A stretch of 64,000 nucleotides of DNA, taken from the UHGV virus genome UHGV-1353888; one strand, written 5' to 3'. The notes beneath the pieces are model-generated. The model saw nothing but the letters and a program-made list of their open reading frames with translations. It did not search any database and was not told the DNA's origin. This document shows positions 1 to 64,000 of the stretch, piece by piece. The translations under genes were made by a program, and so were the position numbers. The DNA is from a virus. Position 1 is the first letter of the stretch. Each line of letters opens with the position of its first letter.

Positions 1-525
1 GACCCCGGTAAAAGCGGAGGTCTCGTTCTCCTTTCCCCCAGCAATACGACGGTTTACTATGCCGCGATGCCAGAAGACTTGAACCATGTACTCAAGTTTT
101 TTAACATCGTGGATAAACCAAAGAATGCGGTATATTGGTATGAATACCTTACTTTCGCCCAACAGGCCAGGGGCAAGGATGGAGAAGTACTCAGGTTCTC
201 TAATCCCCGTGCCATGGGTATACTCGGTAAGAATTCTGGTCACATTGAAGGTATCGCAAAGGCAAAGGGTTTTGATGTTAAGTCCGTTGTACCTCAACGA
301 TGGATGGCCGAGATTGGAGCGCACGAAGCGGGCATTACGTACTTAGAGAAAACTAAGTGGAAGAATAATCTCAAATCAATTGCACAGCGCGAATTCCCCA
401 AGGCTAAGGTAACGCTCAAGATTGCTGACGCTTTGCTGATTGCTCTCTACGCTTGCCGAACGGAACTTAATGACCCAACATATAGTCTTACCGATTGGGA
501 ATGTGTTAAAGTAATTTTCGATTAA
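1..525 (+). CDS. RuvC-like Holliday junction resolvase, 5'-partial (the ORF is open to the window edge)
   Basis: Frame 1 is open from nt 1. The N-terminus DPGKSGGLVLLS resembles the RuvC catalytic motif. The C-terminal ADALLIALYA matches the RuvC D-A-x-A-I-A motif. Confidence 0.55.
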   Translation, partial: DPGKSGGLVLLSPSNTTVYYAAMPEDLNHVLKFFNIVDKPKNAVYWYEYLTFAQQARGKDGEVLRFSNPRAMGILGKNSGHIEGIAKAKGFDVKSVVPQRWMAEIGAHEAGITYLEKTKWKNNLKSIAQREFPKAKVTLKIADALLIALYACRTELNDPTYSLTDWECVKVIFD

Positions 526-527
526 TC

Positions 528-2351
528 ATGGCTCGCACATTCACCAAGTATGGTCTCTCCTGGCCTATTGGAACGAGTGCAGTAGATATTGAACTGTACT
601 GTTTCAAGTACGACCACCCCACGGAAAAGGGAGGACTCAACCGATATGGCCACGCAAAGAATGCGATTGACCTGCTCTGGAATTACCAGGACTCCCCTAC
701 TCCAATCATATGGAACCCTTGGCTTGAGATGGGCCTAGAGGCATGTTGTAAAAACGATGTGTGCATCATGGGGGGTGGTTCCTCCTGTGGGAAGAGCATG
801 ATGATGGCTATTATGGCCCTATTGTTCTACCTTGCGGACCCAGTAAATACCTTATGCCTCGTTACCTCCACAACCATTGATGGCGCGAAACAGCGTATCT
901 TCAAGGATATTAAACGATTTTGGAGAACATCCTTTCCAGGCAAGCTGGTAGATGGCAGGGGACAGATTAAAGGCATCAACGAAGAAGGTCTTCTGGACGA
1001 TTCCCGCGGTATCAAGATTGTCCCCTGCGCGAACATTGGCGACCCGAGCTCCAGGTTCATTGGTATCAAGGCAAAGAACATGCACGTATTTTATGACGAG
1101 CTTTCCGAACTTCCGATTGAACTTGTAGATGTCTGGCGAAGCAACCTTCGAACCAACGCCGTTGATACTCCCCCGACTCTTATGGCCGCCTCCAACCCGA
1201 AGAGCAAGATGGACGCTTTTGGCCTTCTGGCAAAACCACGACTTGGGTGGAACAGCTTAGACATCACGGAGGTAGATACGTGGGAAACTACTGATGGCAT
1301 TTATGTCAGGTTTGATAACACTAAGAACCCCCGTATTTCTCTTGGACGTGAAGACTGGTCTTGGTTTACAGATTACCAAACTATTCAGGATGCAATTGAT
1401 ACCTACGGGGAGAACTCTCCCCAGGTTCTCCGATTCTACAAAGCGACCTTTTCGGACGATGTGGAAGAAGGGTGCCTAATCTCCGAGAATGAGATTATCG
1501 CCGCGGCATGCGACACTCGCCCCATTTGGGGTTCGGAAGAGCCTGTGAAGATTGCGGCTATGGACCCTGCCTACACCAACGGCGGGGACTTGACTGTTCT
1601 TAAAACAGCCTTCGTTGGTCTCACGATTGAGGGGAATCTCGCCCTCTGCCAGGACAGAACGGTCGTACTCAAGGCTCCGAGCGCAAAGTCCTCTACGATG
1701 AACAAGAAGGACCGGAGCTTTGTAATCGCAAGACAGGTAAAGGAAATCCTGGAAGAAGAAGGTATCCCTGCTGAGAACTTCATTGTGGACATTACTGGTG
1801 GGGTTAGCTTCGGGGACGTGCTCAGTTCTTTCATTGATTCGGATTTCATCTCTCTATCCTATGCTGGCAAGGCTTCGACCGCGGCCATATCAGCGAAGGA
1901 TTCCGCAAGGGCCTGTGACGTTTACCACAACAAGGTATCCGAACTTTGGGGTTCCATGCAACAGGCTATCAAGGCGCGTCAGCTTTTTGGTCTTGACCCA
2001 ACTACCATCAACGAGATTAAATCTCGAAAGTACACCCTCGTTGGTAACAGGATTAAGATGGAAGAGAAGGCTGATATGAGAAAGAGGCTTCGAAAGAGTC
2101 CGGATAACGCTGATACGGTAGCCATGCTTTGCATGCTTGCCCGCCGTAAGTTCCCAGCACTATTCGGGAAGATTGCAAGGAGGAGCTACACCCCTACGCC
2201 TACGGTGGAAAGCCAAGTTGAAGTGAATAGCAATGGGGTTAAAGTAATCCGAGGACCCTATCTCAAAGCCTACCTAAAAGATGTAGAGGTAGTTCCGGAT
2301 AAAAGAGACTGGCGGGATGAAGCCCTACGTTTAAGAAATTTAAAACTCTAA
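528..2351 (+). CDS. Putative terminase large subunit
   Basis: The 607-aa protein has a Walker-A-like motif, MGGGSSCGKS. It sits right after the resolvase and two genes before a portal-sized gene. The C-terminal half is Asp-rich and nuclease-like. Confidence 0.5.
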   Translation: MARTFTKYGLSWPIGTSAVDIELYCFKYDHPTEKGGLNRYGHAKNAIDLLWNYQDSPTPIIWNPWLEMGLEACCKNDVCIMGGGSSCGKSMMMAIMALLFYLADPVNTLCLVTSTTIDGAKQRIFKDIKRFWRTSFPGKLVDGRGQIKGINEEGLLDDSRGIKIVPCANIGDPSSRFIGIKAKNMHVFYDELSELPIELVDVWRSNLRTNAVDTPPTLMAASNPKSKMDAFGLLAKPRLGWNSLDITEVDTWETTDGIYVRFDNTKNPRISLGREDWSWFTDYQTIQDAIDTYGENSPQVLRFYKATFSDDVEEGCLISENEIIAAACDTRPIWGSEEPVKIAAMDPAYTNGGDLTVLKTAFVGLTIEGNLALCQDRTVVLKAPSAKSSTMNKKDRSFVIARQVKEILEEEGIPAENFIVDITGGVSFGDVLSSFIDSDFISLSYAGKASTAAISAKDSARACDVYHNKVSELWGSMQQAIKARQLFGLDPTTINEIKSRKYTLVGNRIKMEEKADMRKRLRKSPDNADTVAMLCMLARRKFPALFGKIARRSYTPTPTVESQVEVNSNGVKVIRGPYLKAYLKDVEVVPDKRDWRDEALRLRNLKL

Positions 2352-2353
2352 TC

Positions 2354-3013
2354 ATGAACATACAAGACGCAAAGAACACGACTACTCTTCAATCAGAAAG
2401 GACCAGCAAAATGGAAAGGCTGGCTCAGAAGGCGGTAGCTTTCTACAGGAATGGTGCCCCCATGGATGTCATCGAAAAGGTGACTGGCCTTAAAGGGAAA
2501 GACCTTGACAATATCCTTTCGGAAGTTGAGCTTACTCCTGATGAACTGAGGGTGAGAGACGAGCTGGCCATGGCCTATCTCTCTAACACCACCAGCAGGA
2601 TTCAGAAAAGGAGGGACGAAATCTCAAAGGAGAAGTCCCGAATTCTGGAAGCAATCTCCGGGAAGGCATCCAACCTTTTGACGAGCGGTGTGTCCAAGCT
2701 ACTGAACTTTGTAGAGGATGTTGAACTCTTCGATATGAAGGATGCCGAGAAGCTTATACATGTCCTCGAAAAGGTGAATGGACTGACAGATAAGCTCCAT
2801 GAAGGACTTATCAGAGCGGACCAGAATATCCTCAGTGACATTGTTGAGAGTATCCGAATTGAACAGACGGATACCACACGCCAGATGATTCTGGACGATA
2901 CTGATGAAGATGGAAGGGTTCTGCTTGATGGAGATGGCAGGAGGAAAAAGACCCGCGTCGTAGAAGAAGAAAGTGTTCAACGAGTGGTCGGCGTAAACGT
3001 TAAACCACTTTAA
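2354..3013 (+). CDS. Hypothetical protein
   Basis: The ORF is closely spaced after the terminase, with a possible HTH-like N-terminus. It is followed by a hairpin terminator. Confidence 0.45.
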   Translation: MNIQDAKNTTTLQSERTSKMERLAQKAVAFYRNGAPMDVIEKVTGLKGKDLDNILSEVELTPDELRVRDELAMAYLSNTTSRIQKRRDEISKEKSRILEAISGKASNLLTSGVSKLLNFVEDVELFDMKDAEKLIHVLEKVNGLTDKLHEGLIRADQNILSDIVESIRIEQTDTTRQMILDDTDEDGRVLLDGDGRRKKTRVVEEESVQRVVGVNVKPL

Positions 3014-3022
3014 CAGGAGAAG

Positions 3023-3052
3023 CCCCGTCTAGTAGGCGGGGTTTCTTTTTTG
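3023..3052 (+). terminator. Rho-independent terminator, immediately followed by the TTTTGTATGACACA motif
   Basis: Stem CCCCGTC with loop tagta and stem GGCGGGG, then TTTCTTTTTTG. The motif TGTATGACACAAC lies at 3051-3063. Confidence 0.6.
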
Positions 3053-3053
3053 T

Positions 3054-3953
3054 ATGACACAACACAATATTGATAGAATCTATTTCTATGGTATAACTCA
3101 ACAAGACATGGCCATTTCAAAAGCTGAACAACGAAAGAAAGAACGGATAGCCAAGAGCAAGGCCCGAAGGAACCGTGGCATAAAAAAACATGATGTAGAC
3201 AAGAGTGACCTTCGACCCCGGAATTTTCAGGAGCTTATGTACAAGTGGCTCCCCGCTACCCTTGAATTTAATTACAGGGGAGAAGACTTTGATGTATATG
3301 ATTACTACGCCGCAGGAACAAGCGGAGGTGGACAGAACCACCTTGCTATCGGTTCTACAAATGGGGCATTAGAAATCATTGGGTACACCAAGTTCCCAAG
3401 TACCCCCTATGCAGTAAGATGTGTATGTGGTCGAGTAATGAAGCTGAATATTAAGGACTTCAACGAACACCCCCACTGTGGGTGTTTTTTCCGTGCTGTC
3501 CGAACAGCCTACCTGATTCGCACCCGCATTGAAGCAGTTCGCTCCTGGCTGAATAATGTGGGAGACTGGTTACTTGACCTTGAAGTTATCGAGGATTATA
3601 TGGTAGACTTCATTGATAAGTCCCGAGGTCTGGACCAAAGGAAAACCCCCTATGTGAGAAAGTCCCCCGCTGAACCATTCATCAATTTACTTCACGGGAA
3701 AACTGACCCAATGCCGCAGGAATTTCTTGATTTCTTCCTGCTCATTTCTACGACGAAAAGCTATAAAAAGCTCCTTACAGAACTCGTTGATAAGAACAGC
3801 GAATACCCTTTGTGGGAAGCTATTCCTCTTAGCGACATGTCCGAGTATGAGAGGGTGAGCAATTCCCTCCCGGAGTTTGATGCGGCAACCTTTATTAATC
3901 TTATCCACCATCTCAATGAAACAGAAGCTTCCAAGTTTACGGAGGGTAGTTAA
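3054..3953 (+). CDS. Hypothetical Cys-containing protein (start may be the ATG at 3108)
   Basis: 299-aa ORF. The first ATG lies inside the conserved motif, so the ATG at 3108 (MAISKAEQ...) is an alternative start. Contains CVCGRV...HCGC. Confidence 0.5.
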   Translation: MTQHNIDRIYFYGITQQDMAISKAEQRKKERIAKSKARRNRGIKKHDVDKSDLRPRNFQELMYKWLPATLEFNYRGEDFDVYDYYAAGTSGGGQNHLAIGSTNGALEIIGYTKFPSTPYAVRCVCGRVMKLNIKDFNEHPHCGCFFRAVRTAYLIRTRIEAVRSWLNNVGDWLLDLEVIEDYMVDFIDKSRGLDQRKTPYVRKSPAEPFINLLHGKTDPMPQEFLDFFLLISTTKSYKKLLTELVDKNSEYPLWEAIPLSDMSEYERVSNSLPEFDAATFINLIHHLNETEASKFTEGS

Positions 3954-4019
3954 CTCCGATAAGACTTCCAAGAACAAAGACCTTACAGCCAATGGGTGGA
4001 GAACCAAGACTGGAAAGTG

Positions 4020-4452
4020 TATGGATGCCGGAACATGGGGAGATGCCTATAGATTCCAGAAGGTCTTCTTTACCTTCGTAAAATCCAATCAGAAGATGCA
4101 ACCTCTTCTAGGTGAGAGTGCTCCACATTACAGTCCGTATTCCCCTACGTGTCCCGTCACCATAGCTCGTGGAACGAAGGTCGAGGTAGTTGATGCTTTT
4201 CGAATAAATATTTTCAGTAGTGAACGGAACCATCCTCCGTTTGAATTAAAACCCAATAACCTAACCACCAACCAATTCTTTCCCCTGCTTTACCACCCCT
4301 TCATTGAGGCCCAGCTTTATTATAGTTGGTATCCTATGATGCGCTTAATGTGTCAAGATAGAGCATTTTTATTGACACCACTGGGGTGTGTAACGTATGG
4401 TAAGAACCAACCAACTACGGTTAACACAGAACAACGTAATCAAATTATCTAA
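4020..4452 (+). CDS. Hypothetical protein (uncertain)
   Basis: The ORF fills the gap and ends with a TAATG overlap onto the next gene. Start chosen at the internal ATG 4020 because the track start overlaps the upstream gene. Confidence 0.3.
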
Positions 4453-5402
4453 TGTCTACGACACTAATCATCCCCTGCGAACCGAGAGTAGTAGCTAATG
4501 CTGATGCCATTATCCAGTCTATTCTGGATTCCCACGAAGAAGAACAGTTGAAGAGGCACAACCTCGTTATCATTTCTCCATATCTTGGTGAATACAAAGC
4601 AGAGAAGTTCCTGGAAGAACTTACTCCTGTGTTCGGCAATACCTACCATCATGTTCTTAAGACCCCCTGCGCTGAACCCTTCGGCTTTATCAATGCCGCC
4701 TTCTCCGATACCCTCGCCTATCTTGACCTCAATTATTCCAAGGATTCTATCTCCCCTGTTATTTGGTATGACGAGAAAGGCCAGGACCGTTTTCAGAAAG
4801 ATGCGCTCGACATCATCGAAGCGGTCTACTACAAGAAGAGTTCTTTCCAGCTTTACGGACCCGAAAATAAGACCATCGCAAAGAAGGGCACTCCCGGTAC
4901 AATGTCCGCGGGAACCCCTGAGAAAAAGTTCCCGGACCATTCATTTGTGTTCAGTTCCGACTTTATCAGCCGTTACCCTCACACCGCCCCATATGTCCGC
5001 TCCTTGTCAAGCAACTCCCACTTTAGGCCCTTCCTCGCCGAAGCCTTGATTAATGACAAGTCTGAAAAACTGAACTCCTGGGACTCTATTTTCCAGGTAG
5101 ATGCGAATCCTGCGGTTCCGGAAGAAGTTACCGTAAGTTCTGTTCAGGTTGCCTCAACCCCGTCTAATACTCCTGTAGCCAACTTCTCCCGAACCAACCC
5201 CCCTGTTGTTTCCGGAGCCTCCCCCATCCCCGTTAACGAGCCTATGACCAGCACCATACCCGAAGGAAAGGCAGACGAACTCCGTTCATTCCTGCTTGGT
5301 AAAGGACAGACCTCCGATACTGAGAAACAGGAATCTCCCGACCCCAAAACCAGCGGTAAAAAAAAGAAGGCTACTGGGGAAGATAAGGAATCCTCAATTT
5401 AA
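4452..5402 (+). CDS. Hypothetical protein with a Pro/Ser/Thr-rich C-terminus
   Basis: 316-aa ORF with a low-complexity P/S/T-rich tail. It lies between the terminase and the portal. Confidence 0.5.
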   Translation: MSTTLIIPCEPRVVANADAIIQSILDSHEEEQLKRHNLVIISPYLGEYKAEKFLEELTPVFGNTYHHVLKTPCAEPFGFINAAFSDTLAYLDLNYSKDSISPVIWYDEKGQDRFQKDALDIIEAVYYKKSSFQLYGPENKTIAKKGTPGTMSAGTPEKKFPDHSFVFSSDFISRYPHTAPYVRSLSSNSHFRPFLAEALINDKSEKLNSWDSIFQVDANPAVPEEVTVSSVQVASTPSNTPVANFSRTNPPVVSGASPIPVNEPMTSTIPEGKADELRSFLLGKGQTSDTEKQESPDPKTSGKKKKATGEDKESSI

Positions 5403-5411
5403 TAAACCCTG

Positions 5412-7697
5412 ATGCAATACTCCACGTCTCCCGATAATCCCAGTTATGGGACAGCCATGGTCTCTGTAATTGACCAGCAAGGAAACTTCCTAAAGCTTCG
5501 TGTTCCTAATGCTGTGATTGCACGAGGATTATACATGAATGCGTTGAGAGCCGATTTGGAGTCCCGGAGCAACCGCAACACCGCCCAGGAAGAACTGGAC
5601 GGTGTTGCCCCCTTCGACGATGCCACTCTACAGGCATTAGGACAGTCTAACCGTACCAACAATAACTTTAGGTACATGAGGCTATTCCACAGTAAGGTAA
5701 TGGCGGCTCTGAACGACACCATTGAATCGACTCCCTATCTTCTCTCCGTGAGAACGAAGGCTGGAAACAAGCAAGCCCAGGTAAGATATTCCGAGAGGCT
5801 TTCCTTCCACCTTACCAAACTCATTAGGAACATGGAAGGATACCATAGCATCATGAACTACCTGCTTCACAATTTCGCGTATCACGGGTTTGCCGCCGCT
5901 TACTTCGATGATAAGGATACGTGGTATTGGAATGCGGGGGGACTTGATGACTTCGCTTTTGAACGAAAGACTAAGCCAGACCCCAAGACGATTGAAATCG
6001 TTTTTGCCAGCCGGACCCTTCGGGTTCACGAACTCTTGGATTTTATCCGAGATAAAGAAACGGCCAAGATGGCAGGGTGGAATCCGGAAGTAGTCGAACA
6101 GGTTTGCAAGACAGCCTCTTATTCTCTTCCGAACTATCTCAAGAGTGAAACAACTATTGAGACAATGGAGAAGAATGGAGACCTTACTATGGCTGACATG
6201 ACTGGGACGAGCATTCCCATTGTTCACGCATGGATTAAGGAATTTGATGGAACTGTTACCCATGCTGTGTTTTATGAAATGAACCAGCAAACCCCCAACT
6301 CTTCTCAAGATTCTTCTTTTGAAGTGAAGGAGGATATTGTAAATGAGTTCCTCTACATGAAAGAGAAGGCATATGACAGCATGGAACAGGCATTCGTTAT
6401 GTTCCCCTATGGGACCAGCACGAACGGGTTTATTCACAGCCTCCGAGGATTTGGTAATGACATTCTCCCTCAGACTAAGGTAGCTAACAAGCTGACCTGC
6501 GTAGGTGTGGATGCCGCTATGCAGAACCTTTCCATCACTCTCCAAGCAACCAATGAAGCCGCAAGGCTGGATGCCGCGGTGAACCCTATTGGGAACTACA
6601 CCATCATTGATGGCAACTTTCAAATATCCAACTCCGCCAATGTAGATATTCCCAAAGGTATGGGCGGAATCATGGACATGATGCAGTCCTCCATCCGGGA
6701 TTATCTCGGTGAGATTGACACCCAGGCCGATGGAAGTATGGGTAAGACCCAGTTTGAAACAGAAGTCATGTTGGGTAACGCTACCCGCCTTGCTCACCGG
6801 GTTCAAGCTCGCTTGATGGAGTGCCTCACTAAATTGTTCCGCGAGATTGTGAGACGAGTAATTTCCCCCGAACTTGACGAGCACGTAAAAGGATATGAAG
6901 AAGTCAAGGCTATGATTGAAGACCTGGACTACGAAGGGGTCCCCATCGAAGCTCTACGTGCCATTGACCCGCGGTACACCATTGCTACTCCTGCCATTGG
7001 GGATGGTTCCCCTGTACGACGAAAGCTGATGTTGAATGACATGTTCAAATACATGCAGTTTCTTCCCAAGTCTGGTCAGGACAACCTCATGCGAATGATA
7101 ACGGTTGAGAACATGACTCCCTTCCTGGGCGACCTAGTTTATCCTGAACCCGGTTCTGAGTTTGGTCAACCGAACGTCGAGGCTATTGCCGCCATGCAGA
7201 ACAATCAAATGATTCAAGGGATGGAAGTTCCCGTATTACCCAACGAAGACCACAGGGTACACGCGGATGTTCACGCCAACGAAATCCTTGTACTCATTCC
7301 TGAACAGGAACTTACCAAGGAACAGATGGCGGAACTCGCCCCCACTCTTGAAATCCTCGCATCACACTTGCAGGAACATATGCAGTATCTTGCTGTGAAG
7401 AAGGAAATCATTCCTGAATACGCACAGTATGAAAGGCTTCTGCGTAGATGTAATGAAATCATTACTAACGGAATGCGAGCCTTAGAAGCTATGGAGCGGG
7501 ATGAAGGGGGTGCCCCAGGTGAACAACAGCCGGGTGAACCTACCGAAGACCAGATTGCCATGATGAAAGCACAAGCCGAAGAAGAAAGAAAGAATGCGGC
7601 TTTTCAGGCAGAACAGGGTAGACTCGACAGGGAATCTACAGCGGAGATAGCTCGAAAGAGCGCGGAAGCGGCAGAAAAAATTATCTCTGGACTATAA
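5412..7697 (+). CDS. Putative portal protein
   Basis: 761 aa, placed between the terminase and the scaffold/capsid genes, with an acidic C-terminal tail typical of portals. The call rests on position and size only. Confidence 0.45.
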   Translation: MQYSTSPDNPSYGTAMVSVIDQQGNFLKLRVPNAVIARGLYMNALRADLESRSNRNTAQEELDGVAPFDDATLQALGQSNRTNNNFRYMRLFHSKVMAALNDTIESTPYLLSVRTKAGNKQAQVRYSERLSFHLTKLIRNMEGYHSIMNYLLHNFAYHGFAAAYFDDKDTWYWNAGGLDDFAFERKTKPDPKTIEIVFASRTLRVHELLDFIRDKETAKMAGWNPEVVEQVCKTASYSLPNYLKSETTIETMEKNGDLTMADMTGTSIPIVHAWIKEFDGTVTHAVFYEMNQQTPNSSQDSSFEVKEDIVNEFLYMKEKAYDSMEQAFVMFPYGTSTNGFIHSLRGFGNDILPQTKVANKLTCVGVDAAMQNLSITLQATNEAARLDAAVNPIGNYTIIDGNFQISNSANVDIPKGMGGIMDMMQSSIRDYLGEIDTQADGSMGKTQFETEVMLGNATRLAHRVQARLMECLTKLFREIVRRVISPELDEHVKGYEEVKAMIEDLDYEGVPIEALRAIDPRYTIATPAIGDGSPVRRKLMLNDMFKYMQFLPKSGQDNLMRMITVENMTPFLGDLVYPEPGSEFGQPNVEAIAAMQNNQMIQGMEVPVLPNEDHRVHADVHANEILVLIPEQELTKEQMAELAPTLEILASHLQEHMQYLAVKKEIIPEYAQYERLLRRCNEIITNGMRALEAMERDEGGAPGEQQPGEPTEDQIAMMKAQAEEERKNAAFQAEQGRLDRESTAEIARKSAEAAEKIISGL

Positions 7698-7700
7698 TAA

Positions 7701-8024
7701 ATGAGAAGACCATTAGAAAGAAAAGAAGACTTCCGTAGAGACGAGGTGAAGGTCAATGAATTACATCGACTTTTACAGAGCCCCGTCATGAGAGAAGCCA
7801 TCGACCTAATCCATGATTTGGCCTGCCCCACTACGGTGGCAGGTTCCATGGAAGTAGCGGCACTCCAAGGAAGTTATTATGCAGGATGCAATTTTGCAAT
7901 AAATACCTTGCTTGAGTTAACAAGTTTGGATATGCTATCCAATACCTCAACCACCAAAACCCCTATACAAGACCCTCTCTTAGATAAGATTGAGAGGATT
8001 AGAGCATTCAATTCTAGACCTTAA
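7701..8024 (+). CDS. Hypothetical protein
   Basis: 107-aa ORF closely spaced between the portal and scaffold genes. Confidence 0.4.
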   Translation: MRRPLERKEDFRRDEVKVNELHRLLQSPVMREAIDLIHDLACPTTVAGSMEVAALQGSYYAGCNFAINTLLELTSLDMLSNTSTTKTPIQDPLLDKIERIRAFNSRP

Positions 8025-8029
8025 TTCAC

Positions 8030-9190
8030 ATGAGCGACGTAGTAATCATTCCCTCCAACGAAGTACCTATCCCCACCAATGGTGGAAGCGATAACCTCCT
8101 CTCCAACCTGATGGAACAGGCCGCAGGGACCGTGGTATCAGACCCCACGCCTTCACCTCAGTCAACTCCAGCCCCAGCTCCGGCCCCACAGGATTCTCCA
8201 GAACCAGCTCCTGTTGAAACTATTGAGGACAACACTCTTCCCGAAGACGAAGAGAATCCTTCCCCTGAAAACGAACCAACGGAACCTAAGGTAGAAGAGG
8301 ATAAGCCTCGTGGACAACATCAGAGTGCCGCGGCGGGGAAAAGGTTCGCTGAGATGCGTGTTCAACTTCGTGAGCAGACGAAGACCATATCTGAACTGAC
8401 ATCCAAGCTCGAAGCACTTAAAGAGAACCCCCCTGCTTCCGAAGACGTAACTAATCTGAAAAAGGAAGTAGAAACCTACAAGGGGGTCCTCAATGCGTTT
8501 GCCTATCAAACTTCGGACCAGTATAAAACCGAAGTGTCCCAACCGTTCGAAAAAGCCTCAACGGCTATATCGTCCCTTGCCCCCTCAGTCACCCAGGATG
8601 CCTTGAATGAGGTAGCCCTGAATGGGGACCTGGATGACTTTGACCGGGAGAATGCCTATGAAGAGATTGCTACCGAAGCGGGCTTACAGGCCAATGAGAT
8701 TAGCAAGTTCGTCAGGCTCGCCAAGGTACGTGATGCCGCTATCGCTAAGGCTACCGAGTTCAAAGAGAAAGCTGATACCTTCCGTGAGAAATTCCTTTCC
8801 GAGATTAAGGGAGACGGAAAGTACGAAGTGGACTTAACGAACTATACGAACGATGCGTTCAAAGCGGAAGCTGAAAGCTTTGGTCTCAAACTGGACGACG
8901 AGGGTTTGTCAGAAATCGTGAAACAAGGTAGGCACCTTGCTCATAAAATTGACAACGCTTCCTTTATGAAAGCGGCCATCCTTCCGAAGGTTGTGGACGC
9001 ATTGGAAGATGCCCGTTCAGAGATTGCAGAACTCAACAAAAAGATTGCAAAGCTCAGAGCATCAAATCCTTCTGCTACAAAGGGGGTCTCCTCTAATACG
9101 GCCCCTGCTCCAGCGAAGGCACCTGAGAGCAAGAGTCCTAGAAGTGTTGAAGACCTATTTGGTGAAGCAATGAAAATGTCGGGGTTTTAA
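8030..9190 (+). CDS. Putative scaffolding protein
   Basis: Pro/Glu-rich N-terminus followed by long heptad-like coiled-coil segments (LEALKEN..., EIAELNKKIAKLRAS). It lies immediately upstream of the capsid gene. Confidence 0.4.
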   Translation: MSDVVIIPSNEVPIPTNGGSDNLLSNLMEQAAGTVVSDPTPSPQSTPAPAPAPQDSPEPAPVETIEDNTLPEDEENPSPENEPTEPKVEEDKPRGQHQSAAAGKRFAEMRVQLREQTKTISELTSKLEALKENPPASEDVTNLKKEVETYKGVLNAFAYQTSDQYKTEVSQPFEKASTAISSLAPSVTQDALNEVALNGDLDDFDRENAYEEIATEAGLQANEISKFVRLAKVRDAAIAKATEFKEKADTFREKFLSEIKGDGKYEVDLTNYTNDAFKAEAESFGLKLDDEGLSEIVKQGRHLAHKIDNASFMKAAILPKVVDALEDARSEIAELNKKIAKLRASNPSATKGVSSNTAPAPAKAPESKSPRSVEDLFGEAMKMSGF

Positions 9191-9222
9191 AATAGCTTGA
9201 CATAATCAACCTAAAAAGTGTA

Positions 9223-9265
9223 AAGAAGGTACATCAATTAACGATGTACCTTCTTTTGCTTTTCA
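9223..9265 (+). terminator. Rho-independent terminator
   Basis: Perfect 13-bp inverted repeat AAGAAGGTACATC/GATGTACCTTCTT with loop aattaac, followed by TTTTGCTTTT. Confidence 0.6.
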
Positions 9266-9400
9266 TCGTTGGCAAAACTTTTATCTAGTAGGAGCACCCG
9301 GTTTCCCTACGGCCACCAGACAGACAACATTAAGTAGTTAAATCTACCCTGGCCTTGACAAAGCCAGACAAAACAAACCTTATTTTTTCTATCTATTTTT

Positions 9401-10675
9401 ATGGCTACTCCTACTAACCCCTCCGAAATCGCCGCAGGGGATACCATCATGGTAAATATGAGCAACCTCCTGAAAAAGGAGATGTTCAAAACTCAAGTCC
9501 GTATTTCTCCCTGGAACAGTCAGATGGTCCAGCAGATTGCGTGGGAAGACGGCGTGGGTGATACGGGCCGAGTCAACGTGTTCGGTGCGTCCTTCCTCCC
9601 GGCTCAGTGGAATCCGGTAACTCTCCAGTCCACCTCCTACGACCCTGGTCTCCAGGTGAACGAAGTTGGTTCTACGGAATACTCCTTCTCCCGCGACATC
9701 ACGATGCTGGCCTCTCAGAAGATTGACGTGACTCGTCTCCGTCAGTCCTGGCAAGCTCGTCAACAGGCTGTTGCCATCGCGGAAGGTCTTGCCTCCATGG
9801 TGGGTTACAACTGGTCTGTGCGTTACCGCGACAACTATTCCTCCTGCGCTACCTACAAGCTGGTGCTGACCGCTAACGGCATTGTTGGCCTGGACGCTAT
9901 TACGTCCGATATTACCTCCTTCCCGGAAGTCCAGCCCGAAGCGGCCCTGAACTCCGCGGTCATGGACATGGTTTACAACGATGTTCTCCAATTTGAAGGC
10001 GCGTTTGAATCTGCTGATGGTATGACCAATGGTGCTCCGGTGTTCACGGTTATGGCCTCTCGTAACACGATTGACTTCATTACCCGTGGCTCCGACGTTT
10101 CCCATAACGACTGGCGATGGGCTGAGGCAACCTACGGCGAAAAGTCCTTCCTCATGAACCAGCTTGGTGCAAAGAAGGCTTACAAGAACTTCATGTATGT
10201 TCTTGACTCTCTCGCCCCGCGTTACACCTTTGATGCCACGAAGCCCGCTGGCCAGAAGTGGATTCGCGTTGAACCCTATATCCTGGTCCCCACCACGAAC
10301 GGCACCCGTGCTATTCAGAACCCGGCTTACCGTGACGCTCCCTTCGAAGACACCATCGTGTTCGTGAAGGACGTGTTCAAGTCCATGGTGGTCAACCCGT
10401 ACACGGGCGATGACCGAGCCACGTTCAATCCGCAGACCTTCTCCGGTGAACTGGAATGGGTAAACAACCGAGACATGGATAAGAACTACCTTGGCACTCA
10501 GGGCCTGTTCATTGCTTCCCTGTCCAATGGTGTGATGCCCGTCAAGCCCCGTCATGGCGTTGTGATTCGTCACGTTCGCGCCCTGGCTAACGCTGAACTG
10601 GTGGACGCTAACGGCAATCCGATTGGCTCCCTGGCTTCCACGCCCGCTGTTGCTCTGACCGCTAACGGCCTGTAA
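9401..10675 (+). CDS. Putative major capsid protein
   Basis: 424 aa, following the scaffold-like gene. Codon usage is very different from its neighbours: GC3-rich (ctg/tcc/ggc/cgt), as in a highly expressed gene. It is flanked by strong terminators. Confidence 0.5.
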   Translation: MATPTNPSEIAAGDTIMVNMSNLLKKEMFKTQVRISPWNSQMVQQIAWEDGVGDTGRVNVFGASFLPAQWNPVTLQSTSYDPGLQVNEVGSTEYSFSRDITMLASQKIDVTRLRQSWQARQQAVAIAEGLASMVGYNWSVRYRDNYSSCATYKLVLTANGIVGLDAITSDITSFPEVQPEAALNSAVMDMVYNDVLQFEGAFESADGMTNGAPVFTVMASRNTIDFITRGSDVSHNDWRWAEATYGEKSFLMNQLGAKKAYKNFMYVLDSLAPRYTFDATKPAGQKWIRVEPYILVPTTNGTRAIQNPAYRDAPFEDTIVFVKDVFKSMVVNPYTGDDRATFNPQTFSGELEWVNNRDMDKNYLGTQGLFIASLSNGVMPVKPRHGVVIRHVRALANAELVDANGNPIGSLASTPAVALTANGL

Positions 10676-10682
10676 TCTAACC

Positions 10683-10726
10683 GGGGGTAGGGAATACACT
10701 TAGTATCCCTACCCCCATTCTCTTTT
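10683..10726 (+). terminator. Rho-independent terminator
   Basis: Inverted repeat GGGGGTAGGGA...TCCCTACCCCC followed by a T-rich tract. Confidence 0.6.
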
Positions 10727-10735
10727 AAGAACACA

Positions 10736-11002
10736 ATGAAGATTCCTTTTAATGTAGACAGCTTCCCGGATGCAAAGCCGGGTGACATCGTTGACCTCGT
10801 AGCCTCTGGTGTTGTGAGCGACGACGGGAAGGTCATCAAGATTACCTCCATTGAAGATACGGAGATTGACGAGGATGACGATGAAGAAGATGACGAGGAA
10901 GGCAAGGGCAAAGAAACCGAAGAAGTAACGGAAGAAACCGAAACGACTGGCTCCCCTGCTGACCTCTCTATGGCTATGGAACAATTCGCAAAACAGGCTT
11001 AA
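10736..11002 (+). CDS. Small highly acidic protein
   Basis: 88 aa with the run DEDDDEEDDEEGKGKETEEVTEETE. It lies between the capsid gene and the Ig-like proteins. Confidence 0.5.
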   Translation: MKIPFNVDSFPDAKPGDIVDLVASGVVSDDGKVIKITSIEDTEIDEDDDEEDDEEGKGKETEEVTEETETTGSPADLSMAMEQFAKQA

Positions 11003-11006
11003 CACC

Positions 11007-11615
11007 ATGTCAAATCAAGTTGTACCCCCTTATCCCAGTGAAGTAACAACCGTTACTCTCGCTCAAGCTCAGGCTGGAATTCAGATTGCGGTTAATCAAC
11101 CTGTTTCTATTACCGGGTTGACCGCCAATACCCGGTATCGAGTCACCTGTATTACCGACAAACACAGTACTATCAAAGTAGCTACCGATGGGTCCACTGT
11201 AGCCGATGGACAGATTAGCGGCATTCCCGCTTACATTTCTCCCGCCGCAACTACGGCCACCATTACTGTAACCACGTTCGCTACTACGGTCGCCACGTTA
11301 ACGGTGGAAGCCGCTCCTATTGCCGCCCCAACAGACGTAACCCTCCCCTCCCTTCTTACCCCCAATGTAAGGTATAAAGTCACTGGTGCCCCCGGTGCCA
11401 ACGTTCCTTTCATACTTTCTTTGAAGGCACCCACCATTGTCTCCCTTTTTGTGTCATACCTTTCCTCTGATGGGAGTGTGGTATTCAGGGATGTTGTCAT
11501 TGGTATGAATGAGTTACGAAATTTAACGAACCTCGGCAAGGGGGACATCCTCCTCTATGTTGATGGAGACAGTCAGGCCGAAGTGAATTTTTCCTTTACA
11601 CCTGCCGCTCCGTAA
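11007..11615 (+). CDS. FN3/Ig-like repeat protein (possible capsid decoration or fiber)
   Basis: Thr/Ala/Val-rich beta protein with FN3-like motifs (ITGLTANTRYRVT, TPNVRYKVTG). Paralogous to the next gene. Confidence 0.45.
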   Translation: MSNQVVPPYPSEVTTVTLAQAQAGIQIAVNQPVSITGLTANTRYRVTCITDKHSTIKVATDGSTVADGQISGIPAYISPAATTATITVTTFATTVATLTVEAAPIAAPTDVTLPSLLTPNVRYKVTGAPGANVPFILSLKAPTIVSLFVSYLSSDGSVVFRDVVIGMNELRNLTNLGKGDILLYVDGDSQAEVNFSFTPAAP

Positions 11616-11646
11616 TATACTATAACATCAATTCTTTTACTGAAAA

Positions 11647-12594
11647 ATGACTGCCATTCCTATTCCAGCTACTGACGTTACCCTCCAGGCGGGGGTAACG
11701 TATCAGCTTACAGGTCTTACGGCCTCCACAAAGTACACCCTAACAGTATCTTCGGACAAGTTCTGCGAAGTCCTGGTAACTACCGACGTTAACGAGAATC
11801 CTACCGTTCTTGCTCAGGGCCAGCTCTACAACGCTCCGTTTACTTTCACCGAACCTGCGGCTCAGACAACCGCTCGTATCACGGTATATGCCCCCACTGG
11901 TGCCAACCTGAAACTTACGGGCGCGGCCACCCCGGCAACTCCCGCCGCAGTTGAGCTGGTTTCCCCCGCTCTCCCTAATACGGCTTACAAGAAGACGGGA
12001 CTCACCGTAGGTAAAACCTACGTCGTACAGATTAGCGGGAACACCCCTAGCTGTGTTGGTCTTGGTTGGGAGGGAGGTACGGAACTCGAACCGCTCATTG
12101 CTACCAATGGCAAGGCTATTATTGTGGCCGAAGCTACCCAGCTAAATCTTTGGCTGGACAGTGCGGAATCTGCCACCATTACTGTAACGGAAGCCACGTC
12201 TCTTCCCCCGTGTTATATCCCAACCGTAACCGTTGATTTAGCTGAGGCCACCAAGGTAGTATCCCTGCCCGCTGGCTCCCCTGCTGGATTATACAGGGTG
12301 GATATTTCTGTGGATGATAAATCCGCAACGGCTCATGACTCCACCATTACCGCAACTCCTACAAATTCTATCTTATTGAATTCTGTATTGGGCTATGCTG
12401 ACGCAGGGGACTACATGGCTCCTTCCACTCTTGCCGCTGGAGTAATTTCTGGAGTGAGCGACATGAAGGGTAGCCTCGTTATTACCTCTCCGTATCAAGC
12501 CCAGGCAACTACGGTACTCACCTATAAGCCTGCAACGGGTGCAACAGGTTGGAGTGGCAAGGCGGTTCTCTCGTACCTCGGTCCGATTTCCTAA
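11647..12594 (+). CDS. FN3/Ig-like repeat protein, paralog of 11007-11615
   Basis: Shares the N-terminal pattern TDVTLQAG...LTGLTASTKYTLT with the previous gene and has a second GLTVGKTYVVQI motif. Confidence 0.45.
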   Translation: MTAIPIPATDVTLQAGVTYQLTGLTASTKYTLTVSSDKFCEVLVTTDVNENPTVLAQGQLYNAPFTFTEPAAQTTARITVYAPTGANLKLTGAATPATPAAVELVSPALPNTAYKKTGLTVGKTYVVQISGNTPSCVGLGWEGGTELEPLIATNGKAIIVAEATQLNLWLDSAESATITVTEATSLPPCYIPTVTVDLAEATKVVSLPAGSPAGLYRVDISVDDKSATAHDSTITATPTNSILLNSVLGYADAGDYMAPSTLAAGVISGVSDMKGSLVITSPYQAQATTVLTYKPATGATGWSGKAVLSYLGPIS

Positions 12595-12605
12595 AACAAA
12601 AAAAA

Positions 12606-12640
12606 GGGTAGGAGCTAACCCCTCCTACCCTAAACCTTTC
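12606..12640 (+). terminator. Rho-independent terminator
   Basis: AAAAAAAAGGGTAGGAG ctaacc CCTCCTACCC hairpin. Confidence 0.5.
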
Positions 12641-12650
12641 TCAAAAATCT

Positions 12651-14540
12651 ATGGCATTTACGATTCAACCTTACACCCTAGGGAGTTCTATTACGCCGAA
12701 TACGACATATAGCCTCCCCTCGCTGACACATTCTGCCGCGGCCCTAACTTCTACATATCCGAAGGTAGTCCTTGAAGTGGTTACAAAGGCCCCCGCTGAC
12801 GAAGCGTGGAGCAACATTCTACCTGCTGATTATCTCGTTCAGGGAGAAGTCATCCGTACTATGCTCGACTTCACCGCAGGTACTTCTCAAATGTTATATT
12901 TCCGAGTCCCCGTTACTGACCCTGCTGTTAAGTACGCCACCACAAAGCTCGATACGCTCGGCTTCAACTATCCGAACGTAGGGGAAATTAAGACCTATGT
13001 GGACGCTTCGGGCGCAACGAGCGGGTACTGGGATATTACCTCCCTCGTAGAAAAGGGAAGCGTTCATACTCTCAGCGTGGTACAGGCCAACCTCGGCGTA
13101 TCAGACCCAAACATTACCCAACCTGTCATCAATATCCTCGGTGTAGGTTCTGACTCGAATGTCCGTTCAGTAATGAGAGAGGGTCAGCAAGGCCCCGCTC
13201 AGTTTCCCTTCCTCCCTGATAGCCTGAGAACGGTGGTTCATCTATCTGCTCCGGAGGGATTTACTTATAAGTTTACTGTTCAGAAGGTAAATTTTGGTGG
13301 AGCATCTGGCGGTAGCTTCGACCCCACGCAAGATGCTGATATTACTGGGACTTGGAGTTTCAGTAACGTATCGGGGTTGACTATGAAGGATGAAGCGCAG
13401 ATTCTTCTTGGACAAGGAGAAAATGCTCTTAAAATCCACGGCACAGGTGCAGGCAAGGCAGTAATCGAAGGTGGTAATGCAACTAATCTGGATGTAGCTA
13501 TACCTACTAATTTTCAGTATGCTATAACCGCACACGAGACAGTTACCTTTGATAGTCATACGATTTCTACGCATAAAGATATTCTAAATTTTGTTGGGCC
13601 TAGCCTGACAATGAGAGTAGCTCAAAGCGCAGATGGGAATATTCACATCGGTCCAAACACTGGGGGAGGTTTAAGTATCGGCTCTGGTGGTGCTTGTGCT
13701 TTTTCCAACCACGTCTATTTTGCAGGCTCTTCGTTTAGTAGTGCTGTAACCATGGCACGCACGCTCACTGTTGCAGATTTGTCTACCTTTAATAAAGGTG
13801 TAGCTATTCCTTCTACAGGGCTTGCTTACTTCGGAACTAGAGTAAACCTCTCTGGCACAGAAGAGGGTGATTTCGTAATCAATGGTGAACCCGGAAGGGA
13901 GTTCGTTACAAATCTTGTTTTTACCAAGAGAGTCTCTCCAGACCAAGTTACGAAGATTTTCGATATTACCCACACGACAGTAGATAGATATGGGTGTTAT
14001 CTACAGTATACCAGCAACAATGGTTATCTTCAGTTCTACAATAAGTATAACTTAGGAAGTGTTCCCGATAACCTTGTATTTACTATGGAACCGTTAGGCC
14101 AGCTTACTTTCAAAAAGCAAATTACCTTTGCTGGCCCCACCTCTTTCACTAATGCTGTCACCTTTGGTAACACCATTACTGTTGCTGGGCTGGCTACGCT
14201 TAGTGGTCATGTAAAAATCAAAGGTCACATTGGTTTGGGAGCTACAGATGGTTCTCCAGAAATCAATATCACCCCTAAATCTCCGAACCAACTTACTCTA
14301 TTAGGGGACCAAGGGGCACATATTGACATCTATACTCCTCCTGAATCCAGTGGCGGTGCTCCCCTGATGGCTAAGGATAAACTTCTTACCCAGGGGGAGT
14401 GTGACGCTAGATATGTCTTGTTCGTTCAGACTACTCAAGCAGACTATGATGGACTTGCTGTGAAGAACCCCGGCACCATCTACCACACTCAGGACACTGG
14501 GATATTCTACATTGGAGACAAACAACTTACCACCGCTTAA
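12651..14540 (+). CDS. Structural beta-rich protein (tail fiber or appendage-like)
   Basis: 629-aa protein rich in Gly/Thr/Ser/Asn, with beta-helix or fiber-like composition, in the structural block. Confidence 0.4.
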   Translation: MAFTIQPYTLGSSITPNTTYSLPSLTHSAAALTSTYPKVVLEVVTKAPADEAWSNILPADYLVQGEVIRTMLDFTAGTSQMLYFRVPVTDPAVKYATTKLDTLGFNYPNVGEIKTYVDASGATSGYWDITSLVEKGSVHTLSVVQANLGVSDPNITQPVINILGVGSDSNVRSVMREGQQGPAQFPFLPDSLRTVVHLSAPEGFTYKFTVQKVNFGGASGGSFDPTQDADITGTWSFSNVSGLTMKDEAQILLGQGENALKIHGTGAGKAVIEGGNATNLDVAIPTNFQYAITAHETVTFDSHTISTHKDILNFVGPSLTMRVAQSADGNIHIGPNTGGGLSIGSGGACAFSNHVYFAGSSFSSAVTMARTLTVADLSTFNKGVAIPSTGLAYFGTRVNLSGTEEGDFVINGEPGREFVTNLVFTKRVSPDQVTKIFDITHTTVDRYGCYLQYTSNNGYLQFYNKYNLGSVPDNLVFTMEPLGQLTFKKQITFAGPTSFTNAVTFGNTITVAGLATLSGHVKIKGHIGLGATDGSPEINITPKSPNQLTLLGDQGAHIDIYTPPESSGGAPLMAKDKLLTQGECDARYVLFVQTTQADYDGLAVKNPGTIYHTQDTGIFYIGDKQLTTA

Positions 14541-14550
14541 TTAACACGCC

Positions 14551-14925
14551 ATGTTTATTCACATCGTTTACAACAACACCGTAAAGGAAGAATTCAAGCC
14601 CTTCGAAGGGACCATCTCTTTTATCGGCCCCAAGGCTGATGAATGGACTTATCCCTCCACAATGAAACTGGATGAACTCCCGGAACCGCAGAAGTCCGTA
14701 TATACCGGGATTGCTCAGGCCATTCAGGGCGACAAGCAACCTTGGGTGGCTTCCCAAATTCACGCTTTCCCCGCTAAGAAGGATGGCAAGAATGCGGTGA
14801 GGCTACATCTTGAAGCCATTCACGATGAAACGAAAGCTATCCGTACTTTCACGGATGAAGATAATCCCGACCTGCTTATTGTAGGTGATGAAGCTTTCGC
14901 GTTCTTTGACTACTTCAAAAAGTAA
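14551..14925 (+). CDS. Hypothetical protein
   Basis: 124-aa ORF closely spaced in the structural block. Confidence 0.4.
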   Translation: MFIHIVYNNTVKEEFKPFEGTISFIGPKADEWTYPSTMKLDELPEPQKSVYTGIAQAIQGDKQPWVASQIHAFPAKKDGKNAVRLHLEAIHDETKAIRTFTDEDNPDLLIVGDEAFAFFDYFKK

Positions 14926-15003
14926 AGGCTATGAAGAAAGGTAAAGGAAAAGGTAAAGGAAAAGGTAAGGGTTGCGGTAAGTAATCCGACCTTATAAAAA
15001 TTC

Positions 15004-15046
15004 AGCAACCCCGCTTTGTATGACACAGAGCGGGGTTGCTTTTTAT
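15004..15046 (+). terminator. Hairpin terminator with the TTGTATGACACA motif in its loop
   Basis: Perfect 12-bp stem AGCAACCCCGCT/AGCGGGGTTGCT with loop TTGTATGACACAG, then TTTTT. Confidence 0.55.
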
Positions 15047-15069
15047 CTATATTGCATTATCCTCAAACC

Positions 15070-15711
15070 ATGTCCGAACTAATTGATGTAATCGAACAAA
15101 GTGTAGAAATGTGGACTCCACCCCCTCTGCTTGAACAGCAACTTGAGTTAGCCGCAAGGGCTGGACGAGTATGTTACCAAAGTGAAGGTAAAACCCCCAA
15201 GGAAGAATTTTTACGCCGCATTATTAAGATGGGACATGAGAGCGTACTTGAACACGCTTCCGTCACTTTCTCTATCATCACGAACAGGGCAGTAACTCAC
15301 CAGCTTGTTCGCCATCGTATCGGAGTAGCGTATAGCCAGGAAAGCCAGCGTTACTGCAACTACCAAGGAAAGCTACAGATTATTCGTCCCGCTGAATACA
15401 TGGACAAGAATGCCTATATGGATTGGGAATATTCCATGAAGACGTGCGCTCAAACCTATAATTGGCTGGTATGCAAGGACAATGAGTTCCGAGTTAAGCC
15501 GGAGGTAGCCCGCGGTGTTCTCCCCAACGATACCAAAACACAGATTGTCGTGACCTTCAACATCCGTTCACTTCGTCACTTCCTAACTCTCCGTCTGGAT
15601 ACTCATGCCCAGCACGCCATCCGGGACATCGCCAGTAAAATCTACAAGCTAATAGACTTGCATGGCTTTGGTTATCTGCTCGAAGGAATTAACACCAAGG
15701 GATTAATCTAA
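15070..15711 (+). CDS. thyX: FAD-dependent thymidylate synthase ThyX
   Basis: ThyX signature RHRIGVAYSQESQRY plus conserved HESVLEHAS. The start is set at ATG 15070 because the track start is a TTG inside the hairpin. Confidence 0.75.
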   Translation: MSELIDVIEQSVEMWTPPPLLEQQLELAARAGRVCYQSEGKTPKEEFLRRIIKMGHESVLEHASVTFSIITNRAVTHQLVRHRIGVAYSQESQRYCNYQGKLQIIRPAEYMDKNAYMDWEYSMKTCAQTYNWLVCKDNEFRVKPEVARGVLPNDTKTQIVVTFNIRSLRHFLTLRLDTHAQHAIRDIASKIYKLIDLHGFGYLLEGINTKGLI

Positions 15712-16433
15712 TGAAGAAAGAACAACACACAGTAAAGCTCGTCGCCGAACTACAGAAGGCATACGATTACTTTAATGAACACCTTTTCAAGGACGAACTC
15801 CCTGATTGCATCATGGGGTTGTGCAATGCAAATAAAAGAACCTTGGGGTATTACCACCGTAGTCAATACCTGACTACGGAAGGAGCTATCAAAGTAGATA
15901 AGATTTCCCTAAACCCATCATACTTTGTATCCCAAGGTGTTAAAAAAGTCATGGGGACTCTCGTCCATGAGATGTGCCACCTTTGGCGTGAACGAATGTG
16001 TGACAAGCCATCTCGTGGTGGGTATCATGACCGTAAGTGGGGAAGCAAGATGAAAGAGGTGGGGTTGTACCCTTCCAATACCGGGGAAGAAGGTGGAAAA
16101 GAAACAGGGAATCAGATGACCCACTACATTATTGTGGATGGACCATTCGATAAATTCTTCAAGAAGCTTAAGGAAGAGCACAATATAACTCTTCCCTATA
16201 TTCATAAGACCCAACTGGGGTTTCTAGGAGGAGTCAACAATCCCATGCTCAAAGAGAATCCTGAACTTCTGGAAGCTATTGAAAGGGAAAATCCTTTTGG
16301 AAGCATCTCCAAGAACCGTTCCAACCGGGTCAAGTACATTTGCCCTGTATGCAACTCCAAAGTATGGGGAAAGAAAGAGCTCTATATTGTATGTGGGGCC
16401 TGCAAAGTAACTATGGACCCGGATGATAATTAG
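15711..16433 (+). CDS. SprT-like zinc metallopeptidase-domain protein
   Basis: Motif LVHEMCHLW (HExxH in SprT context) plus a C-terminal Zn-ribbon, CPVCNSKVWG...CGACK. Confidence 0.6.
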   Translation: MKKEQHTVKLVAELQKAYDYFNEHLFKDELPDCIMGLCNANKRTLGYYHRSQYLTTEGAIKVDKISLNPSYFVSQGVKKVMGTLVHEMCHLWRERMCDKPSRGGYHDRKWGSKMKEVGLYPSNTGEEGGKETGNQMTHYIIVDGPFDKFFKKLKEEHNITLPYIHKTQLGFLGGVNNPMLKENPELLEAIERENPFGSISKNRSNRVKYICPVCNSKVWGKKELYIVCGACKVTMDPDDN

Positions 16434-16470
16434 CATTGACACGCACATAACCATATACTAAACTACATAG

Positions 16471-16848
16471 ATGGAAAACGAAAATCAAAAGAGCCTTGCC
16501 GAAACTCTGTATTACGCCGCTGGCAACACCTCTCCCTATGATAAAGCAACCTATGAACAACAGCGTCCCTTCATTCATCAAGCTACCTATATTCATGCCC
16601 ATAAGGATGAAATTGCCGCAGAAGTTCTCGGTGAAACTATCTCCCGATTTGGAGCCAACAACAAAGTAGTTGAAGTGGTAAAGGGCATTATCATTGCTGG
16701 GCTTGGTGTAGCCGCGGCTCTCGGATTACAGGGTTGCACTACTACCTCTTTTTCCTATGATGCTGATACCGGACTTTTCTCTGTGTATGGCTCTAGCCAG
16801 GAAGTAGAACAGACGGATGTTCCTCCGGCTGTCCAGGAATCCCATTAA
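16471..16848 (+). CDS. Hypothetical protein
   Basis: 125-aa ORF with a hydrophobic Gly/Ala stretch (IIIAGLGVAAALGL). Confidence 0.4.
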   Translation: MENENQKSLAETLYYAAGNTSPYDKATYEQQRPFIHQATYIHAHKDEIAAEVLGETISRFGANNKVVEVVKGIIIAGLGVAAALGLQGCTTTSFSYDADTGLFSVYGSSQEVEQTDVPPAVQESH

Positions 16849-16849
16849 C

Positions 16850-17881
16850 ATGTTAGAGGACAAACAACCACTTAGCGAGAGGACGGGGGAAGTTATTCCC
16901 CCTCCTCTTCCTGCCCTCCCACCTCTTCCTGAATTAAATACAGAGGGGATAAATTGGCCTGGAATTCAATCCCCGTTCTACGGGAATGAAGGAATCCAGA
17001 CCGAACCCCCTTTTATTGATTCTTACATTCCATCCCTCCGTAATAATCCGGGGCATTACTTCCAGGTATTTTATGACCCCGAGGAAGATGGAACATGGCC
17101 CCAACTTCGTTTTACTCAGGGACTTATCATTGATGGGAACGAAAAATTCACCATAGGTTCTCAGCCATATAGTAGCCCCAGGGGGAACCCTGTAACAGGA
17201 AGATCTTCTGGTTCAAACCCTTCCAATAAAAAAGTTTGGCTAAACGTACTAAGTGACCGAAGTGCTTCTACTGTAAGTCTGGACGAAGACACAAGCTCCG
17301 ACTATAGCTTTGAGATTGCAAGGATTGATGACAACGGAAATATCCAACAGCTTCATGATGGTGCTCTCGTTATTGGCGGTGGCGGTGGTTCTTTCCCATT
17401 CCGAGTAACTACCCGCCGCCAGCAGAATCCCGTCACTCAGGCTTGGGAAACATTTGCTGTAGTAGATAAGGGGGGATTCCGGGATACTAAGAGGACTACT
17501 GTTCCGCTCACCCAGTTTGGGACTACGGGGAAGGTAGAAATACCTATCGTTACTACCGGAACTTTACCTGTCCAACTGGAATGGAATTACACATGGCCCT
17601 ATGCTCCCATTACGGGCGCAACGGTCGTTGTGGACGATTCGCCCTGGGATGGCAAAACGGTCGTTACGCCCATTACGAGCGGTACGATAACCGGGAAAAG
17701 CAAATGTGTTCTGGCCCTGCTCGAAGTAACCGCTAACCCGCAAGGTGGATTTGATGCCACTGTTAAATCCCAGCTCGTAACCACGGGCCTCAGAGCGATG
17801 TGGTATTCTGCTTACGTGGATGACATCTCTGGCCAGATGGGACAGTATGCAGAAGCTTCAATAACTAATCCAGATGCCTAG
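16850..17881 (+). CDS. Structural protein, function unknown
   Basis: The ATG at 16850 sits directly after the upstream TAA. Pro-rich N-terminus and a Gly/Thr-rich beta region. Confidence 0.4.
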   Translation: MLEDKQPLSERTGEVIPPPLPALPPLPELNTEGINWPGIQSPFYGNEGIQTEPPFIDSYIPSLRNNPGHYFQVFYDPEEDGTWPQLRFTQGLIIDGNEKFTIGSQPYSSPRGNPVTGRSSGSNPSNKKVWLNVLSDRSASTVSLDEDTSSDYSFEIARIDDNGNIQQLHDGALVIGGGGGSFPFRVTTRRQQNPVTQAWETFAVVDKGGFRDTKRTTVPLTQFGTTGKVEIPIVTTGTLPVQLEWNYTWPYAPITGATVVVDDSPWDGKTVVTPITSGTITGKSKCVLALLEVTANPQGGFDATVKSQLVTTGLRAMWYSAYVDDISGQMGQYAEASITNPDA

Positions 17882-18689
17882 TCTATTAACCTTTCCTGAA
17901 CCCATTGAGGGAAACTCTGGCAATGGGATTCTTTCCAAATGGTATAATCAGTATGCCTCTCCCCTAACCCCCGACAACTGGCTATGGTATAATACTGGTG
18001 GTCCTACGCTTGAAGGAATGCCTACCCCAGGGGGGATGGCTTGCTCAATTCAGCAAGGAGCCATGTATAGGCCGGGTGTGAGGTGTTCCAACATAGTAGA
18101 TGCTTGGAAGATATACAACGCTTTGGGGAATATTAACACACCTGCTCTCGCCGCATCTACTGGTTCTACAGGATGGAAGACCAATATTAACGCGGAGAAA
18201 AGACAAAGAATTTTTAATCCTCGTGTTTGGAGTGTGTGGAATCCCGGCTCTCCCCAGCACGTCATGGCAGGATACGAAATCCCCACTTGGCCTGTTGGGT
18301 TTCCCCCGGGTGTAACAGGGGACCTAGCCGCTACTCTTGAATCAGACCAGACAGTCGTGCGCTACAACCTGCTTGGCCCCTGGTACATTGAGAAAGATAC
18401 AGGTGCAGTATATCTTGATTTTACCATATCCCTTGGGGGAACCTATGTTCGAAGCATTGGAGGACAACGTCAAACCCTTCTCATTAAGGCCAAGATGGGA
18501 AAGACACAATATGTCAGGTCCGGAACAAACCCATCTGCCGTAAGGAATATTACATGGAGTACTACCATAGCTGGTATTCCAGTAGATTGCCTCGCTACAT
18601 ATTGGTGTTGGAGCCCTATTACTGTCCCAGTACCCTTACTCACTGTTGTTGAGAATTGGTTTAAAGGTATTCAATTCGATTCATTATGA
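17874..18689 (+). CDS. Hypothetical protein
   Basis: 271 aa, overlapping the upstream stop (ATGCCTAG). Confidence 0.4.
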   Translation: MPSLLTFPEPIEGNSGNGILSKWYNQYASPLTPDNWLWYNTGGPTLEGMPTPGGMACSIQQGAMYRPGVRCSNIVDAWKIYNALGNINTPALAASTGSTGWKTNINAEKRQRIFNPRVWSVWNPGSPQHVMAGYEIPTWPVGFPPGVTGDLAATLESDQTVVRYNLLGPWYIEKDTGAVYLDFTISLGGTYVRSIGGQRQTLLIKAKMGKTQYVRSGTNPSAVRNITWSTTIAGIPVDCLATYWCWSPITVPVPLLTVVENWFKGIQFDSL

Positions 18690-19417
18690 CACAACCTGCT
18701 CTTGTAAATCCAGACGAAACAGATACAGTAAAACGCATGGAAACGAAAAGCACCGAGGATTGGCTCGATGGAGACTTCAAAGTATTTGTCCTCGTGGAGT
18801 CTTACATAACACCGCTCTACCCCTCAAGGGACGTGGACCTGCTCCACCTCAGTATTAACTATCTTAGGAATATTGGTGTAAAGCAGGAGGATATTGTTAT
18901 TGTTGGGGACGAACCACAAGCCCTCGCATATGGTGAGCAGTATGGAATGAAGACCTATAATACTTTGGAATATGATAGGACCAAGCGTAATTTGGAACCT
19001 ATGGAACGAGCCTATGCGAAGCATGGGGAAGGGAAGAACCTTATTCTCCTCGCTAGGCCTTCCATATGTCCCTACCGGGAACATAACTTTCTTCGTCAGT
19101 TCCAGAATGAAGTATTAGCTAATCCGGATAGCCAGTGCGTCTCCTTCGTGATGGACCCCTATCGTAAGAAAGATACCTACACGGGAGTTATGGGGTTCAA
19201 TAAGAAGATGTTGAAGGAGTACTCTCTGGACAATCTTCTGATGGGAATCATCCCTGAAAGAAATGTATACCATAACCTGTTCTGCTCATACCGTATTATA
19301 ACCCCTGACCAGCTTGGGAATGAAGATGTCATCAGAGCCATGACCAATCACGCCTACAATCTTAACATCTATGAATCTCCAGTACCCCTTAACTATTCTT
19401 ACAGCATTCCTCTCTAA
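18686..19417 (+). CDS. Hypothetical protein
   Basis: 243 aa, with an ATGA overlap onto the upstream gene. Confidence 0.4.
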   Translation: MTQPALVNPDETDTVKRMETKSTEDWLDGDFKVFVLVESYITPLYPSRDVDLLHLSINYLRNIGVKQEDIVIVGDEPQALAYGEQYGMKTYNTLEYDRTKRNLEPMERAYAKHGEGKNLILLARPSICPYREHNFLRQFQNEVLANPDSQCVSFVMDPYRKKDTYTGVMGFNKKMLKEYSLDNLLMGIIPERNVYHNLFCSYRIITPDQLGNEDVIRAMTNHAYNLNIYESPVPLNYSYSIPL

Positions 19418-19530
19418 GGACATATTGGATGTAGCAGAAAATCTGAGAGAGTATATTCAAAACCAACCCACTAGAAGTTATTCCTATTACCGGGAACAGT
19501 GGGAGGAAAGTATCAAACAAAAGGAAAACT

Positions 19531-19761
19531 ATGAATACTAAAGACCCAACGCGGGAGAAACGGTTCGTACATATCTTGGATGAATTCGTTGAAGTAGACC
19601 CCTACATTACTATCCGTTTAAACGTAGGTCCTCATAAAGGAGAACTAAGATATGTCCCTAATCCAGATTATTTCCATGCTGAATATATCCAGGAGGGTAG
19701 GGAATACAAGAAGAGAAAGAAATACTTACCTAGACAAACCTCTAACCCAAAAACGCTATAA
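19531..19761 (+). CDS. Small basic protein, copy 1
   Basis: 76 aa: MNTKDPTREKRFVHILDEF...KKRKKYLPRQTSNPKTL. Lies in duplication unit 1. Confidence 0.45.
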   Translation: MNTKDPTREKRFVHILDEFVEVDPYITIRLNVGPHKGELRYVPNPDYFHAEYIQEGREYKKRKKYLPRQTSNPKTL

Positions 19762-19782
19762 CCTCTTAGAACTTATTAGAAC

Positions 19783-20041
19783 CATGGAAAAAGAAAACAA
19801 AAGGAAAACTATGAATACTAAAGACCCAACGCGGGAGAAACGGTTCGTACATATCTTGGATGAATTCGTTGAAGTAGACCCCTACATTACTATCCGTTTA
19901 AACGTAGGTCCTCATAAAGGAGAACTAAGATATGTCCCTAATCCAGATTATTTCCATGCTGAATATATCCAGGAGGGTAGGGAATACAAGAAGAGAAAGA
20001 AATACTTACCTAGACAAACCTCTAACCCAAAAACGCTATAA
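19783..20041 (+). CDS. Duplicate copy 2 of the small basic protein, fused to the first 6 codons (MEKENK) of the downstream gene
   Basis: The ATG at 19783 is in frame with copy 2: MEKENK-RKT-MNTKDP...PKTL. Confidence 0.35.
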
Positions 20042-20062
20042 CCTCTTAGAACTTATTAGAAC

Positions 20063-20519
20063 CATGGAAAAAGAAAACAAACAATATGTCGAAGCCATCA
20101 CGAAAGAAATCCGTTATCCCTACGGTCCCGGTATCCAGAAACTCGACGACGGGTCGTTCAAAATCACTGTATGTCGTTCTGAATGTAGGGCTGTTGCTAA
20201 GGCTGATAACCTTGAAGTGGCTAAGGCCATCCAAGACAAACTGAAAACTGATTCAGGATATTTCCTTTCTTGCGTATCTAGTATTCTCCACAAGGAGGTT
20301 ACGAAGATTCGGAACCAGGATATTGAATCCAAGTCAGCCTCCATTATACGATTGGTCAATGAGATTATGGGACTTGTGGAAGAAGGGAGGATGCTATTTC
20401 AACAAGCTGTGTCCCAAGGCATTGAGGGAGACGTTCTCACCCGAGCCTATTCGGGGCTTGCTGAGTTATATCCCGGGAATCCGGAAGTACCCCTTCTCCA
20501 TCTAATCTCTGAGGATTAA
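20063..20519 (+). CDS. Hypothetical protein
   Basis: MEKENKQYVEAITKE...; its first 18 nt are included in the duplicated unit. Confidence 0.45.
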
Positions 20520-20556
20520 TCTTGTCATACCGTACTAAACGTACTACACTTTCGAT

Positions 20557-21033
20557 ATGGACTGGAACAACCTATATTATGATGCAGGACGGAACTCGTG
20601 GATTACCCAGCAACAAGCTAGCTGGCCTTCCGTCTCCGTCCCTCCTCCGGCTGTAGTAGCCGATGCAAGCCTAATCCTTTCTTCCCCGGACGTTACTCAA
20701 GCTTTAACCATCACTGTTAAGAATGTTCCTACAGGTGGGAGTGTGTCAACCCATGCTGTCTTCGATATAGCCATGGTGAGTAAAAATGGAGAGGTAGTTT
20801 ATAATAGTCAGAAACCCTTTAAAGTAGATATGAGCGGAAATACTTATACTGTTTCAGGAGCTTTCTCACTTATTGATTCTTACCCCACTATCATCTCCAT
20901 TCTTGAAGATTACCCCTACATTGATGTAGACATGACCTTAAAGGATACCACCAACTTTAAATTCATAACCTCCCCTGTTCGTGTACGAATCTACAATGAA
21001 CTCTCTAATGTAAAGAAGCCCTATGGAAACTAA
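20557..21033 (+). CDS. Hypothetical protein
   Basis: 158-aa ORF. Confidence 0.4.
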   Translation: MDWNNLYYDAGRNSWITQQQASWPSVSVPPPAVVADASLILSSPDVTQALTITVKNVPTGGSVSTHAVFDIAMVSKNGEVVYNSQKPFKVDMSGNTYTVSGAFSLIDSYPTIISILEDYPYIDVDMTLKDTTNFKFITSPVRVRIYNELSNVKKPYGN

Positions 21034-21451
21034 TATGGAAACAGATTTATTTGATACCTATTTCTCTGGAAAGACCCTCAATCTTCGTGCCCTATATGAA
21101 GTGAGGAATGCTATTCGGCTTTCCCATTATGGAACCAAATCGGGATTCCATCACCTCAAGTACGACAAGGTAACGAAGATTGTTGATGATTACCTGGACA
21201 AGTATGTTGAGGCCACCATCGGTCTCGATGGGACCACTGCGAACTTGGTGTACGAAGACCTGGATACAAACCCATTTGGTACGATAAGTCCGAATAGTAC
21301 GGAAAGAGCTAAGGAACAATTCGAAAACGCAATCACCTTCTTCAAGAAAACTCTGGAAGAACACAGTTCCCACCGTGTCCAGCGAACTATCATTGAGAGC
21401 TTTGAAGAGGATATGGAACCATACATTGGTGTAACTGACCAGTATGTCTAA
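21023..21451 (+). CDS. Hypothetical protein
   Basis: 142-aa ORF overlapping its neighbours. Confidence 0.4.
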   Translation: METNMETDLFDTYFSGKTLNLRALYEVRNAIRLSHYGTKSGFHHLKYDKVTKIVDDYLDKYVEATIGLDGTTANLVYEDLDTNPFGTISPNSTERAKEQFENAITFFKKTLEEHSSHRVQRTIIESFEEDMEPYIGVTDQYV

Positions 21452-21947
21452 TATTGTCTATCCCCCTGCTAATGGAATTGGCATCTGCTCCAATACCCCT
21501 TCTCTAACTAAAAGCATCTTGAGGCATCCTGTTCCCCAGCTAACCAAGAAAGCCAACAAGGAAGAGGATGCTTGGTTCTACATGTGGTACTACCGGGAAG
21601 GTCTTTACCTTCCTTTCGGCATTGCTCTTGAATCCATGAGGATTGGGATGGCCGCAAGGTTTGGTGGCATGGAACCAGGGTGGCTTGTCGTAACCACTGA
21701 AAAAGACGAAGATGAAGACGAGCCGGAAGCATGGGAAGGAAAGGAAGCTACGGGAGGAAAGGGAGACGACTGGTGTTTCCGCTATATGATTCCCTGTGAG
21801 AATCCCCCTGCGGATACTCCAAGCTTCATAATCCAGGGCTTGAGGTATATCATCGAAGAGGAATCTGAATTTTTCCCCGACTACAAACACCTCATGGATT
21901 TAAAATGGGAGATTGCTGAATGCACTCCCTACAACCAAACACAATAA
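21444..21947 (+). CDS. Hypothetical protein with an acidic segment
   Basis: 167 aa; contains EKDEDEDEPEAWEGKEATGGKGDD. Confidence 0.4.
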   Translation: MSNIVYPPANGIGICSNTPSLTKSILRHPVPQLTKKANKEEDAWFYMWYYREGLYLPFGIALESMRIGMAARFGGMEPGWLVVTTEKDEDEDEPEAWEGKEATGGKGDDWCFRYMIPCENPPADTPSFIIQGLRYIIEEESEFFPDYKHLMDLKWEIAECTPYNQTQ

Positions 21948-22751
21948 ATGACCTTATCTGAACTAACAAAGCTTATTCAAAAGCACGTAGGCGTAACTGC
22001 TGATGGCATTTACGGGAAGAACACCGCCTCCGCTGTTATCCAGTCCCTTGGGATTGAGCAGGAGGAGCCCAAGGAAGAAGCTAAGGAATACCCTTCTGCG
22101 TATAGTCTTGAGCCAAAAGACATGAAGGATGATTGGGAACTACTGACCCAGTGCATGATTCTCAATATCGTCAATTTGGAAGACCCCAAGTGCGTCAACC
22201 CGGAGACCATCCGAGTGACCAAGCTCCCTGCGGCGGACCGCGGTGGAGATTGGGAAGTAGCTGGATTGAGCGATGGGTTTGAGCCGGGTATCGTAAACAA
22301 CATCAGAAATCTTATCAACAAGGGAAACAAGATACAGGCATGGCATGAAATGATTCGGGCCATTGATGGCAAGTCCCTATCCCCCAAAGTGGCTGATGTT
22401 ATGAGGGCCCTGGATATTCCTGCTATCGAATACCGTTGCCGTTCCTTTGGATTTAATGCTGGATTGAGTGCGGCTATTAAGTGCCTACAGCGAGCCCTTG
22501 TATTTGTTTCAGGAATATCCATGGTGATTGATGGGAAGTGGGGACCGGACACACGTCAGTTCCTTGTCTCGTACACCACCCTGGATTCCGAGAAGAAAAG
22601 ACTCCTTGCACAATACAATCTTGAAATCCAGAAATATTATAAGTCTCTCAAGCAATACAAGGATGGGACCTTCGCTAAGGGTTGGACCCGGAGGTGGACA
22701 GAAGACGAGAGAGTTGCTAATAAATTTCTTGACTTAGGGCCTATTAAATAA
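21948..22751 (+). CDS. Protein with peptidoglycan-binding-like repeats (putative lysin or tail-associated lysin)
   Basis: The N-terminal VGVTADGIYGKNTASAVIQSLGI matches the PG_binding_1 pattern (DGxxGxxTxxAV). A second related segment, DGKWGPDTRQFLVSY, lies near the C-terminus. Confidence 0.45.
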   Translation: MTLSELTKLIQKHVGVTADGIYGKNTASAVIQSLGIEQEEPKEEAKEYPSAYSLEPKDMKDDWELLTQCMILNIVNLEDPKCVNPETIRVTKLPAADRGGDWEVAGLSDGFEPGIVNNIRNLINKGNKIQAWHEMIRAIDGKSLSPKVADVMRALDIPAIEYRCRSFGFNAGLSAAIKCLQRALVFVSGISMVIDGKWGPDTRQFLVSYTTLDSEKKRLLAQYNLEIQKYYKSLKQYKDGTFAKGWTRRWTEDERVANKFLDLGPIK

Positions 22752-22794
22752 TATATTGAGGGTAGCCAATTTCCCCTCCTTTCTCTAAAACTAT

Positions 22795-22834
22795 GAGGGC
22801 GTACTCTAAACACTGGGTACGCCCTCATTTTGTT
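22795..22834 (+). terminator. Rho-independent terminator
   Basis: GAGGGCGTAC tctaaacactgg GTACGCCCTC followed by ATTTTGTTT. Confidence 0.55.
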
Positions 22835-22848
22835 TACTCTTCTATGTT

Positions 22849-23145
22849 ATGTGTCAGTTCAATCTATACACCCTAGCTCAGGCTAGTCCACAGGGTCTTT
22901 CCCTGTATGACAAAATACTTTCCGAGGCCACCCCGTTCGCGGCGGTTGTCCTCGTCGCTGTCGTATTAGGTATCCGATTAGCATACAAGTATTTGTCTCA
23001 GCGTATGCAACAGACACTAAAGAAGGATGAACAGTTTATTGAATTGACAAAAGAATCTCTCAATGCTATACACGAAGTAGGGGAGGGCCTCAACAACCTT
23101 AATCGGAAACTGGATTACCTGCTCCGTTCCAAGCGTGAAAATTAA
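22849..23145 (+). CDS. Small single-transmembrane protein with a coiled-coil tail (holin or spanin-like candidate)
   Basis: Hydrophobic segment ATPFAAVVLVAVVLGIRLAYKY followed by a charged helical tail. It directly follows the PG-binding protein. Confidence 0.4.
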   Translation: MCQFNLYTLAQASPQGLSLYDKILSEATPFAAVVLVAVVLGIRLAYKYLSQRMQQTLKKDEQFIELTKESLNAIHEVGEGLNNLNRKLDYLLRSKREN

Positions 23146-23156
23146 CTCGACTCATT

Positions 23157-23645
23157 ATGAAATCACTAATCTCCAAGGTTTTAAAACGCGAAAACGCTTT
23201 AACAGAAGCGGCTAGTAGCCTCGTTAGAAAATACAGAGAGGAGACCCATCAGATTCGGAATCGAGCAAGAACTTTTTGTGTCATCCCTTTTTGGAACATG
23301 CACAATCACATGGATATGCTAACCGAATTACCCCAAGGGGAATGGGTTACTGACAACTATGACATTTCCATGTTCTATGTTGGAAGAGATAATCAGTCCA
23401 CCAAGATTTTAATTAGGGCGGATGGAGACCTCCCACCTGTGTATACCGACAAACACACCCGAACTATATGGGTGGTCGAAGGGATTCTTATCGACACCGA
23501 GACAAAAAAGAAATACTGTCACAAAGATGTGTTGACCATTGGCAAGGGAGATGCTAAAAGATTAACCCTACACGGAACCATTGCTGTAATTTTTGTACCA
23601 CCTGTAGAAACCAAGACACGAGAAACAAATGGCCATACCATTTAA
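23157..23645 (+). CDS. Hypothetical protein
   Basis: 162-aa ORF. Confidence 0.4.
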   Translation: MKSLISKVLKRENALTEAASSLVRKYREETHQIRNRARTFCVIPFWNMHNHMDMLTELPQGEWVTDNYDISMFYVGRDNQSTKILIRADGDLPPVYTDKHTRTIWVVEGILIDTETKKKYCHKDVLTIGKGDAKRLTLHGTIAVIFVPPVETKTRETNGHTI

Positions 23646-26478
23646 CACCCCTGCTGTGAGACCCGGAGTTCCGTCTATTCCCATTAGCGCAACTGACCGG
23701 ACTGCCCAGCCTTTCCAACACGAGACATCCCTTGGACTAGAACCAATTCTGTCTTTCCCTTATCCTATTCTCAAGAACTTAATGTTCTATGTGGACGAGA
23801 TGGTCGAACCTAACTCTCTCCCCAAGAAGGAGATTGGAAGTCGATTTGTTCCCAAATCCGGTATTGGCGCAGGTCTTACCGATGGTATGAGGGCCGCTAT
23901 TCTGACACATATTGAACCCGTAAAGACTTCCGACACGAAGATGATTTACAGGTTCTTCTATGTTGTTCCCCCTTCTGAACAGCACCTCTATAACATCCTG
24001 AGCATTAAGAAGGACAAGGATGGATTTACATTGAACTCCACAGCGAGTACGGGCAAGTTCTTTGATGGGACCCAGGACGAGAACGAGCTCAAGACTTTCT
24101 ATGAAATCCAGCGCACCTTTGTGTATCTCCGGAACGAAGTTCCCCCTGCTCCGGTAATTGGTAGTTTCGACCCGAGCAATGAAAGCACGGACCCCTCTGT
24201 TGCTGACTTTAGCCAGGACCATGCGTATCAATACTATGATGCCCAATTAGTCCATGAAGAACAGGTTCAGTTTGAAGAAGAATATCTGAACAAAGTTTTT
24301 GTACGTGTTGTTCGGATTTACAAAACCCTCCCCGGTCCCGTCGTAAAGGAACTCATTCCTATCTCGAACTGGACTTTGGGACAGACGGTATTTGAACAAG
24401 GCGGACCTGGAACTACTGGGGAATGGAAGGCTCAGAATGCCCAGCGTTGGAGCCGTGAAGTGTGGGCTTACCCCGAAGATAGCACCGCCCCTCGGACTGC
24501 TTTCATTCCTCACATGCCTCCAGAAAGTCTGACTGCAAACCCCTCCAATGATGGGTGGGATAAGGGCTCTTTCCCTGCTACGCAGATGTACACCTTGACG
24601 GGAATGATAAAGCAGTACAGTAATCTGGTTCTGAGTTCCGCTTCGGAAAATGAATCCGGAGACTGTTGCAATCCTCCTTCCCAGTTCATTCGTTGCACTA
24701 ATACCTCCAAGTCCTCTTCCCAAACGATTGACTGGACGGCTAATGGAGACCTGCCCCCCGTGAATCCTCCCGGAAGTCAGTGTAGTAAATGGTCCACCTC
24801 TTCCGAGGTTATGGTTCGTGAATCCCATAGCAACAAGGAGACTGCTACTACGTGCGTGACCTATGATACGGTTGGGCAACTGTGGGAGAGCCAAGTAGAC
24901 CAGCTTACCGGAAACGTGTTCCCGGTCCCACGGACCCTTGTTCCCAATCCCACTACGGATTTCTATGCCAACTACGAACAGGAGGGATACACCAAGGAGG
25001 TGGATGCTATAGGGAATACGTACTACGTGCGTAGGCCCAAAATGAGTATTGTCCAGTCTCCCTATACTGTTCCGGATGATGTGTGGTCCAGCATCCCTTT
25101 CTCGGTAAATGATTTTACTGTTGAGCAGGATGGTGCATCCAGACCCGATTGGGCTATCCTTGGGAGCACTTCGATTCTTCAATCTCCGGACCCGCATGCG
25201 GGATATATGGGGGTGGACGTGTCCTATACTACTTCTCTTCCTTCTCAGGATACAAGATATTTTGTAGCCACCCTCAAGTACAATAACACGCGCCTGTGGG
25301 GAATGAGTTTTGCGAATGCCTATCCTGACTCTGCTCATGCTCCTGGAACTATTAATCTTACGTGGCAGTACACTGCACCGAACCCTACTGGTCCGTGGTT
25401 TTCTCAAGATGGAAACTATAAGCTGGTTGGGGAAATGTCCGCTATTACTACGCTGTGGGCGGAGGGTGCATCCTCAGGATGGAAGTTCCCAGTGGGTGTT
25501 GTGGAAAACATATACCAGAAGGTCCCCACTAGGTCTGAGGTGAATTTTACAACAAGCAATGCCCCCACAAATGTAAAGGTATTTCTTGATGTAAATACTC
25601 AAAATTTGAACTTCACCGTATGGCTCTCAGACCCAACTGGATGTTCTACGACTGGTGGAACTTTTGAGTTACGTGTTAATGGTCAAGTAATTAAGACCAT
25701 CTCTATCGTACTTAAAAAAACTTCTGGTGTTGTTCCTACCATGAGAATAACCCAGGGGAGTTATCAGGAGTACACTGTAGGTTCATACGTTGTCAAGGGA
25801 ACTCTTCCTGATTCTATTGAGTTGGAATATGATAACGAAGTGTATAGATACATTCAGCTTTCCAGTATTCTACTTCCTCTCAAAGATAACGTGTTCAAGG
25901 TAGAGCAGACGGCGGACGTACCCACTCTGGTAGTCCGTCAGTATGTAAATCCTTGCTTTGCTGTGGACTCCTACATGCAGATTCCCGGAGAGGGGTACTA
26001 CAGGAAGTACACTTCCGTCGAGAACTTTTCCTTCCCAGGAGTATTGGGGGGATTCCAGATTTACCCCTGGAATACTCGCCCTGCTCTTAACGGACAACAG
26101 GGAGGGAAGTATTTCGTAAATTCAGCCATGTCCAAGAATGGATATAGTGGGCCCTGCACAGCTATCATCGAAGAGTTGTTTAGCCCCAATGGGGTTCTTC
26201 CGGCATCCTGGAGTACAGGGGTTGATGTCCAGTATATCACCAACAGCGGGAGTTTTCAATCTCCCCTTGTAACTTGTAACTTCCCCTCGTGTCTGCACCC
26301 CTCCATTACGGTTCAGGTAAGCGTTGGCAATAATGATGCTACATGGCTTCCTGGTGTAACCTCTTACACATGGCCGAGAACTAATCACACTACCTGGAAA
26401 CCAGTGACCATGGTTTATGTTCAACCTAGAGGCGTTGGCATTATCGCCCGTCGAGTAACTATTCAACCCCCCGCTTAA
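23629..26478 (+). CDS. Large structural protein (tail fiber or receptor-binding candidate)
   Basis: 949 aa, rich in Ser/Thr/Asn/Gly/Trp/Tyr beta segments, located in the structural block. Confidence 0.4.
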   Translation: MAIPFNTPAVRPGVPSIPISATDRTAQPFQHETSLGLEPILSFPYPILKNLMFYVDEMVEPNSLPKKEIGSRFVPKSGIGAGLTDGMRAAILTHIEPVKTSDTKMIYRFFYVVPPSEQHLYNILSIKKDKDGFTLNSTASTGKFFDGTQDENELKTFYEIQRTFVYLRNEVPPAPVIGSFDPSNESTDPSVADFSQDHAYQYYDAQLVHEEQVQFEEEYLNKVFVRVVRIYKTLPGPVVKELIPISNWTLGQTVFEQGGPGTTGEWKAQNAQRWSREVWAYPEDSTAPRTAFIPHMPPESLTANPSNDGWDKGSFPATQMYTLTGMIKQYSNLVLSSASENESGDCCNPPSQFIRCTNTSKSSSQTIDWTANGDLPPVNPPGSQCSKWSTSSEVMVRESHSNKETATTCVTYDTVGQLWESQVDQLTGNVFPVPRTLVPNPTTDFYANYEQEGYTKEVDAIGNTYYVRRPKMSIVQSPYTVPDDVWSSIPFSVNDFTVEQDGASRPDWAILGSTSILQSPDPHAGYMGVDVSYTTSLPSQDTRYFVATLKYNNTRLWGMSFANAYPDSAHAPGTINLTWQYTAPNPTGPWFSQDGNYKLVGEMSAITTLWAEGASSGWKFPVGVVENIYQKVPTRSEVNFTTSNAPTNVKVFLDVNTQNLNFTVWLSDPTGCSTTGGTFELRVNGQVIKTISIVLKKTSGVVPTMRITQGSYQEYTVGSYVVKGTLPDSIELEYDNEVYRYIQLSSILLPLKDNVFKVEQTADVPTLVVRQYVNPCFAVDSYMQIPGEGYYRKYTSVENFSFPGVLGGFQIYPWNTRPALNGQQGGKYFVNSAMSKNGYSGPCTAIIEELFSPNGVLPASWSTGVDVQYITNSGSFQSPLVTCNFPSCLHPSITVQVSVGNNDATWLPGVTSYTWPRTNHTTWKPVTMVYVQPRGVGIIARRVTIQPPA

Positions 26479-27216
26479 ATGGCAATCGCATCCTACATTA
26501 ACCTCAAGTATGGGAACCTCCGTGACGAGCTAATGAAGCTCGTCATGGGGGACATCCCCACTGGTGCGGAATATGTTTTCCGCAGAATGTTGAAAGAGGC
26601 TCAGAACCTTCTTATCAACGAAGCAACCGTAGCCCCTGACTCAATCTCTCAAAGAACAGTAACTGTAGAGAAGTCAGGAGAGACATTCTCTCTATCAAAT
26701 GGTGAACAATCTGTAGTCCAAGCAAGGACAGGTTCCGGGAGAACCTACACCATCGTGGACGTGTTCTCTTATACTTCTGTAACAAGCCGAAGCTCAGTAG
26801 GTTATCCCATACCATTACTTGTGGACCTGGGGTCTAATGAAAATGGTCTTCGTTCCTACAGGGTATTGAACGGGGAACACGCTCGGCAAGTACCGGGAGG
26901 GCCCGGAGTGGCATCGGAAAACATAACCCTCTATTTACAAATTGCACAGGCTCCTCTCTCCGGAAATATTTTTGATGACAATTATTGGACGAACGACCTT
27001 GTTGTTATCCCGAATTGCTATCCTGCTTTTAAATCTATGCTTCTGTATGTTAGGTTCATGGAGCTTGGAAATACCGCTCAAGCATTGGATTATTACAACA
27101 TGGCAGTCAAAACGCTGAATGACCATCTCCGGAAGAACCGACAGGGAACTCTGATTACTCCCAAGATTGTAAATAACTTGGGGCCTGGGCAAGCAAACCC
27201 CTTTATTCCTATGTAA
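26479..27216 (+). CDS. Hypothetical structural protein
   Basis: 245 aa; the ATG directly abuts the upstream stop. Confidence 0.4.
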   Translation: MAIASYINLKYGNLRDELMKLVMGDIPTGAEYVFRRMLKEAQNLLINEATVAPDSISQRTVTVEKSGETFSLSNGEQSVVQARTGSGRTYTIVDVFSYTSVTSRSSVGYPIPLLVDLGSNENGLRSYRVLNGEHARQVPGGPGVASENITLYLQIAQAPLSGNIFDDNYWTNDLVVIPNCYPAFKSMLLYVRFMELGNTAQALDYYNMAVKTLNDHLRKNRQGTLITPKIVNNLGPGQANPFIPM

Positions 27217-27224
27217 TATAAGAC

Positions 27225-28553
27225 ATGGCTACTGAAAACATTACAAAGAAAGAAGACCCCGCCGCCGCGGCAAACGTGGCTACAGGAAAAAGAAATCGTG
27301 AGGCTGTGTTGAAGGACATCGCACCCGCTACCAATCCTAATGTCCCCATCCGACCCACGACAAACAATGACCCAGGAAAACCCCTGTCTCCGGAACAGCA
27401 AGCTCCTATCGCTCAATCTAATTCTAACATGGGGATTCGTCAAGGTCTATCCCCTGCTCCTACTGTTCCTACTCGGCCAGCGGGTTCCCCCAGCAGAGAA
27501 CCTCTCAACCAAGCAAGCCAAGGAATAACTCCTGCTCCTGGGACAGCACCAGAAGATGAAGGAGACAGGGACGTAATCATGACTATGGATAGAGCCACCC
27601 TGAATGAGTACCGAAGAAACACCAAACTCACCGAAGCTCAGAAAGCTATTGCCGATGAAGCCGCCTTCAAGTTCATGGAAGGGTCTCACCCCCTCCAAAG
27701 CCAGCAGGATAAAGAACTTCTTTCCAGTGCTGTCAATCCTAATACTCCTGAATACGCGAGGCAACAGCAACTTACATACCAGCAGGGTATTCAAAGGGCG
27801 GCCAGGGAGGGGTTGAGGCCAGGAGAAGTGGAAGCTCTTACCGGGTTTGACCAAGTAGTAACTCGCCAGAAGCCTTCCCCTCTCCCCACCATTCCTGGAA
27901 CTTCTCCTATTACAGATACGATTCCGCCCCCGAGTACGGGACTTCCCAGCGACGAAGTGTTGCTAAGTGACCTAAGCGAACTAGTCAAAAAACAGGGGAA
28001 GGATATTGCTACCCTCAGCGAAGGGGCAAGGAATGAGCTGTTTGCACAATACAAAGCTATGAGGAATCGTCAGGCTCAGGCCGTTGAGAGGGGGAGGGGC
28101 ACTACGCCCGCTACGCCCGCTACGCCCGCTACGCAACCTGTCGTACCTACCGTTCCCCAGGTTCCTACGAGAGGTAGGACGGGCCCGGTTCAGAGAGACT
28201 ATGACTACTTCCAAAAAGTATTCAACGATAGCGATGCTAGTGCAGAGGACCAGGAGATGGCAAAGGGCTACCTGCTGGTGGACCAGATTAAAAATAACCC
28301 CAATCTCTCTGCTCGGTATGGCCGAATGTTGGAAAGGGACATCAGAACTTTTGAAAGGTCGCTTCGTTCCCAAGCAAGAACCGAGAAGGCGCAAGCCCCC
28401 CATATCCGTAAGGCCCGAGGTCTTGCAGGAACTCAAGCTGAGAGCATGAGGAATTTGAAGAAAACAAATCCGAAAGCTTATCAACTTGCGGTATGGAGAG
28501 AAGTTCTGAAACAACCTCAGTATCAAGGGCTAACTCTACAGCTTGGTTTTTAG
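27225..28553 (+). CDS. Pro/Thr/Gln-rich protein with a TPATPATPAT repeat
   Basis: 442 aa. Low-complexity N-terminal half. The 9-bp tandem repeat gctacgccc x3 at about 28100-28130 encodes TPATPATPAT. Confidence 0.4.
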   Translation: MATENITKKEDPAAAANVATGKRNREAVLKDIAPATNPNVPIRPTTNNDPGKPLSPEQQAPIAQSNSNMGIRQGLSPAPTVPTRPAGSPSREPLNQASQGITPAPGTAPEDEGDRDVIMTMDRATLNEYRRNTKLTEAQKAIADEAAFKFMEGSHPLQSQQDKELLSSAVNPNTPEYARQQQLTYQQGIQRAAREGLRPGEVEALTGFDQVVTRQKPSPLPTIPGTSPITDTIPPPSTGLPSDEVLLSDLSELVKKQGKDIATLSEGARNELFAQYKAMRNRQAQAVERGRGTTPATPATPATQPVVPTVPQVPTRGRTGPVQRDYDYFQKVFNDSDASAEDQEMAKGYLLVDQIKNNPNLSARYGRMLERDIRTFERSLRSQARTEKAQAPHIRKARGLAGTQAESMRNLKKTNPKAYQLAVWREVLKQPQYQGLTLQLGF

Positions 28554-28585
28554 GACATATTTTCTTCTTGCAATAGTAAATATTC

Positions 28586-31500
28586 ATGGTACAAAAAGGG
28601 CACAGTCTTTACGGGCTGTGTCCTTTTCTCTTTACAAGAGAGGGATTAACCAACATACTATACGCATCTATGCCAAATGACACTAACCAAGAACCCTTGA
28701 CTTATAGGAGTTTCGGACCCAAGAATCCGCAAACTGAATACTATAAGCAGTTGAGGCGAGAACAAAGCCAGACTAGATGGCAGGAAGGAAGACAGGAGAG
28801 AGCGCAGGAAGCCCAGCAGACTCCTCTTTCGGAGGAAGCCAAGTTTCTTGATACACTCAACAAGATCTTCAAACAGGAAGAGGAGGCCAGCTATACTCAG
28901 GAACAGCGAGCCTATACTCAGGAACAAAGGGCTATCTCTGCTGAGGATAGAGGAATCCGTAAGAAAGAAAAGGAGGATTCCAAGAAAGAGAAACAGGCTT
29001 CGAAGCGAGACAAGCAAATCAGAGACTGGCTTTCTGGTATCAATACCCGTACACCTGGAAAGTCTTTGGGCTTTTCTACAGAGGCGGAGTATGAAGACTA
29101 CCTCACCAAAACTAAGCCTGAAACCCTCGTAGACATTACCAAGTTCAAGGCCAACGACCCCGAAGAAATCAGGCGCGCCCGCTCTGCTGTTGAAGAGATG
29201 GGAGCCTCCCTTGTTCTTAGTGGGGAACATCCTCAAGTGGCCGAAGGTTCTTTCCGTAGTCTGGAACCGCAGGATAAAGCCAACAGGCTTCTTTCCAAAT
29301 CCAAGTACGGACTCACCAAAACCGAAGATGGTTCTTATGTGGTAGACGAACGCTTCCTTGCTAGAGTTAATGACCCCTCCACCGCTGGCATGAGGAACGA
29401 GAATATCGCTCGTGCCATTGTAAACAATCTTAAATCCATTATTTCCAAGGAAGATGAAAGAGGCCGCAGTGATTACCTTATCCCCGACGTTGAAGAAGTT
29501 ACCAACCTCGTCAGAAACGCACGAGCAAAGAACAGGGAAACCTACCAAGAGTACGAAAAAATCAGGGAGAGATTCGCAGTACCAAAGGGTGAAGAAGAAC
29601 AAAAGGCTGTAGCCCCTGAAAAGGTGGGGGAGCAAAATGGTGGAGACTCTTCTAGGACTCAACCTACTCTGGTGCAACATGTGCTGAGTGAGGTTGACAG
29701 GTTCTTCACCGTCAACCCGGAAGCTATGGAGTACCTCAACACTCTTGGTGCCAAGACGGATGAGGAAATTCCCGGAGCTATCGAAGACCAAAAGTTTAGA
29801 GAGCAAGCCCGTAGGGGTATTGAACTCAAGGACCAACTGGCTCGTGCTATCTCCGAAGCCAACCCCGCCATCGACCTGAGAACCGTTCGAAATGAACTAG
29901 ACGACGATGCGCTCCTGTACAGGGAAGCGGTCAGCCAGTTCTATGGTGGAGAGATTCCCGAAGAAGTTTCCTCTGCTATCCTCAATCGAACCACACAACT
30001 CGCCCAGCAGAGGCAAGCCCTTGTGGCCAGCGACTATGCCAAGGCCGAGAAGGATGCTATCGCTGAACACCTCAAGTCTCTTGGCTTGGATGAAGGGGTA
30101 GCCCTTAGCATGGGTATATCTGGATTAACCAATCGCCATATCGCTGAGAGTGATACGGGGATGGGTACGATGCGTAGTGCCGTGAACGAAGCACTTCAAC
30201 AGTATCAGTCAGGTGCGGGACAGCTTGCCGCATCCATGAGCTTCGGTGAACAGAAAGGCTATCGAGACCCCCTCTCCCACATGCAGTGGGTGAACATCGG
30301 GGATGGCAAGATGGCTTATGCTTTCGTTGACCCCGGCACAAATGAACGTGTCGGGAATGGGTTCATTGTAGACTTTGGTAACGTAGACCAGCAAGCCAAG
30401 GCTCTTGGTGTTAGTAGGGAAGCCTACCTTGACAACCTCGCTCTTCCCTTCAAGATGGGCAACCTGAACGCAACGGACGAAGCGAACTCCTTGTTCGCTT
30501 GGGACAAGTTGAACGGTAAGCTCGTTGAGAACGCTACGGCGGAAAGCACAGGGGGTCTTGCCTACTACGACAATGACCTTATTGAACGAAGTGTCCTTCG
30601 TGCAGTTGAAGCTGGGGCCCCTGCTGAGGTGGTAGATAAGTACCGGGAGAACCTTCTCCAACTCCAGAAGCAGAATGCCAAGGATATGATTGACCAGATG
30701 CTCGGGCAGTATGAAGCTGTAGCTAATCTTGTGGCTTCTGATAGCAAGACTCTGGACACTCTGTTCCCCGGAATCCGTCTCGCAATGAAGGCAATGCACA
30801 ATGACTTCCGGGATTACTATGCAGAGAACAAGGGAAAGATGACCAACGAGGAAATCATTTCTTCCTTCCTTGCTGACGAGCAGAACCGACAGGGCTTCCT
30901 TGCCATCACTATGGCGGGAGCTAAGACCGTAGCCCGTTACAAGGCCGCGGCTATTGGTGCTTCCCAGTTCGTGAGTGAAGGCTCTCGTATCATAGGCCTT
31001 GGAACCGGAGACCCCGCTAAGTACAACAACATGTGGGAGAACCTTCACAAGGAGGAGCAGGCCATTAACACCATCACTACCCGTGCTGGTGGGGTTGCTG
31101 AATGGGGTGCTGAAATTGGGAACGTCCTGTTGCAGACTGCAGAGACCACAACCACTGGTGGTATCGGTGGGGTTAGCGGAAGAGTTGGTACTATGACTGG
31201 TAGGCTTGCCAAATTATTTGGTGAAGCTGTTGCCCTCAAGGCCGCTACTCCCGGAACCATGCGTCTCGGTCAGGTAATCACGAAGCTCGGTGGCGGGGTT
31301 GAACGTCTGGTCTCCGGACCCGGCAAGTCCGCCCTCACTCAGGCTTCCTCCCGTGGTTCCAGTCTGGCTATCTCTGCCAAGCTCTTCACGGATGCCGCGG
31401 CTCCTACCTTCGGGGAAGTGTCCAACGCAACCTACAATGAAGAGATGGCACGGCTCGCCAAGGACCCGGAAACATCGGGTCTTTCCGAAGCCATCCGTAT

Positions 31501-34500
31501 GGAGATGGCACAGAACGTCGCCACCACCAAGGGAAGTATTGCGGGTATCGGATATGGTATCTTCTCTACTATCCTCAACAACCGCGCTGGTTTCAACCGC
31601 ATGATTCGTAAGGCCACGGGTGCTACCACCAAGGCCCCCGGTGTTTTCGGAAAGCTGGAAAGCTCTCTTGAAGGACCCGGCATCTTCAACCTCAAGGGTC
31701 TTCCTGGGAAGGAAAAGGCTATCTCCATTGCTAAACAAGTTGGTCGTCTCTCCGCCTCCGCCGTTGAAGGTGGCACGGAAGAACTGGCTGATGAAGCTTT
31801 GCAGTGGGCATGGCAGACCCTTACTCAGCATGGAGAAATCCGTGAAGAAGATATTGCCAGCGAGCGGGATGTATGGAATGCCGCCAGCAAGATTTTCATC
31901 CTCGGTGCAATCGGGGGTGAAGTCGGCCACGGGATTCAGGCCATGACTGCCCTGCCTCCGGAAGCTTCCAACCGAAGAGACCAAGCCATCCAGGCTCAGA
32001 CTCTCTACGGAGAAGCCATGAGGAATGCCCTGGATAGCGACGTGGAAGGTGCCAACACTACTCTGATTGAAGCATTGAAGGAAGGTCTTGACAAGAGTTC
32101 TGCCCTTGCTGATGCCGCCATCACGAGTAAGGAAGCCGCCATGTCGGTCGCCCGTAACGGGAACATCCAAGCTGACGAGAATGTCATCAACGAATGGTCC
32201 TCCATGATTAGCCAGTTGCCGGACGGCACTAGTGTTCAACTCAATAACTTCTCTGCTGAATACAGCAGGTTGAATAGGATTGGGGATGAAGCAGGTGCGG
32301 CTTCCCTGCATCAGGCTTTTGTTGAGGACATCGCGGCGAGCGATACCCTTACGGACACCCAGCGTCAGATTGCGGGGGAACTTATCCTACAGCTTACGCA
32401 GGGTACTCCCACCGCTGAGTTCGTGGAAGATGTTTCTACTCAGGTAGTTCTTCCAGAAGGCATTGAAGAGTTGGCCGCAGTTGAAGTAGAAGAAGCCCCC
32501 GCCCCGGTAACGGAAGAACTGAAGCCAGAGGGAGACCTTGTTGAGCAGGAGGTTGAGGAAGAAGTTGTTCAGATTGGGGAACGCGACTACGGGTATAATG
32601 CCCCGAACCCGGTTCCCTTTGTTCAGATGCTTTCCGATTGGTATACCAGTGAGACTCCCATTACCCCTGAGATTCGTGGGGAAATGAACGCCCTGCTTAC
32701 TGACCTTGAGCTTGAAGACCCGGACATCTATGACTTCATCACTGATGGTAAGGAAGATGTGGACCGTGCCACGGTTCGCCGACTTCTCACCGTGGCTAAC
32801 ATGACGGGACCCGATGGCCCCCTCGCTGTTGATATGAAGGGGAACACTGAAATTCAGAAGGGGAATGCCCTGCTGACGGACAAGACGGTATGGAGCAAGT
32901 ATGACAAGGATGTCGAGATACAGGATTCCAACTGGGCCGCAGATGTGTTTAATATGGTGGGCGAAGGAATGCAACCTATTCAAAACGTGCTCGACGATGT
33001 TCTCAATACTGTTCAGGATGAAAGAACCCGGAACAATATTAAAGACATTGTAGAGTTCCTTGAGGAACGTGGAGTTCCGGTGAGCGTGGCTACCATTCAG
33101 GGGGACAGCAACATTGCTGGTCTCACGATGATGGACCCGTCCTCTCCAGAACAGCATATCGCTCTGAACTTTAGCGCGAAGAATGTAAAATCCTCCCCTG
33201 CTGATGTCCTGCTCCACGAACTAACTCACGTTCTGGACAACCATCTGAGGGAGACAGACCCCCTGTATGCAGAACGCGTAGCAAGCATCGAAGAAATTGT
33301 CCGCTCCAACTGGGCCAACATCCAGAAGGAAGCGGAACGGGTGGCTCGCACTGCTGTAACTGAGGAGGAGCAGGCTGAGATTGACCAGTTCATTGCTGAG
33401 ATGGAACAGGCTTTGTTCAATAAGCAGACTGAGTTCGAGGGTGGACGTGAGTTCCTTCCTAATGTAATTACCAACCCCATCATGGGAGAGGTGATTGCAC
33501 AAGGCAATCTCCCGTTTGACCAAGCTCTCGACCAGTGGGCCTCCCCCAACAACCTTGCTCGAATCTCTCAGATTGGCAGAGGCAAGGTGAGCAGGATTGT
33601 TCATAACCTCATTAATGCTGTGTCCTCCATCCTCAAGGGTGCCCAGGTTGTTGAAGGGAAAGTTAATCCCAACGCCGCGGTTATTCGTGTGGAAGAAGGA
33701 ACCCTGGCTGACCCGACAAGGATGAAGATTGTTTCTCCGAAGCTGGCTGAATACAAGCCGGGAGTTGAAGACGAGAACGTATTCATTACGGACCGCGGCG
33801 TTGATGCCGCCCTCTTCTCGTCCTCTGAGAACTTTGTCGGAGCAGGGAAGAGACTATTCCGGACGGCGAATGTCAAGGGTGGATTCACCGCTGACAAACG
33901 TACTGGGAAAAAGGTTAAGGAATTCGCTGGTAACTTCCAGACTTACGTTAATGAACTTGTCGCACGAAACGAACGAACCAAGCGATATGTAACTCAGCAA
34001 ACGAAGGGAATGGAAGACTCCGAACGGGCTACCGTCATCAACTCCATCGTGAACTACACGGGCGATTTGGGCAACACGCTCGACCCGAAGGTTACTCGCC
34101 GTATCTTTGCGGAGACTAACAACAAGGTCGAACAAGCCAGGGTGGCCAGGGAGGCTGAGGTGGACGCGGCGAACAATGAGTACGCCAAGTTCATTGCGGA
34201 CCGGAGGAAGGCTATCATCCAGGCGGAGGCCAGGGTGAACGCCCTTGCCGGGACTCAAGCATTGCAGAATGTTGGAGTAGCTATTACCCAAGCTGTTCAG
34301 GTAGCTAAGGAAGTCCCCCAGGTGGACGAGAAGAACCCGATGGCTGTAGCCGCGGCTCGTTTCAGGAAGGCTCAGGAAGAACTCAACCCCGTGATGAAAG
34401 AGATTTACAGCACGTTGGACGAGGATGCTAAGGCCGAAATGAACGAAGCGTATGATAAGACCATGAAGGCCATTGCGGAAGACTTGGCTCAGGACTTCGA

Positions 34501-37500
34501 CAACCCTGCTGAAATCGTACCGGGCCTTCTCAGTATCGGTGGGCTTCAAAACGTTCCCAGTGTGGACGACTTGTCCGCAATGTTCACTTCGGTCATCAAG
34601 GCCAACAGGCTTGGATGGTTGAAGAAGGATGCCGATGCTGTGCGTGCCGCCAAGGATATAACCATAGCCCAGCAAGCCCGTAGAGAGCGCATAGCCCAAG
34701 CCGAAAAGAACTACCAGACGAAGGTAGGACGAGGAGGCATGAAGAATGGGGTATGGACTTCTCCTGGAACGGTATGGCTTGAGCGTGATGCGGCATTGAC
34801 TGCGGAGAAGAACCGGATGGAAACGGTATACGCCATGAAGAGAAATGAAGCCCGTAAGGAACTTCTCAAATATCCTTTTGGTGCCCGCCTGCTCAATGTG
34901 CTGGATGACAACCGAAGAGCTATTGCTACCATGGAAGCTAACCTGATGCACCGCCGCGGAGCCATTGGCCTCGGAACAAAGGTGAGGGACTTTACCTACC
35001 TTTCCCGAACGTTTGCCGCGGTAGGCAAGGAGTCCATCAACTTCCGTAAGGCTATGATGGAACTACTGGACAGCAACGGCGAAGTGAAGCCGGAGTTTAC
35101 CCACCTTGTAGGTATCCTAAACAATGCAATCCAAAGCTACATGAGAGAAAACATCTCCCGTTACAACCAGGGTATTTCAGAAACCCTCGACAACATGCTT
35201 GCTATGAGCAAGGTGGCTGATGAACTTGGTCTGGACGGTAGTGAATACCTTGGCTTCAAGGGGAAGGACGTATGGAAGAATGTAAGTGAATACCTGACGA
35301 AGGACCCGGCCCTGGCTGAGAGTGCTCTGAACACAATCAACAATGGTCACTGGAACGAGATTGCCAAGATGAAGGATGGCTCGGTTGAACTCCGTCTCAT
35401 TATCAACAAGGCGAGCCAGCTAGATAACCTGCTCGCCTCTGCTGATGGTGGGGAGAAGAGCCGACTCCGTAGCAAGATGCGTAAGGCGAAGGCAGACCTG
35501 ATGAACAAGGCGGCGGAAGACTATGTGCTTTCCAGTATGGGAGTAACCGATACTGACCTCCGCTCCTTCCTCCTCGGTCTAAATTCTCCGGAACAAATCA
35601 CGGAAGCATTCAAATCAACTCCTTACCTGGACTCAAGCGTAATCTCCAACCTGATGGGAACGGACGAAAACCTCCGAACCCGCATCAGCAACACCTTGGA
35701 TTATGTGAGAAAGTCCACCGCTATTGAAATGCAGAAGCAGGGGGTAAACCTGACCGCTAACCAGCGGGACATGTCCCTTCTTGCTGATGGTGAAGTAGCG
35801 GATGCCCTGATAGCTACCGCTCGGAATGTGTTCAAGGAGACCCTATCCAAGGAGCGTAACGAAGAAAACATCTTCGCCAATCGTAAGAACCTGATGGATA
35901 GTGAACTTCAAATTCTTGGAGTTCGCGGATTCAGCAATCTCACGGATGCCTTCGGTGTTATTCAAAACACCCTGTCCTCCCAGGGCAGAGCCTATGTCAA
36001 CCAAGTAATTACGCATGACGTAGCAAGGAGCCTTGAGAGGCACGGGGTTGTTACCGGGGAGAGGACGAAGGAGAATACTCACCTTCTGGAATTCCAGAAC
36101 AAGGCCAACCCGCTGAACGGAATGTACGCAGAAAGGGACATCGCCCTTGTCCTCTACCAAGCCATGCGACCTGACGAAGCAATTATGCGGGGTAAGGAAT
36201 TTGGGAAGAAGTTACAGAGCCATTGGGGTAACAACTGGGGAATGCTGAGAAGCATCGGTGGATTTGTTTCCATGCTGACCCTGGTCCGTACTCCCTCCGC
36301 TACCCTCCGTAACATGGCGGGGACCGTGGGGCAAAGCCTGAACGCAGGTGCTCTCCCGTTTGACAAGGGGGTTATCAAGGGATATGGAGAAGTGTACCAG
36401 CTTGCCCAGGACTTCGTTGTTGCGAACATCCTAAGTTCCGCGGGTTCCGTTGGTGTGAGAGGTGCAGTGAACAGTGAGATTATGGCGAACGCTGAGAAGC
36501 GATTCAACCAGTCCATGCAGAGGTATCGTGACCTGGGCCTGCTCGACGCGGGCGCGGCGAACTTCATGAAGGAACAGTGGAAGCAGGGGCTTAATGAAAT
36601 GAGCCAGAAAGAGGGCAGTGAAATCAGCTTGCCCGACGAGGACGCAATGTTCTCTTCGCTCGTATCGGAACTAGGAGACCGGAGCACTGCAAAGAAAGCG
36701 ATGGACCTCGCCAAGCGCATTGCGTATGGTACGTTCGTTTCGCCTATGAGCGTTGCCGCTTCTGCTTACTCCGTCCCTGACGTTATCGCCAAGATAATCC
36801 TCTTCAATGGGGAGAGCCACAAGGTAAGCAAGGTAGTGAAAGCTGAGCTCGCACAAGCTGAGAAGCTGAGTAGAGCAGGGAAGGAAGACAAGCTGACAAG
36901 CTACATGAAGGACGCTTTGGCCGCTAAGAAGGAGGGGACTCTTACTTCCTACATTGAACGTAGGGCGGCGGACAGGACGAAGAACCTTCTTCCCACGGGT
37001 GCAAGAACTCCTGACTGGGTGAATAAGGTAAGCATCTTTGGGATGCCCTTCTTCTCCTTCATGTACCACACTTGGCAGAGTGTCCCTTACAGCATTGGCT
37101 ATGGGATGGAAGAACTTCGCGCCGCAAGGTTTGCAACCAATACGGCAGATAAAGTCTCCCTCTACATGGATGCCACCCAAAAGTTTGGGGGGGCTATCCT
37201 GGGCCAGTATGCTATGATGGAACTGATGCGGTTTGCCCTTCCGATTGTTACTCAAGCAATCATGGGTATGGTCACGGGTGATGACGAAGAAGACAAGATG
37301 CAGATGCTCGAAGCAAGTTCGTTTACCCGTTGGCTTGCACGGAATGCTGGACTCTCCGCGGACTACGACCAGAACGGAGAACTCTTTTTCTGGTTTGACA
37401 AGGATAATGAAACCTTCATAGTCCAGGATGGTCAGTACCTTCTGCCCTATAAGAGCCTTGGTGAAACCCTGGGTGCTATTATCAACCTTGCTGGATTGAA

Positions 37501-38440
37501 TCCTTTCTCTGACAAGAGTGAGGCTAACCAATTCGAGGATGACTACACCGCCCAGCTTCTGGATTATGTTCAGAGCACGGCTGGCTCTCCCTCCATGTGG
37601 ATTCAAATGCTCATTGATATGGGTTCAAAGGAACCCCGTCAAAGCGCAGACCTGAAACAACTGGGTGGGGTATCAGCAATCCCGGAAGCCTTTGGGAATG
37701 CCCTGCTCATGAGCTTAGGACTCCGCCCTTCTGCTGAACTTGCGGGCGGTAGGACGCTCGACTGGATGGAAAGGATAGCCACGACTGTAAAGGATAACCT
37801 CCCCCTATGGCCTACTCTGGTTCAGGGGGTGCAGACCTGGACAGGAATGAACCCGGATAGTGAAAAGGCAGGGTGGTTGTTGAAGAACCTTGGCTTCGGT
37901 GTTCGTCGCCCCAAGAATATTAATGATGTCCTCCGGGACAGTCTTGCTAAAGGTAACAAGGACCTCTCCAATTCGTTGAAGAACCAGCGCATCATGGATA
38001 CCAACCTTTACACGGCTGACCTTAGCGATGCAGAGTATGACAAGATTATCGAGGCTGATAAGGCTATGGTAATTGAGCAGAGTATTTCCCTCGCTAATAG
38101 GTTCCTGGCGTTGAAGGGGTTCCTCAAGGGGATGGGAGTCAAGGACGTTGACACGGTTCTTGAAGCATCTGCTCAGGAAGCGGGCATATCGTTGAAGGCT
38201 ATGGATGACCTTATCTCTGGCCGGGCCAAAGACTTCATCTCTAACCAGAGGTTTGACAAGATTGAAGAGACGAGAGACCGCTTGCTTAACAGGCCCGGTA
38301 TCACTCCGGAAGCTAAGAAAGCCATCCTCCGCCAGTTCCAACAAGCTGAGAAGGTGTATGACATCGACGCAGTAGATATTACTTCCAGCTTGATTGAGCC
38401 GGATAATGTGGAGCAGGAGGTGAAGAGCCAGAAGAGATAG
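28586..38440 (+). CDS. Giant virion-type protein (3284 aa) with one HExxH zincin-like motif
   Basis: Uninterrupted 9.85-kb ORF. Motif VLLHELTHVLDNH at about 33220. The N-terminus is Lys/Glu-rich. No DxDGD two-barrel RNA-polymerase motif was found by eye. Confidence 0.55.
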   Translation: MVQKGHSLYGLCPFLFTREGLTNILYASMPNDTNQEPLTYRSFGPKNPQTEYYKQLRREQSQTRWQEGRQERAQEAQQTPLSEEAKFLDTLNKIFKQEEEASYTQEQRAYTQEQRAISAEDRGIRKKEKEDSKKEKQASKRDKQIRDWLSGINTRTPGKSLGFSTEAEYEDYLTKTKPETLVDITKFKANDPEEIRRARSAVEEMGASLVLSGEHPQVAEGSFRSLEPQDKANRLLSKSKYGLTKTEDGSYVVDERFLARVNDPSTAGMRNENIARAIVNNLKSIISKEDERGRSDYLIPDVEEVTNLVRNARAKNRETYQEYEKIRERFAVPKGEEEQKAVAPEKVGEQNGGDSSRTQPTLVQHVLSEVDRFFTVNPEAMEYLNTLGAKTDEEIPGAIEDQKFREQARRGIELKDQLARAISEANPAIDLRTVRNELDDDALLYREAVSQFYGGEIPEEVSSAILNRTTQLAQQRQALVASDYAKAEKDAIAEHLKSLGLDEGVALSMGISGLTNRHIAESDTGMGTMRSAVNEALQQYQSGAGQLAASMSFGEQKGYRDPLSHMQWVNIGDGKMAYAFVDPGTNERVGNGFIVDFGNVDQQAKALGVSREAYLDNLALPFKMGNLNATDEANSLFAWDKLNGKLVENATAESTGGLAYYDNDLIERSVLRAVEAGAPAEVVDKYRENLLQLQKQNAKDMIDQMLGQYEAVANLVASDSKTLDTLFPGIRLAMKAMHNDFRDYYAENKGKMTNEEIISSFLADEQNRQGFLAITMAGAKTVARYKAAAIGASQFVSEGSRIIGLGTGDPAKYNNMWENLHKEEQAINTITTRAGGVAEWGAEIGNVLLQTAETTTTGGIGGVSGRVGTMTGRLAKLFGEAVALKAATPGTMRLGQVITKLGGGVERLVSGPGKSALTQASSRGSSLAISAKLFTDAAAPTFGEVSNATYNEEMARLAKDPETSGLSEAIRMEMAQNVATTKGSIAGIGYGIFSTILNNRAGFNRMIRKATGATTKAPGVFGKLESSLEGPGIFNLKGLPGKEKAISIAKQVGRLSASAVEGGTEELADEALQWAWQTLTQHGEIREEDIASERDVWNAASKIFILGAIGGEVGHGIQAMTALPPEASNRRDQAIQAQTLYGEAMRNALDSDVEGANTTLIEALKEGLDKSSALADAAITSKEAAMSVARNGNIQADENVINEWSSMISQLPDGTSVQLNNFSAEYSRLNRIGDEAGAASLHQAFVEDIAASDTLTDTQRQIAGELILQLTQGTPTAEFVEDVSTQVVLPEGIEELAAVEVEEAPAPVTEELKPEGDLVEQEVEEEVVQIGERDYGYNAPNPVPFVQMLSDWYTSETPITPEIRGEMNALLTDLELEDPDIYDFITDGKEDVDRATVRRLLTVANMTGPDGPLAVDMKGNTEIQKGNALLTDKTVWSKYDKDVEIQDSNWAADVFNMVGEGMQPIQNVLDDVLNTVQDERTRNNIKDIVEFLEERGVPVSVATIQGDSNIAGLTMMDPSSPEQHIALNFSAKNVKSSPADVLLHELTHVLDNHLRETDPLYAERVASIEEIVRSNWANIQKEAERVARTAVTEEEQAEIDQFIAEMEQALFNKQTEFEGGREFLPNVITNPIMGEVIAQGNLPFDQALDQWASPNNLARISQIGRGKVSRIVHNLINAVSSILKGAQVVEGKVNPNAAVIRVEEGTLADPTRMKIVSPKLAEYKPGVEDENVFITDRGVDAALFSSSENFVGAGKRLFRTANVKGGFTADKRTGKKVKEFAGNFQTYVNELVARNERTKRYVTQQTKGMEDSERATVINSIVNYTGDLGNTLDPKVTRRIFAETNNKVEQARVAREAEVDAANNEYAKFIADRRKAIIQAEARVNALAGTQALQNVGVAITQAVQVAKEVPQVDEKNPMAVAAARFRKAQEELNPVMKEIYSTLDEDAKAEMNEAYDKTMKAIAEDLAQDFDNPAEIVPGLLSIGGLQNVPSVDDLSAMFTSVIKANRLGWLKKDADAVRAAKDITIAQQARRERIAQAEKNYQTKVGRGGMKNGVWTSPGTVWLERDAALTAEKNRMETVYAMKRNEARKELLKYPFGARLLNVLDDNRRAIATMEANLMHRRGAIGLGTKVRDFTYLSRTFAAVGKESINFRKAMMELLDSNGEVKPEFTHLVGILNNAIQSYMRENISRYNQGISETLDNMLAMSKVADELGLDGSEYLGFKGKDVWKNVSEYLTKDPALAESALNTINNGHWNEIAKMKDGSVELRLIINKASQLDNLLASADGGEKSRLRSKMRKAKADLMNKAAEDYVLSSMGVTDTDLRSFLLGLNSPEQITEAFKSTPYLDSSVISNLMGTDENLRTRISNTLDYVRKSTAIEMQKQGVNLTANQRDMSLLADGEVADALIATARNVFKETLSKERNEENIFANRKNLMDSELQILGVRGFSNLTDAFGVIQNTLSSQGRAYVNQVITHDVARSLERHGVVTGERTKENTHLLEFQNKANPLNGMYAERDIALVLYQAMRPDEAIMRGKEFGKKLQSHWGNNWGMLRSIGGFVSMLTLVRTPSATLRNMAGTVGQSLNAGALPFDKGVIKGYGEVYQLAQDFVVANILSSAGSVGVRGAVNSEIMANAEKRFNQSMQRYRDLGLLDAGAANFMKEQWKQGLNEMSQKEGSEISLPDEDAMFSSLVSELGDRSTAKKAMDLAKRIAYGTFVSPMSVAASAYSVPDVIAKIILFNGESHKVSKVVKAELAQAEKLSRAGKEDKLTSYMKDALAAKKEGTLTSYIERRAADRTKNLLPTGARTPDWVNKVSIFGMPFFSFMYHTWQSVPYSIGYGMEELRAARFATNTADKVSLYMDATQKFGGAILGQYAMMELMRFALPIVTQAIMGMVTGDDEEDKMQMLEASSFTRWLARNAGLSADYDQNGELFFWFDKDNETFIVQDGQYLLPYKSLGETLGAIINLAGLNPFSDKSEANQFEDDYTAQLLDYVQSTAGSPSMWIQMLIDMGSKEPRQSADLKQLGGVSAIPEAFGNALLMSLGLRPSAELAGGRTLDWMERIATTVKDNLPLWPTLVQGVQTWTGMNPDSEKAGWLLKNLGFGVRRPKNINDVLRDSLAKGNKDLSNSLKNQRIMDTNLYTADLSDAEYDKIIEADKAMVIEQSISLANRFLALKGFLKGMGVKDVDTVLEASAQEAGISLKAMDDLISGRAKDFISNQRFDKIEETRDRLLNRPGITPEAKKAILRQFQQAEKVYDIDAVDITSSLIEPDNVEQEVKSQKR

Positions 38441-38468
38441 TAAATAAAACACAGGCATAGAACAGAAT

Positions 38469-38506
38469 ACCCCCTTGACCTTCGCGGGTTAAGGGGGTAT
38501 ATTTTA
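38469..38506 (+). terminator. Hairpin terminator after the giant gene
   Basis: ACCCCCTT ...14-nt loop... AAGGGGGT, then ATATTTTAT. Confidence 0.45.
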
Positions 38507-38509
38507 TCC

Positions 38510-39115
38510 ATGAAGAAACTCAAACAACACTACGGCACTATCCCCCCTGGGGGTTGGTCATTCACCATACCGCTCGAAATGAGCGAAGTGCTCGTAGGGA
38601 CCAAGATGATTGCTCCGACCTTGTGGCAGTTGAAGGACGAATTGAACAAGCTGTTCATCCGTAATCAGGAAAGCTTTAATGAAACCCTGTTTGAACAGTT
38701 CATGTGCAGGGATTTGCCGGAGGACTGGTGTGAAACGTGTGGAGATGAAGGGGACCCGTGGATGGAAGAGAGACCCTTCGATGCGAAGAAGATTGCCGCC
38801 TTCTTTATTACCCTGCTCAGATGGCTACGCAATGGGAAGAAGTTTGTGAGCAAGGAGGAAGCCCAGCGGAGGTATTCGAAGTGCCTGTCCTGTCCGTTTA
38901 GTACACGGGATGTCCCACCGAGTCTTCGCCTGGAAGGGTGCAAGAGTTGCGAGGTGGAGAAGGCCGCGAGGGGAACCATCCTGGAAGCGACGAAGAAGTA
39001 TGGTTCCGTGGACGAGGGAGAGGAGGAACAGGGATTGTCTCCCCTCTATTGCAAGGTATGTGGATGCGAGTTAAGAGCCAAAGTCTGGTTTGATATACAG
39101 ACCAAGTGTTGGTAA
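38510..39115 (+). CDS. Cys-rich putative zinc-binding protein
   Basis: 201 aa with CETCGDEGD, CLSCPF, CKSCE and CKVCGCE pairs. Confidence 0.45.
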   Translation: MKKLKQHYGTIPPGGWSFTIPLEMSEVLVGTKMIAPTLWQLKDELNKLFIRNQESFNETLFEQFMCRDLPEDWCETCGDEGDPWMEERPFDAKKIAAFFITLLRWLRNGKKFVSKEEAQRRYSKCLSCPFSTRDVPPSLRLEGCKSCEVEKAARGTILEATKKYGSVDEGEEEQGLSPLYCKVCGCELRAKVWFDIQTKCW

Positions 39116-39125
39116 GAACAAATAC

Positions 39126-39169
39126 AAAAAGCCCCGAAGAGAACTGGAAAAACTCTTCGGGGCTTTTTG
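39126..39169. terminator. Bidirectional rho-independent terminator between the convergent + and - blocks
   Basis: Perfect 13-bp stem AAGCCCCGAAGAG/CTCTTCGGGGCTT, flanked by A-tract ACAAAAA upstream and T-tract TTTTT downstream. Convergent genes end on both sides. Confidence 0.65.
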
Positions 39170-39233
39170 ATTGACAACAATAAGTGAGGGGGCGTAACCC
39201 TCTTGACATGTTGAATATACTATATAGGGAGGA

Positions 39234-39713
39234 TTATGTCAAGGACAAAATTCCGTAGATAGGTAGACGGTGAAAGAGTTGCAGGGTGAATGGCAATCCT
39301 CTTCCTCTATCATCTATCTCAAAGATGATACCATTCTTATAAGCGAAAAGGAAGAGGCAGGTGTCGAGAGCTTCTGATAGTTTCCTTGGTCGTGGAATGC
39401 CCTGGGGATTTTCCCTGAATAAGAGAACCATCCCCCCTTCATTCATTTCCTCCATAGCTCTGGCAAGGGAATTTTCCCACACGATAGTTGCTTCTACTTC
39501 TTCAAGCTGGGTGAGTGCAGGGATAGTATGTGTAAGGTGTTGTATATGGTTGTCCCTTAAATCCCAATCAAACATGAGGAACATAGCTGGGTGGAATTCT
39601 TTCCGGGGACATACCAGCACAGTCCCCTCCTTGCTCAGGAAAATAAAGTTTGATTCATCGTCTTTGAAACGATAGATGGTCTTAGGTGAGAGGGATAAGT
39701 GGATGTTGTTCAT
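39234..39713 (-). CDS. Hypothetical protein, paralog of 39924-40406
   Basis: Start set at the internal ATG (MNNIHLSL). Shares the motif CPRKEFHPAMF with its paralog. The arrangement TAAtATG couples it to the upstream gene. Confidence 0.45.
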   Translation of the reverse strand: MNNIHLSLSPKTIYRFKDDESNFIFLSKEGTVLVCPRKEFHPAMFLMFDWDLRDNHIQHLTHTIPALTQLEEVEATIVWENSLARAMEEMNEGGMVLLFRENPQGIPRPRKLSEALDTCLFLFAYKNGIIFEIDDRGRGLPFTLQLFHRLPIYGILSLT

Positions 39714-39714
39714 A

Positions 39715-39924
39715 TTATTTCCATTCAAATTTTCCAAAGTAAAGAGAGGTGTGTAGTCCCATCGGAACAACCTGTTCTTCTGTTCTGATGAAGAAGGAAT
39801 CAACGCCTCCGCCGTAGAAGATAGGGTTGCTCAAGGGTTCCTGTCTGTTGCTTGGGGTGAAGAGAATGAGTCTTCCCCAATTGTTCTGGTCCTTTAGTTC
39901 GATGATTAGTTCGTGATAGTTCAT
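39715..39924 (-). CDS. Small hypothetical protein
   Basis: 69-aa ORF sandwiched between the two paralogs. Confidence 0.35.
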   Translation of the reverse strand: MNYHELIIELKDQNNWGRLILFTPSNRQEPLSNPIFYGGGVDSFFIRTEEQVVPMGLHTSLYFGKFEWK

Positions 39925-40406
39925 TACTTTGAGGTGGGTAGAATTACTACTTTGAAAAGTTGAAGGTAGTGATGATAGGTGAAAAGGATTATGTCCATCC
40001 AGTCGTCATCCTCCTTGTTGTACAGGGTAATCCTACCATCAGGCTCAACCCGTATCACATCCAAGGTGTTCCCGCAAAGCTCCAGGGTTGGGGAAGGAAC
40101 ATTTTCGTATGTGCAAAACATAGACTTTGCGAACCCGATGTCGAGTAAGGCCAGTCCCTCGTCGAAAGAAAGGGGAAGAGAAAGGATGGGGTCAATCGTC
40201 GTGCTGTGAATGTACCCATTAATATTTTCACTGCATCCCTCCTGGAGAAGTTTTTTCCTGCTAGAAAAGAACATAGCTGGGTGGAAGGACTTCCGTTCAC
40301 AGGAGAATATCTTCTCGTGGTGGTTCTTGAAAACCAGCTTGCTTGAATCCGTGGTCTCATACAAGGTGTATGGCTTGAGGATTGTTTCGATAATTGTGTC
40401 GCTCAT
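39924..40406 (-). CDS. Hypothetical protein, paralog of 39234-39713
   Basis: Start at the internal ATG (MSDTIIETI), about 50 nt downstream of the promoter motif. Shares the CERKSFHPAMF motif. Confidence 0.45.
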   Translation of the reverse strand: MSDTIIETILKPYTLYETTDSSKLVFKNHHEKIFSCERKSFHPAMFFSSRKKLLQEGCSENINGYIHSTTIDPILSLPLSFDEGLALLDIGFAKSMFCTYENVPSPTLELCGNTLDVIRVEPDGRITLYNKEDDDWMDIILFTYHHYLQLFKVVILPTSK

Positions 40407-40452
40407 TGTTACTGGACTATAGCAGGGGAGATTAAAATGTAAGGGGTCTCTT

Positions 40453-40498
40453 GTGTCATACAAAATAAAACCCCAGGAACGCGCCAACGTTCCTGGGG
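40453..40498 (-). terminator. Terminator hairpin followed on the - strand by the TTTTATTTTGTATGACACAAG motif (terminator-promoter module)
   Basis: Perfect 11-bp stem CCCCAGGAACG/CGTTCCTGGGG. On the - strand it is followed by TTTTATTTTGTATGACACAAGAG, about 50 nt before the ATG. Confidence 0.55.
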
Positions 40499-40655
40499 TA
40501 GGTGTATTCATGTATTAGCCGCAAAAATTTTAGTGTAACAATTCGTCAACTAGTTCGTAGCAATAGGGGGTATAAAGATGGTTGAACTCAGGTGAGGTGT
40601 TGAGTAAGTGCAGAGGGAAAGGGTTGGGTGGAGCCGATGGATTCAAGAAACTGTT

Positions 40656-41150
40656 TCATGATACTAAATGGAATAAGGTTTTTGTATGTTTGGCCACGGG
40701 GAAAGCATTTGCTTCATCATGCACGGGTTCGAGTACACCTACTTCATTTACAGTCAGGTCCCTCACTTCCCAAAGGAAGCCATCTCTACCCACGTAAACA
40801 AAACGATAACGAATATCCTTATAGTCTGGTGGCTTAGGTACAGAGTTGGATTCCGGAGAATAGGTATCGTATGCAAAGATTCCTTTATTGGAATTAATGA
40901 CATCATTCAAGGTCTTGTTAAAATCCCAGGAAGGTTTCTGTGTGCGGTATTCAATATTCCCTTGAAGGATAGACCAATAGATATACCCTGTGAAAGTGTC
41001 ATGTGGTTTCCCAGCTATGACTTTAATTACATTCTTTTCCATATCATACTGATATACTACGCTGGGGTCGCCAGTGATATGGAAGGGACCCAGGCTTGCA
41101 TAAAGCAATTGAAGGGCACGAGCTATTTTCTTAGGGTCTTCTCTAGACAT
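40656..41150 (-). CDS. Hypothetical protein
   Basis: 164-aa ORF. Confidence 0.4.
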   Translation of the reverse strand: MSREDPKKIARALQLLYASLGPFHITGDPSVVYQYDMEKNVIKVIAGKPHDTFTGYIYWSILQGNIEYRTQKPSWDFNKTLNDVINSNKGIFAYDTYSPESNSVPKPPDYKDIRYRFVYVGRDGFLWEVRDLTVNEVGVLEPVHDEANAFPVAKHTKTLFHLVS

Positions 41151-41661
41151 TGTGGCTGGAATAAATTTGAGTTGAAGCGGGCGAAGCGTTCGTATCGTCC
41201 TCCATCAGTTTGATTTTATTTACTAGAGCGGTGAGGTCACGTCGTACATTTCGGAATTCCTGGCTGATATTAATCGTGTCACTCTCCATATCGAGATACA
41301 TGGCGTGAACCATGCGAATAATAATCAGGTCCTCCGCTCGCTTGTCAATAGAAGGGGAAGCCATTGAGCGGAGGAACCGAGCCATGTTCATCATGAACTT
41401 TGAATTGCTCTTGATTCCCTGCCAGTGGTTCATGAAATCGTTCAGGTAGAATAGGGCCTTGCTCACATCTTCCCTACGCTTACGTTGTCCACCCTTGAGT
41501 CCACTCCGCCAGAGATACTTGATGCAGTTGCCCATATCAAAGGGAAGGTAACGGGTAAGCTCAATACATTCCATGCCCGAGGGGTGGGAAGTGTAGTGGC
41601 TGGGATGGTTAACGATAGACTGGTTGTCAAGGATAGATTCGATTACGTCTTTTTGATTCAT
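41143..41661 (-). CDS. DUF3310-family protein
   Basis: N-terminal pattern VNHPSHY...GMECIEL...GNCIKYLWRSGLKG...EDVSKALFYL matches the conserved DUF3310 motif set (HPxHY, NxxKYxxR, DLxKAxxYL). Confidence 0.55.
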   Translation of the reverse strand: MNQKDVIESILDNQSIVNHPSHYTSHPSGMECIELTRYLPFDMGNCIKYLWRSGLKGGQRKRREDVSKALFYLNDFMNHWQGIKSNSKFMMNMARFLRSMASPSIDKRAEDLIIIRMVHAMYLDMESDTINISQEFRNVRRDLTALVNKIKLMEDDTNASPASTQIYSSHNV

Positions 41662-41692
41662 GTATTATTGTTTGGTTGAGTAGGGGAAAGTA

Positions 41693-41854
41693 TTAGTCGT
41701 GAATTCCGAGGGCTTCTCCGATTAGGCAGGAGCAGGTCCCCATGAATAAAAGGAGACAGAAGGCCGTCTGATTATAGGGGAGGTCTCCCGAACGGGCATC
41801 CATTAATGTTAGGGATACGCCCGTTAAGAGAAGGATATGCAGGGTTTTAGCCAT
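41693..41854 (-). CDS. Small membrane protein (uncertain)
   Basis: Internal ATG (MAKTLHILLLTGVSLT...), 2 nt after the upstream stop. Hydrophobic. Confidence 0.3.
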   Translation of the reverse strand: MAKTLHILLLTGVSLTLMDARSGDLPYNQTAFCLLLFMGTCSCLIGEALGIHD

Positions 41855-42155
41855 TAACGTAGTTGTCAATATCTTCCTGGATAGCCCAGGCTTCCTCATA
41901 ATAACGGATTTGAATATTGCAAAGCTTCTTGAACGCGAAGAACGTTAAGACCAAATAGAGCGCATAGGCCGAGACGAACGTTACGTAAGAGATGAAGTTC
42001 TTAGGGGTCATAACGAGTATAAGAAACACTACGATGAAGATGGTAACATCCAGGAGAGCCAGCATGGACATCCAGTCTCCAATTTTACGTGCTCTCATTT
42101 CGTGTTGTTCCTTGAGCTTTACTTTGTTGTCAATGATTGATTGGTTGGTTGTCAT
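41847..42155 (-). CDS. Small membrane protein with two predicted TM segments
   Basis: 102 aa; segments LALLDVTIFIVVFLILVMT and FVSAYALYLVLTFFAF. Confidence 0.45.
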   Translation of the reverse strand: MTTNQSIIDNKVKLKEQHEMRARKIGDWMSMLALLDVTIFIVVFLILVMTPKNFISYVTFVSAYALYLVLTFFAFKKLCNIQIRYYEEAWAIQEDIDNYVNG

Positions 42156-42210
42156 TTCGAGGTAACTTTATCAGATGGATTTAATATTGCAAGACTTTTC
42201 TTTGTCAATT

Positions 42211-42468
42211 TTATAACTTACTAAGATTTAATTGGAAGGATAATATTCCCAGGCGAGGGAGAAATAGTCTCACCCCATTGCACCTATCTAAAATAGGATT
42301 GAGCAGATGAATCTTTGTGAGGGCCTTATTAATTGAAAGGGTTGTTATTGACCACCCTATTCTATACATGGCTTCATCAATTTTTTCAATGTGGTCTGGC
42401 TGAGGGAATCCTATTCCCGTTAATGAGTTGGTAATCTTTTTTGTTGCTTTCTCTTTATCGGTATTCAT
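42211..42468 (-). CDS. Hypothetical protein
   Basis: 85-aa ORF. Confidence 0.35.
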   Translation of the reverse strand: MNTDKEKATKKITNSLTGIGFPQPDHIEKIDEAMYRIGWSITTLSINKALTKIHLLNPILDRCNGVRLFLPRLGILSFQLNLSKL

Positions 42469-42491
42469 AGAACCTCTATTCTACCACAGTT

Positions 42492-42851
42492 CTAATCATC
42501 ATTCAATTCTTTTGTTATGATGTCAATGCTTGTTTTGCAGTCAGACAATAATACTTTCTTTTCATCAGCCATTTCCTTGGGAACCTGCGTACCCCGGACC
42601 TTGGCTTCGAGACTAGTAACCCTGTCGAGTATGGAACGAAGGGATTTGATTGCCGCAGGAGTGTCCAGGTTGGCCTTCCACATTTGCTCAGTCTCTGCTA
42701 TCTTAATGACATAGATGAACAGGTCAGACCGGAGGGTGTAGAAATACCGGGCTTGGTTGGCTTGGGATATTACTTCTTCAAGATGGTCCGCATGAAGGGG
42801 GCCAGAAAGAAGAATGGCTATAGCTGATATTAGTGGGGTTGGTTTCTTCAT
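42492..42851 (-). CDS. Small secreted protein with an N-terminal signal peptide
   Basis: MKKPTPLISAIAILLSGPLHA followed by a polar helical domain. ATGA overlap with the upstream gene. Confidence 0.45.
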   Translation of the reverse strand: MKKPTPLISAIAILLSGPLHADHLEEVISQANQARYFYTLRSDLFIYVIKIAETEQMWKANLDTPAAIKSLRSILDRVTSLEAKVRGTQVPKEMADEKKVLLSDCKTSIDIITKELNDD

Positions 42852-43300
42852 TTTCGGTGTGCTTGTAAAATGGCTAGTTCGTGGGATTCAAAGTATGAGG
42901 TATTTACGTGGGAACATATTTCTCCATCAGTGATTTCAGTCCATGCCAACTCATAACCGCGGGCCTTGTCGAGAGCTTCTTCCATTGCTTCTTTGTCTTC
43001 CCCAAACTCACTGGGTTTATCTATGTATTCCTTTGAGTTTCGTATTATCTCAATGGCAGTCCATAAGGAATCAGTGATGGTAAAGTAACGAAGTTCCTGG
43101 TCGAAATCCATCTTTCCAAATCCGCTATAGAGAGCAACTACGTAGTTTCCTGGAAGTCCCGCGGCTCTGGTCAACAGGAAAGTAATCTTCGGTTCGCCTG
43201 GAATGGGGGCCTCTTCTACTTCCTGCTCCAGGCTGGGCTTAAACTGAATGTCTAGTTCAATCATCTTTGAGCAGTGGGGACACGGTATTTGATTTGTCAT
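42848..43300 (-). CDS. Hypothetical protein with an N-terminal CxxC
   Basis: 150 aa; CPHCSKMIELD at the N-terminus. Confidence 0.4.
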   Translation of the reverse strand: MTNQIPCPHCSKMIELDIQFKPSLEQEVEEAPIPGEPKITFLLTRAAGLPGNYVVALYSGFGKMDFDQELRYFTITDSLWTAIEIIRNSKEYIDKPSEFGEDKEAMEEALDKARGYELAWTEITDGEICSHVNTSYFESHELAILQAHRK

Positions 43301-43659
43301 TGTGCTTCCTCCTTTTGTTTGAGTTCTTCCAGGAGAACCTCCTCATTGCCCACCTGTATATTTTGAGTGTTCAGGTTGATAATCTTCCTATGCCCATCAC
43401 CTGTGTAATTTAGTTCAGCCAGATAGATGTCATGTTCGAATAATTGCCATGCTCTTTTCCTCTTTTCATAGGTTCCAAAGATGTCACTAGGCCAGTTGCC
43501 TACATTCTCTCGGTCTTCAACAAGAGAGATAGCTTCCTCCAATGTATTCACAACCGTCAGGTATTCTAGTTTAATAATGCGGCCTACCTCTTTGTAGATG
43601 ACTACACGGAAATAATTACCTGGGGTACGATAGATTGAAAATGTAAGTTGTGGGTTCAT
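43297..43659 (-). CDS. Paralog-family protein, copy 1 (TFxIYRT...FRVxIFKE...TLEEAI family)
   Basis: MNPQLTFSIYRTPGNYFRVVIYKE...NTLEEAISLVEDRENVGNWPSDIFG. 4-nt ATGA overlaps on both sides. Confidence 0.55.
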   Translation of the reverse strand: MNPQLTFSIYRTPGNYFRVVIYKEVGRIIKLEYLTVVNTLEEAISLVEDRENVGNWPSDIFGTYEKRKRAWQLFEHDIYLAELNYTGDGHRKIINLNTQNIQVGNEEVLLEELKQKEEAQ

Positions 43660-44015
43660 TTCTTGCTCAGTTCTCTCTTTTTGAATTCCATGAGAAGGTC
43701 AAACTCTTTTTCATCCATAAGGTTTACGGCGATGTTATAGACTACTCCCCGGCCAGCGTAGATGCAAGCTTCCATGAGAAGTGCCGCGTCATCATTAGGT
43801 ACATTCTTAAAGAAAATCCATCTGTCTTCATCATCATCAAACCCATCGTCTGGTCGTTTCTTGTAGTTATTCCTGTCTTCCGCTACCTGGATAGCTTCCT
43901 CCAGTGTATCAACTACTTCAATATGTTTAGTAAGGAAAACCAGGGTGTCTTCTTTGAAAATACTTACCCTGAACTTGTTCTTTTTGGTTCGGTGAATTGA
44001 AAAAGTTAATATCAT
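43656..44015 (-). CDS. Paralog-family protein, copy 2
   Basis: MILTFSIHRTKKNKFRVSIFKED...VDTLEEAIQVAEDRNNYKKRPDDGFDDDEDRW. Confidence 0.55.
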   Translation of the reverse strand: MILTFSIHRTKKNKFRVSIFKEDTLVFLTKHIEVVDTLEEAIQVAEDRNNYKKRPDDGFDDDEDRWIFFKNVPNDDAALLMEACIYAGRGVVYNIAVNLMDEKEFDLLMEFKKRELSKK

Positions 44016-44368
44016 TTATTCTCTCCTTCCATTTCGGCTTGACATTTCATAAGTAGGGAAAGCTCTTTCCGGTTTACATGGCTCTCGTATAGAGCGTATT
44101 GTATTTCTTTGTTGTGGTCTACATAGCATTCCAAGAGAGCACGGTCATACTCAGTGCGTCTCCAGAATTCACGTCTATCTTCATCCGTTTCAAAGCCGTC
44201 ACTCAGTCGGTTCTTATAATGCTTCCTGTCCTTGGCCAAGGCGATAGCTTCCTCTAGCGTATCAACCACCTCAATGTGTTTGATGGCGAACGAGAGAGCG
44301 TCTTCTTTGAAAACAATGACCTTGAATTTATTATCGTTGGTCCTATAGATTGTAAAAGTTAATTTCAT
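44012..44368 (-). CDS. Paralog-family protein, copy 3
   Basis: MKLTFTIYRTNDNKFKVIVFKED...VDTLEEAIALAKDRKHYKNRLSDGFETDEDRREFW. Confidence 0.55.
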   Translation of the reverse strand: MKLTFTIYRTNDNKFKVIVFKEDALSFAIKHIEVVDTLEEAIALAKDRKHYKNRLSDGFETDEDRREFWRRTEYDRALLECYVDHNKEIQYALYESHVNRKELSLLMKCQAEMEGENK

Positions 44369-44700
44369 TTGTCTAGTAGGGTTTTAAGGAGGGAGTATTC
44401 ATTAGAGTCAAGAAGGTAGTCACCGTAGATTTTATATTCTAAATCCCCTTCGTCATTAATCCAGGTTACTATTAGGGGTGGGTCTGTATTTGTCATCCAG
44501 AAACTATTTCGAGCAGGGTCCGTTTTGAATTTATCATCAGGTTTCTTCTCCAAGCTATCCCATTCTTTCACCAGTTGAACAGCCTGTTTCAAGGTATCAA
44601 ATTCATCAATGTATAGGGGGTAGGACTGATACCTGTCTTCTTCGAAAATAATTACTCGGAAGTTGCCTTCATCAGTTCGTAATATATCGTAGGTTTTCAT
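44365..44700 (-). CDS. Paralog-family protein, copy 4
   Basis: MKTYDILRTDEGNFRVIIFEED...FDTLKQAVQLVKEWDSLEKKPDDKFKTD. Confidence 0.55.
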   Translation of the reverse strand: MKTYDILRTDEGNFRVIIFEEDRYQSYPLYIDEFDTLKQAVQLVKEWDSLEKKPDDKFKTDPARNSFWMTNTDPPLIVTWINDEGDLEYKIYGDYLLDSNEYSLLKTLLDK

Positions 44701-45047
44701 TGGGGTAATTCTTTCTCTATAAATTCAATAAGCTTGGTAAGTTCGTCAGGGTCTACTCTAGACTGATACAGGTTACATGCAATTTGGTTGTCCGTATTCA
44801 CATAAAATTCCAGAAGCTCCACATCTCTGAGTAAACTTCTCCATATGTCTTCCCTTTCATCATCAGATTCATAGCCATCATCCAGCAGGTCCCGATAATC
44901 TTCCCTGTGTCTGGCTATCCATAATGCTTCATCCAAGGTATAGGTTGTTGCCATGTGCTTGACATAGAAGTTCCTACTATCTTCTTTGAAAATAAAAACC
45001 CGGAACCTATTGTTAGGGGTTCTATAAAGGGTGAATGTAATTTTCAT
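44697..45047 (-). CDS. Paralog-family protein, copy 5
   Basis: MKITFTLYRTPNNRFRVFIFKED...YTLDEALWIARHREDYRDLLDDGYESDDEREDIW. Confidence 0.55.
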   Translation of the reverse strand: MKITFTLYRTPNNRFRVFIFKEDSRNFYVKHMATTYTLDEALWIARHREDYRDLLDDGYESDDEREDIWRSLLRDVELLEFYVNTDNQIACNLYQSRVDPDELTKLIEFIEKELPQ

Positions 45048-45382
45048 TTTAAAAAGGCATCTGCAATTTGTTTTCTTTGAGTGAGCTTAACCTCCCGAAT
45101 AGTGAAGCCAAGTCTTTCCTTAAACGTATATACCGTGGAATAGGCCATCTTGTTTTTGCAGGGATAATAAGTAAGAAGCGTTCCCATTCTTGAGACATTA
45201 TCAAAGCCGTCACTCGGCCACTCCTTGTAAGTATCCCTACCCTTAATGAGCGAGATGGCCTCCTCGAACGAATCCATATACTGGACGAGATGGACACAGT
45301 TTCGATGGGTAGCCGTCTCTTCGAACAAGAAAATACTATAGTACGAATCGTCCATTTCGTACAGTTCAAACGTTATGTGCAT
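45044..45382 (-). CDS. Paralog-family protein, copy 6
   Basis: MHITFELYEMDDSYYSIFLFEE...MDSFEEAISLIKGRDTYKEWPSDGFDN. Confidence 0.5.
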   Translation of the reverse strand: MHITFELYEMDDSYYSIFLFEETATHRNCVHLVQYMDSFEEAISLIKGRDTYKEWPSDGFDNVSRMGTLLTYYPCKNKMAYSTVYTFKERLGFTIREVKLTQRKQIADAFLK

Positions 45383-45738
45383 TAGATTAAAGAAGGGGTT
45401 TAAGGGATTTATAAATACTGGAATTAACCGCGGCGGGATAAATATGTTTGACTATTTTGGTAAATCCCATTGCTGGTTTAACGCTAGTCTGAACAAGAAA
45501 CTTTGTACTTCTCCTGGAGTATAACCTCTGCACATTAGCAGGATAGATTACATCGGGGAGGGTAGTGTTTACGTCAAAGGTAGAGTATAGATTCTTAATG
45601 TACGTAATGGCCTCTTCGAGCGAATAGGTCTATAGCCATCCTTAGCCGTCAAGAGCAAATCGTAGGTTAAGTATTTTTCTTCTTCGTTCATATGTCTTAC
45701 TATAGTATGTGATTTTTAAATGTCGAGATTATTTTTTG

Positions 45739-46536
45739 TCATTCTCTTTCAAGAAACTTAATCTCGTCGTATTTTGATTTGACTTTTTCAAGGAAGGATT
45801 TGAGCATAGTTCTTTCTAATTTGGTAGCCGTCCTTGGGAGCCTAAAGTGATTCAGGGTTTGTCCTGTATGTCCTTTCTTTCCAGAGTTCTCATTAACAAG
45901 AGATACCATAACAGGAATACGGGAGGTGTTGCTTACCCTGAAATAGGTGTGTTGGTCAGGTGTCCCGTTAATATCTACAAAATTTATATCCTCAATCCTT
46001 TTCATAACTTCCTCCAATGTTTTGAAGATACTACTCTCGATAGCTTGGGAAGATGTGGTCGTTTCCCTGTAGAAAGTGAGAGCATACTTGTCTTCTAGCT
46101 GTAGATAATGCACGGAGAAGGTTACATGGATTCCATTATCCTTACGGTTTTCCCTCTCAATAAAAGCCTTGGTTTCATCATATAGTTCGGTTACTTTCAG
46201 CCATTCGTCAAGAGAAGGAGGGCCCTCCTGGTATTCACCTATGAATACTTCGAGTTGTCCTATGTCGCTAAGACAAAGCTCAACCAGAACATGAAGATTC
46301 TTAAAACGAAGGAATTCTTTGGTGGCTTCTATCTCGCTTCCATATGTACAAAAAGTAATGAGGTTCCTGCTCTTGCAAAACTTAATGACATAATCCAGTT
46401 TCTTATGGCTTATAATCCCCAAAACTTTGAAGGAATACATGGCGGAAGAAGTCGTCTCTTCGGTTGCTACCCCCACATACTTTTTTGATTGGGGGTGATA
46501 GTACAGGCCAAAGGTAATGTGTTTCAAGTTCTTCAT
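45739..46536 (-). CDS. Two-domain fusion homolog of the paralog family
   Basis: Start at the internal ATG (MKNLKHITFGLYYHP...KYVGVATEE). A second domain, IHVTFSVHYLQLEDKYALTFYRE...KTLEEVMKRIED, also matches the family pattern. Confidence 0.45.
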   Translation of the reverse strand: MKNLKHITFGLYYHPQSKKYVGVATEETTSSAMYSFKVLGIISHKKLDYVIKFCKSRNLITFCTYGSEIEATKEFLRFKNLHVLVELCLSDIGQLEVFIGEYQEGPPSLDEWLKVTELYDETKAFIERENRKDNGIHVTFSVHYLQLEDKYALTFYRETTTSSQAIESSIFKTLEEVMKRIEDINFVDINGTPDQHTYFRVSNTSRIPVMVSLVNENSGKKGHTGQTLNHFRLPRTATKLERTMLKSFLEKVKSKYDEIKFLERE

Positions 46537-46541
46537 TTTAA

Positions 46542-47123
46542 TTATAGGGGCATTCTTGAAACGATGGTGAGTTCCTTGGAAAGAATAACGGAGGCCCATG
46601 AGAGGCGCATATACTTTGCAAGTTCCGTCAGGAGGTTGAGGCTCAAACAAGCGGTATTTCCAAGCCGTCTTTCGGGCTCTACTCCGTTCTTGTCCAGACT
46701 GATACTAAGGTGAAGAGCAAGGAAAGCCAGGGCCAGCTTTGGAAGATTCTCACATTCCTTTAGAAGGCTTGCCACCTGCTTTTTGTCCAACGTTGAATAA
46801 GAACTCCTGTTCTCCATGTCAATACCATGGCCGTGAATCTTGGCAAGGTTTTTATTGTAGCAATGCAAGGCGCGGGTGAATGAAGAGTTGAATACATGGT
46901 TCAAGTCCTTCCGGTGTTCACTACAGAACTCAATGGGGTTCTCAACCCGGCACAAAGTAATAGCATCCTGAATCAGAAATGCCTTAGAAGTTGCGGGAAC
47001 CATAAGGCCAAACAATACATTTTCAGGCGTTGTTTTTTCAGTATAGGCCCGTTCAATAAGAGCCTTGCTGGTTCCTTCTTCGGTAAAGGTGAATTCGTTT
47101 TCGGAAATATTATCGTTCATCAT
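46542..47123 (-). CDS. Hypothetical protein
   Basis: 193-aa ORF. Confidence 0.4.
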   Translation of the reverse strand: MMNDNISENEFTFTEEGTSKALIERAYTEKTTPENVLFGLMVPATSKAFLIQDAITLCRVENPIEFCSEHRKDLNHVFNSSFTRALHCYNKNLAKIHGHGIDMENRSSYSTLDKKQVASLLKECENLPKLALAFLALHLSISLDKNGVEPERRLGNTACLSLNLLTELAKYMRLSWASVILSKELTIVSRMPL

Positions 47124-47286
47124 TTTTGTATAGGTTATTAAGTAGGTTAATGTTGCTTTTAGGATTCTGTAGTTGCAGGATGGATTTTCTAAAAAATAGA
47201 ATGAGGGCTAGGCTAGCTGGAATCAATACCGCCAGAATGGACATGAATGCTATTAACAGTAGAACCAAGAAAAGAATCTTCATCAT
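47110..47286 (-). CDS. Small hydrophobic membrane peptide (58 aa), translationally coupled at both ends
   Basis: MMKILFLVLLLIAFMSILAVLIPASLALILFF.... Its start overlaps the upstream stop (ATGA) and its stop overlaps the downstream start. It is below the 60-aa cutoff of the ORF track. Confidence 0.4.
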   Translation of the reverse strand: MMKILFLVLLLIAFMSILAVLIPASLALILFFRKSILQLQNPKSNINLLNNLYKNDER

Positions 47287-47861
47287 AGAGTTATCTTGCT
47301 TGTGTCAAGTTTGTTCTTCAAATAATCCAGTTCACGGGGGGTTAACTTGTTAAATTGGAACACCTTAATTCTTTGTTCGTCAAGCATAAGAGGCTCTTTA
47401 TCATTAACAATAAGCCTTCTCTCCTTGTTGAGGGGTTTCCGGGTTATGGTGTTGATTTGTGAAAGAGTCCGCATAGCCACCCCGAAAGATTGCGCTTGAA
47501 AATGCCTGATTATTTTGTAAGTTGTACTATTATAAATCTGGACATACAATTTAGAGTCAGGCAAGCGGTGAATGCTGAAACTCTTTTCCGGAGACATAGG
47601 CGTAATTTGGTAGTCAATAATTAGGGAATCCCCTTCACGGACTACAAAGCCGTCAGTCAAATTCTCCAGCATTAAGTGCGCCATGGAGATAATGCAAGGT
47701 ACTGGATTGGCAAACCACACTTTCATTTTGTAATGGCAATTATATTCAGTCTTCATCTGCGTGCAACTAGGACCATATACCCTCACATCCTTACTACTGA
47801 AATAACAGAGGGTTAGAAGTTGAGACTGCCATGCACGAAGGCAGTTCATTTTATTTGTCAT
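47283..47861 (-). CDS. Hypothetical protein
   Basis: 192-aa ORF. Confidence 0.4.
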   Translation of the reverse strand: MTNKMNCLRAWQSQLLTLCYFSSKDVRVYGPSCTQMKTEYNCHYKMKVWFANPVPCIISMAHLMLENLTDGFVVREGDSLIIDYQITPMSPEKSFSIHRLPDSKLYVQIYNSTTYKIIRHFQAQSFGVAMRTLSQINTITRKPLNKERRLIVNDKEPLMLDEQRIKVFQFNKLTPRELDYLKNKLDTSKITL

Positions 47862-48144
47862 AATTTTTATTGAGTAGGCTATAAAGTTCTGTCCAGGTTT
47901 TTACTTCGTTGATAAGTTCCTTTTTGAAGAAGGCAACCCTTGCATAGGTTGGAGTGGCGATTAAGACCGCCATGCGGTGAGGTGAATGAAAAAGCCGTCT
48001 CTGAAATGTGGGGAAGAGTTCTTCCCTGTTAATGTGATAAAGCTCCACATAGACCACGGGAAAGGCATTGGAGATTTGTTTTTCTCTGCTCTCCTTCTTC
48101 CGGAACCCTATGCTTTCAAGCTCTAAAATGTAGCCGTCAATCAT
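47851..48144 (-). CDS. Hypothetical protein
   Basis: 97-aa ORF overlapping its neighbours by a few nt. Confidence 0.4.
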   Translation of the reverse strand: MIDGYILELESIGFRKKESREKQISNAFPVVYVELYHINREELFPTFQRRLFHSPHRMAVLIATPTYARVAFFKKELINEVKTWTELYSLLNKNYDK

Positions 48145-48818
48145 TTTGCAAAGAAGTTAGACGTTGACCGGATATAGGGGCGGGTATAGTGCAGTCTCAT
48201 GCTAGGGTAAACTTCCTTTTCCAATACGTCTTCCAACTCATAAGAGCTTTTCAAAACTTTCTGAATAAGGACTTTGGCTTTTTCTACCGCTTTAGAATGG
48301 TTCTTGAAAGCTTCTTCAATCTTGACAAGCTCACTATTCACGAAGTTTATGCACTTGTCCAGTTCCGTTTTAAAGTTAGGGTTAAGCCGTCCATTTTGAG
48401 AAGTGGTAATACCCTCCAGAACATACCGTTCATAACGGGAACTCCATGTGTCTTCCCCGTAAATATCCTTAACTCCGGTAGGGAGCATGACGCGCAGGGA
48501 AATAGCGGGGAAGAAGGTGCGTGAAGAATAGTTGTCTACGCTTCCCGGAGCAAGGACGCTTGCCCCTCTAACATAATCATCTCCTCGGAAGTGCCTATTG
48601 AGAATATGACTAACATTACTCCAATCCTTTTCCCTCATAACCTTAAATTCGCCTGACTTTGTTTTAAAATCTGGACTGTCAAAAACGACTTTGAGATATT
48701 CAAGTGCATCCTTAAGCCGTTCATAGAAATATTGAAGTCCTTTCAAGTCACGCATGGCATTATCATCTTCTTCAACGAATTTCCGAATAAAGTAGTTCAT
48801 CATATCATTATTATTCAT
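48141..48818 (-). CDS. Hypothetical protein
   Basis: 225 aa, preceded by the conserved leader AAATAGAAAGACAAAAAGAAATG. Confidence 0.45.
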   Translation of the reverse strand: MNNNDMMNYFIRKFVEEDDNAMRDLKGLQYFYERLKDALEYLKVVFDSPDFKTKSGEFKVMREKDWSNVSHILNRHFRGDDYVRGASVLAPGSVDNYSSRTFFPAISLRVMLPTGVKDIYGEDTWSSRYERYVLEGITTSQNGRLNPNFKTELDKCINFVNSELVKIEEAFKNHSKAVEKAKVLIQKVLKSSYELEDVLEKEVYPSMRLHYTRPYIRSTSNFFAK

Positions 48819-48850
48819 TTCTTTTTGTCTTTCTATTTTTGTTTGTAGTT

Positions 48851-49543
48851 TTAGAGATTGTAGAATTTAATATATTCTTCCCTGCTTTTAAATGTCCTCA
48901 CCTTCCCCCCGTGACCGTTGTATACGATTGTTTCAATTCCTTCGCCATTCGAACGGTTGTCATAAACATGAATAGTAGAGCCGTCTTTTAAAGTAAAAGC
49001 CGTAGCAATTCCCTTATACTTAGGGTTTTTACGGGAGACTACACTGCGTGCGAGGTTGTAATTAGTATACACACGCCCCATTTTTTGAGGCCACGGGTAT
49101 GGGGTGCTATCCAGGCTCATAAACACAAGGTCCATGCCGTTAGGATAGGAAAAGAAGTCCCATTTTTCCGGAGCTAGTTCGGCATCCCATTTGACTAGGT
49201 GAGTTAGCGAAAATTGGAACTGTGCATAGAACGGAACCAAATCCTCAAAGGCGAAAAGGAAACGTGCTCCCTGCTCAATAGCGTACTTAACCATTTTTTT
49301 ACCAAATCCTTTCCCCCGGAATAGGTGAGAGACTATGAGGGAAACAAGTTCCCCCTCCGCGGTTATCGAAAATACTCCGACGATGGAGCCGTCATTTACT
49401 AGCCTGAAACACTTGCATCCATTATCCCTGTACCAGTCACCGGGGTAAACGTCAACATGTGCTTTCTCCATGTCTGACAGATAATGGCGCAGTTCCCCTG
49501 CAAGGCTCTCCATTGCATAAGGATTTATCTTTTCAATATACAT
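48851..49543 (-). CDS. GNAT-family N-acetyltransferase domain protein with a C-terminal extension
   Basis: GNAT motif A: IVGVFSITAEGELVSLIVSHLFRGKGFGKKMVKYAIEQG (R-G-x-G-x-G). A C-terminal domain of about 100 aa is uncharacterised. Conserved leader upstream. Confidence 0.55.
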   Translation of the reverse strand: MYIEKINPYAMESLAGELRHYLSDMEKAHVDVYPGDWYRDNGCKCFRLVNDGSIVGVFSITAEGELVSLIVSHLFRGKGFGKKMVKYAIEQGARFLFAFEDLVPFYAQFQFSLTHLVKWDAELAPEKWDFFSYPNGMDLVFMSLDSTPYPWPQKMGRVYTNYNLARSVVSRKNPKYKGIATAFTLKDGSTIHVYDNRSNGEGIETIVYNGHGGKVRTFKSREEYIKFYNL

Positions 49544-49665
49544 TTTCTTTTGTCTTTCTATTTGTTGTGCCGGACGTTTTGGCCTCCGGCTCGCCTTACA
49601 TGAACAGTTATACCATAGGAGCGGGGAAAAACAAGACTAATCTTTTTTGTCTTGTGTCATACACC
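49544..49665 (-). promoter_or_regulatory. Repeated promoter-leader module, copy F (divergent)
   Basis: Contains CTTGTGTCATAC (the - strand reads GTATGACACAAG) about 115 nt upstream of the ATG, plus the leader AAATAGAAAGACAAAAGAAAATG. Confidence 0.45.
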
Positions 49666-50476
49666 AATTAAACGCCGCTTTACCTTGTTCAGAAATGGCC
49701 CATGGACTAAAAGAACGGTGGACAATACGGGGGCGGGTAACCACTTCTGCTAGAATACATCCATCTTCTTCCGTGCTTTTATCACAATTGCATGGCATAG
49801 GGGTTCCCTTGCATTCTCCTCCCCTGTTTTTACGAATATGGCTCTCATAATCCATTGTTAGTAGCAATTCCTTTAACTCTTTCATGGCCTTATAATTATG
49901 GAAAGGGTAAGCCATTCGCAAAGAGGTAGAGCTAAAATTCTCTGACTCTAAATAGATTGTGAGATAAAACTCCTTATTCTCCGTGTTTTCCGTAACGTGT
50001 GCAGTATACACGGCTTCCTCACCCTCCAAAATGTTCACAACGTCAGCCTCATACTCAATATATTGAGTTTCATGGAGTTCTTCCGTTTTTGCAGGTTGTT
50101 TCGGAGCGTCCTTAACGGGCGTAGCGTACACATCAACCGTTGCACAGGGGAGGCCAAAACAGGGATATTGATTAAAAGAATCCTCCGTTCCCTCAATTTC
50201 GACAATTACCTTCCATTCAGCGCGGAAATCGTCAAGTTCAGCGCGGTCTTCCTCGCTAAGTTCGCCTTCATCATCTCCATACCCCATTAAATAAGGGAAT
50301 GCCCATTGAGGAACGCCCTCAACCCTTTCGTAACTGTCTGACGTTTCGTCCATTTCGGTCAATACAAGATAGGTACTTCCGCAATGGGGGCATAGTCCGT
50401 TTAGAGGCGTAACGCTTCGGTTATCGCATTCCATGCAGTCATATTTTTCGTTTTCGTCGATAATAACAGTGCTCAT
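49637..50476 (-). CDS. Hypothetical protein with an N-terminal Zn-ribbon (CxxC...CxxC)
   Basis: CMECDNRSV...CPHCGSTY, then an acidic domain. Conserved leader and promoter module upstream. Confidence 0.45.
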   Translation of the reverse strand: MSTVIIDENEKYDCMECDNRSVTPLNGLCPHCGSTYLVLTEMDETSDSYERVEGVPQWAFPYLMGYGDDEGELSEEDRAELDDFRAEWKVIVEIEGTEDSFNQYPCFGLPCATVDVYATPVKDAPKQPAKTEELHETQYIEYEADVVNILEGEEAVYTAHVTENTENKEFYLTIYLESENFSSTSLRMAYPFHNYKAMKELKELLLTMDYESHIRKNRGGECKGTPMPCNCDKSTEEDGCILAEVVTRPRIVHRSFSPWAISEQGKAAFNWCMTQDKKD

Positions 50477-50637
50477 TTTTCTATGTTTTCTATTTTAGTT
50501 TGTTGGTTGGTTGCGGGGTTGTGTTCCCCTTACGCAATCCTTTATATTATATTAGAGGGGAAACGCAAGGGAAATGTTCATGCCTTGTGTCATACTTAAC
50601 TGTTAAGGAGTTATGAAAATGTTCCACGTGGAACATT
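50477..50637 (-). promoter_or_regulatory. Repeated promoter-leader module, copy A
   Basis: Perfect 22-bp palindrome AAATGTTCCACGTGGAACATTT, then GTATGACACAAGG, then a TGCGTAAGGGGAACACAACCCC-type leader. Confidence 0.5.
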
Positions 50638-51207
50638 TCAGGCGATTACAGTCTTTTTGACGGATAAGGTCAAATGATAGCAGGGGGAAAAGGTTTCAGA
50701 ACTTATGTCATAGGAGCAGGTGGCCCGCAACTCTTCATGTTCTGCTTCAACCATTTCCGCTAGTTCGTTAGGCGAACAATCCAGAACAGGGGTGTACGCC
50801 TCAATCTTGGTGAGGAAAAAATTGGCTTTAATTTCTTTTATCTTCCCTCCATTCTTTTTAACAAGGTCTTCAACGGTGGCCAGAGCGGCGGTTAAAATTT
50901 CCTTTCGTTTGTCCTGCAAAATAGTAATGATTGCAAGGTCTTTTCCGTCAATGTTTTGGATGCGGGAACAGACAAGAAAACCTTGTTTATGCAGAGCATT
51001 AAGAGCTTTATCTCTCTTGTCCACCGGAACGGCAATGCGTCGAATGTTGTGCTCTACCTGCTTCTCCGTTGCTGATTGCAGGTCATAAACCTTACAACCT
51101 AAACCGTTTAGAGATTGCAAGATAATTTTTGATAATAAATCTTTAGGCATCTTTTTTAATAAGCCATGTTGTTTCAGTAGTTTCCCGGTCAAATCCAATG
51201 CTTGCAT
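50638..51207 (-). CDS. Hypothetical protein (start may be the ATG at 51150)
   Basis: 189-aa ORF. The alternative internal start MPKDLL would give an 8-nt overlap with the upstream small gene. Confidence 0.4.
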   Translation of the reverse strand: MQALDLTGKLLKQHGLLKKMPKDLLSKIILQSLNGLGCKVYDLQSATEKQVEHNIRRIAVPVDKRDKALNALHKQGFLVCSRIQNIDGKDLAIITILQDKRKEILTAALATVEDLVKKNGGKIKEIKANFFLTKIEAYTPVLDCSPNELAEMVEAEHEELRATCSYDISSETFSPCYHLTLSVKKTVIA

Positions 51208-51376
51208 AGGACGGCCCTACAAAGTCACTGACTTCACGGACGATTTTAACGTCTGGACCTGCTTTAGCTAAAACCCTTAATAGCAAGTTCTTTCCGGGTT
51301 TAAAAGAGAGTTCTACTTTTTCAACCTCTTCCCGGTTGTTCAAATGACTTAATGCTTCAAATAATTTCTTGTTCAT
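51143..51376 (-). CDS. Small hypothetical protein (uncertain)
   Basis: 77-aa ORF with an ATG start. Overlaps the downstream gene if that gene starts at 51207. Confidence 0.3.
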   Translation of the reverse strand: MNKKLFEALSHLNNREEVEKVELSFKPGKNLLLRVLAKAGPDVKIVREVSDFVGPSYASIGFDRETTETTWLIKKDA

Positions 51377-51381
51377 GTTTT

Positions 51382-51798
51382 TTATACGTTAAAGTTAAAG
51401 GATTTTTGAACATTTCTACCCTGTACAGTTACAGAGGTGAGGGCATACATTTTATACTGCAACATGTACGTGTTTTGTTCGGATTTTAAGGCCTGAATTT
51501 TGGAATCATACTTGTTTGTATTGTCAATCGCAATCTCTACCATGATACAATATGCAAACCACAATAGAGTTAAAGCACTTGCATAAACTCCAACAATACA
51601 AAAAAGTTCTGTTATGCTAGTCCCATTGTAAATTTTTATTGCTAAAATAACCACAAGAATAAAGGCAAGCCATGCGGAAATTCTTTCAAAGTTCAATCCA
51701 TCCAAGGCCCTATATATTCCCCTCCACCTTTTAAATGAGCGGGTGAGTTCCGAAATCTCACGGGCGTGAACAAAGCTAGCGTAAAAAGCGTATTTCAT
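51382..51798 (-). CDS. Membrane protein with two predicted TM segments
   Basis: AWLAFILVVILAIKIY and LFCIVGVYASALTLLWFAYCIMV. Confidence 0.45.
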   Translation of the reverse strand: MKYAFYASFVHAREISELTRSFKRWRGIYRALDGLNFERISAWLAFILVVILAIKIYNGTSITELFCIVGVYASALTLLWFAYCIMVEIAIDNTNKYDSKIQALKSEQNTYMLQYKMYALTSVTVQGRNVQKSFNFNV

Positions 51799-51803
51799 AA
51801 ATG

Positions 51804-52004
51804 TTAGAAGTTAAGGGATGATACAAAACGCTTCATTTCGGCGATTGAGGCACATTCAAAAGTTAATGCCGGGTTCCAGTTTGAGCGGAAAACATAGCCA
51901 TCTTCCTTTTTCTGGACATAGGCGAACGTAGAAATTAGCTCTTCCCGGTCATTCACAAAACTATTCTTCAACCTATCTAATGCTTCCATATCTGTTTTAT
52001 TCAT
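51804..52004 (-). CDS. Small hypothetical protein
   Basis: 66 aa. Preceded by the conserved leader and by a promoter module. Confidence 0.4.
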   Translation of the reverse strand: MNKTDMEALDRLKNSFVNDREELISTFAYVQKKEDGYVFRSNWNPALTFECASIAEMKRFVSSLNF

Positions 52005-52125
52005 TTTCTTATGTCTTTCTAATTTTTGTTGTTATTACGGGGTTGTGTCTCCCTTACGCATTTCTTTATACCATTTTTGAGAGAGGATGCAAGGAGAAAT
52101 GTTGAAACCTTGTGTCATACAGAAG
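52005..52125 (-). promoter_or_regulatory. Repeated promoter-leader module, copy B
   Basis: CCTTGTGTCATAC at 52108-52120 (overlaps the upstream stop codon). Leader GCGTAAGGGAGACACAACCCC...AGAAAGACATAAGAAAATG. Confidence 0.5.
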
Positions 52126-52324
52126 ATTGTGGTTCTTTCGGAACCGTTATCATGCCATACTTTTCAGGGTTGTAAAAGTCCTGCCAAGTGAGATACTCCT
52201 TGCTTTTACAATTGGGGCAAGTCTCCTCATTAAGGGGTACAAGTCCTTTCCATCCGCAACCATTGCACACAACGCAATCACCTAAGCCGAAATAAGTTGT
52301 AAATTCCATGGTGATTAAAGACAT
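52115..52324 (-). CDS. Small Zn-ribbon protein
   Basis: CVVCNGCGWKG...CPNCKSKEY. Its stop codon lies inside the GTATGACACAAG motif. Confidence 0.4.
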   Translation of the reverse strand: MSLITMEFTTYFGLGDCVVCNGCGWKGLVPLNEETCPNCKSKEYLTWQDFYNPEKYGMITVPKEPQSSV

Positions 52325-52581
52325 TCGATTACATGGTCACTTTCCGGAATGCGGAGAATGGGAACAGGGGAATCATCCAAATTTTCAATGTCATACTCTT
52401 CCAAAAAATCTTTAATGGGGTATTCTAAAAACATGAGTTTTATGTCCATTAGGGATAACGCTTCTCCCTGCATTTCTTCAATATATTCAAAAATAACTTT
52501 GGCCCCCATAGGGGAAAAATCACAACCCGCTTGAACTAAATAATTATGAAATGGTTGATAGCTATTTATTTTTAAATTCAT
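52315..52581 (-). CDS. Small acidic hypothetical protein
   Basis: 88 aa, with a conserved leader upstream. Confidence 0.4.
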   Translation of the reverse strand: MNLKINSYQPFHNYLVQAGCDFSPMGAKVIFEYIEEMQGEALSLMDIKLMFLEYPIKDFLEEYDIENLDDSPVPILRIPESDHVIECL

Positions 52582-52599
52582 TATTTTAGGTCTTTCTAA

Positions 52600-52929
52600 T
52601 TATTTTTTATTTTTCAGTCTCATTTTATATCCTTTCAAAACAAGCTTTTCAAGTGGTCCAGATATGATATAATAATTTCTATTTTCATCATTAATTCCGG
52701 AGTGAAAAATATAGTTCCCGGATTGGCCATTCTTCACTAGTTCTTCCTCAAAAGCTCTAAGAATTAGAAGAGTATACCTGTTTTTATCTTCGGCAATCTT
52801 CCTAGCGTTAAAACCTGTAACGGCGTTCCAATCTTCCCACTCTACAATATGCCCTTTAAGGTATACAGGCTTTAAATTTAACTTGCTTGCACGGATAATG
52901 CCAGATGGCGTTTTTATAGTTGTTTTCAT
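52600..52929 (-). CDS. Hypothetical protein
   Basis: 109 aa, with a conserved leader and a promoter module upstream. Confidence 0.4.
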   Translation of the reverse strand: MKTTIKTPSGIIRASKLNLKPVYLKGHIVEWEDWNAVTGFNARKIAEDKNRYTLLILRAFEEELVKNGQSGNYIFHSGINDENRNYYIISGPLEKLVLKGYKMRLKNKK

Positions 52930-53039
52930 TTTTCTATTTTATGTTGGAGAAATGCCCCTTACGCAATCCTTTATATAATATTAGAGGGATTATGCAAGGA
53001 AAATGTTCATGGCTTGTGTCATACTTAACTGTTAAGGAG
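52930..53039 (-). promoter_or_regulatory. Repeated promoter-leader module, copy C
   Basis: A roughly 100-bp stretch nearly identical to copy A: ATGTTCATGNCTTGTGTCATACTTAACTGTTAAGGAGTTATGAA. Confidence 0.5.
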
Positions 53040-53378
53040 TTATGAAGAAATATATGATTCCAGCATGCGGGGGTGCGTGGTAAATTTCAGCTCTCTCCCT
53101 TCATAAATGATAAAGCCTTTTATGGTGCTGTCCTGATTCATCCTTCTTTTTAACTCCACAACTAGCTCAAAAAGAACGGTATGCCCACATAAACACCACG
53201 CTAGCAGGGGGTGAGTTACAAAATCGCCCGCCTCATTTTGAGTAACCGGGCAGATACGTATAATATCTCTGTCATCATTTTCATCATATAAGTCCCAGAA
53301 CATAAATGTGTTATCATACACAACACATTCCTGAAAAATGTCTCTCAATTCCTGCAAATATTCACTCACTTCTTTCAT
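53040..53378 (-). CDS. Hypothetical protein
   Basis: 112-aa ORF. Confidence 0.4.
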   Translation of the reverse strand: MKEVSEYLQELRDIFQECVVYDNTFMFWDLYDENDDRDIIRICPVTQNEAGDFVTHPLLAWCLCGHTVLFELVVELKRRMNQDSTIKGFIIYEGRELKFTTHPRMLESYISS

Positions 53379-53392
53379 TTTCGTATTCCTTT

Positions 53393-53704
53393 CTAAGCCA
53401 TAAACTTACATAATTCCCGCTCATTTACTCTCACAACACTATAACCATAACGGGAGGCCATTAGTTCCACGCCATTTTGATGATTCCGTGTCGTCAAAGA
53501 GTATTTTTCATCGCTAAGGTATACTATTTTAGTACAGTCATCCTTGTAAGCGATTGGCGTTAGATAGCTATACAGGACGGATTCTGAAAAACTAAGGCGA
53601 ATAACGGTGCCGTAAGTGTAACTGGATTCACATTTAGGAGATTTTCCTTCCTGCTTTTCTCCGTCAAAATACTTTTTCAAAAGGTCTTCAATGTATTTTC
53701 TCAT
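53393..53704 (-). CDS. Hypothetical protein
   Basis: 103-aa ORF. Confidence 0.4.
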   Translation of the reverse strand: MRKYIEDLLKKYFDGEKQEGKSPKCESSYTYGTVIRLSFSESVLYSYLTPIAYKDDCTKIVYLSDEKYSLTTRNHQNGVELMASRYGYSVVRVNERELCKFMA

Positions 53705-53756
53705 TTTTCTTTAAGATTGCGGACGGGAGAACCATTATCTCCCGCCCTAATTGTTA

Positions 53757-54150
53757 TTAACCAAGATAAGCTTCTTTTCCAGCGGCCCCCATTTCGGAAT
53801 AATTAATGTCACGCCAAAGACCATGATTAGGTTGCACGTAGGTTTCATCTATGACATTGCAAGTTCTGAACAATTTGGAGTCTTCGTAACCAATGTCCAT
53901 GTTTTCTTTGTTAAACCTAAGCACGATTCCTTCCCAATTTGTAAAATCTTCCAAATCCTCAATGCAATCCTTAATATCGAAGGGTTGAACATCAAAACAA
54001 ATACCCCGGATAAGCGCGGAATTTTCATCCTCCGTGTAAATCGCAATATGCAACCTCCCCCCCGCTATTATCTTCGTAAACCCTGTAGGTATATGCTCCT
54101 TTGCACAATTCATCAAGGATAATCACTTCATCATTCATTTCTTTGTTCAT
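53757..54150 (-). pseudogene. Gene split by a frameshift at a C7/G7 homopolymer (54057-54063). It is either a sequencing indel or a genuine frameshift or slippage site.
   Basis: The ATG at 54150 sits 100 nt after the promoter motif and opens MNKEMNDEVIILDELCKGAYTYRVYEDNSGG. That frame stops just after the G7 run. The 119-aa track ORF 53757-54116 continues in another frame from the same run. Confidence 0.4.
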
Positions 54151-54263
54151 GATATTGTATATTTTTATTAGTTGTTGTGCCCCCTTCTTGGGAGAACAAG
54201 GTCAATTTAGCATAGGGCACATGTTATGCAAGAAAAAACTTCATCATTTTTGTCATACTAGCT
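54151..54263 (-). promoter_or_regulatory. Repeated promoter-leader module, copy E (degenerate)
   Basis: TTTTTGTCATACTAGC variant about 100 nt upstream of the ATG at 54150. Confidence 0.4.
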
Positions 54264-54536
54264 TTAGTGTTGCACGTCCCTTACTTCGTAATAACGGGGT
54301 AAAACAATGACTTGTGAGGTTTCTTTCTTAAAGTCCATGTAACAGGGGTTCAATCTGTCTAAATTATCTCCTAAATCAATATTCTCAATGAGTTGACAGA
54401 GATTATCCCAATTTATAATACCGTGAGTAAATCCTAAAAACGTTCTCTTTCCCTCCTTAGAGTCATAAACGGCAAGCAAAAAACTTCCTTCCGTTCTGTT
54501 TTCAAAAATTTGATACTCCTTTTCTGCTTTTTTCAT
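54264..54536 (-). CDS. Hypothetical protein
   Basis: 90 aa, with a conserved leader upstream. Confidence 0.4.
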   Translation of the reverse strand: MKKAEKEYQIFENRTEGSFLLAVYDSKEGKRTFLGFTHGIINWDNLCQLIENIDLGDNLDRLNPCYMDFKKETSQVIVLPRYYEVRDVQH

Positions 54537-54573
54537 TTTCTTATGTATTTCTAATTTAATCTGTTATAAATAT

Positions 54574-54819
54574 TCAGGGCCTAATCTCTTCGTGAGTTTT
54601 ATACACGGCCCGCCATGAAGATGAAGAAGCGTCATAAATCACAAACCCAGAATAGCCGGACTTGTTAAGGGTATTTCTTCTTTTCAATTCTTCCCATGCG
54701 TCCATTTTAAGGCGAGATAAAGTGTGTCGTCCATCATCATAATAAGAGTCTGTACTTCCGCAAATAGGCATGATTCTTCCAGATAAATCTGGCTTGCAAA
54801 ATGTAATTACTGGCTTCAT
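54574..54819 (-). CDS. Hypothetical protein
   Basis: 81-aa ORF. Confidence 0.4.
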   Translation of the reverse strand: MKPVITFCKPDLSGRIMPICGSTDSYYDDGRHTLSRLKMDAWEELKRRNTLNKSGYSGFVIYDASSSSWRAVYKTHEEIRP

Positions 54820-54841
54820 TTTATTATTATTATTTAAGGGT

Positions 54842-55147
54842 TTATACTAAGTCGATAGCGCGTAAAAACAAACGCTTGTCATGGTCAAAATAGGTCCACC
54901 CGTACTTTCCGGGGTTATATCCGATTACTTTCCGGTTCCCGTGTATCTGGTGAGGCATCCATTCGACACTGATATTTTCCTCCCCTACCCCGTGGATGAC
55001 GGCATGAGTTCCTTCCTCCATCAATTCCCGGAGGGTTCCGAAACGGACAAAACTGCGGGCAACTTGGTAGTGTGTATGACCTTCCTTTTTGCAATACTCT
55101 TCTGCAAACTTATGCAGGCCCTTGCTTGGTTTTTGTATGATTATCAT
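54842..55147 (-). CDS. Hypothetical protein
   Basis: Start set at the ATG (MIIIQKPSKG...), preceded by the leader GGAAAGACATAAAACAATG. The track start was a TTG lying in the leader. Confidence 0.4.
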   Translation of the reverse strand: MIIIQKPSKGLHKFAEEYCKKEGHTHYQVARSFVRFGTLRELMEEGTHAVIHGVGEENISVEWMPHQIHGNRKVIGYNPGKYGWTYFDHDKRLFLRAIDLV

Positions 55148-55166
55148 TGTTTTATGTCTTTCCAGT

Positions 55167-55388
55167 TTATTTTCCAAGGGATATTTTAGTAAGGGCCTCC
55201 CTCATTTTCTCCATGCTAGCGGCGTATATAAAATGACGCACAAGGGGAGTTGCATCCGTGCGGGTTGCAAGATAACCTAACCCTGTTTTATCAATCCAAT
55301 AAGGCACTGATTCCAGAGTTATCCTTGCCCCTTCTGCCCCTAATTTTTCCAGCTCCAATAGTGCTTTTAAATCGTTGGATGTTAACAT
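55167..55388 (-). CDS. Small hypothetical protein
   Basis: Start at the ATG (MLTSNDLKALLELEKLG...). The upstream part of the track ORF is an in-frame translation of the conserved leader (KIERYKKM). Confidence 0.4.
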   Translation of the reverse strand: MLTSNDLKALLELEKLGAEGARITLESVPYWIDKTGLGYLATRTDATPLVRHFIYAASMEKMREALTKISLGK

Positions 55389-55534
55389 TTTCTTGTATCT
55401 TTCTATTTTAGTTCGTTGCTTGGTTGGTTGTAGGGTTGTGTTCCCCTTACGCATTCTTTATAGCATCTTTGAGCAGGGGAGCAAGCTTTTTCTTTTAGGC
55501 TTGTGTCATACAAAATTGTCCCACGTGGAACTTT
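55389..55534 (-). promoter_or_regulatory. Repeated promoter-leader module, copy D
   Basis: Near-palindrome GTTCCACGTGGGAC, then AATTTTGTATGACACAAGCC, then the leader GCGTAAGGGGAACACAACCCTAC...AAATAGAAAGATACAAGAAAATG. Confidence 0.5.
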
Positions 55535-56227
55535 TTATCTCTCCGCATGTTCTTTTACCTTGTCACGTTTAACCAACGGCAAGACGGGAGGAAACACCCC
55601 GCTTGCGTAGTCCTCCCGGCTAACTCCCTGCCAAGCATAACCTTTGTATGTAGGCTGACGGCGTTTTACTACGTTGTTAATTCCAGCCGCTAACCCCTTT
55701 ACCGCCCGCGCCGCTTCCCAGTAACTAGGATATATGGTGATAGGCTCCAGGGTTTCCCGGTTTATCTGCATGACGGGCCGCGCGGATTTGTGCAATCCCT
55801 TTTCAATGTTCCCCTTCAATGTCTTTTTCCGTTTTTTCACGCAGTTACCGTAACGTATGTTTTCCCGGTGAGTACACCATTGCAGATTCTCCGCACGGTT
55901 GTTCATGGGGTTTTCATCTAAATGGTTTACATCTAACTCGCTTATTTTGTACCCTTTAAGATGCGCGCCTAACGGCACAAACGCACCTGCAACAAGGCGA
56001 TGAACATAATATTTATAGTGCCATCCTCCCTTTTCATCCAGCAAGGGAACATATTTATAACCGTTCCGGCTAGTCTGGATGCGTAAAAGCCTGTTGACAA
56101 GCTTGCTCCACACCGCGCCCATGTTACTCACAAGGTACAATTCCCTGCAACCTTTCAGTGGTACAGGTTCCCACAGTTCCCCCGGTCTGGTACATTCAGC
56201 CAGTGTCTTCTTCTTCATCTTCTTCAC
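55535..56227 (-). CDS. HNH homing endonuclease (NUMOD4 plus HNH_3 plus C-terminal DNA-binding region)
   Basis: N-terminus ELWEPVPLKGCRELYLVSNMGAVWS (NUMOD4-like). HNH core HRLVAGAF...VNHLDENPMNNRAENLQWCTHRENIRYG. C-terminal IYPSYWEAARAVKG...YKGYAW, which resembles a NUMOD1 or IENR-like module. Confidence 0.75.
   Translation of the reverse strand: MKKMKKKTLAECTRPGELWEPVPLKGCRELYLVSNMGAVWSKLVNRLLRIQTSRNGYKYVPLLDEKGGWHYKYYVHRLVAGAFVPLGAHLKGYKISELDVNHLDENPMNNRAENLQWCTHRENIRYGNCVKKRKKTLKGNIEKGLHKSARPVMQINRETLEPITIYPSYWEAARAVKGLAAGINNVVKRRQPTYKGYAWQGVSREDYASGVFPPVLPLVKRDKVKEHAER
55535..56227 (-). mobile_element. Free-standing homing endonuclease gene (a selfish mobile gene)
   Basis: The HNH/NUMOD4 architecture is typical of phage homing endonucleases. 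It sits at the head of the early block next to the non-coding origin-like region. Confidence 0.5.
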
Positions 56228-56412
56228 TTGTCAATCCCTTTCCTGCTTTTAATCCCTTTCAATTTCTCTCCTAATTCTTTAAGCCGCGCTTCCTCTTCCG
56301 TAAGCTTTCGATTTCCCTGCTTAATCCCTCGGTTTATGCGCCTAAAATCCTCGGAGAGTTTATCCAGTTTCCGCCTCAACTCTATAAACTGTTCGGTACT
56401 GTTAATTGCCAT
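56224..56412 (-). CDS. Small coiled-coil protein (first gene of the - strand block)
   Basis: 62-aa charged helical peptide. Overlaps the HNH start by 4 nt. Confidence 0.35.
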   Translation of the reverse strand: MAINSTEQFIELRRKLDKLSEDFRRINRGIKQGNRKLTEEEARLKELGEKLKGIKSRKGIDK

Positions 56413-56869
56413 GTCTCCTTTATATAGTAGGCACGCCGTTTTTCAAGCTTTTTGTGCGCCATTTCCCCGCTTTTCAAGCTTTTTACAGTGTACCGCAATT
56501 GTTGCGTTAGCCCTAAAAACTGCACCATTACTGTTACTTCTGGCTTTCTTTGGACTTTCTCCCGAAAATCGTCGCACAGAAAGGGGCCTAAAAGGGCCTT
56601 TTGAGCAGGGAGCCTTACTATTATACCCGGCGATTTTGCCCGCCCGTATACGCAAACCTCATGCGTTTTATTTTCGCCAATTCCGCACTTTTCGCCCTAA
56701 ACGTACTAAGTGCACCTAAAATGGTACATAAATCCTCCATTCGTAACGGAAAGAGTACTATTCACTTTTTATACAACTGTATACATTCTAGAAAGAATAC
56801 AACGTTGTATTCTTTTCGTACCGTTATAGGTACTGGTTCGTACCATTTCCGTGCTATACGCCCTAAACG

Positions 56870-57095
56870 GTCTTCCCGTTCGTGTAGGGAGTAACGGGCA
56901 TTTCGTCCTTTTCGTTCGTGTAGGGAGTAACGGGCATTTCGTTCTTCCGTCCTTCTGGTCCATGTAGTTCGATTAGGGCGTGTAGTGCGTATAGCTCCAT
57001 CCTTTCAGTCCCTATAGTTCGATTAGGGCATTCCGTTCACTTCGTCCTTTAAGTCCGTATAGTGCGTTTAGGGCATTCCGTTCACTTCGAGCGTT
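56870..57095. repeat. Iteron array. Two 36-bp-period direct repeats (CGTTCGTGTAGGGAGTAACGGGCATTTCG) and two roughly 45-bp repeats (TAGTTCGATTAGGGCATTCCGTTCACTTCG), all with a TAGGG(C/A) core.
   Basis: Direct repeats at 56877-56905 and 56913-56941, at 56975-56989 and 57016-57030, and at 57027-57045 and 57071-57089. Inverted GCCCTAAA copies at 56510, 56693 and 56857, and GCCCTAA(A/T) at 58228 and 58649. Confidence 0.7.
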
Positions 57096-57100
57096 TCGAG

Positions 57101-57118
57101 TTTTACATTTTTGTAAAA
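57101..57118. promoter_or_regulatory. Palindrome TTTTACATTTTTGTAAAA, copy 1
   Basis: Perfect inverted repeat. A second copy lies at 57441-57460. Each is followed within about 40 nt by GTTTCCTATTGACCCCTT. Confidence 0.5.
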
Positions 57119-57440
57119 TATCAACATATCATGATGTGTAAATATGTTGTTTCCTATTGACCCCTTCACTACATATCAGGGCATATAATGGGAGAGACAC
57201 ACTATATGTAGTGTTCTCTGCTCTATCAGGCACCAATCATTTTGACGAATATCAAAATGTAAAACTAAAAATTTATACGTTTGAGAGGTTTTGTATAAAG
57301 ATTATATACACTTGTATACAAAGTGAGAGTAAAAGGTATTTGTTTCCCATTGGCACCATACATCATGTAGTGCCTATTGGTTACGGGAACACTACATACA
57401 GGAGTCATGATAACATATCTACATATCATGATATGATGAT

Positions 57441-57460
57441 GTTTTACATTTTTGTAAAAC
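57441..57460. promoter_or_regulatory. Palindrome GTTTTACATTTTTGTAAAAC, copy 2
   Basis: Perfect 20-bp palindrome, followed by CTGTTTCCTATTGACCCCTT as in copy 1. Confidence 0.5.
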
Positions 57461-58239
57461 TAAAAGGAGAGAAGCCCCTTCTGTTTCCTATTGACCCCTT
57501 TATATTTCAGAGCAGGAAAATTCCAACACTCCGGACTTCACGCACTAAACGCCCCTTTACGTTCTAAGTCAACACGTTACGCATATCCGCAACCGATTAG
57601 GCATTACAAACGTTTCTCGAAATTATCTCTTAAAAAACAAATGTTATTTCATAGTACGTATTGATTATTAGGGACTTACGTTTTCAATGTCGTACATAAA
57701 CGTAATGATAATATTAGTTCAGAAAGGTACGCTATCGGCGTAGAATACAATAAGCCCCCTGAAAAAGGTACTTGAATCGGTGCATTTCGGACGGAAAAAT
57801 CGCTTAGAACGTGAAGGGCACCACGACGGTGACTCCCCCTTCGAGCGTAACGCGCTCATTAGTAAATCATTAGGTCACATTTTTCCGGAAATGGGGTTTC
57901 TGATTTTTCAAAATGGGTCCCATGCCGAGGGGACACCACGGGTCTCGATTGCCTTTTCCTGCTCCGGCGTGGGCCTAAAATAGGCGAGAGGGGGTACGTA
58001 TGGACAGACTGTACGTGAACGGGGGTGTGAGGGGCCTTCTATGGGCCTACGCATAGGTGAGTGCGGTTGAGGTCATTTAGCCCGGAAGGTCCATATTGGG
58101 ATGGAAATTCCTGAACTATTTTCATAACTGCCTCAGTGATAATCATTTTATGGAGCAGGGAAGTCCAAATAATCCGATTGTGTGATGATGTGTATATTTT
58201 GAATACGAGATAACTTCACTCTCCAGGTTACGCCCTAAA

Positions 58240-58400
58240 TCCTTAATTTTTAATAATATATAAATACTGTGTACTATGTAATATCTAATTACTATATAGA
58301 GGTATAAAAATATTTATTATTTAATATAAAAATAATACCAAAAAAGAAAAGAAGAAAAGACGAAATTGAAAAAGTAAAAAAAAATAATTCTAGGTCTATA
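58240..58400. other. AT-rich tract (over 85% A+T) inside the non-coding region; candidate DNA-unwinding element
   Basis: TTAATAATATATAAATACTGTGTACTATGTAATATCTAATTACTATATAGAGGTATAAAAATATTTATTATTTAATATAAAAATAATACCAAAAAAGAAAAGAAGAAAAG... Confidence 0.45.
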
Positions 58401-58893
58401 TGGGGGAGGGGGGAATAACAACACACACTATGCCCCCTTTTTCCACTGCTTGTATTTACATATTAAAGGGTTATGGTGTGAAAAGACACGTAAATATCGT
58501 GAATACGCATCTGCACACTTTTTGATACAGTAACACAAGTTTTCACCACGTTATCCCAAATTTATACCTGTTTTAACCCCATTTTGTACATTACCATTCT
58601 ATCTTGGGATATTCTGTTATTCTCTAAAAAACACCAAATCGAATCGCCCTACACGCCCTAATCGCACCTAATCGTACCTAAGCGGACCCTATCGCACTCC
58701 CCGTTCTCTACGTCCTCTTCCTCCCAAAACCCCCTCTACGCCCCTCTCCTCCCCAACTTTTTCTCTCCGCACACGCAAATTTAGGTTGACTCTTTCTCTG
58801 CTACCTGCTATACCTCTCCCACACGCGAAGGACCTGTTTTACCCCCTCGCACCACCAAATGCCACATCCTATGTGGCCAAACACTAATCGAAC

Positions 58894-61800
58894 ATGAACC
58901 CCGTAGAATACGATAAGCCCACTTCGGGCGGTACGGACCTGACCATTGTAGCCTTGTCTGCTCAGTCATGGTCCACCTGTTATAGACGGAATACAGCCCG
59001 CCGAGCCCATGTGGGGAGTTGTAAAAACCCCGCACTTCTCCCATTTTCCAAGCTGGCAAGCTTCCTGCAAAGCGGAGATAACCATAATCTTTCCCTGCTC
59101 GAAGAAGTAAGCAATCAAATTTCAGTACACTACTGTATCTCAAATGGTATTAAACCTGACGAAGTTGAGGGCATTTTGCCGGACGGGGTGTACAGTTATG
59201 GCTTGAAAAGCTTGAGCGGGATGGAAAAAGAGGAGGCGGCGAAGATTTCAAAAGCCCACCTCCCGGCTATTGTCCCCTCTGTTATTTTCGACCCTTCCTA
59301 CAGCTATGCCGACATGTCCCCGAAGAAAGCCGTCTCCTACTACGGCGAAAGCTGGAAGCATACCGGGGTCTTCGGATTTGACATTGACCTGGGCAAGGAT
59401 GGCAACACGGACGATGCGGACGAGTTGTACGATATGGGCGTTTCTTTCTTTTCCACCCTGCCGGGCTTCCTGCTCCTGTTCCGCAGTCCCAGCGGTGGAT
59501 TGAAGGTGCTTATACAGGTAGACGGAGCTACGCGGGTTCGGTTGAACGAAGGTAGCAACGAAGGAAGGATAGCGTTGCACAAGGCCATCTACAAGCGGAT
59601 TAGCGAGGGGATTAACGAGAGTGCCCCCTTCGTGCTTGACTCCCGTACCAACGATGTAGCCAGGATTCAGTACCTTTACCGGGAACCGGGCTACGTATAT
59701 GTACCATCCGAATTAGATTCGAATGGTACATACTCGGGGTTGGGCCATTGGGATGCACGGGATATTTATGCGGAGAAGGATGCGGATTCCCTCCATTTGC
59801 TGGACGAAGAAAACCGAAAGGCTTTGCCTTCCAGCTTGTTGGGCTTTATATCCTACCTGCACGATACGGGCTACGTGAGCTACGCGGAGCACCTGGAAGG
59901 TAATCTCGTAGGGTATGCGGACGGGTTCAAGTGTTCCTGCCCCTGCTGTATTGAAGAAGCGGGAGGGCAGATAGGCAATACGGACTTGTGGTTCATACCG
60001 GGCGACGGGGACATGAATACGTGGAGAGTGACCTGCTTCCATGAGAGCTGTAAGACCGGGAAGGGCACTAAGACCGGGAAGGACATTACCAGCATGGCCG
60101 AGCTATACCGCGGGTATGAGAGCTATTTAAGCGAGAAGGTAAGCAACCTAACTAGCGAAGCGGTAGCCTCGGCGAAGGAAAAAGAAAAGGAGCCGGAAGA
60201 AGGGGAAGAAAATATAGCGTTCGATTACATGCGGGACTACATTACCTCCCTGCTCCAATCCAACAGCAAGACCCGTTACCGGGTGAACCCTCCTTACAGC
60301 ACTGAGCAGATACTTGAGGGCGCGAAGCCCTGGGCTGGCAAGCTTATCATGGAAGAATATACCGTGAAGAGCAAGGGCCGCCCGAAGAAGGGAGAAGAAG
60401 GAGAAGAGGGCGGCGAGAAGAAGGAAAGGCCCGCGATTTGCCGGGAGAACCTTGAAATCATCCTTGCTGAATGCTTTGACATCTTCGTTACCTACAATAC
60501 TGTTTCCCAGGAATACTGGGCGATTGATACCAAGAACAGGTACGTATCCAACTGCTATAGTATCGACCAGTTCCGGAAACCGCTGGCCTATGCTGTTCAT
60601 GAGTTCGTGTACAAGCCGTTCGGGGTAGCCTACGGGATGGTGGATGTTGAGCTTGAACGCGCCCTTCCAGTCATCGGCAATAGCCATTACTTCAATCCAT
60701 TCCTGAAAATGATTGAGTATGATGATTGGGATGGGAAGGAGGACCGGGTGGGGAGGTTTATTGACATCCTCATTTCGGCGGTTGACCCCTCGTGGAGCCT
60801 TGATGGTGGAAGCGGAGAACTCCTGAACAAGATAAAGGCTGACATCGCACGGGACCCGAAGGGGGCTGAGAAGATTGGTTTGACCGAAGCCCTGGTGGAC
60901 CCGAAGGAATACACGAGGGAGGTGATGAAGACATTCCTCGTTTGTGCCTACCGGAAATACATACATGGTTGCGAACCCCACATGTACACCAAGGCCGAGG
61001 AGCACGACAACATGTGCCCTGTAATTTATGGTGAGCAGGGGGTGGGGAAGAACACGCTGATTGAAAGCCTTGTTACCGTGCTTGGTGAAGGCTATCTGTG
61101 GAACCCTTCCGGCCTCCGTGACATCAGTGGGGATAACAAGGACAACAACATGAAGGCTTCCTCCTGCCTTATTGCCCACCTGGACGAAGTGGACAAGTAT
61201 ACTGAGGGGGAAGAAGCGATTAGCACGTTGAAGCAGGTCATCACGAGCAAGACCAACAAGATTCGTCTTCCTTTTGCCCGGCACTTGCAGGACCTCCCTG
61301 TAAAAGTCAGCTATATCGGAAGTACGAACAAGAGTGCTTTCCTGCTCGATGCCAGCGGAAACCGACGCTTCGCTACCATCATCACCAAGGGGGGCTACAA
61401 CATGAATGAAATCCAGTGGCTACGTGCTACCAACATCTGGCCTCAGGTAAAACGGATGGCGGAAGAAGACGAAAACGTAGGCCGCTACGGGTGGTACAAG
61501 CTACAGAAGATAACCGAGCATAACAACTCAACGAACGTAATGAGCGAAGGGACCGATGTGGCCTTACTGGAACTTCTGGTTGATGCCAGCGACATCATGG
61601 ATACCAAGGGCCACATTCTTCTTCGTCACGTTAGTCAGGAGTTCTCCAACTACACGACAATCCTGGAGACCCTACGCTCTATGCAAGGGTCTACCAAGCG
61701 TGTTACCCGGAACGATGTAATGAGATTTACGAACGACATCATCAAAAAGTACGAGTTGAGCGATAGGTCCGATTTGTACAAGAGGGTCCGAAAGACACTT

Positions 61801-61914
61801 TCCGGCAAACGCCCAGGTTCCACTATCAGCAAGGTTGTCAACCAACCCTCCTTCATCCCTGCTTTCCTGTATGAAGAGATGGTCGCCGAAGGCTTGGCAC
61901 CGAGAATACGCTAA
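58894..61914 (+). CDS. Primase-helicase: AEP-type primase N-terminal domain, Zn-finger and SF3/D5-like helicase
   Basis: AEP motif I GVFGFDIDLG and motif II-like SPSGGLKVLI. A Cys cluster CSCPCC...CFHESC. Walker A YGEQGVGKNT, Walker B IAHLDEVD and SF3 motif C YIGSTNKS. Confidence 0.65.
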   Translation: MNPVEYDKPTSGGTDLTIVALSAQSWSTCYRRNTARRAHVGSCKNPALLPFSKLASFLQSGDNHNLSLLEEVSNQISVHYCISNGIKPDEVEGILPDGVYSYGLKSLSGMEKEEAAKISKAHLPAIVPSVIFDPSYSYADMSPKKAVSYYGESWKHTGVFGFDIDLGKDGNTDDADELYDMGVSFFSTLPGFLLLFRSPSGGLKVLIQVDGATRVRLNEGSNEGRIALHKAIYKRISEGINESAPFVLDSRTNDVARIQYLYREPGYVYVPSELDSNGTYSGLGHWDARDIYAEKDADSLHLLDEENRKALPSSLLGFISYLHDTGYVSYAEHLEGNLVGYADGFKCSCPCCIEEAGGQIGNTDLWFIPGDGDMNTWRVTCFHESCKTGKGTKTGKDITSMAELYRGYESYLSEKVSNLTSEAVASAKEKEKEPEEGEENIAFDYMRDYITSLLQSNSKTRYRVNPPYSTEQILEGAKPWAGKLIMEEYTVKSKGRPKKGEEGEEGGEKKERPAICRENLEIILAECFDIFVTYNTVSQEYWAIDTKNRYVSNCYSIDQFRKPLAYAVHEFVYKPFGVAYGMVDVELERALPVIGNSHYFNPFLKMIEYDDWDGKEDRVGRFIDILISAVDPSWSLDGGSGELLNKIKADIARDPKGAEKIGLTEALVDPKEYTREVMKTFLVCAYRKYIHGCEPHMYTKAEEHDNMCPVIYGEQGVGKNTLIESLVTVLGEGYLWNPSGLRDISGDNKDNNMKASSCLIAHLDEVDKYTEGEEAISTLKQVITSKTNKIRLPFARHLQDLPVKVSYIGSTNKSAFLLDASGNRRFATIITKGGYNMNEIQWLRATNIWPQVKRMAEEDENVGRYGWYKLQKITEHNNSTNVMSEGTDVALLELLVDASDIMDTKGHILLRHVSQEFSNYTTILETLRSMQGSTKRVTRNDVMRFTNDIIKKYELSDRSDLYKRVRKTLSGKRPGSTISKVVNQPSFIPAFLYEEMVAEGLAPRIR

Positions 61915-61948
61915 AAGCTACCTAACCCACCATAAACGATACTTAACA

Positions 61949-62257
61949 ATGAACACGAACACAAAACGAACAATTCCAGAACAATTCATTCGGGACGGCT
62001 ACGTATCCACCCTGCTCAAGAGGGACGGGAATGTGGCCATGTACGAATGCCGCGGCCAGGAAACCAACGTAAAATTCTTCGAGGTTGTGAAAGTCCGCCG
62101 TCACACCAGGGACAAACTGGACTTCAACATCCACGAGGGGGATGAATATCTCCCCTCCGCCCGTGAGTGGGGAACATACGGTTGGACCTTTACGGACAAA
62201 CCGCGCGCAAAGAACAAATACAAAAAGGAGGTGAAGAAGGAACAGGAACAAGCCTAA
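61949..62257 (+). CDS. Small basic hypothetical protein
   Basis: Start set at ATG 61949 (MNTNTKRTIPEQF...), right after the primase stop. C-terminal KNKYKKEVKKEQEQA. Confidence 0.4.
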   Translation: MNTNTKRTIPEQFIRDGYVSTLLKRDGNVAMYECRGQETNVKFFEVVKVRRHTRDKLDFNIHEGDEYLPSAREWGTYGWTFTDKPRAKNKYKKEVKKEQEQA

Positions 62258-62406
62258 TCTTTTCTATTCGATAGTGTTAGCCCCAGGTAGCCCGTGTTGG
62301 TTGCCTGGGGCCTTTTTGTATACGCATAGGTTTATGCGTATATAGTATGACAAAAAGGATGGAGATTGTTCTTGAAATAAGTTTGCCACAGTGGTAGGGT
62401 CTGTTC

Positions 62407-62577
62407 ATGGACACAGAACAAGATGAATGGAAATCCTGCACGACTTGCGCCTATGCCATCTGGCCAGGAGCTTCCTACCCCTGCTCGGTTTGTAACTATA
62501 AGGACATGTGGGTTCCACAGGAAGGGGATGGGGACGAAGAAGATTCCGAACATCGTGGTGAAGCCGAGTACGAATAA
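62407..62577 (+). CDS. Small Zn-ribbon protein (56 aa)
   Basis: MDTEQDEWKSCTTCAYAIWPGASYPCSVCNY...; preceded by a hairpin followed by TTTTTGTATACGCA...TAGTATGACAAAAAGG motif variants. Below the 60-aa cutoff of the ORF track. Confidence 0.4.
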   Translation: MDTEQDEWKSCTTCAYAIWPGASYPCSVCNYKDMWVPQEGDGDEEDSEHRGEAEYE

Positions 62578-62619
62578 AAGCTAAATATTATACAGTAAAA
62601 ACTTACACCTGTCAAGCCA

Positions 62620-62853
62620 ATGGGTATGAATAATAAAATCTTCGCATGCTTCAAATGTCATCTCTATTTTACGCACGAAGACTATGCTGTTGTTAACAAC
62701 GAAAAGTGCCCGGTATGCTCCGCAAAATTGGTAGCTTTAACTCCTGTTCAAATCAGTTGCGATACTTGCTCGCATATAGCTAGAAGAATAACGGAATCTC
62801 CGTGCAATCATTGCTTCGCAAAAGAAGACTATGAATTTTGGGTCCCGAATTAA
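62620..62853 (+). CDS. Small Zn-ribbon protein
   Basis: FACFKCHLYF...CPVCSAKL...CDTCSHI...CNHCF (four CxxC pairs). Confidence 0.45.
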   Translation: MGMNNKIFACFKCHLYFTHEDYAVVNNEKCPVCSAKLVALTPVQISCDTCSHIARRITESPCNHCFAKEDYEFWVPN

Positions 62854-62854
62854 A

Positions 62855-63082
62855 ATGAAGAAGATATGCGAGACCTGCCATTACTTTGGCCAGGACCCCA
62901 TAGATACTCCATGCCATATATGTGAAGAGTCTTTCTTTTGGGAACCCAGGGACCCCAACGACCCTCTTCCCAAATCTGTAACGGAACGAGATTGCAGAAA
63001 CTGCGGTTTTAGTACTCAACCCGTACACACCTATCCCTGTAGCATGTGCTATACCTTTTCCCAATGGAAATCCAAGTCATGA
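62855..63082 (+). CDS. Small Zn-ribbon protein
   Basis: MKKICETCHYF...CHICEESFFW...CRNCGF...CSMCYTF. The ATG lies 1 nt after the upstream TAA. Confidence 0.45.
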   Translation: MKKICETCHYFGQDPIDTPCHICEESFFWEPRDPNDPLPKSVTERDCRNCGFSTQPVHTYPCSMCYTFSQWKSKS

Positions 63083-63258
63083 AGAAGACCTGCATTAACT
63101 GTTGGAGAACCTTCTATCCTAATCCTGACAATGAAGATGAAATGAGAGGGTATTGCCCATCATGCAATCTTTCGTTTGACAAGATGCTAGAACATCTAGA
63201 AAAGCTAGAAGCTCTTATCATTAAAAACATTTCTAAGAAATACACACCATCAACATGA
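63079..63258 (+). CDS. Small Zn-ribbon protein
   Basis: MKKTCINCWRTF...CPSCNLSF. ATGA overlaps on both sides. Confidence 0.45.
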   Translation: MKKTCINCWRTFYPNPDNEDEMRGYCPSCNLSFDKMLEHLEKLEALIIKNISKKYTPST

Positions 63259-63773
63259 ATAAAAAAGTCGATAAACTTCTCAATACCCTCCTTACCGCGG
63301 ATGACCTCCGTGAAATCCTTTACTTGTGCAAAGCTAAAAAGACTCCCAGCTTGGCCAGGGCCATGTCCTACCTGCTCCCCTACATTGAGCACAACACCCT
63401 GGAATGGGACGAAGCCATGGACTACTTGTTTAAAGAGCAGACTTGCGCCCACGTTTTCACCTGCCCTAAATTCAAAGCGGAACCGCTTATCTTCATTAAC
63501 CCCTACATGCTCTTTCCGAACGATATGGCCGAAGTGCTCGTTGCTCGTTTTGGATGGACTACTGAGGTTTTTTGTTTGTCTGGACTCTATAACTTCAATG
63601 ACTTCTGCAAGGCCCTGGGTGGACTTCACCCGGAACTTCCCTTTGAAAGTGAGGAGAGCTTCGTGAACGCTTGGGAAGACTACCAGGAGGTAAGGTCTAC
63701 TGGTGAGATGAAGAGCTTCTATTTCAAGCGGGATAGCACAAACTCGTTCTTTAAAATTATCTTTCAACCCTAA
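63255..63773 (+). CDS. Hypothetical protein
   Basis: 172-aa ORF, followed by a terminator. Confidence 0.4.
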   Translation: MNKKVDKLLNTLLTADDLREILYLCKAKKTPSLARAMSYLLPYIEHNTLEWDEAMDYLFKEQTCAHVFTCPKFKAEPLIFINPYMLFPNDMAEVLVARFGWTTEVFCLSGLYNFNDFCKALGGLHPELPFESEESFVNAWEDYQEVRSTGEMKSFYFKRDSTNSFFKIIFQP

Positions 63774-63781
63774 ACAAGAAT

Positions 63782-63822
63782 AGCCGCGCAAGACTTCTAA
63801 CATCTTGCGCGGCTACCCTTTT
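63782..63822 (+). terminator. Hairpin terminator
   Basis: Perfect 11-bp stem AGCCGCGCAAG/CTTGCGCGGCT with an 11-nt loop, then ACCCTTTTCACC. Confidence 0.5.
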
Positions 63823-64000
63823 CACCAATCAAACATACATGAAACACATGGACTTCGATAGGTGTAAAGTACCATATATCTGTCATAATGTCAAGATGTG
63901 ATTGACTTACGAGACAGCTAATGTAGAATAGACCAATGAACAAAATCAAGTTTCAATGCTCCACTTGTTCTAACACTTTCAACTTGAATGAAACCGTTTG

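Follow-up and report, generated by a model that had tools for sequence, protein, structure and literature searches.

A phased 10-mer upstream of sigma-70-type promoters in an uncultivated phage: a putative protein-recognition element

Several described promoters are served by short sites lying upstream of the −35 element. The late promoters of P2 and P4, read by the host RNA polymerase, carry Ogr/Delta sites (TGT-N12-ACA) near −55, and class I CRP sites lie at −61.5, −71.5, and so on. Promoters of the rrnB P1 type are ordered as factor sites, A-tract UP element, −35, 16-bp spacer, and −10, while the marbox is an asymmetric site at which a monomeric activator (MarA, SoxS, or Rob) can act whichever way the site faces, depending on its distance from the −35. 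At a larger scale, the T4-type myoviruses carry promoter-early stem-loops, or PeSLs (Arbiol et al. 2010, PMC2839356; Comeau et al. 2014, PMC4122927). A PeSL comprises a stem-loop (terminator) and a sigma-70-type early promoter, and such units are repeated between small ORFs of the hyperplastic region (PMC2839356, PMC4122927). Excision as mini-circles is a further trait of these units.

The DNA considered here is a window of 64,000 nucleotides, the whole stretch that was analysed, from a phage of ~71 kb. It carries a recurrent 10-mer, GTATGACACA, and the arrangement of its copies points with moderate confidence to GTATGACA(C/A)A(G) as a putative protein-recognition element upstream of sigma-70-type promoters read by host RNA polymerase. 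The phage itself stands apart: megablast and a TerL tblastn returned no match among INPHARED phages, a TerL profile found none among 185k species genomes, TerL homologues were confined to metagenome proteins without names, and the primase matched only itself. Rfam gave no family match on the whole window, which also contains no tRNAs, and a literature search for the 10-mer string returned unrelated primers only.

Nine exact copies of the 10-mer and five with one mismatch occur in the window, a total of 14 against 2.5 expected that was reached in 0 of 100 shuffles; for the core GTATGACA(C/A)A, nine exact copies compare with ~0.1 expected. A longer form, TTTTGTATGACACA, is exact at 3048–3061 (+), 40452–40465 (−), and 55502–55515 (−) and carries one mismatch at 15014–15027 (+). 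The preliminary description had placed the motif on both strands and in the minus-strand accessory arm; its coordinates check out, and the arm holds six copies (49653–55502). A bias in orientation with respect to genes is also present, all ten intergenic copies facing the same way as the gene downstream. By comparison, the copies with one mismatch that fall in coding DNA (18684, 22905, 23277) are no more than chance would give, and an exact antisense copy at 11450–11459 is probably without function. As the ten promoter sites in the window were chosen by the motif itself, its invariance among them is partly by construction. The conserved stretch is only 10–12 bp, against the ~20-bp word of T7/SP6-type promoters, and the 10-mer, with a G+C content of 40%, is specific and does not conform to the A/T-rich UP-element consensus.

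Each of the ten intergenic copies is followed by a TTGnnn-like −35, a spacer of 15–17 bp, and a TAnnnN hexamer, mostly with a TGn extension (seven of the ten sites). TTG begins the −35 at nine sites, the exception being TTACAT at 40452, and eight sites have a 16-bp spacer, the remaining two having spacers of 17 and 15 bp. The gap between motif and −35 falls into two classes, 8–9 bp at three sites (class A) and 17–18 bp at seven (class B); these differ by about one helical turn, and a gap of 27 bp occurs in a relative. Measured from the motif start, the −10 hexamer begins 40 nt away at three sites with unrelated flanks and 49–50 nt away at the other seven. With the −10 hexamer set at −12 to −7 from a predicted start site, the motif centre would lie near −47 (class A), −57 (class B), and −67 (the relative), on one face of the helix. 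The sites are composed as follows.

3017–3051, plus strand: intrinsic-terminator-like hairpin, stem 3023–3030/3034–3041, T-tract running into the motif
3052–3061, plus strand: motif copy GTATGACACA, class A, 8-nt gap to the −35
3070–3097, plus strand: core promoter TTGATA-16-tggTATAAC; ATG 3108, leader ~3–4 nt
11450–11459, minus strand: exact antisense motif copy GTATGACACA inside gene 11007–11615; no downstream promoter, not conserved in relatives
15004–15044, plus strand: terminator hairpin of 16 pairs, loop ATGAC, TTTTT; holds the motif copy 15018–15027
15036–15063, plus strand: core promoter TTGCTT-16-TATCCT, the weakest of the set; class A; ATG 15070, effectively leaderless
40462–40499, minus strand: terminator hairpin (13 pairs) with TTTATTTT, adjoining the motif upstream
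40452–40461, minus strand: motif copy GTATGACACA, class A, 9-nt gap
40416–40442, minus strand: core promoter TTACAT-15-tgcTATAGT; ATG 40406
49653–49662, minus strand: motif copy, class B, within the 3′ end of the upstream ORF
49607–49634, minus strand: core promoter TTGTTT-16-tggTATAAC, upstream of a GNAT gene (ATG 49543)
50506–50634, minus strand: full cassette; palindrome GTTCCACGTGGAAC 50621–50634, motif 50586–50595, TTGCGT-16-TATAAA 50541–50568, conserved leader TGCGTAAGGGGAACACAACCCCGC 50506–50536
52030–52120, minus strand: full cassette; motif 52111–52120 overlapping the stop codon of an upstream Zn-ribbon ORF, TTGCAT-16-tggTATAAA 52065–52092, conserved leader 52030–52060
52935–53024, minus strand: full cassette; motif 53015–53024, TTGCAT-16-TATAAA 52970–52997, leader 52935–52965
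54204–54258, minus strand: motif GTATGACAAA 54249–54258 with TTGCAT-16-tgcTAAATT 54204–54231
55423–55531, minus strand: full cassette; palindrome 55518–55531, motif 55502–55511, TTGCTC-16-tgcTATAAA 55457–55484, leader 55423–55453
62280–62343, plus strand: terminator hairpin 62280–62311 with T-tract, degenerate motif GTATACGCA (62318–62326), second hairpin 62319–62343
62345–62354, plus strand: motif copy GTATGACAAA, class B, 17-nt gap
62372–62400, plus strand: core promoter TTGAAA-17-tggTAGGGT; leaderless ATG 62407 of a 56-aa Zn-ribbon ORF (62407–62577)

Sigma-70 likeness downstream of the motif averages 8.65, against 5.19 at random positions, and was matched in 0 of 20,000 resamples; because four class B cassettes are paralogues, the sites amount to about seven independent observations rather than ten. 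The −10 hexamers begin with TA in all ten cases. Four have T at position six (TATAGT, TAAATT, TAGGGT, and TATCCT) and six end in A or C (TATAAA and TATAAC), and the lack of that strongly conserved final T in six of ten counts against a sigma-70-type reading. Motif-bearing promoters of this phage have weak −35 hexamers (TTGCAT, TTGCGT, TTGCTC, TTGTTT, TTACAT). Promoters without the motif are near consensus, with TTGACA, TTGACT, or TTGACC-N16–18-TAnnnT at 4372, 16436, ~38470, ~42206, 45726, and ~58786; the position equivalent to 3052 in relatives reads TTGACA-16-TATTTT-6 nt-ATG, with motif and terminator both absent.

The motif had previously been taken for a phage-specific promoter, possibly read by a phage-encoded or host-modified polymerase and followed by an ATG within about 45–55 nt. 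The 10-mer is itself no sigma-70 hexamer pair, as had been pointed out, and its association with promoters stands; a self-contained promoter is not supported, a sigma-70-type −35/−10 pair lying between motif and start codon at every site. The spacing to the ATG was accurate for the copies at 3052, 15018, 40452, and 62345 (42–52 nt past the motif end) but not for the six copies of the minus-strand arm, where the start codon lies 85–109 nt away (ATG 55388 being assumed for the 55502 copy).

It is very improbable that the motif is an autonomous promoter at or just past which a phage or virion RNA polymerase, such as the 3284-aa protein, begins transcription. The motif is asymmetric and better conserved than the hexamers, and its TGACAC is presumably common to the SP6 promoter. 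Gene order also recalls N4, with TerL, a portal-sized ORF, and a capsid-sized ORF (both named by size only, homology matches being absent) preceding the giant protein, which occupies what we take to be the position of the vRNAP gene in N4-like phages. Against this, sequence searches of Pfam, PHROGs, and PDB recovered no RNA polymerase; the 3284-aa protein lacks DxDxD and T7-like motifs and has no solved or annotated homologue in PDB or Pfam, its homologues being seven close orphans, all unannotated. More broadly, neither an RNA polymerase nor a sigma factor, HTH protein, or activator was found with Pfam and/or PHROGs among ~70 proteins, a scan that took in the replication module outside the window, read from L001. 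From motif start to ATG, the distance falls into two classes, 52–62 and 95–119 nt; sigma-70-type hexamers accompany every site at a fixed offset; and in a distant clade, the motif is inverted with respect to the genes, which excludes a directional polymerase promoter. The 10-mer is probably a protein-docking site and not the promoter itself, and the notion of a dedicated polymerase finds no support here.

Hairpins lie upstream of the copies at 3052, 15018, 40452, 62345, 50586, 52111, and 55502, and where present they are of terminator type, with 8–16 bp and T-tracts. Upstream hairpins in the minus-strand arm are weak or absent, and none was found on searching upstream of 49653, 53015, and 54249. 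The hairpin at 3023–3041 and its T-tract immediately precede the 3052 copy, and that at 40499–40470 (13 pairs and TTTATTTT) precedes the 40452 copy. The variants reported after a hairpin at 62321–62355 are likewise in place, the hairpin of 62280–62311 and its T-tract being followed by a second at 62319–62343 and then by GTATGACAAA at 62345. Positions 15016–15027 had been described as the loop of a perfect 12-bp hairpin: a hairpin does exist there (15004–15040), but it has 16 pairs followed by TTTTT, and because the ends of the motif are paired, the loop is the 5-nt ATGAC and not the whole motif.

The suggested coupling of terminator to promoter is real at 3052, 15018, 40452, and 62345 but does not extend to the distant clade (~60% TerL identity), where terminators and hairpins were sought upstream of the motif copies and none was found; the coupling is specific to the present phage. 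Since the motif is kept in relatives without terminators, it belongs to promoters and not to terminators. The motif does abut the T-tract at 3052, 40452, and 55502 and lies within the hairpin at 15018, as would befit an accessory element in which sequence 3′ of the T-tract tunes termination efficiency. That idea is scarcely credible, given the missing hairpins at 49653, 53015, and 54249 and in the distant clade and the variable distance at 50586, and a signal for termination, or one in RNA, that depends on the strand would not survive the inversion in that clade.

Comparison with relatives separates the 10-mer from its surroundings. In contigs 138114 and 157058 (76% TerL identity), the promoter orthologous to the 54249 site keeps an exact GTATGACACA and the 17-nt gap, the gap sequence having diverged, and another copy precedes a TTGACA by 27 nt. 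In the ~60% clade, the same 10-mer stands upstream of nearly all early promoters, inverted and without terminators. Thirteen aligned early-promoter cassettes of that clade share an invariant TGTCATAC (the inverted motif), AAAAA, TTGACAA, AAATC, and a −10 of TAAACT, TAAATT, or TAAAAT, TTGACA being invariant in all 13; the gap from inverted motif to −35 is 13–16 or 27 nt, and a separate A-tract lies between the two. The consensus reads TKTGTCATAC-N5-AAAAAA-N4-TTGACA-16/17-TAAAYT. Thus, positions about one helical turn apart recur in both orientations (8–9, 17–18, and 27 bp forward; 13–16 and 27 inverted), and the 10-mer behaves like an orientation-independent site for a candidate host or phage protein. 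Such a short upstream element can outlast the early genes that it serves, in either orientation. Searches further afield added little: a genome-wide scan with a pattern of the distant-clade cassette yielded 12 dispersed matches, at the level of chance, and no host, a metagenome scan for the conserved −35/−10/leader gave 0 matches, a 15-mer scan of IMG/VR gave chance matches only, and a class B pattern scan of IMG/VR recovered the present clade only, plus four coding chance matches.

The first early promoter of L176 and L186 carries an array with a 33-nt period, consisting of two to three GTATGACGCA copies plus GTATGACACA, with an additional GTATGATGCA copy in L176. This array lies in a repeat-rich control region beside the primase gene, a VapE/D5-type primase-helicase being adjacent, and could suggest iterons bound by the primase-helicase or another initiator that would couple transcription to replication. 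Such a role is very unlikely: the control region of the window (56400–58950) contains no copy, even at two mismatches, and the copies are dispersed at promoters across 60 kb at a fixed distance to the −35.

In the present phage, the motif sits in repeated terminator–promoter–leader cassettes that resemble T4-type PeSLs, with a stem-loop directly upstream of a sigma-70-type early promoter kept as a repeat. Clear paralogy links the cassettes at 50586, 53015, 52111, and 55502, with identity reaching 92% over 92 nt (the value for 53015 against 50586), and the repeat families D5 and D11–D13 were confirmed, the 53015/50586 pair being D11. Homology with contig 146009, otherwise 97%–99% identical, breaks at 50616 and 52120, both cassette edges and the only two junctions examined; identity drops to 84.6% in one module, and 0.37 kb stands in place of 2.7 kb. 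Compared with contig 157058, the early genes come in a shuffled order.

These repeats and breaks could be read as making the 10-mer the passive edge of a spreading promoter cassette, without function of its own and conserved through youth or gene conversion. The motif could even be a decayed −35, since, but for one missing T, it looks like the −35 context GTATTGACA(C/A) found at promoters of contig 157058 that lack the motif. The passive reading is unlikely, however, as nothing but the 10-mer and the hexamers is common to the class B cassettes, on the one hand, and 49653 and the three class A sites, on the other, and the 10-mer is invariant across clades of 60%–76% TerL identity while the adjacent gap is hypervariable. 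It is also inverted at the same distance in one clade, and a decaying remnant would lose both exactness and phasing.

A recognition or crossover site for a recombinase or HNH/NUMOD4 endonuclease, used in an integron-like manner, would account for the junction with contig 146009 that ends exactly at the motif edge (52120), for copies within an arm that are all direct repeats, and for the shuffling of early modules between relatives. Of the HNH/NUMOD4 genes, one (55535–56218) directly adjoins the 55502 copy and another is part of the replication module. This proposal is distinctly unlikely nonetheless: no recombinase or integrase was found in the proteins scanned, junction 50616 precedes the motif by 21 nt, as homologous exchange over a cassette of ~100 nt would have it, the strict phased distance to the −35/−10 is left unexplained, and the tandem array upstream of a promoter resembles operator/UAS sites.

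Other assignments were tried and rejected. With the motif ATGACA as the −35 itself, no −10 lies at 16–18 nt, and with its ATG as a start codon, the resulting peptides measure 4–25 aa and, the 3054 frame excepted, show no conservation. By inspection, neither the DnaA box nor the IHF, Fis, CRP, or NtcA consensus fits, and the Bacteroidota −33/−7 promoter (TTTG/TAnnTTTG) does not match. Bacterial-type hexamers and hairpin terminators speak against archaeal TATA/BRE elements, and placing an antisense promoter on the strand opposite the inverted copies is inconsistent.

For a protein-recognition element, the mechanism proposed from sequence comparison is that a host- or phage-encoded DNA-binding protein docks at the 10-mer and modulates RNA polymerase. 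Recruitment through a contact upstream, as with class I activators, would be the most likely mode, although shut-off is also possible; distant-clade promoters with a perfect TTGACA and an A-tract seem not to need an activator, which favours a modulator or repressor role. In the present phage, the 10-mer would form the upstream edge of a composite cassette ordered as terminator or short hairpin, motif, promoter, leader with a hairpin at its 5′ end, and an A-rich region for translation initiation that has no Shine-Dalgarno sequence. This cassette may have multiplied among small early genes and, PeSL-like, provided recombination homology for module shuffling. A bolder version, and an improbable one, has the 10-mer dock a novel phage-borne factor that licenses host RNA polymerase in a host without Shine-Dalgarno sequences, the site doubling as an integron-like crossover point. 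Candidates for such a factor are a virion-delivered protein, possibly a domain of the 3284-aa protein, or a small Zn-ribbon early protein; the small Zn-ribbon ORFs had no significant Pfam match.

A testable promoter grammar is thereby offered for an uncultivated phage lineage without INPHARED relatives: 10-mer, optional A-tract, −35, 16-bp spacer, extended −10, 5′ hairpin leader, and A-rich non-SD initiation. The cassette could be used to annotate early regions of related metagenomic contigs, and its binder, if identified, could reveal a host or new phage transcription factor. The PeSL idea of regulatory cassettes as handles by which recombination shuffles genes would also extend beyond T4-type phages.

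Set against the described systems, the likeness to T7/SP6 and N4 vRNAP promoters lies in a phage-specific conserved word beside hairpins, the shared TGACAC of SP6 being superficial. Here, by contrast, the ~70 proteins include no T7-like RNA polymerase, the word has neither a fixed orientation with a start site just upstream of genes nor a constant gene distance and is followed by sigma-70 hexamers, and the hairpins resemble terminators rather than the 5–7 bp stem and 3-nt loop that accompany a T7-like vRNAP in N4. Ogr/Delta and class I CRP sites are closer, being short, specific sites upstream of the −35 at positions about one helical turn apart, and in the present phage the 10-mer is paired with weak −35 hexamers; however, it is asymmetric and unrelated in sequence, no Ogr-like or other activator was found with Pfam or PHROGs, and distant-clade promoters are already near consensus. 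The distant-clade consensus and extra upstream copies parallel the phased Fis sites and UP element of rrnB P1, but the 10-mer matches neither the Fis nor the UP consensus. The marbox is an analogy for orientation independence only, without kinship of sequence or protein. PeSLs share with the present cassettes both repetition between small ORFs and location at insertion, deletion, or replacement junctions of close relatives (here 50616 and 52120, two junctions). They differ in setting, the present ~71-kb phage being not T4-like and without an INPHARED match, and in composition: here, a third conserved module, the 10-mer, lies between hairpin and −35 and persists in relatives without the stem-loop and in inverted form, and a conserved 5′ leader and non-SD initiation region belong to the unit.

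The 14-mer TTTTGTATGACACA does recur on both strands, as the preliminary description had reported, and its informative core is the 10-mer GTATGACACA (copies are named by start coordinate).

3048-3061, + strand: exact 14-mer
40452-40465, - strand: exact 14-mer
55502-55515, - strand: exact 14-mer
15014-15027: 14-mer with one mismatch
3052, 15018 and 62345, + strand: copies co-oriented with the next gene
40452, 49653, 50586, 52111, 53015, 54249 and 55502, - strand: copies co-oriented with the next gene

A search of the whole window returned nine exact and five one-mismatch matches to the core against 2.5 expected at up to one mismatch; in 100 shuffles, a total of 14 was never reached. Examined by strand and position, the motif shows an orientation bias: ten copies are intergenic or at the 3′ edge of a gene, and all ten run along the next gene. 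An ATG within 45-55 nt of the motif, by comparison, is found only at the four sites first described; along the - strand arm, all six copies have their start codon 95-119 nt away, counted from where the motif begins.

Past the motif, the ten sites have TTGnnn, or TTACAT at 40452, then a spacer of 15-17 bp (16 bp at eight sites) and a TAnnnN hexamer, which TGn precedes at seven. On a simple -35/-10 type score, the mean for DNA 3′ of the motif is 8.65 and that for random positions 5.19; in 20,000 resamplings, no set of ten equalled the former. At 3052, 15018, and 40452 (class A, with 8-9 nt between motif and -35), the -10 hexamer starts exactly 40 nt from where the motif does; in the seven of class B (17-18 nt), this distance is 49-50 nt. 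Hairpin, motif, promoter, and leader together form a repeated unit of ~100-130 nt in the window phage, as would be expected if the motif were the passive edge of a repeat; the class A flanks are, however, unrelated apart from the motif/promoter arrangement, and we consider that explanation unlikely.

An ATG lies only 6-10 nt past the -10 of the class A promoters and 62345, so their mRNAs would have no leader or almost none. After class B promoters comes a conserved leader; in four, this is TGCGTAAGGGGAACACAACCCC, includes a small 5′ hairpin, and runs into an A-rich AAAATAGAAAGAcAtAAGAAA-ATG initiation region. This pre-ATG element is conserved in many genes, and almost none in the window has a Shine-Dalgarno sequence. 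Canonical promoters lacking the motif (TTGACA/TTGACT/TTGACC, N16-18, TAnnnT) also occur.

48819-48848, 49541-49560, 52002-52021 and 55386-55405: translation starts of the A-rich pattern without Shine-Dalgarno sequence
3108, 15070, 16471, 38510, 40406 and 62407: leaderless genes
4372, 16436, ~38470, ~42206, 45726 and ~58786: motif-less canonical promoters

The near-absence of Shine-Dalgarno sequences, combined with leaderless genes and canonical hexamers, points to an unusual host; the record name of one relative at 44% identity in the terminase large subunit (TerL) suggests a human-gut dataset sample.

The hairpins that had been described beside the motif exist.

3023-3041: hairpin with T-tract
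40499-40470: hairpin of 13 pairs
15004-15040: hairpin of 16 pairs
ahead of motif copy 62345: two hairpins

At 15004-15040, contrary to the earlier proposal, the loop is not the whole motif; its own ends are paired and only ATGAC is looped.

At the position of 3052, where terminator, motif, and promoter follow one another in the window, relatives at 76% TerL identity carry just TTGACA-16-TATTTT-6 nt-ATG; these are thus host-type promoters carrying the 10-mer as an extra upstream module. In two such relatives, contigs 138114 and 157058, an orthologous promoter has GTATGACACA unaltered and TTGCGT still 17 nt away, across a gap of changed sequence; another copy, GTATGACAAT, is found 27 nt 5′ of a TTGACA, and the remaining early promoters lack the motif. 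The -35 context of motif-less early promoters in contig 157058 (L164 12797-12889 and 15304-15384) is GTATTGACA(C/A), the 10-mer plus one T, a match that may be fortuitous or may hint at how the motif arose. Across IMG/VR, the pattern motif-N14-16-CTTGC matched only the window's clade and four chance sites in coding regions.

In a distant clade (~60% TerL identity), nearly all early promoters carry T(T/G)TGTCATAC in gene orientation, which is the 10-mer inverted, followed by 13-16 nt with AAAAAA (or by 27 nt), TTGACA, a 16/17 spacer, (TGn)TAAAYT, a 5′ hairpin, and AATAGAAAGA...ATG. Across 13 aligned cassettes, the motif, A-tract, TTGACAA, AAATC, and -10 are invariant, with free variation between motif and A-tract. 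No terminator hairpins were found upstream of these copies, and the element is therefore tied to promoters rather than terminators: the proposed terminator-promoter coupling describes the four original sites but does not extend to this clade, and a terminator accessory is the least credible explanation. The clade's first early promoter has forward-oriented copies farther upstream, arranged in L176 and L186 as a tandem array of 33-nt period, with two to three copies of GTATGACGCA and GTATGACACA at its end, and L176 additionally has GTATGATGCA. An iteron might look like this array, yet the ten window copies each precede a promoter, and we think that reading improbable. Copies in both orientations, at these spacings, indicate that either orientation works and that positions lie about one helical turn apart (centres near -47, -57, or -67, taking the -10 as -12 to -7).

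Such properties are expected of a protein-binding site and are at odds with a polymerase promoter, an RNA signal, or a piece of a terminator. On balance, we favour, with moderate confidence, an upstream promoter element that is helically phased, independent of orientation, and probably bound by protein, within cassettes resembling the PeSLs of T4-type phages. A sequence-specific protein would bind the 10-mer and act on RNA polymerase from upstream. The weak -35 hexamers of the window's motif-bearing promoters suggest activator dependence; those of the distant clade approach the consensus and are accompanied by an A-tract, a setting in which the role may be modulation or shut-off.

The phage-specific promoter of the preliminary description is right as to promoter association. 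Nevertheless, sigma-70-type hexamers lie downstream, relatives invert the motif, and Pfam and PHROGs searches of ~70 proteins, including a 7.3-kb replication module missing from the window, found no RNA polymerase, sigma factor, or HTH protein; an autonomous promoter of a phage polymerase is very improbable. The genome (~71 kb, from Logan ERR10101783; window ~99% related to IMG/VR contig 3300045988_146009) encodes terminase, VapE/D5 primase-helicase, family A DNA polymerase, SNF2 helicase, PD-(D/E)XK nuclease, HNH/NUMOD4 endonucleases, GNAT, and a nucleotide-kinase-like domain. Rfam yielded no family. Small CxxC...CxxC zinc-ribbon proteins, none with a significant Pfam match, are candidate regulators.

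28586-38440, + strand: 3284-aa orphan ORF closing the structural module
62407-62577, + strand: zinc ribbon, 56 aa, driven by the predicted 62345 promoter
52115-52324, - strand: zinc ribbon, 69 aa, stop codon inside the 52111 motif
49637-50476, - strand: zinc ribbon at the N-terminus
62620-62853, + strand: zinc ribbon

Few early proteins are common to different clades, which favours a predicted binding factor that comes from the host, is encoded in the conserved core, or is delivered by the virion.

Immediately 5′ of two motif-bearing promoters is a perfect palindrome of 14 bp, GTTCCACGTGGAAC (50621-50634 and 55518-55531), which is kept in control regions of distant relatives (L176 6484, L180 6669, L186 3170, L177 2368, L004 1560); it is probably a second site of protein binding, recognised by a dimer. 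A ~2-kb divergent region (56840-58890) separates the early arm on the - strand from the primase gene on the + strand; it has no convincing ORFs and is rich in direct repeats, with palindrome tttacatttttgtaaaa at least once and an AT-rich block (58240-58400). Tandem iterons and a DnaA-box-like cTATCCACA occur there in relatives, and the region is likely a replication origin or regulatory hub.

Several further features of the genome concern its genes. Two HNH_3/NUMOD4 homing-endonuclease-like genes were seen (window 55535-56218, - strand; L001 5104-5844), one directly adjoining the 55502 cassette. Seven tandem paralogues of ~111-150 aa (42848-45382, - strand) have N-termini like MKLTFTIYRT..F(K/R)V..FKE; within the array, 43673-44672 is missing in the 97-99% relative 146009, and an expanded family in contig 157058 (TYRVYED..G.LH.AIY) is possibly related. 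The gene 3′ of the 54249 promoter (53757-54150, - strand) looks frameshifted, ATG 54150 opening only 41 codons and the second frame running from 54116 to 53757; its L164 orthologue (6583-7062) is a single intact ORF, and the shift appears to be an assembly error, pseudogene, or programmed frameshift.

Two cassettes have their upstream edges where homology to contig 146009, elsewhere 97-99% identical, is interrupted (50616 and 52120); identity is just 84.6% in the module between these points, and the next 2.7 kb, with two cassettes, is swapped for 0.37 kb. Early gene order also differs from that of contig 157058. A recombination or homing site would sit at such breaks but would not explain the motif's set distance to the -35/-10 hexamers; we regard this alternative as doubtful.

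The order TerL, portal-sized ORF, capsid-sized ORF, and giant protein resembles that of N4-like phages, which encode vRNAP at the place held here by the 3284-aa ORF. In that ORF, DxDxD and T7-type motifs were not found, Pfam, PHROG, and PDB searches gave no match, and its just seven close homologues (49-98% identity) are all unannotated. The PeSLs of T4-type phages are known for plasticity at cassette edges (PMC2839356, PMC4122927), and the homology breaks and gene shuffling of the window phage match this behaviour; the phage is, however, unrelated to the T4 type and has, in the 10-mer, an additional conserved upstream module.

Follow-up and report, generated by a model that had tools for sequence, protein, structure and literature searches.

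A 280-nt segment that encodes a complete small gene, which we denote gene B, stands twice in direct tandem in the phage genome UHGV-1353888, and the two copies are identical to the last base. We consider this arrangement to be probably a genuine and very recent tandem duplication that arose in vivo in the phage genome. Judged by its sequence, the event is a microhomology-mediated tandem duplication, which is a type of mutation known from phages as well as from other genomes and calls for no new mechanism or element. In the following, the window denotes the whole 64,000-nt stretch of this genome that was analysed, and all positions refer to it.

Direct string comparison shows identity at a period of 280 nt, with no mismatch, over positions 19515−20081, a span of 567 nt that equals two units of 280 nt plus 7 nt. 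On the same span Tandem Repeats Finder reports a period of 280, 2.0 copies, 100% matches and a score of 1134, and a repeat search of the window returns two head-to-tail copies of 280 nt with 100% identity and a spacing of 280; no other long perfect repeat was found by this search in the 64-kb window. We place copy 1 of the unit at 19515−19794 and copy 2 at 19795−20074, both on the plus strand and directly abutting, with the same base at 280 of 280 positions. A perfect repeat of this length cannot have originated by chance. The first-pass annotation, a reading of the letters of this DNA, had described 19521−19800 and 19801−20080 as identical base for base; both intervals lie inside the identity span, and that register is as valid as ours.

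The edges of the unit are marked by a short direct repeat. The heptamer AAACAAA is found on the plus strand at 19515−19521 (left edge), at 19795−19801 (the novel junction, where a single heptamer is kept between the two units) and at 20075−20081 (right edge), giving a junction microhomology of 7 nt. A microhomology had already been noticed at this place, but its length had been put at 6 nt (AAACAA). The left and right heptamers occupy the same places in single-copy relatives. Across the junction the sequence runs ...CCATGGAAAAAGAAAACAAAAGGAAAACTATGAAT..., with the junction string GAAAAAGAAAACAAAAGGAAAACTATGAAT; the reciprocal deletion between the outer pair of heptamers would leave a junction reading GTATCAAACAAACAATATG. 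The pair of copies was also considered as the template and variable repeats of a diversity-generating retroelement, an assignment that we rejected because repeats of that kind are imperfect and differ specifically at adenines, whereas the copies seen here agree at all 280 positions and abut one another.

The unit lies in a densely packed plus-strand block of open reading frames with the order A−orf56−B−C. Gene A (18686−19417, plus strand, 243 aa) is a conserved upstream neighbour. It is followed by orf56 (19371−19541, plus strand), a small ORF conserved in the relatives, which overlaps the end of gene A and the start of gene B; only its 3' end falls within the unit, and it is unaffected by the duplication. 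In the register 19515−19794 the unit comprises the last 27 nt of orf56, the whole of gene B, the 22-nt spacer between B and C and the first 11 nt of gene C. The first copy of gene B (19531−19761, plus strand; 76 aa, MNTKDPTREK...PKTL) is thus found in its native context, and gene C (20064−20519, plus strand; 151 aa, MEKENKQYVEAI...) is intact and is still preceded by its native sequence for at least 250 nt. The unit had been described as ending 18 nt into gene C. With the ATG of gene C at 20064 an end at 20080 gives 17 nt, and it is the identity up to 20081 that takes in all 18.

The duplication therefore breaks no ORF, and gene B is complete in both units. In the second unit it can be read from two in-frame ATGs. 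Its own start codon opens a 76-aa frame at 19811−20041 on the plus strand (sequence and ORF list), in front of which 16 nt of native upstream sequence are left. The other ATG, at 19784, is a copy of the start of gene C and shares with the genuine one the same upstream context of at least 250 nt. Translation from it gives an 85-aa fusion ORF (19784−20041, plus strand; MEKENKRKTMNTK...PKTL, also written MEKENKRKTMNTKDPT...PKTL), which opens with six codons from the start of C, passes through three linker codons and continues into the second copy of B, to yield MEKENKRKT-B. This bears out the earlier reading that the second copy of the gene is in frame with the MEKENK start.

The start of gene C was settled by comparison with the relatives. 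A longer form of C, beginning at ATG 19932 (195 aa; the equivalent position in copy 1 is 19652, where it would give a 129-aa fusion) and preceded by AAGGAG, was examined and rejected, since a 17-nt deletion present in three relatives breaks its frame and leaves C intact, and since substitutions that are silent in the frame of B are non-synonymous in the overlapping longer-C frame. The AAGGAG was given no weight, because the genome shows no usage of Shine-Dalgarno motifs (see below). The longer form has entered public gene calls, among them P0007 and P0008 (L011, 4001−4582; L012, 4001−4588), which present C as a protein of 193 or 195 aa that runs out of frame over gene B and omit B altogether. 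The comparison of frames indicates that this annotation is a mis-call and that the real genes are B and the 151-aa C. As for the function of C, Pfam yielded just a sub-threshold match to DUF5770. PDB matches that would make it a relative of designer PPR proteins were dismissed; no stretch was above threshold by itself, and the matches probably reflect the repeated modules of those proteins.

Gene B was found once, and never twice, in related genomes. We identified, in metagenomic assemblies of 10 other samples, 10 related contigs that are 90−99% identical to the window, namely UViG_3300045988_146009 (IMG/VR, 68.8 kb), ERZ28637174 (69.1 kb), ERZ28574984 (72.9 kb), SRR22041727 (37 kb), ERZ1755984, ERR1620312, SRR30129121, SRR13348875, SRR28055693 and SRR27680614, each of which carries the unit, and hence one B, a single time. 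The first-pass annotation had proposed looking for the duplication in related isolates, and a second copy is present in none of the 10. All 10 have the order A−orf56−B−C, and in 9 of them AAACAAA stands on both sides of the unit; the exception is L007, the most divergent, which has GAACAAA on the left. Where B has 76 aa, as in four contigs, the heptamers are spaced by exactly 280 nt (a distance measured in three of the four); in the other allele groups the spacing differs through indels inside B. Apart from the duplication, a single SNP at codon 2 of B (N versus K) is all that separates the window from its two closest contigs over positions ~19101−20900, and the closest relatives are 99−100% identical over the flanks. 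These results indicate that the single copy is the ancestral state, and that the duplication is very young and private to this genome.

Searches of wider collections returned no other carrier. GenBank phages gave no DNA match to positions 18600−21100 in either near or distant mode, and no tblastn match for the large terminase subunit (TerL) or for B. The fused architecture, whether of 85 or of 129 aa, was not returned from 5.8 billion clusters and 1.8 billion representatives; the pattern of the junction between the units was not found in IMG/VR, and an exact look-up of B was likewise empty. Since neither a relative nor a database protein carries the duplication, the event rests on one sequence. 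The window also contains a 3284-aa ORF (28586−38440, plus strand) that has no PHROG match. Together with the lack of a tblastn match for TerL in GenBank phages, this ORF places the phage in a deep-branching, uncultivated lineage whose genomes measure ~69−73 kb.

The ancestral sequence offers a simple route to the observed one. With two AAACAAA heptamers 280 nt apart, the left one 16 nt upstream of the ATG of B and the right one in codons 4−6 of C, the heptamers would mispair during replication or recombination. The product X-U-U-Y (U being the unit, X and Y its flanks), in which one heptamer is left at the junction, could then arise by strand slippage, by template switching, or by an unequal exchange that involves sister or concatemeric genomes. 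The locus displays all the sequence-level features of a microhomology-mediated tandem duplication, that is, the repeat, its parental form, the flanking heptamers and a complete gene in each unit. The ORFs point to a gene that could be expressed from each unit, as the second copy has two in-frame ATGs in unstructured leaders. The earlier proposal of a tandem duplication with junction microhomology and an intact first copy thus agrees with the structure seen in the sequence.

To appreciate the weight of the 7-nt homology, we simulated duplications with arbitrary breakpoints in the window after collapsing it to a single unit, and scored the homology at their junctions. Arbitrary breakpoints yielded at least 7 nt of homology at a frequency of ~5−7 × 10−4, both genome-wide and in the local A-rich context. 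Junction microhomology of this kind distinguishes a molecular event from a join made in silico, and does not distinguish recombination in vivo from template switching during PCR or MDA. An expectation of ~6 × 10−4 makes an untrimmed circular overlap, or any other arbitrary in-silico join, unlikely. A 7-nt match is moreover too short to mislead an assembler, so that the sequenced material must have included molecules with the U-U junction.

These considerations bear directly on the possibility that the repeat is an artefact and that the true consensus genome has a single copy. Such a record could stem from a de Bruijn graph in which rare reads, chimeric or from a minority, caused a loop to be walked twice, from template switching at the heptamers in vitro (PCR or MDA), or from a circular contig whose terminal overlap was left untrimmed and which was rotated afterwards. 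An artefact would also give perfectly identical copies, it would account for the lack of a second copy in 10 of 10 related contigs, and the window begins ~500 nt upstream of the gene for the terminase large subunit, which is compatible with a re-oriented circularised record. Yet the breakpoints are not those of an arbitrary join, which would reach such homology only ~6 × 10−4 of the time; 7 nt is far below what misleads k-mer or overlap assemblers; one type of in vitro chimera would rarely dominate an assembly path; and the breakpoints spare every ORF, as they would in a viable genome. A length of 280 nt is also not known to be typical of assembler k-mer overlaps. We therefore regard an artefact as unlikely, with a chance that is still too large to neglect. 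Between the two origins that the first-pass annotation had named, a very recent duplication and an assembly artefact, the single-copy relatives, the 7-nt homology with its expectation of ~6 × 10−4 and an anatomy like that of known T4 duplications favour the former and weaken the latter.

A genuine duplication need not be fixed. In one form of the preferred reading it is real but polymorphic, being carried by only part of the phages in the sample and present in some of them perhaps in more than two copies, as in a gene accordion. Tandem duplications in T4 are unstable and vary in copy number within populations (PMC9391042). Assemblies from short reads would not be able to count perfect 280-nt units. 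We hold this sub-case to be possible, and somewhat less doubtful than an artefact. A further reading, in which the unit is a direct terminal repeat and the record a concatenated or rotated linear genome (X-U joined to U-Y), seems to us highly improbable. T7-like and N4-like podoviruses have short terminal repeats in a size range that includes 280 nt, and in assemblies of the relatives a repeat of this kind would be collapsed into a single copy, as is seen. Against this, the unit consists of coding sequence in a dense late operon, with no intergenic or promoter-like region; physical ends at this place would split that operon; the formation of a terminal repeat would not be expected to involve 7 nt of homology at the two boundaries; and 10 contigs, short ones included, run unbroken through the edges of the unit.

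A very recent duplication in vivo, which we favour, would have close counterparts in phage T4. The amplifications of dmd-tifA in T4 have as their boundaries microhomologies of 6−10 bp, found on either side of the normal locus, and a single one is retained between the repeats (PMC9391042). The cases in T4 comprise the dmd-tifA locus, amplified under toxIN selection, and the rII duplications (PMC9391042); amplification promoted by SegB is known in T6 (PMC13096335). The likeness to the locus described here is considerable, with head-to-tail, perfectly identical repeats of a segment that holds a whole small gene, functional flanking genes, and boundaries at short direct repeats (6−10 bp in T4, 7 bp here) of which one is left at the junction. 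The differences lie in setting and scale. Laboratory selection under a known defence system produced the T4 amplifications, which span kilobases in several copies and come with compensating deletions elsewhere, whereas here two 280-nt copies are seen in the assembled sequence of an uncultivated, unrelated phage from the environment.

The wider concept is that of the gene accordion of poxviruses, in which a host-interaction gene (K3L of vaccinia virus) transiently gains tandem copies that are later followed by point mutation and collapse. The concept of tandem gain as a fast adaptive route is the same; the poxvirus case differs in concerning a eukaryotic virus, larger units and many copies, and in that a benefit was demonstrated there. 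A third comparison comes from the window itself, where six abutting paralogous genes of 111−120 aa form a tandem array at 43297−45382 on the minus strand. Their nucleotide identity is 60−77%, the starts of neighbouring copies are ~350−360 nt apart, and the proteins share the consensus start M.ITFTIYRT..N.FRV.IFKED. The genes of the array are apparently translationally coupled, in what looks like an early-gene block. Like the duplication of B, this array is the product of tandem duplication of a small gene; it is, however, old and diverged, with clean separate genes, while the duplication of B shows zero divergence and a fused start. The old array implies that tandem duplications were fixed earlier in this lineage.

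Which protein the second copy of B would deliver depends on how translation is initiated in this phage. In the region 1−39115 of the window, a properly placed Shine-Dalgarno motif was found at 0 of 28 plus-strand starts outside the unit, one of which has an AGGA 18 nt upstream; the ATG of B is alone among the starts examined in having an AAGGA nearby. Plus-strand leaders in the same region are A/T-rich. The lack of Shine-Dalgarno motifs suggests a host with initiation independent of them, for example one of the Bacteroidota. Both start regions of the second copy are predicted to be unstructured (−2.6 and −2.2 kcal/mol per 91 nt). Since Shine-Dalgarno motifs are not used, the starts are unstructured, and the upstream context is the same as for the genuine gene C, the ATG at 19784 should initiate translation and give MEKENKRKT-B. 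The ATG at 19811 may be used as well, so that the second copy can produce the 85-aa protein, the native 76-aa protein, or both.

The additional nine residues would probably be harmless. The N-terminus of B differs by indels among its homologues, and residues 1−10 have a pLDDT below 50 in the predicted structure; an end that varies in length and has no predicted order can probably accommodate the extension, and B is probably not inactivated by it. Both copies of B and gene C seem to belong to one late plus-strand operon. The sole strong terminator-like hairpin on the plus strand is found at 22793−22828, after an endolysin-like gene. A duplication that lies inside a single late operon would be expected to roughly double the net dosage of B.

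B itself was not assigned to any known family or fold. No match to it was found in Pfam (E ≤ 0.01), PHROGs or PADLOC, and a sequence profile run against the PDB returned just noise, with a cytochrome P450 at an E-value of 0.4. Its AlphaFold2 model is weak (pLDDT 60) and consists of five beta strands and a short helix with disordered ends; Foldseek found nothing against the PDB at E ≤ 0.001, the best E-value being ~1. A motif of 18−33 residues in length (YxPNPDYF) matches the Big_9/Cadherin_5 repeats of giant adhesins, at the level of the motif only. Membership of B in Big_9/Cadherin_5 was considered and rejected, as there is neither a Pfam match at E ≤ 0.01 nor a significant fold match. An exhaustive profile search with B yielded one further homologue (P0003), and beyond motif-level matches the family consists only of alleles in these contigs; scans of JGI metagenomes and GTDB genomes for the family gave nothing. 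By these searches B is confined to this phage lineage. The gene had been described as encoding a small basic protein, which holds for the protein overall (pI 9.4); the basic character comes solely from the C-terminal tail of 19 residues, and the beta-rich core is acidic.

Sequence evolution nevertheless points to a functional protein. The dN/dS of B is ~0.2, a rough figure in that the alignment of the last 11 codons falls past the 17-nt deletion of L003. This ratio, together with the changes among relatives that are silent in the frame of B, argues that B is a real gene under purifying selection. At the same time B is the most divergent gene in its neighbourhood. Between the window and the ERZ28637174 clade the identity of the B protein is 64−72%, compared with 95−98% for its neighbours, and with 10−27 differences per 100 nt against a background of 0−7 the gene is a divergence hot spot. 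There are at least three types of B allele, one of which is a mosaic. Indels in the relatives include the 17-nt deletion, which removes the basic tail, and a 12-nt deletion at the N-terminal end, so that among eleven genomes three kinds of structural variant are seen at B, namely the duplication, the tail-truncating 17-nt deletion and N-terminal indels.

Such a pattern of variation would be typical of accessory or host-interaction genes. One may speculate further that B is a fast-evolving host-interaction or counter-defence gene, and that its duplication marks the beginning of a gene-dosage accordion in a natural population; we put this forward as a long shot. If it were true, B would become a candidate for an anti-defence factor, and the AAACAAA pair would be a hot spot at which amplification recurs. 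The duplication has implications that do not depend on this idea. If real, it is a natural example of the microhomology-mediated duplication by which T4, in laboratory evolution, was shown to get past host defences quickly; the phage belongs to a deep-branching lineage that has no cultured member, and the orphan gene B is flagged for attention. If it is an artefact the result has practical value, as the record needs correction. The finding would gain in value if reads confirm the duplication and B proves to be a counter-defence or host-range factor.

Several other features of the window were recorded in the course of this analysis. A second divergence hot spot lies at 18401−18689, the C-terminal end of a 271-aa gene (17874−18689), with 15−37 differences per 100 nt among relatives whose identity is otherwise 95−99%. 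The dS of this gene is 0.23−0.40, compared with 0.03−0.12 in most of its neighbours, and its C-terminal end may be a host-recognition module.

The remaining observations concern repeated elements in the second half of the window. An intergenic element with the core GGGGTTGTGTTCCCCTTACGCAATCC (families D7 and D9) recurs between minus-strand genes at 50495−50617, 52019−52066, 52955−53046 and 55412−55459, with one pair of 92 nt that is 92% identical; the element is a candidate for a promoter or terminator specific to the phage. At positions 56872−57089 two sets of tandem repeats lie next to each other, with units of 36 nt and 45 nt that are 87−97% identical, just downstream of a short plus-strand ORF (56228−56719) that follows a block of minus-strand genes. 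These repeats are iteron-like, and may represent a replication origin or a regulatory region.

Follow-up and report, generated by a model that had tools for sequence, protein, structure and literature searches.

A single open reading frame of 9.85 kb, whose product carries one HExxH motif and nothing recognisable as an RNA polymerase (RNAP), raises the question of what so large a protein does for the phage that encodes it. We addressed this question in virus genome UHGV-1353888, of which a stretch of 64,000 nucleotides (the window) was analysed. The frame is present as the sequence-only reading had described it (28586..38440, + strand, 3,284 codons, from the ORF listing and translation), with its start moved: the methionine at codon 29 (M29, nt 28670) is very probably the true start, because all homologues in five other clades begin at the residue aligned with M29 and because the first 28 codons overlap a non-coding spacer of conserved length. 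The probable true coding sequence (28670..38440, +) thus specifies 3,256 aa and a stop codon. Lys and Glu together account for 0.20–0.21 of the first ~400 residues versus ~0.14 elsewhere (window composition), in agreement with the Lys/Glu-rich N-terminus reported before, and a Lys/Glu/Gln-rich low-complexity stretch spans approximately aa 40–150 (M29 numbering; 28787..29119, +), as judged from window composition and sequence. A search for internal repeats ("beads") found none, nor are there classical transmembrane segments, Kyte-Doolittle windows of 19 residues above 1.4 giving one weak hit. As to the long helical regions also claimed earlier, helices are indeed predicted, by AlphaFold2 (AF2) alone and with low confidence.

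The giant belongs to a collinear, single-ORF family of 3,200–3,400 aa, with at least six clades at 24–55% identity and ~400 clusters at 90% identity, found mostly on ~70-kb human-gut metagenome contigs. The 251 invariant positions are distributed from end to end over six clades, and the architecture is fixed and collinear across them, not shuffled. When proteins of clades A and F were compared by tblastn with 50,697 GenBank phages no match was obtained, and no copy, prophage included, occurs in 185,579 reference genomes. Judging from these comparisons, the giant is known only from one phage lineage, uncharacterised but common in the human gut. Profile searches for a complete known enzyme spanning the protein found none: against Pfam, PHROG and NCBIfam nothing rose above threshold, whether for the window protein, for each third of it, or for members of three other clades, the only entries being PTPS (E 0.009, over the HExxH and below the cut-off) and Peptidase_M91 (E 0.007, on a 100-aa fragment), and profiles of two, five, and seven sequences found no PDB sequence below E 0.2.

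Where a multidomain protein had been proposed, one domain only is recognisable. The sole HExxH, HELTH, lies at aa 1544–1548 of the called ORF (nt 33215–33229), as the sequence-only reading had noticed; the number expected from the protein's composition is 0.016, since it has just 25 His. The motif is part of a longer metal-site signature, HELTHVLDNH (33215..33244, +), invariant in 35 of 35 full-length members from six clades. In M29 numbering it comprises H1516, E1517, H1520, D1523, and H1525, then the invariant R1527 and Y1533, so that the full pattern reads HExxHxxDxH-R-x5-Y plus a Glu ~75 residues further on, all invariant. This Glu, E1594, opens an equally invariant EF(x6)NP block (E1594, F1595, N1602, P1603; 33449..33478, +), delimited by conservation and by its register with phage N4; it sits on a predicted helix, in register with the "NEF" of the N4 virion RNA polymerase (vRNAP), and is a candidate third zinc ligand, D1523 and H1525, both invariant, being alternative candidates. 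AF2 models were built for aa 1300–1960 and 2360–3100, with a mean pLDDT of 48–49 because the input alignment held five sequences only. In the first of them (48 overall, 55–72 locally) the HExxH falls on a predicted helix, 211–230, within the order H152–167, E172–178, E186–189, E196–202, H211–230 ... H292–302; at this low confidence, the topology is that of a zincin core (helix, three strands, HExxH helix, later helix). Three fold searches with the models returned no significant match. Below threshold, the best matches were zincins, lethal factor (LF)-like proteins, and polyvalent proteins, an ART-PolyVal protein among them, with selecase and Ste24p at E ~1.4–1.8 and a phage "lethal factor" at E 0.09 in Foldseek. 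No Pfam zincin family reached threshold against the giant.

The nature of the domain is clarified by profile–profile comparison (hhalign) of the giant family with 6–10 N4-like vRNAPs. Family positions 1319–1605 align to N4 1999–2321, and 1373–1674 to N4 2052–2363, with scores of 54.9, 64.5, and 56.3, probabilities of 70–91.5%, and P from 4e-5 to 8.5e-7. Restricted to the domain, the comparison gives a probability of 90–91.5% and P ~1e-6, whereas null scores stay at or below 19 (column shuffle) and 39 (block shuffle), reversed controls also being lower. HExxH falls on HExxH, and REF on NEF. By this profile evidence, a zincin-like domain (MPTase/N4 CTD-C1-like) at aa ~1305–1674 (32582..33691, +), delimited by hhalign and AF2 topology, is homologous to the HExxH subdomain CTD-C1 of N4-like vRNAPs. 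The embedded metallopeptidase-type domain postulated earlier thus appears to have a relative in a zincin-type domain of N4 gp50, in which C1 is followed by an all-α subdomain, C2, without structural homologue (PMC13434306). One alternative holds that the domain is a catalytically inert structural relic, the giant being purely architectural: the N4 vRNAP is packaged uncleaved (PMC5512222) and ejected in that state, and no proteolytic activity has been demonstrated for its C1 (PMC13434306). Yet, although overall identity falls to 24% across six clades, the H, E, H, D, H, R, and Y of the motif and the distal Glu never vary, a pattern that argues for selection on a metal or active site and not on the fold alone. 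We thus consider an inert relic rather unlikely, and infer that the domain has peptidase activity.

Statistically supported homology to N4 gp50 is confined to this C1-like domain, ~10% of the giant. In the N-terminal part, family 823–1183 matches N4 225–546 weakly (score 44 versus 34 for the reversed control; at domain level 28 versus nulls of 18.8 and 23.8, probability 2–6%), a similarity to the N4 NTD that is suggestive only. Between N4 CTD-C2 and the C-terminal part of the giant, profile similarity does not exceed the null; the former is observed, and the latter predicted, to be all-α, a resemblance that does not argue for common descent. We regard a shared ancestry of the complete NTD-C1-C2 scaffold as a tentative proposition, against which we lean. 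Several properties are nevertheless common to both proteins: a size of 3,200–3,600 aa, a low-complexity linker after the N-terminal part, a zincin-type domain followed by a long all-α region without known relatives, and a complete lack of cysteine. The giant has 0 Cys in 3,256 aa, where ~31 would be expected and where other + strand proteins have 0.94%. Similarly, Cys is absent from 10 of 10 N4-like vRNAPs and from the co-ejected N4 gp51 and gp52, Cys-free proteins being found also among non-ejected N4 products (the major capsid protein gp56, and gp57). The differences are equally clear. Unlike N4 gp50, the giant has no T7-like polymerase domain; its zincin lies mid-protein, at aa ~1516 versus ~2,230, and has the motif HExxHxxDxH where N4 has HELVHASTF.

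The gene order points in the same direction. Across clades the giant is preceded by a trio of ~900-aa, ~245-aa, and ~400-aa proteins and closes the late block. In the window these are a 949-aa and a 245-aa protein of the conserved, syntenic module (23629..27216, +), with 6–17 and 1–5 Cys, respectively, and better conserved (40–59% identity), located where N4 has gp53 (tail plug) and gp52, and a fast-evolving 442-aa protein immediately upstream of the giant (27225..28553, +), Cys-free in 32 of 32 distinct relatives. By its position, which is that of N4 gp51, this last protein is a candidate co-ejected partner. In N4, gp50, gp51, gp52, and gp53 all have ejection roles (PMC13434306), and their arrangement, in which the plug comes first, ejection proteins follow, and the vRNAP closes the late block, is mirrored here: a large, a small, and a medium-sized gene for virion or ejection proteins come before, the giant is the last large late gene, and a strand switch follows it, as in all Schitoviridae loci examined. 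The phage nevertheless lacks recognisable N4 core genes. Neither direct comparison of every + strand protein with the late proteins of N4 (BLAST and phmmer), nor hhalign of the family profiles of the 949-, 245-, 442-, 201-, and 162-aa proteins against N4 gp51–gp69, detected homology; synteny with N4 thus rests on sizes and order, because the neighbours show no homology to N4 gp51–gp54. Two details of the earlier description need amending. The giant does not end the block but is the second-to-last + strand gene, a conserved 201-aa Cys-rich ORF (38510–39115, +) coming after it, and the block is not only structural, as it also encodes ThyX, a separate SprT-like protein, and a lysin. No tRNA genes were found. 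Overall, we suggest that the giant is, on balance, probably an ejection protein packaged in the capsid (an "internal virion" or "cargo" protein) and encoded by a lytic human-gut phage of ~70 kb; in function it would be an RNAP-less counterpart of N4-like gp50. Packaging and ejection, which the sequence-only reading had also envisaged, are inferred by analogy with N4, because the absence of Cys and the gene order fit.

Polyvalent proteins offer a different perspective. Like these (Iyer et al. 2017), the giant is a large phage protein that probably enters the host together with the DNA, with a zincin-like MPTase core and an Asp three residues after the HExxH, and it could instead be a "polyvalent" effector acting in counter-defence or host takeover in the cytoplasm, packaged or not, its zincin freeing effector pieces. 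Among phage polyvalent proteins the zincin MPTase serves as the hub domain, and the Asp is that of their phage-type subfamily (PMC5512222). One of them, phi24B gp47 (2,811 aa), has been detected in virions and proposed as an ejection protein. The ART-PolyVal protein among the sub-threshold fold matches also agrees, as does the rapid divergence expected of an arms-race protein: the giant ranks with the most rapidly evolving genes of its module, at 24–25% identity versus 40–50% for the 949-, 245-, and 201-aa neighbours. Polyvalent proteins, on the other hand, combine two to fifteen domains with dissimilar activities in combinatorial architectures, with LPD domains (PMC5512222), whereas the clades searched reveal no second domain in the giant, whether LPD, MuF, ART, helicase, methylase, or any other, and the architecture is constant over six clades. 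Moreover, the His at the end of strand 2, typical of the subfamily, is not conserved (His in the window clade but Tyr in clade B). An effector of this kind is thus unlikely. It overlaps heavily with the ejection-protein reading, the difference being mainly one of emphasis.

If the giant is a counterpart of gp50, is the polymerase truly missing? N4 and crAss-like phages start their own early transcription. The giant matches N4 gp50 in size, in lying where the late block ends, in its C1-type zincin, and in its Cys-free composition; the 64-kb window contains no other gene recognisable as an RNAP or a DNAP; and an element of ~100 nt is repeated in 5–6 copies in front of early genes. On this reading it would be an extremely divergent but true vRNAP, its polymerase module concealed somewhere among the ~2,900 residues without assignment, and the phage would start its own early transcription. 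The evidence is largely contrary. The family profile scores 21.8 against the N4 polymerase domain (998–2000), below the null maximum of 23.8, and this domain is absent among the top hhalign matches to 10 vRNAPs. Pfam, PHROG, and NCBIfam give no RNAP match in four clades. The two-barrel motifs DxDGD and NADFDGD, which the sequence-only reading had failed to find by eye, are indeed absent from the giant and from eight representatives of six clades, and DxDxD, which the window giant lacks, does not occur in four clades and shows no conservation in the remaining ones. Because the zincin directly follows the NTD and linker, there is no space for an insert of ~1,100 aa at the N4 position, and the C-terminal core is predicted, with low confidence, to be all-α with one hairpin and no palm-like sheet. 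Finally, the repeated early element includes an ordinary TTGCGT-N16-TATAAA box; since such σ70-like promoters recur ahead of early genes, early transcription is probably carried out by the host RNAP. No known RNAP module, N4/T7-type or two-barrel, is therefore detectable in the giant, and we regard a concealed virion polymerase as highly improbable. The comparison with crAss-like phages, also proposed earlier, revealed no specific link. Like the crAss-like giants (phi14:2 gp66-type vRNAP, cargo), the giant is a very large gut-phage gene ending a structural module, and pieces of crAss-like giant proteins were among the sub-threshold fold matches (E 0.024–0.04); unlike them, it has no DxDGD two-barrel motif in any clade and no sequence match in GenBank crAss-like phages, and its genome is ~70 kb versus ~95–190 kb.

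The flanks of the gene are informative in their own right. Upstream lies a spacer (28554..28669, +) whose length is conserved between clades (103–117 nt). Spacer comparison reveals a σ70-like box (TTGCAA 28568–28573, N16, TACAAA 28590–28595, +) and a 14-bp hairpin followed by a T-rich run (28595–28626, +); in 5 of 5 clades compared, the spacer contains TTGAC(A/C)-N16/17-TAnnnT plus a GC hairpin of 12–14 bp. This pattern would fit a promoter, an attenuator, or a processing site. Downstream, 27 nt past the giant's stop codon, is a terminator-like hairpin with a 15-bp stem and a T-rich tail (38467..38500, +), and the 201-aa ORF is followed by a perfect 17-bp inverted repeat and then by the strand switch. 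This arrangement bears on another reading, in which the phage has a long tail and the giant, with a peptidase domain embedded in it, acts as the tape measure or otherwise occupies the tail lumen. Some tape-measure proteins do carry peptidase domains, and like them the giant is very long, predicted to be helical, and Gly-rich in places, with amphipathic stretches; "tape measure" and "minor tail" proteins were also among its sub-threshold fold matches. In siphoviruses and myoviruses, however, the distal tail genes come after the tape-measure gene, whereas here, in all clades, only the 201-aa Cys-rich ORF, terminators, and the strand switch are found. Likewise, tail-tube, sheath, chaperone-frameshift, Dit, and Tal genes are not recognisable. 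The length is itself extreme: by the rule of ~0.15 nm per residue, 3,256 aa would correspond to a tail of ~490 nm. As the zincin is, in addition, specifically related to that of an ejected capsid protein, we find a tape-measure function very unlikely. A tail-needle or fibre role, suggested as an alternative before, was rejected: nothing points to β-rich fibre or needle repeats, and the modelled segments (aa 1300–1960 and 2360–3100) are predicted, with low confidence, to be almost wholly helical.

Outside the zincin, conservation and composition delimit three further regions. A Gly/Ala-rich amphipathic region (aa ~815–1095; 31112..31954, +), defined from the conservation map and moderate hydropathy, contains the invariant block EGxxEELxDE...W (1033–1046) and KIFILGAIGGE. 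The N4 NTD has nanodisc-inserting segments (PMC13434306), and the hydropathy here is comparable to theirs; the region is a candidate membrane-associating segment. Next comes an acidic low-complexity linker (aa 1256–1303; 32435..32578, +) with 15 Asp/Glu, 1 Lys/Arg, and 4 Pro in 48 residues, variable in length between clades and coinciding with gap-rich columns 1281–1320. The C-terminal ~1,580 residues (33692..38437, +) are predicted to be almost wholly α-helical (conservation; AF2 of aa 2360–3100, mean pLDDT 49) and include the invariant blocks LSKxRxxEN (2392–2400), PxxTxRNxxGTxxQ (2542–2555), KxLxPTGxRTPxWV (2771–2784), PxFxFxYHT (2793–2801), and YDxxG (2899–2903). No fold, sequence, or profile match was found for this part; if N4 CTD-C2 is a guide, it may function in encapsidation or in regulation. 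That the ~2,900 non-zincin residues hide a new catalytic module, such as a non-canonical polymerase or another genome-entry enzyme, we regard as highly improbable; if true, an abundant gut phage lineage would inject an enzyme of an undescribed kind in place of the N4 polymerase domain.

For the ejection protein that we favour, the following sequence of events can be proposed. A few copies of the giant would be packaged in the capsid, loosely folded and free of disulfides, and after adsorption they would be expelled via the tail, preceded by one or more smaller ejection proteins. In the N-terminal part, the amphipathic helices rich in Gly and Ala would contact the cytoplasmic membrane and help to build or anchor a conduit for the DNA, with the acidic linker supplying flexibility. 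The zincin domain might then cut the giant itself, or else a partner or host target, and the large helical C-terminal part could serve in encapsidation or in another cytoplasmic role. The proposed role is that of the T7 core proteins gp16, gp15, and gp14, which are stored in the capsid until, on ejection, they build a conduit for the DNA across the envelope; in the T7 ejectosome, the largest member acts at the inner membrane (PMC13434306). The giant, ~2.5 times the size of T7 gp16, differs from these proteins in having no sequence or profile relation to them and no lytic transglycosylase domain.

In infection by short-tailed phages, no component is less well understood than the giant ejected proteins. 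The structure of the N4 vRNAP was solved only in 2025–26, and two-thirds of it (NTD, C1, and C2) are without assigned function. Since the giant keeps a C1-type zincin, the linker logic, a Cys-free composition, and the gene position without a polymerase, it would separate the transport or ejectosome function from that of transcription, and the eight invariant residues around its metal site provide a comparative handle on the purpose of C1. Should the entire NTD-C1-C2 scaffold prove to be shared, a giant ejectosome scaffold would exist independently of the polymerase module, which would have been inserted in the N4 lineage or lost in that of the giant. Strict avoidance of Cys may, in turn, be a cheap, sequence-only predictor of ejected proteins. 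Abundant, entirely unannotated, and absent from GenBank phages, the family thus marks an uncharacterised major lineage of gut phages.

The reading that we favour with moderate confidence, from sequence and by analogy with N4, is that the giant protein would be packaged in the capsid and ejected. As the sequence-only reading described, its gene is present in the window as a single plus-strand ORF (28586-38440, 3,284 codons, by ORF listing and translation), subject to two corrections, one at its start and one downstream. The start is very probably Met29 (nt 28670), giving 3,256 aa, since the starts of all relatives from five other clades align with it (N-termini MPN... or MAIDF...) and the 28 extra codons lie inside a spacer of 103-117 nt whose length is conserved across all clades. 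Residue numbers follow Met29 numbering (called-ORF number = Met29 number + 28) unless stated. The spacer (28554-28669, plus strand) was compared with its equivalents in L001 (clade B), L008 (clade C), L040 (clade F), and L009, another family locus. In all clades it carries a TTGAC(A/C)-N16/17-TAnnnT box at a conserved position, and a strong GC hairpin of 12-14 bp (28595-28626 in the window) whose position relative to the -10-like box varies among clades; the spacer may serve to keep expression of the giant gene low.

Although scarce in sequence space, the family is common in one habitat. A first search of 5.8 billion proteins yielded seven relatives and no more (98% and 49% identity); residues 1040-2190, run as an HMM exhaustively against 1.84 billion cluster representatives, added only two further giants (3,381 and 3,211 aa) and a 100-aa fragment. 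No copy was found among 185,579 reference genomes of bacteria and archaea or in 50,697 GenBank phage records. A metagenome contig scan, in turn, gave 30 loci, many of them on 65-75-kb contigs that carry a human-gut metagenome label, and a search seeded with one metagenome locus gave ~400 clusters at 90% identity, all ~3,200 aa and free of Pfam domains, the few source-named ones being "hypothetical protein". The phage lineage itself has essentially no GenBank relatives (best TerL match, 34% identity across 14% of length); among ten large plus-strand ORFs scanned only TerL matched a PHROG, the giant none. Identity is 51% between clades A (the window) and B, 24% between A and C-F, and 31-55% among C-F. 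Since the six clades are collinear end to end, the 251 invariant positions are spread over the full length, and a search for internal repeats found none, the architecture is, as judged from the alignments, fixed and not a shuffled mosaic.

A solitary HExxH, also seen by the sequence-only reading, is present as HELTH (1544-1548 in called-ORF numbering); composition predicts 0.016 such motifs by chance, a low value because the protein has just 25 His. Every full-length member carries HE[LAGV][TSVI]H[VL][LVI]D[NQR]H; R1527 and Y1533, C-terminal to the motif, are invariant, as is an EF(x6)NP block ~75 residues downstream. The zincin-like "MPTase" of phage polyvalent proteins was defined as an N-terminal helix, a three-stranded sheet, the HExxH helix, and a second helix with a Glu ligand, with an Asp three residues past HExxH in the phage-type subfamily (Iyer et al. 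2017, PMC5512222). The giant has the same Asp, and residues 2130-2448 of the N4 vRNAP, gp50, were assigned to this domain type (Iyer et al. 2017). We tested the N4 relation by hhalign profile-profile comparison with reversed, column-shuffle, and block-shuffle controls. Against six N4-like vRNAPs, the best match paired family 1319-1605 with N4 1999-2321 (score 54.9; reversed controls ≤34), placing LLHELTHV over LIHELVHA and REFLPNVITN over NEFMAWGLAN of N4. With ten vRNAPs the score rose to 64.5 (probability 70%, P 4e-5), spanning N4 2052-2363, and domain-restricted comparison gave a probability of 90-91.5% (P ~1e-6; nulls ≤19 for column-shuffle and ≤39 for block-shuffle with the motif block kept intact). 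On these scores the zincin domain is very probably homologous to C1, a subdomain of the N4 CTD. Taken over all the evidence, the earlier proposal of a cargo protein with an embedded metallopeptidase and no RNAP largely holds. An AlphaFold2 model of residues 1300-1960 from a five-sequence alignment is poor (mean pLDDT 48); it runs through a helix, three strands, the HExxH helix, and a later Glu helix (local pLDDT 55-72), which would, with low confidence, be the canonical zincin order. Fold searches with the model of the HExxH region gave no significant match, and the best sub-threshold ones (selecase, Ste24p, phage "lethal factor", M34 endopeptidase, and an ART-PolyVal protein) count as not contradictory only. 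With its invariant residues, the site seems rather likely to be catalytically or metal-binding competent; that the HExxH domain, and this domain only, is an inert zincin relic we consider doubtful.

The earlier claim that no RNAP signature is present also stands. Motif scanning of the giant found no DxDGD, NADFDGD, or DxDxD, the N4 polymerase domain (998-2000) scored 21.8 against the whole family in hhalign (null maximum 23.8), the ten-sequence vRNAP profile gave no polymerase-domain signal either, and family libraries recognised no RNAP in any clade scanned. A cryptic virion RNAP, in spite of the C1-type domain shared with gp50, is therefore highly improbable. The family runs from its N-terminal part through an acidic linker (aa 1256-1303; 15 Asp/Glu vs. 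1 Lys/Arg) directly into the zincin domain; the corresponding position in N4 is the NTD-linker-RNAP junction. By composition, Lys and Glu are over-represented in the first ~400 residues, as had been noted. Further on, a weak match links a Gly/Ala-rich, amphipathic family segment (823-1183) to N4 225-546, scoring 39.5 at first, 44.3 once more vRNAPs were in the profile (controls ~34), and 28 at the domain level (nulls 18.8 and 23.8). N4 helices 224-278, inside the matched segment, were shown inserting into nanodiscs (Bellis et al. 2026, PMC13434306); a relationship between the two segments is suggestive and no more. The C-terminal core (2360-3100) is predicted by AlphaFold2, at low confidence, to be near-wholly alpha-helical, with helices of 40-65 residues and one hairpin, and matched nothing in fold and sequence searches. 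It resembles in its predicted all-alpha character the N4 C2 subdomain, which spans ~110 kDa, is all-alpha, and lacks structural relatives (Bellis et al. 2026), with no homology to C2 detectable by profile comparison. A tape-measure-like tail protein, to which long helices might also be ascribed, seems very improbable for a protein with this zincin domain, and the tail-needle suggestion of the sequence-only reading was not borne out.

Cysteine content offers, by analogy, what may be an independent sign of an ejected protein. The giant has no Cys in 3,256 residues (family median 0, maximum 3, n=35), where the 0.94% Cys of the other plus-strand proteins of the window would predict ~31. Cys is equally absent from 10/10 N4-like vRNAPs examined (L007 and L042-L050; 3,220-3,595 aa) and from the co-ejected N4 gp51 and gp52, the tail plug gp53 having four. 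The 442-aa protein directly upstream of the giant is Cys-free in 32/32 distinct family members; Cys counts are 6-17 for the 949-aa protein and 1-5 for the 245-aa protein. The trait is not exclusive to ejected proteins, since N4 capsid protein gp56 and gp57 are Cys-free too. One N4 structure paper searched for the term (PMC13434306) never mentions "cysteine". Evolutionary rate may be a further sign: between clades A and C-F, identity is 24-25% for the giant and 27-29% for the 442-aa protein, and both, like the lysin and the 162-aa protein, have changed much faster than the 949-, 245-, and 201-aa proteins (40-50%).

Gene order is also reminiscent of N4, whose late block runs from TerL ... portal (763 aa), 115, 405, major capsid (401), 208, and 299 to gp53 (885, plug), gp52 (150), gp51 (644), and gp50 (3,500), then a strand switch; eight other Schitoviridae loci share this end-of-block place and switch. 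The window reads TerL ... 761, 386, 424, 202, 315, 629 ... lysin, 162, 949, 245, 442, giant, 201, then a strand switch, and the module lysin, ~120, ~160, ~900, ~245, ~400, giant, ~200 is preserved in all clades. Since the neighbours of the giant show no detectable homology to N4 proteins, the parallel is organisational; the suggested crAss-like affinity found no support. The giant had been thought to end the structural block, which is nearly so: a 15-bp terminator-like hairpin lies 27 nt past its stop codon, and one more conserved plus-strand ORF (201 aa, 38510-39115) follows before the strand switch, with a perfect 17-bp inverted repeat at 39125-39169 between that ORF and the switch. The 201-aa protein is 43-99% identical in most clades, with no match in L008, the clade-C representative. 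It is strikingly Cys-rich (11-12, 11 in the window copy), unlike the Cys-free giant and 442-aa protein, has no family match, and may be zinc-binding.

Taking the N4 model (Bellis et al. 2026, PMC13434306) as template, every step by analogy, a few copies of the giant would be stored in the capsid, loosely folded and disulfide-free. Upon receptor binding it would be expelled via the tail, following the smaller Cys-free protein, its N-terminal amphipathic region would engage the inner membrane, and a DNA conduit might be formed or anchored with its help. The zincin domain would act on the giant itself, a partner, or a host target, and the helical C-terminal half would serve encapsidation or some cytoplasmic role. 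This main reading overlaps with another, unlikely in our view, where the main role is that of a cytoplasmic polyvalent effector, as the MPTase-type domain might suggest.

No DNA or RNA polymerase is recognisable within the 64-kb window. A ~100-nt intergenic element (49577-49667, 50511-50617, 52035-52125, 52940-53046, 55412-55516, and a partial copy at 40450-40466), in 5-6 copies, precedes minus-strand genes, which are probably early. Its minus strand reads GTATGACACAAGG, ~12 nt, CCTTGCGT, N16, TATAAA, then a GGGG...CCCC hairpin and a conserved A-rich start region, AATTAGAAAGACATAAGAAAATG, which lacks a Shine-Dalgarno; the element as a whole probably makes up an early promoter with an operator and 5'UTR cassette. 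Since these early elements contain TTGCGT-N16-TATAAA and every clade has a box of similar type ahead of its giant gene, the phage probably depends on the RNA polymerase of its host. Upstream of a 1,006-aa VapE/DUF5906 primase-helicase-like gene (58894-61914) lie clustered iteron-like direct repeats of ~35 nt (56842-57083) and a 50-nt inverted repeat (57099-57148/57412-57461), likely a replication origin. A gene for ThyX thymidylate synthase (Pfam Thy1, E 4.5e-51) lies within 15016-16433, amid an otherwise virion-gene block, and so does one for a SprT-like zincin protein (E 5.6e-11) distinct from the giant; in clade F (L040) the ThyX gene lies on the other strand, adjoining an NAD-dependent DNA ligase. 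The minus strand also holds a tandem array of paralogous ~111-120-aa ORFs (43500-45400; spacing 353-362 nt, 60-77% identity), and an HNH_3 plus NUMOD4 homing-endonuclease-like ORF (55535-56227) stands at the end of the minus-strand block. In the clade-B phage, a TnpB/OrfB_IS605 (Cas12f-like) gene is inserted amid small minus-strand genes (L001 25580-26791); the window lacks it at the equivalent position. The window contains no tRNA genes.

Giant phage proteins delivered together with DNA and built around a zincin hub are known already, from polyvalent proteins, N4 gp50, and phi24B gp47. What is new is a large unannotated gut-phage lineage whose giant would keep the C1-type zincin, linker logic, gene position, and Cys-free composition of gp50 without its polymerase; an extended, invariant HExxHxxDxH...E site; and a strict avoidance of Cys common to the known ejected proteins of N4 and to the giant and its neighbour.

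Follow-up and report, generated by a model that had tools for sequence, protein, structure and literature searches.

A variable tandem array of diverged small paralogous genes in a group of uncultured phages, with a possible role against host defences

The window analysed here, a 64,000-nucleotide stretch of the virus genome UHGV-1353888, carries on its minus strand a compact run of small genes that resemble one another, and the locus raises the question of what these genes are and what a phage gains from keeping so many of them. Six intact genes occupy positions 43297-45382: paralogues c3 (45044..45382, 112 aa), c4 (44697..45047, 116 aa), c5 (44365..44700, 111 aa), c6 (44012..44368, 118 aa), c7 (43656..44015, 119 aa) and c8 (43297..43659, 120 aa). 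All six open reading frames bear out an earlier sequence-only reading of ATGA-coupled minus-strand genes of 111-120 aa, as the ATGA that ends each gene contains the start codon of the next. The coupling continues past the six-gene array into a 150-aa gene at 42848..43300 (minus strand), which overlaps c8, and then into 42492-42851, making seven ATGA junctions in succession. Upstream of the array lie a pseudogene (45387..45691, minus strand) and, beyond a 47-nt gap, the gene for a 265-aa protein, p265 (45739..46536, minus strand). That gap is the sole real intergenic gap of the locus and contains a sigma-70-like promoter match (TCGACA-16-TATAGT, 45699..45726, minus strand) whose sequence is kept in relatives; it is a consensus match alone, at 10 of 12 positions, and the promoter scan overall gave no enrichment over shuffled sequence. 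No structured RNAs or tandem DNA repeats were found in the array region. The array sits among small genes of unknown function whose strand is opposite to that of the structural genes, in keeping with the accessory-type block that had been proposed.

The copies are mutually related but strongly diverged, as had been claimed. Pairwise BLASTP aligns them far above chance level, with E values from 4e-5 to 3e-32 and identities of 22-50%; the 111-aa and 120-aa copies are the sole pair without direct significance and are joined through other copies. Direct repeats in the array DNA recur at a spacing of 335-362 nt, which equals the gene length. By sequence comparison the family is larger than the earlier reading had it, taking in the 150-aa gene at 42848-43300. 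An HMM built without the 150-aa sequence matches its product at E 8.9e-8 over model positions 2-108, and BLASTP against c8 gives 1e-5; in this protein an N-terminal extension of 35 residues, in which one CPHC motif occurs, precedes the full family domain (residues ~38-147). The frameshifted, decayed copy noted earlier proved to be a seventh paralogue type, c2, with an internal deletion of 55 nt that shifts its frame. Type c2 is intact, at 118-119 aa, in relatives (DNA alignment with L001, L009 and L010), and the family HMM recognises the C-terminal 80 residues of the pseudogene (E 1e-14).

The proposal that p265 is a fused two-domain homologue also held. Its two halves (residues ~3-133 and ~134-256) each align over the full family domain in profile-profile comparison, as weaker copies of it: hhalign gave a probability of 72.8% (E 3.2e-5) for the N-terminal half and 86.6% (E 4.5e-6) for the C-terminal half, while ten neighbour genes used as controls all scored at or below 1.1% except one at 6.2%. 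Against the enlarged family HMM, p265 scored E 5e-7 among 1318 ORFs. The AlphaFold model of p265 is poor (pLDDT 50), so the two-domain assignment rests on the sequence profiles and on a beta-beta-beta-alpha pattern that appears twice in this low-confidence model. A 192-aa protein (47283..47861, minus strand) is only a doubtful candidate for a further member, its C-terminal half being a possible distant family domain (hhalign 6.2%, E 0.006, residues 90-193; HMM E 0.25). Profile comparison gave no family match for the 97-, 193-, 225-, 119-, 85-, 102- and 164-aa neighbours.

AlphaFold2, working from a shallow 24-sequence alignment made up largely of paralogues, models c6 as a single confident, compact alpha/beta domain (pLDDT 92.8, pTM 0.87). 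The modelled fold has three strands, helices, a beta hairpin and, at the C terminus, a further helix, and it changes two features of the earlier description. Three strands and a helix stand where an N-terminal beta pair had been expected. The DDGF..DEDR segment, previously taken for an acidic tail, is a loop and helix among the better-conserved parts and lies inside the domain, with the hairpin and the long final helix coming after it. Nearly all copies share the P-D-D-G-F loop and have a Glu where strand 2 ends. The copies are not strongly acidic, with pI values of 4.4-7.8 (4.67 for c4, 4.36 for c5, 6.6 for c6' and about 7.8 for c1 and c2) and net charges of about -10 to +1. The family members are predicted to be small, soluble proteins with no signal peptide, transmembrane segment or conserved catalytic set.

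Consistent with the earlier statement that the family has no recognised name, Pfam, PHROGs, NCBIfam, PADLOC, PDB (by sequence and by fold) and BFVD were all negative. A Pfam scan of 24 members at E values up to 10 returned no SUKH, SuFu or Imm family; a weak match to YbjQ_4, confined to the c3 group, misses the cut-off (E 0.0045). The best hit of the PDB sequence profile search was to an uncharacterised protein at E 0.034, and Foldseek against PDB and BFVD gave no match at E <=0.001. The same PDB profile search and Foldseek comparisons revealed no sequence or fold relationship to any anti-CRISPR or characterised anti-defence protein, and the array proteins matched no enzyme, defence or nucleic-acid-binding family. 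The pattern F-x-I-Y-R...F-R-V suggested a YegP/DUF1508 (PF07411) resemblance, which was dropped as neither PF07411 nor a YegP-like fold matched. An RNase-H-like nuclease was ruled out by topology and by missing catalytic residues. Among the part of the flanking genes that was scanned, no HTH (Aca-like regulator) family was matched; no toxin domain was recognised among the scanned neighbours, and no target, toxin or defence gene was found linked to the array.

Among 1.84 billion proteins, searched exhaustively, the family turns up only in two clades of uncultured phages of ~60-73 kb. Related loci were sought through the conserved neighbour p193, no stretch of the family itself being conserved enough to serve as a query. 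This highly constrained gene is always found directly upstream of the array and is 50% identical between the two clades, which have no one-to-one array orthologues in common. One clade has at least 9 types of paralogue, and genomes of the other, clade 2, carry at least 12 members each; in clade 2 an array of 6-8 copies is accompanied by four dispersed members, and one protein, C157, fuses the family domain to a CxxC...CxxC zinc ribbon. No match came up when 50,697 GenBank phage records were searched with the locus by megablast, nor with tblastn using a single copy or the large terminase as query, and none of 185,579 bacterial genomes contains a relative of p193. The source is an uncultured phage, probably of the human gut. 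The window has no tRNA, and the crAss-type RNA polymerase motif DxDGD is absent from its 3284-aa protein. LoVEphage, a candidate for its identity on account of a comparable size (68-72 kb) and gut origin, has 9 tRNAs and integrases and is found as a prophage in Bacteroides dorei; it was rejected because the window lacks tRNAs and the conserved neighbour has no relatives in bacterial genomes.

Copy-number variation among related phages, which the earlier reading proposed to look for, is extensive: arrays of 4, 5, 6, 7 or 8 copies occur between flanking genes that are mostly ~90-100% identical. Gene order is largely kept within each clade. In-frame hybrid genes (c5/c8, c6/c8 and c1/c2) are found among the relatives, copy remnants are present in the window and in L011 and L013, and in L013 and L014 only a remnant of the p265 gene is left. 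Loss, fusion and pseudogenes are concentrated at the upstream end (p265, c1 and c2), and the most variable copy between relatives is c6, which is 63% identical to its L007 orthologue. The arrays of clade 2 also vary in content, and one of their copies is interrupted by a TnpB insertion. Public metagenomes have preserved intermediate states of gain, loss and fusion.

Orthologues of the array genes are under purifying but relaxed selection. The diversification proposed in the earlier reading does not take the form of gene-wide positive selection: orthologue omega is 0.18-0.67, at 0.24 for c7, 0.18 for c8 and 0.6-0.7 for c2-c4, and 0.06-0.08 for constrained neighbours. Helix 1 is strongly constrained (pN/pS 0.08). 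Amino-acid changes are locally in excess, at weak significance, in the loop between strands 2 and 3 (pooled pN/pS 1.71; 24 nonsynonymous to 4 synonymous changes, Fisher p = 0.02 uncorrected), a signal that fails correction for eight regions and comes from pairwise or polymorphism counts, which take neither phylogeny nor recombination into account.

The closest parallels in organisation are the homogeneous polyimmunity loci of bacterial polymorphic toxin systems, which consist of distant paralogues in tandem, in one orientation and with tiny spacers (Zhang et al. 2012, PMC3482391). The content of such loci differs from strain to strain, and polyimmunity proteins are their fused multi-domain versions (PMC3482391). 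Like them, the array has at least four tandem paralogues in the same orientation (six intact genes, a pseudogene and the 150-aa member, joined by ATGA overlaps), varies in the number and type of its members between close relatives in both clades, and has a putative multi-domain fusion, p265, alongside. In both, the single orientation and minimal spacing make transcription as one message probable. Unlike these loci, the array lies in a lytic-looking phage genome rather than a bacterial chromosome, its domain falls outside the SUKH, SuFu and Imm families with no toxin partner recognised in the scanned neighbours, and its genes actually overlap, by ATGA, instead of being merely close-set. As judged from sequence, the array resembles polyimmunity loci, and the family lies outside all known immunity, anti-CRISPR and DNA-mimic families. 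A viral precedent comes from archaeal viruses, for which several uncharacterised anti-CRISPR paralogues within one genome are described (PMC11065993). Those families, as described there, share with the array several diverged small paralogues per viral genome, but the array proteins have no sequence or fold relationship to them and no HTH regulator was recognised among the scanned neighbours.

Other viruses offer partial likenesses. In the genomic accordions of poxviruses (K3L amplification), a tandem host-interaction gene expands and contracts by recombination, and the copies are near-identical and transient. Tandem copy number in the array would likewise change by recombination, whereas its copies diverged long ago (22-50% identity), each is maintained, and the array as such persists in two clades. 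The host-takeover module of Bacillus phage SPO1, gp37-gp60, is made up of small early genes unrelated to each other. The array is a similarly dense same-strand run of small unknown genes outside the structural and replication modules, but is a single paralogous family.

Taking these observations together, we tentatively favour the view that the array encodes a polyvalent panel of small proteins that are expressed together and act as binders or inhibitors, and a role in host takeover or anti-defence is the most plausible one to propose for it. The locus would be a lineage-specific tandem expansion of small soluble alpha/beta proteins, probably made from a single leftward transcript whose genes are joined by overlapping stop and start codons. 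We infer co-transcription, the timing of expression, action by binding and host defence or toxin proteins as targets: the copies would be produced together during infection, each binding or inhibiting one partner. Every copy would share a core and one conserved acidic site, made up of the strand-2 Glu together with the P-D-D-G-F loop. The loop between strands 2 and 3, helix 2 and the hairpin would be the copy-specific parts, and individual copies might then neutralise distinct variants of a defence or toxin protein of the host, or of a protein made by a rival phage. Unequal recombination between adjacent copies would give rise to duplications, deletions and in-frame hybrids, and p265 would be a fused two-domain form of the same design. 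A more specific version, possible but doubtful, is that the array is a phage polyimmunity cassette, made from a hitherto unseen protein family, in which each copy inhibits a single allele of a polymorphic abortive-infection toxin or defence effector of the host, with the copies in each phage strain tracking the defences of the bacterial strains that it infects and p265 acting as a bivalent inhibitor.

The copies might instead be interchangeable or co-assembling parts of phage machinery, such as a hetero-oligomeric scaffold, a set of chaperones or accessory factors for transcription or replication, with coupled translation setting their stoichiometry. ATGA coupling over seven successive junctions, the mostly fixed gene order within each clade, the Glu and P-D-D-G-F loop conserved in nearly all copies and the constrained p193 that invariably adjoins upstream would all suit such parts. 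An obligate complex of fixed composition nevertheless fits poorly, because 4 to 8 copies in differing subsets suffice in near-identical phages, hybrids and pseudogenes are tolerated and the clades lack one-to-one orthologues; we regard this explanation as unlikely. The same turnover, in particular the way p265, c1 and c2 at the upstream end are often lost, fused or turned into pseudogenes, would be expected of a by-product of recombination, a slowly decaying amplification relic most of whose copies are redundant or near neutral, and omega of up to 0.6-0.7 in c2-c4 and the tolerated transposon insertion point the same way. Yet omega is below 1 for all copies, with c7 (0.24) and c8 (0.18) well constrained, a foldable core has been retained despite divergence to 22-50% identity, and the second clade keeps an equivalent array with its 6-8 copies and four dispersed members, making a mere relic quite unlikely.

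Two readings ascribe a defined biochemical role to the copies. That they are small nucleic-acid-binding regulators which reprogramme host or phage expression, the paralogues reading different sequences, is hinted at by the zinc ribbon fused to the clade-2 protein and by the CPHC extension of the 150-aa protein, but is improbable, as the sequences show no conserved basic patch, the copies are mostly acidic to neutral and no nucleic-acid-binding family was matched. The acidic DNA or protein mimics (decoys of the Ocr/ArdA anti-restriction type) suggested by the sequence-only reading could draw on the moderately acidic c4 and c5 and on the conserved D/E-rich segment DDGFxxDEDR. We reject this suggestion as highly improbable on charge (pI 4.4-7.8) and on the compact alpha/beta fold: c1, c2 and c6' are neutral, net charge reaches at most about -10 or -11, and the acidic segment is internal to a compact domain rather than part of an elongated helical mimic. 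No solved mimic was matched by fold or sequence, and, unlike Ocr/ArdA, the array proteins have neither very high negative charge nor an elongated surface.

If the favoured reading of a panel of binders or inhibitors is right, these uncultured and apparently common phages would carry a compact natural library of inhibitors that share one small scaffold with a confidently predicted fold. The idea of polyimmunity, developed for bacteria, would then reach phages, and the array would offer a direct handle on novel defence or toxin systems of the host. Whatever its function, the locus is a clean example of fast gene gain, loss and fusion within a virus.

The six minus-strand ORFs between positions 43297 and 45382 (120, 119, 118, 111, 116 and 112 aa) are coupled paralogous genes, as the sequence-only reading had described them. 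Each ends in an ATGA whose ATG is the start codon of the next gene, and the coupling extends into two further genes, at 42848-43300 (150 aa) and 42492-42851 (119 aa). Alignments of the six proteins span their whole length and go beyond chance (BLASTP E-values of 4e-5 to 3e-32, 22-50% identity); one pair lacks direct BLASTP significance and is joined via the remaining copies. The array DNA contains direct repeats spaced 335-362 nt apart, which is the length of a gene, and nucleotide identity is still 60-84% in the 5' ends of the genes and in the segment encoding TLEEAI. The array is genuine and more extensive than was first reported.

A family HMM trained on no sequences other than the six types and their orthologues was run over 1318 ORFs. 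In the 150-aa protein downstream it matches the last 110 residues (E 9e-8 among the 1318 ORFs), and it recovers two more paralogue types, c1 and c2, found in relatives. The frameshifted remnant noticed earlier, at 45387-45691, proves to be a c2 pseudogene: a 55-nt internal deletion shifts its frame relative to the intact orthologues of 118-119 aa, and its C-terminal fragment matches the HMM at E 1e-14. The 265-aa protein p265 (45739-46536, minus strand) probably consists of two family domains, as had been claimed. In profile-profile comparison with the whole family domain, its C-terminal half scores 86.6% (E 4.5e-6) and its N-terminal half 72.8% (E 3.2e-5), while ten neighbouring genes used as controls reach at most 1.1%, except for the C-terminal half of a 192-aa gene at 6.2%. 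An HMM enlarged with the second phage clade described below matches p265 at E 5e-7. AlphaFold models this protein poorly (pLDDT 50), yet a beta-beta-beta-alpha pattern is seen twice. The 192-aa protein (47283-47861, minus strand) is conserved in both clades, and its C-terminal half (KSFSIHRLPDSKLYVQIYN...) may be a remote version of the family domain (6% probability and E 0.006 in hhalign).

The window is from a phage, with a recognised large terminase (PHROG 2, E 8e-15), a tail-tip domain, a VapE-type primase-helicase, an HNH endonuclease, a DUF3310 protein and a GNAT acetyltransferase. No tRNA genes were found in it, and it has no match among GenBank phages; LoVEphage was weighed as a candidate and rejected. 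Small minus-strand genes fill the stretch of about 17 kb that contains the array and separates the plus-strand structural block from the replication genes. The G+C content is 0.40-0.42 in this stretch versus 0.45-0.54 in the structural block, and the layout is compatible with an early or accessory role. The structural block ends with a 3284-aa ORF (28586-38440, plus strand) whose counterparts span 3232-3284 aa in both clades; neither a Pfam domain nor the DxDGD polymerase motif occurs in it. Relatives are found on contigs of about 64-73 kb from metagenome assemblies, and their sample labels suggest an origin in human-gut cohorts. Run ERR1620315 probably belongs to the Crohn's disease project of He et al. 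2017; the project itself is confirmed as faecal metagenomics. No relatives of p193, a 193-aa protein encoded directly upstream of the array, were found in 185,579 bacterial genomes, and there is thus no sign of a prophage state.

Across 12 loci of the window's own clade (clade 1), the genes of the downstream flank and the adjacent upstream p193 are 88-100% identical, and in L007, L008 and L011 identity drops to 55-84% for genes lying farther upstream. In these three the GNAT, DUF6926 and 225-aa genes (48141-50476, minus strand) are just 55-61% identical, against 88-99% for the array flanks, which indicates that this segment has probably been exchanged as a mosaic. The relatives also carry 150-aa and 181-aa genes, or in some cases a 180-aa version and an extra 158-aa gene, between the 164-aa and 195-aa genes, where the window has none (40470-40655, minus strand); a strong terminator-like hairpin (13-bp stem and T run) lies at 40499-40470, within the first codons of the 195-aa ORF.

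Copy-number variation, which the earlier reading had proposed looking for in related phages, is abundant in the array itself, with four to eight copies, hybrids and remnants. With the paralogue types named c1 to c8 and c6', L007 and L008 carry c1 to c8 in order (eight copies). L009 has seven (c1-c2-c3-c4-c5-c6'-c8), L010 six (a c1/c2 hybrid, then c3-c4-c5-c6'-c8) and L015 six (c2-c3-c4-c5-c6-c8). L011 has c1, a remnant, then c4-c8; L013 and L014 have c3-c8, with the p265 gene and c2 reduced to fragments; L001-L003 have four copies (c2-c3-c4 and a c5/c8 fusion); and the window has the c2 pseudogene followed by c3-c8. The hybrid genes are in frame and joined at homologous N-terminal positions: one reads MKTYDIQRTEQE followed by the entire c8, another MKLTF followed by c8, and a third MHEEN followed by c2. 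Unequal recombination between adjacent copies would produce this pattern.

A deeper second clade of phages (clade 2, about 62-73 kb) has the same gene order, giant ORFs of 3232-3243 aa and a p193 sharing 50% identity with that of clade 1. The same position is occupied by 6-8 overlapping genes (94-142 aa), every one of which matches an HMM built from clade 1 only (E 1e-14 to 2e-3, in a small search set). Four more members are dispersed further upstream, one of them (L017, 3359-3832) fused to a C-terminal CxxC-x13-CxxC zinc ribbon; in the window a 48%-identical zinc-ribbon piece is a separate small ORF (52118-52336, minus strand). Clade-2 arrays likewise show presence/absence variation and hybrids. 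In one, a 1.27-kb insertion (L024, 3977-5248) encoding a 403-aa TnpB / IS605 OrfB-like protein splits an array gene of type G, so that copy is dispensable and a transposon is active in these phages. Since the array occurs in both clades with varying content, it is old and maintained, and never identical twice.

The family is new to every library searched, in line with the earlier failure to recognise a named family. Pfam, PHROGs, NCBIfam and PADLOC gave no significant match, even when each member was scanned separately against Pfam with hits up to E 10 allowed. In a profile search across the whole set of PDB sequences, the best hit was to an uncharacterised protein (E 0.034). An exhaustive HMMER search of 1.84 billion representative proteins returned 11 proteins, and two word-indexed searches of 5.8 billion clusters returned 17 and 42. 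No name among them is informative (a single source label, "hypothetical protein", was seen), and all that were traced come from the same two phage-contig groups.

AlphaFold2, run on the 118-aa copy c6 with 24 family sequences, gave a confident model across all five models (pLDDT 92.8, pTM 0.87). It has strands at 2-9, 15-22 and 27-35, helices at 38-46, 48-53 and 62-74, a hairpin (76-83 and 89-93) and a C-terminal helix at 100-117. Given this order of elements, the beta pair, helix and acidic tail of the sequence-only reading account for only the N-terminal two-thirds of a single compact alpha/beta domain. The supposed tail, DDGFxxDEDR, is an internal loop leading into helix 62-74, and the charge of the array proteins is not extreme (pI 4.4-7.8, net charge about -10 to +1). 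The fold has no convincing neighbour: Foldseek found no match in PDB or BFVD at E <=0.001, and only the N-terminal half resembles some uncharacterised phage proteins of 60-65 aa. In a comparison of 22 strongly divergent members drawn from the two clades, the hydrophobic core positions, an L-E-x-A helix and a P-x-D loop are kept, the Glu at the end of strand 2 is nearly invariant, and no catalytic residue set is apparent.

Comparison of orthologues by the pairwise Nei-Gojobori method pointed to selection on the copies and revealed no gene-wide positive selection on the array genes. The dN/dS-type ratio omega is 0.67 for c2, 0.59 for c3 and c4, 0.37 for c5, 0.38 for c6, 0.24 for c7 and 0.18 for c8, versus 0.08 for p193 and 0.06 for the DUF3310 gene. 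The copies are therefore real, selected genes under looser constraint than core genes. Pooled pN/pS is 1.71 in the loop between strands 2 and 3 and 0.08 in the first helix. Counting minimum changes gives 24 nonsynonymous and 4 synonymous in the loop, and 151 and 87 in the rest, an enrichment in amino-acid change that is only suggestive, because the Fisher p of 0.02 is uncorrected for eight regions and the counts ignore phylogeny and recombination. The p193 gene (46542-47123, minus strand) is the most constrained of the block, has no relative in Pfam, PHROG or PDB, and may be functionally tied to the array.

Several explanations can be weighed against these data. That the copies are parts of a phage complex is weakened by the tolerated changes in copy number, and we regard this as unlikely. 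A decaying amplification is somewhat less likely still, being weakened by omega values below 1 and by conservation across two clades. It is improbable that the copies are nucleic-acid-binding regulators, and the least probable account is that they are acidic mimics. The membership tests that could be made place the array in no known immunity, anti-CRISPR or DNA-mimic family.

Our tentative preference, drawn by analogy, is for a panel of small proteins, expressed together, that would bind or inhibit variable host or competitor proteins. In bacteria, Zhang et al. (PMC3482391) described homogeneous polyimmunity loci and polyimmunity proteins, sets proposed to counter toxins whose range shifts. 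Like those loci, the array holds many distant copies of one small non-enzymatic domain in a single orientation with coupled translation, its content varies between near-identical genomes, and, like polyimmunity proteins, there is a fused multi-domain version, probably p265. Single archaeal virus genomes with multiple uncharacterised anti-CRISPR paralogues offer a viral precedent (PMC11065993). It is this point-for-point match in anatomy, together with the precedent, that leads us to prefer the inhibitor panel. Tandem expansion of paralogues in a viral accessory region is a phenomenon already known; the protein family is new to the libraries searched, and its panel would work in the manner of a polyimmunity locus.
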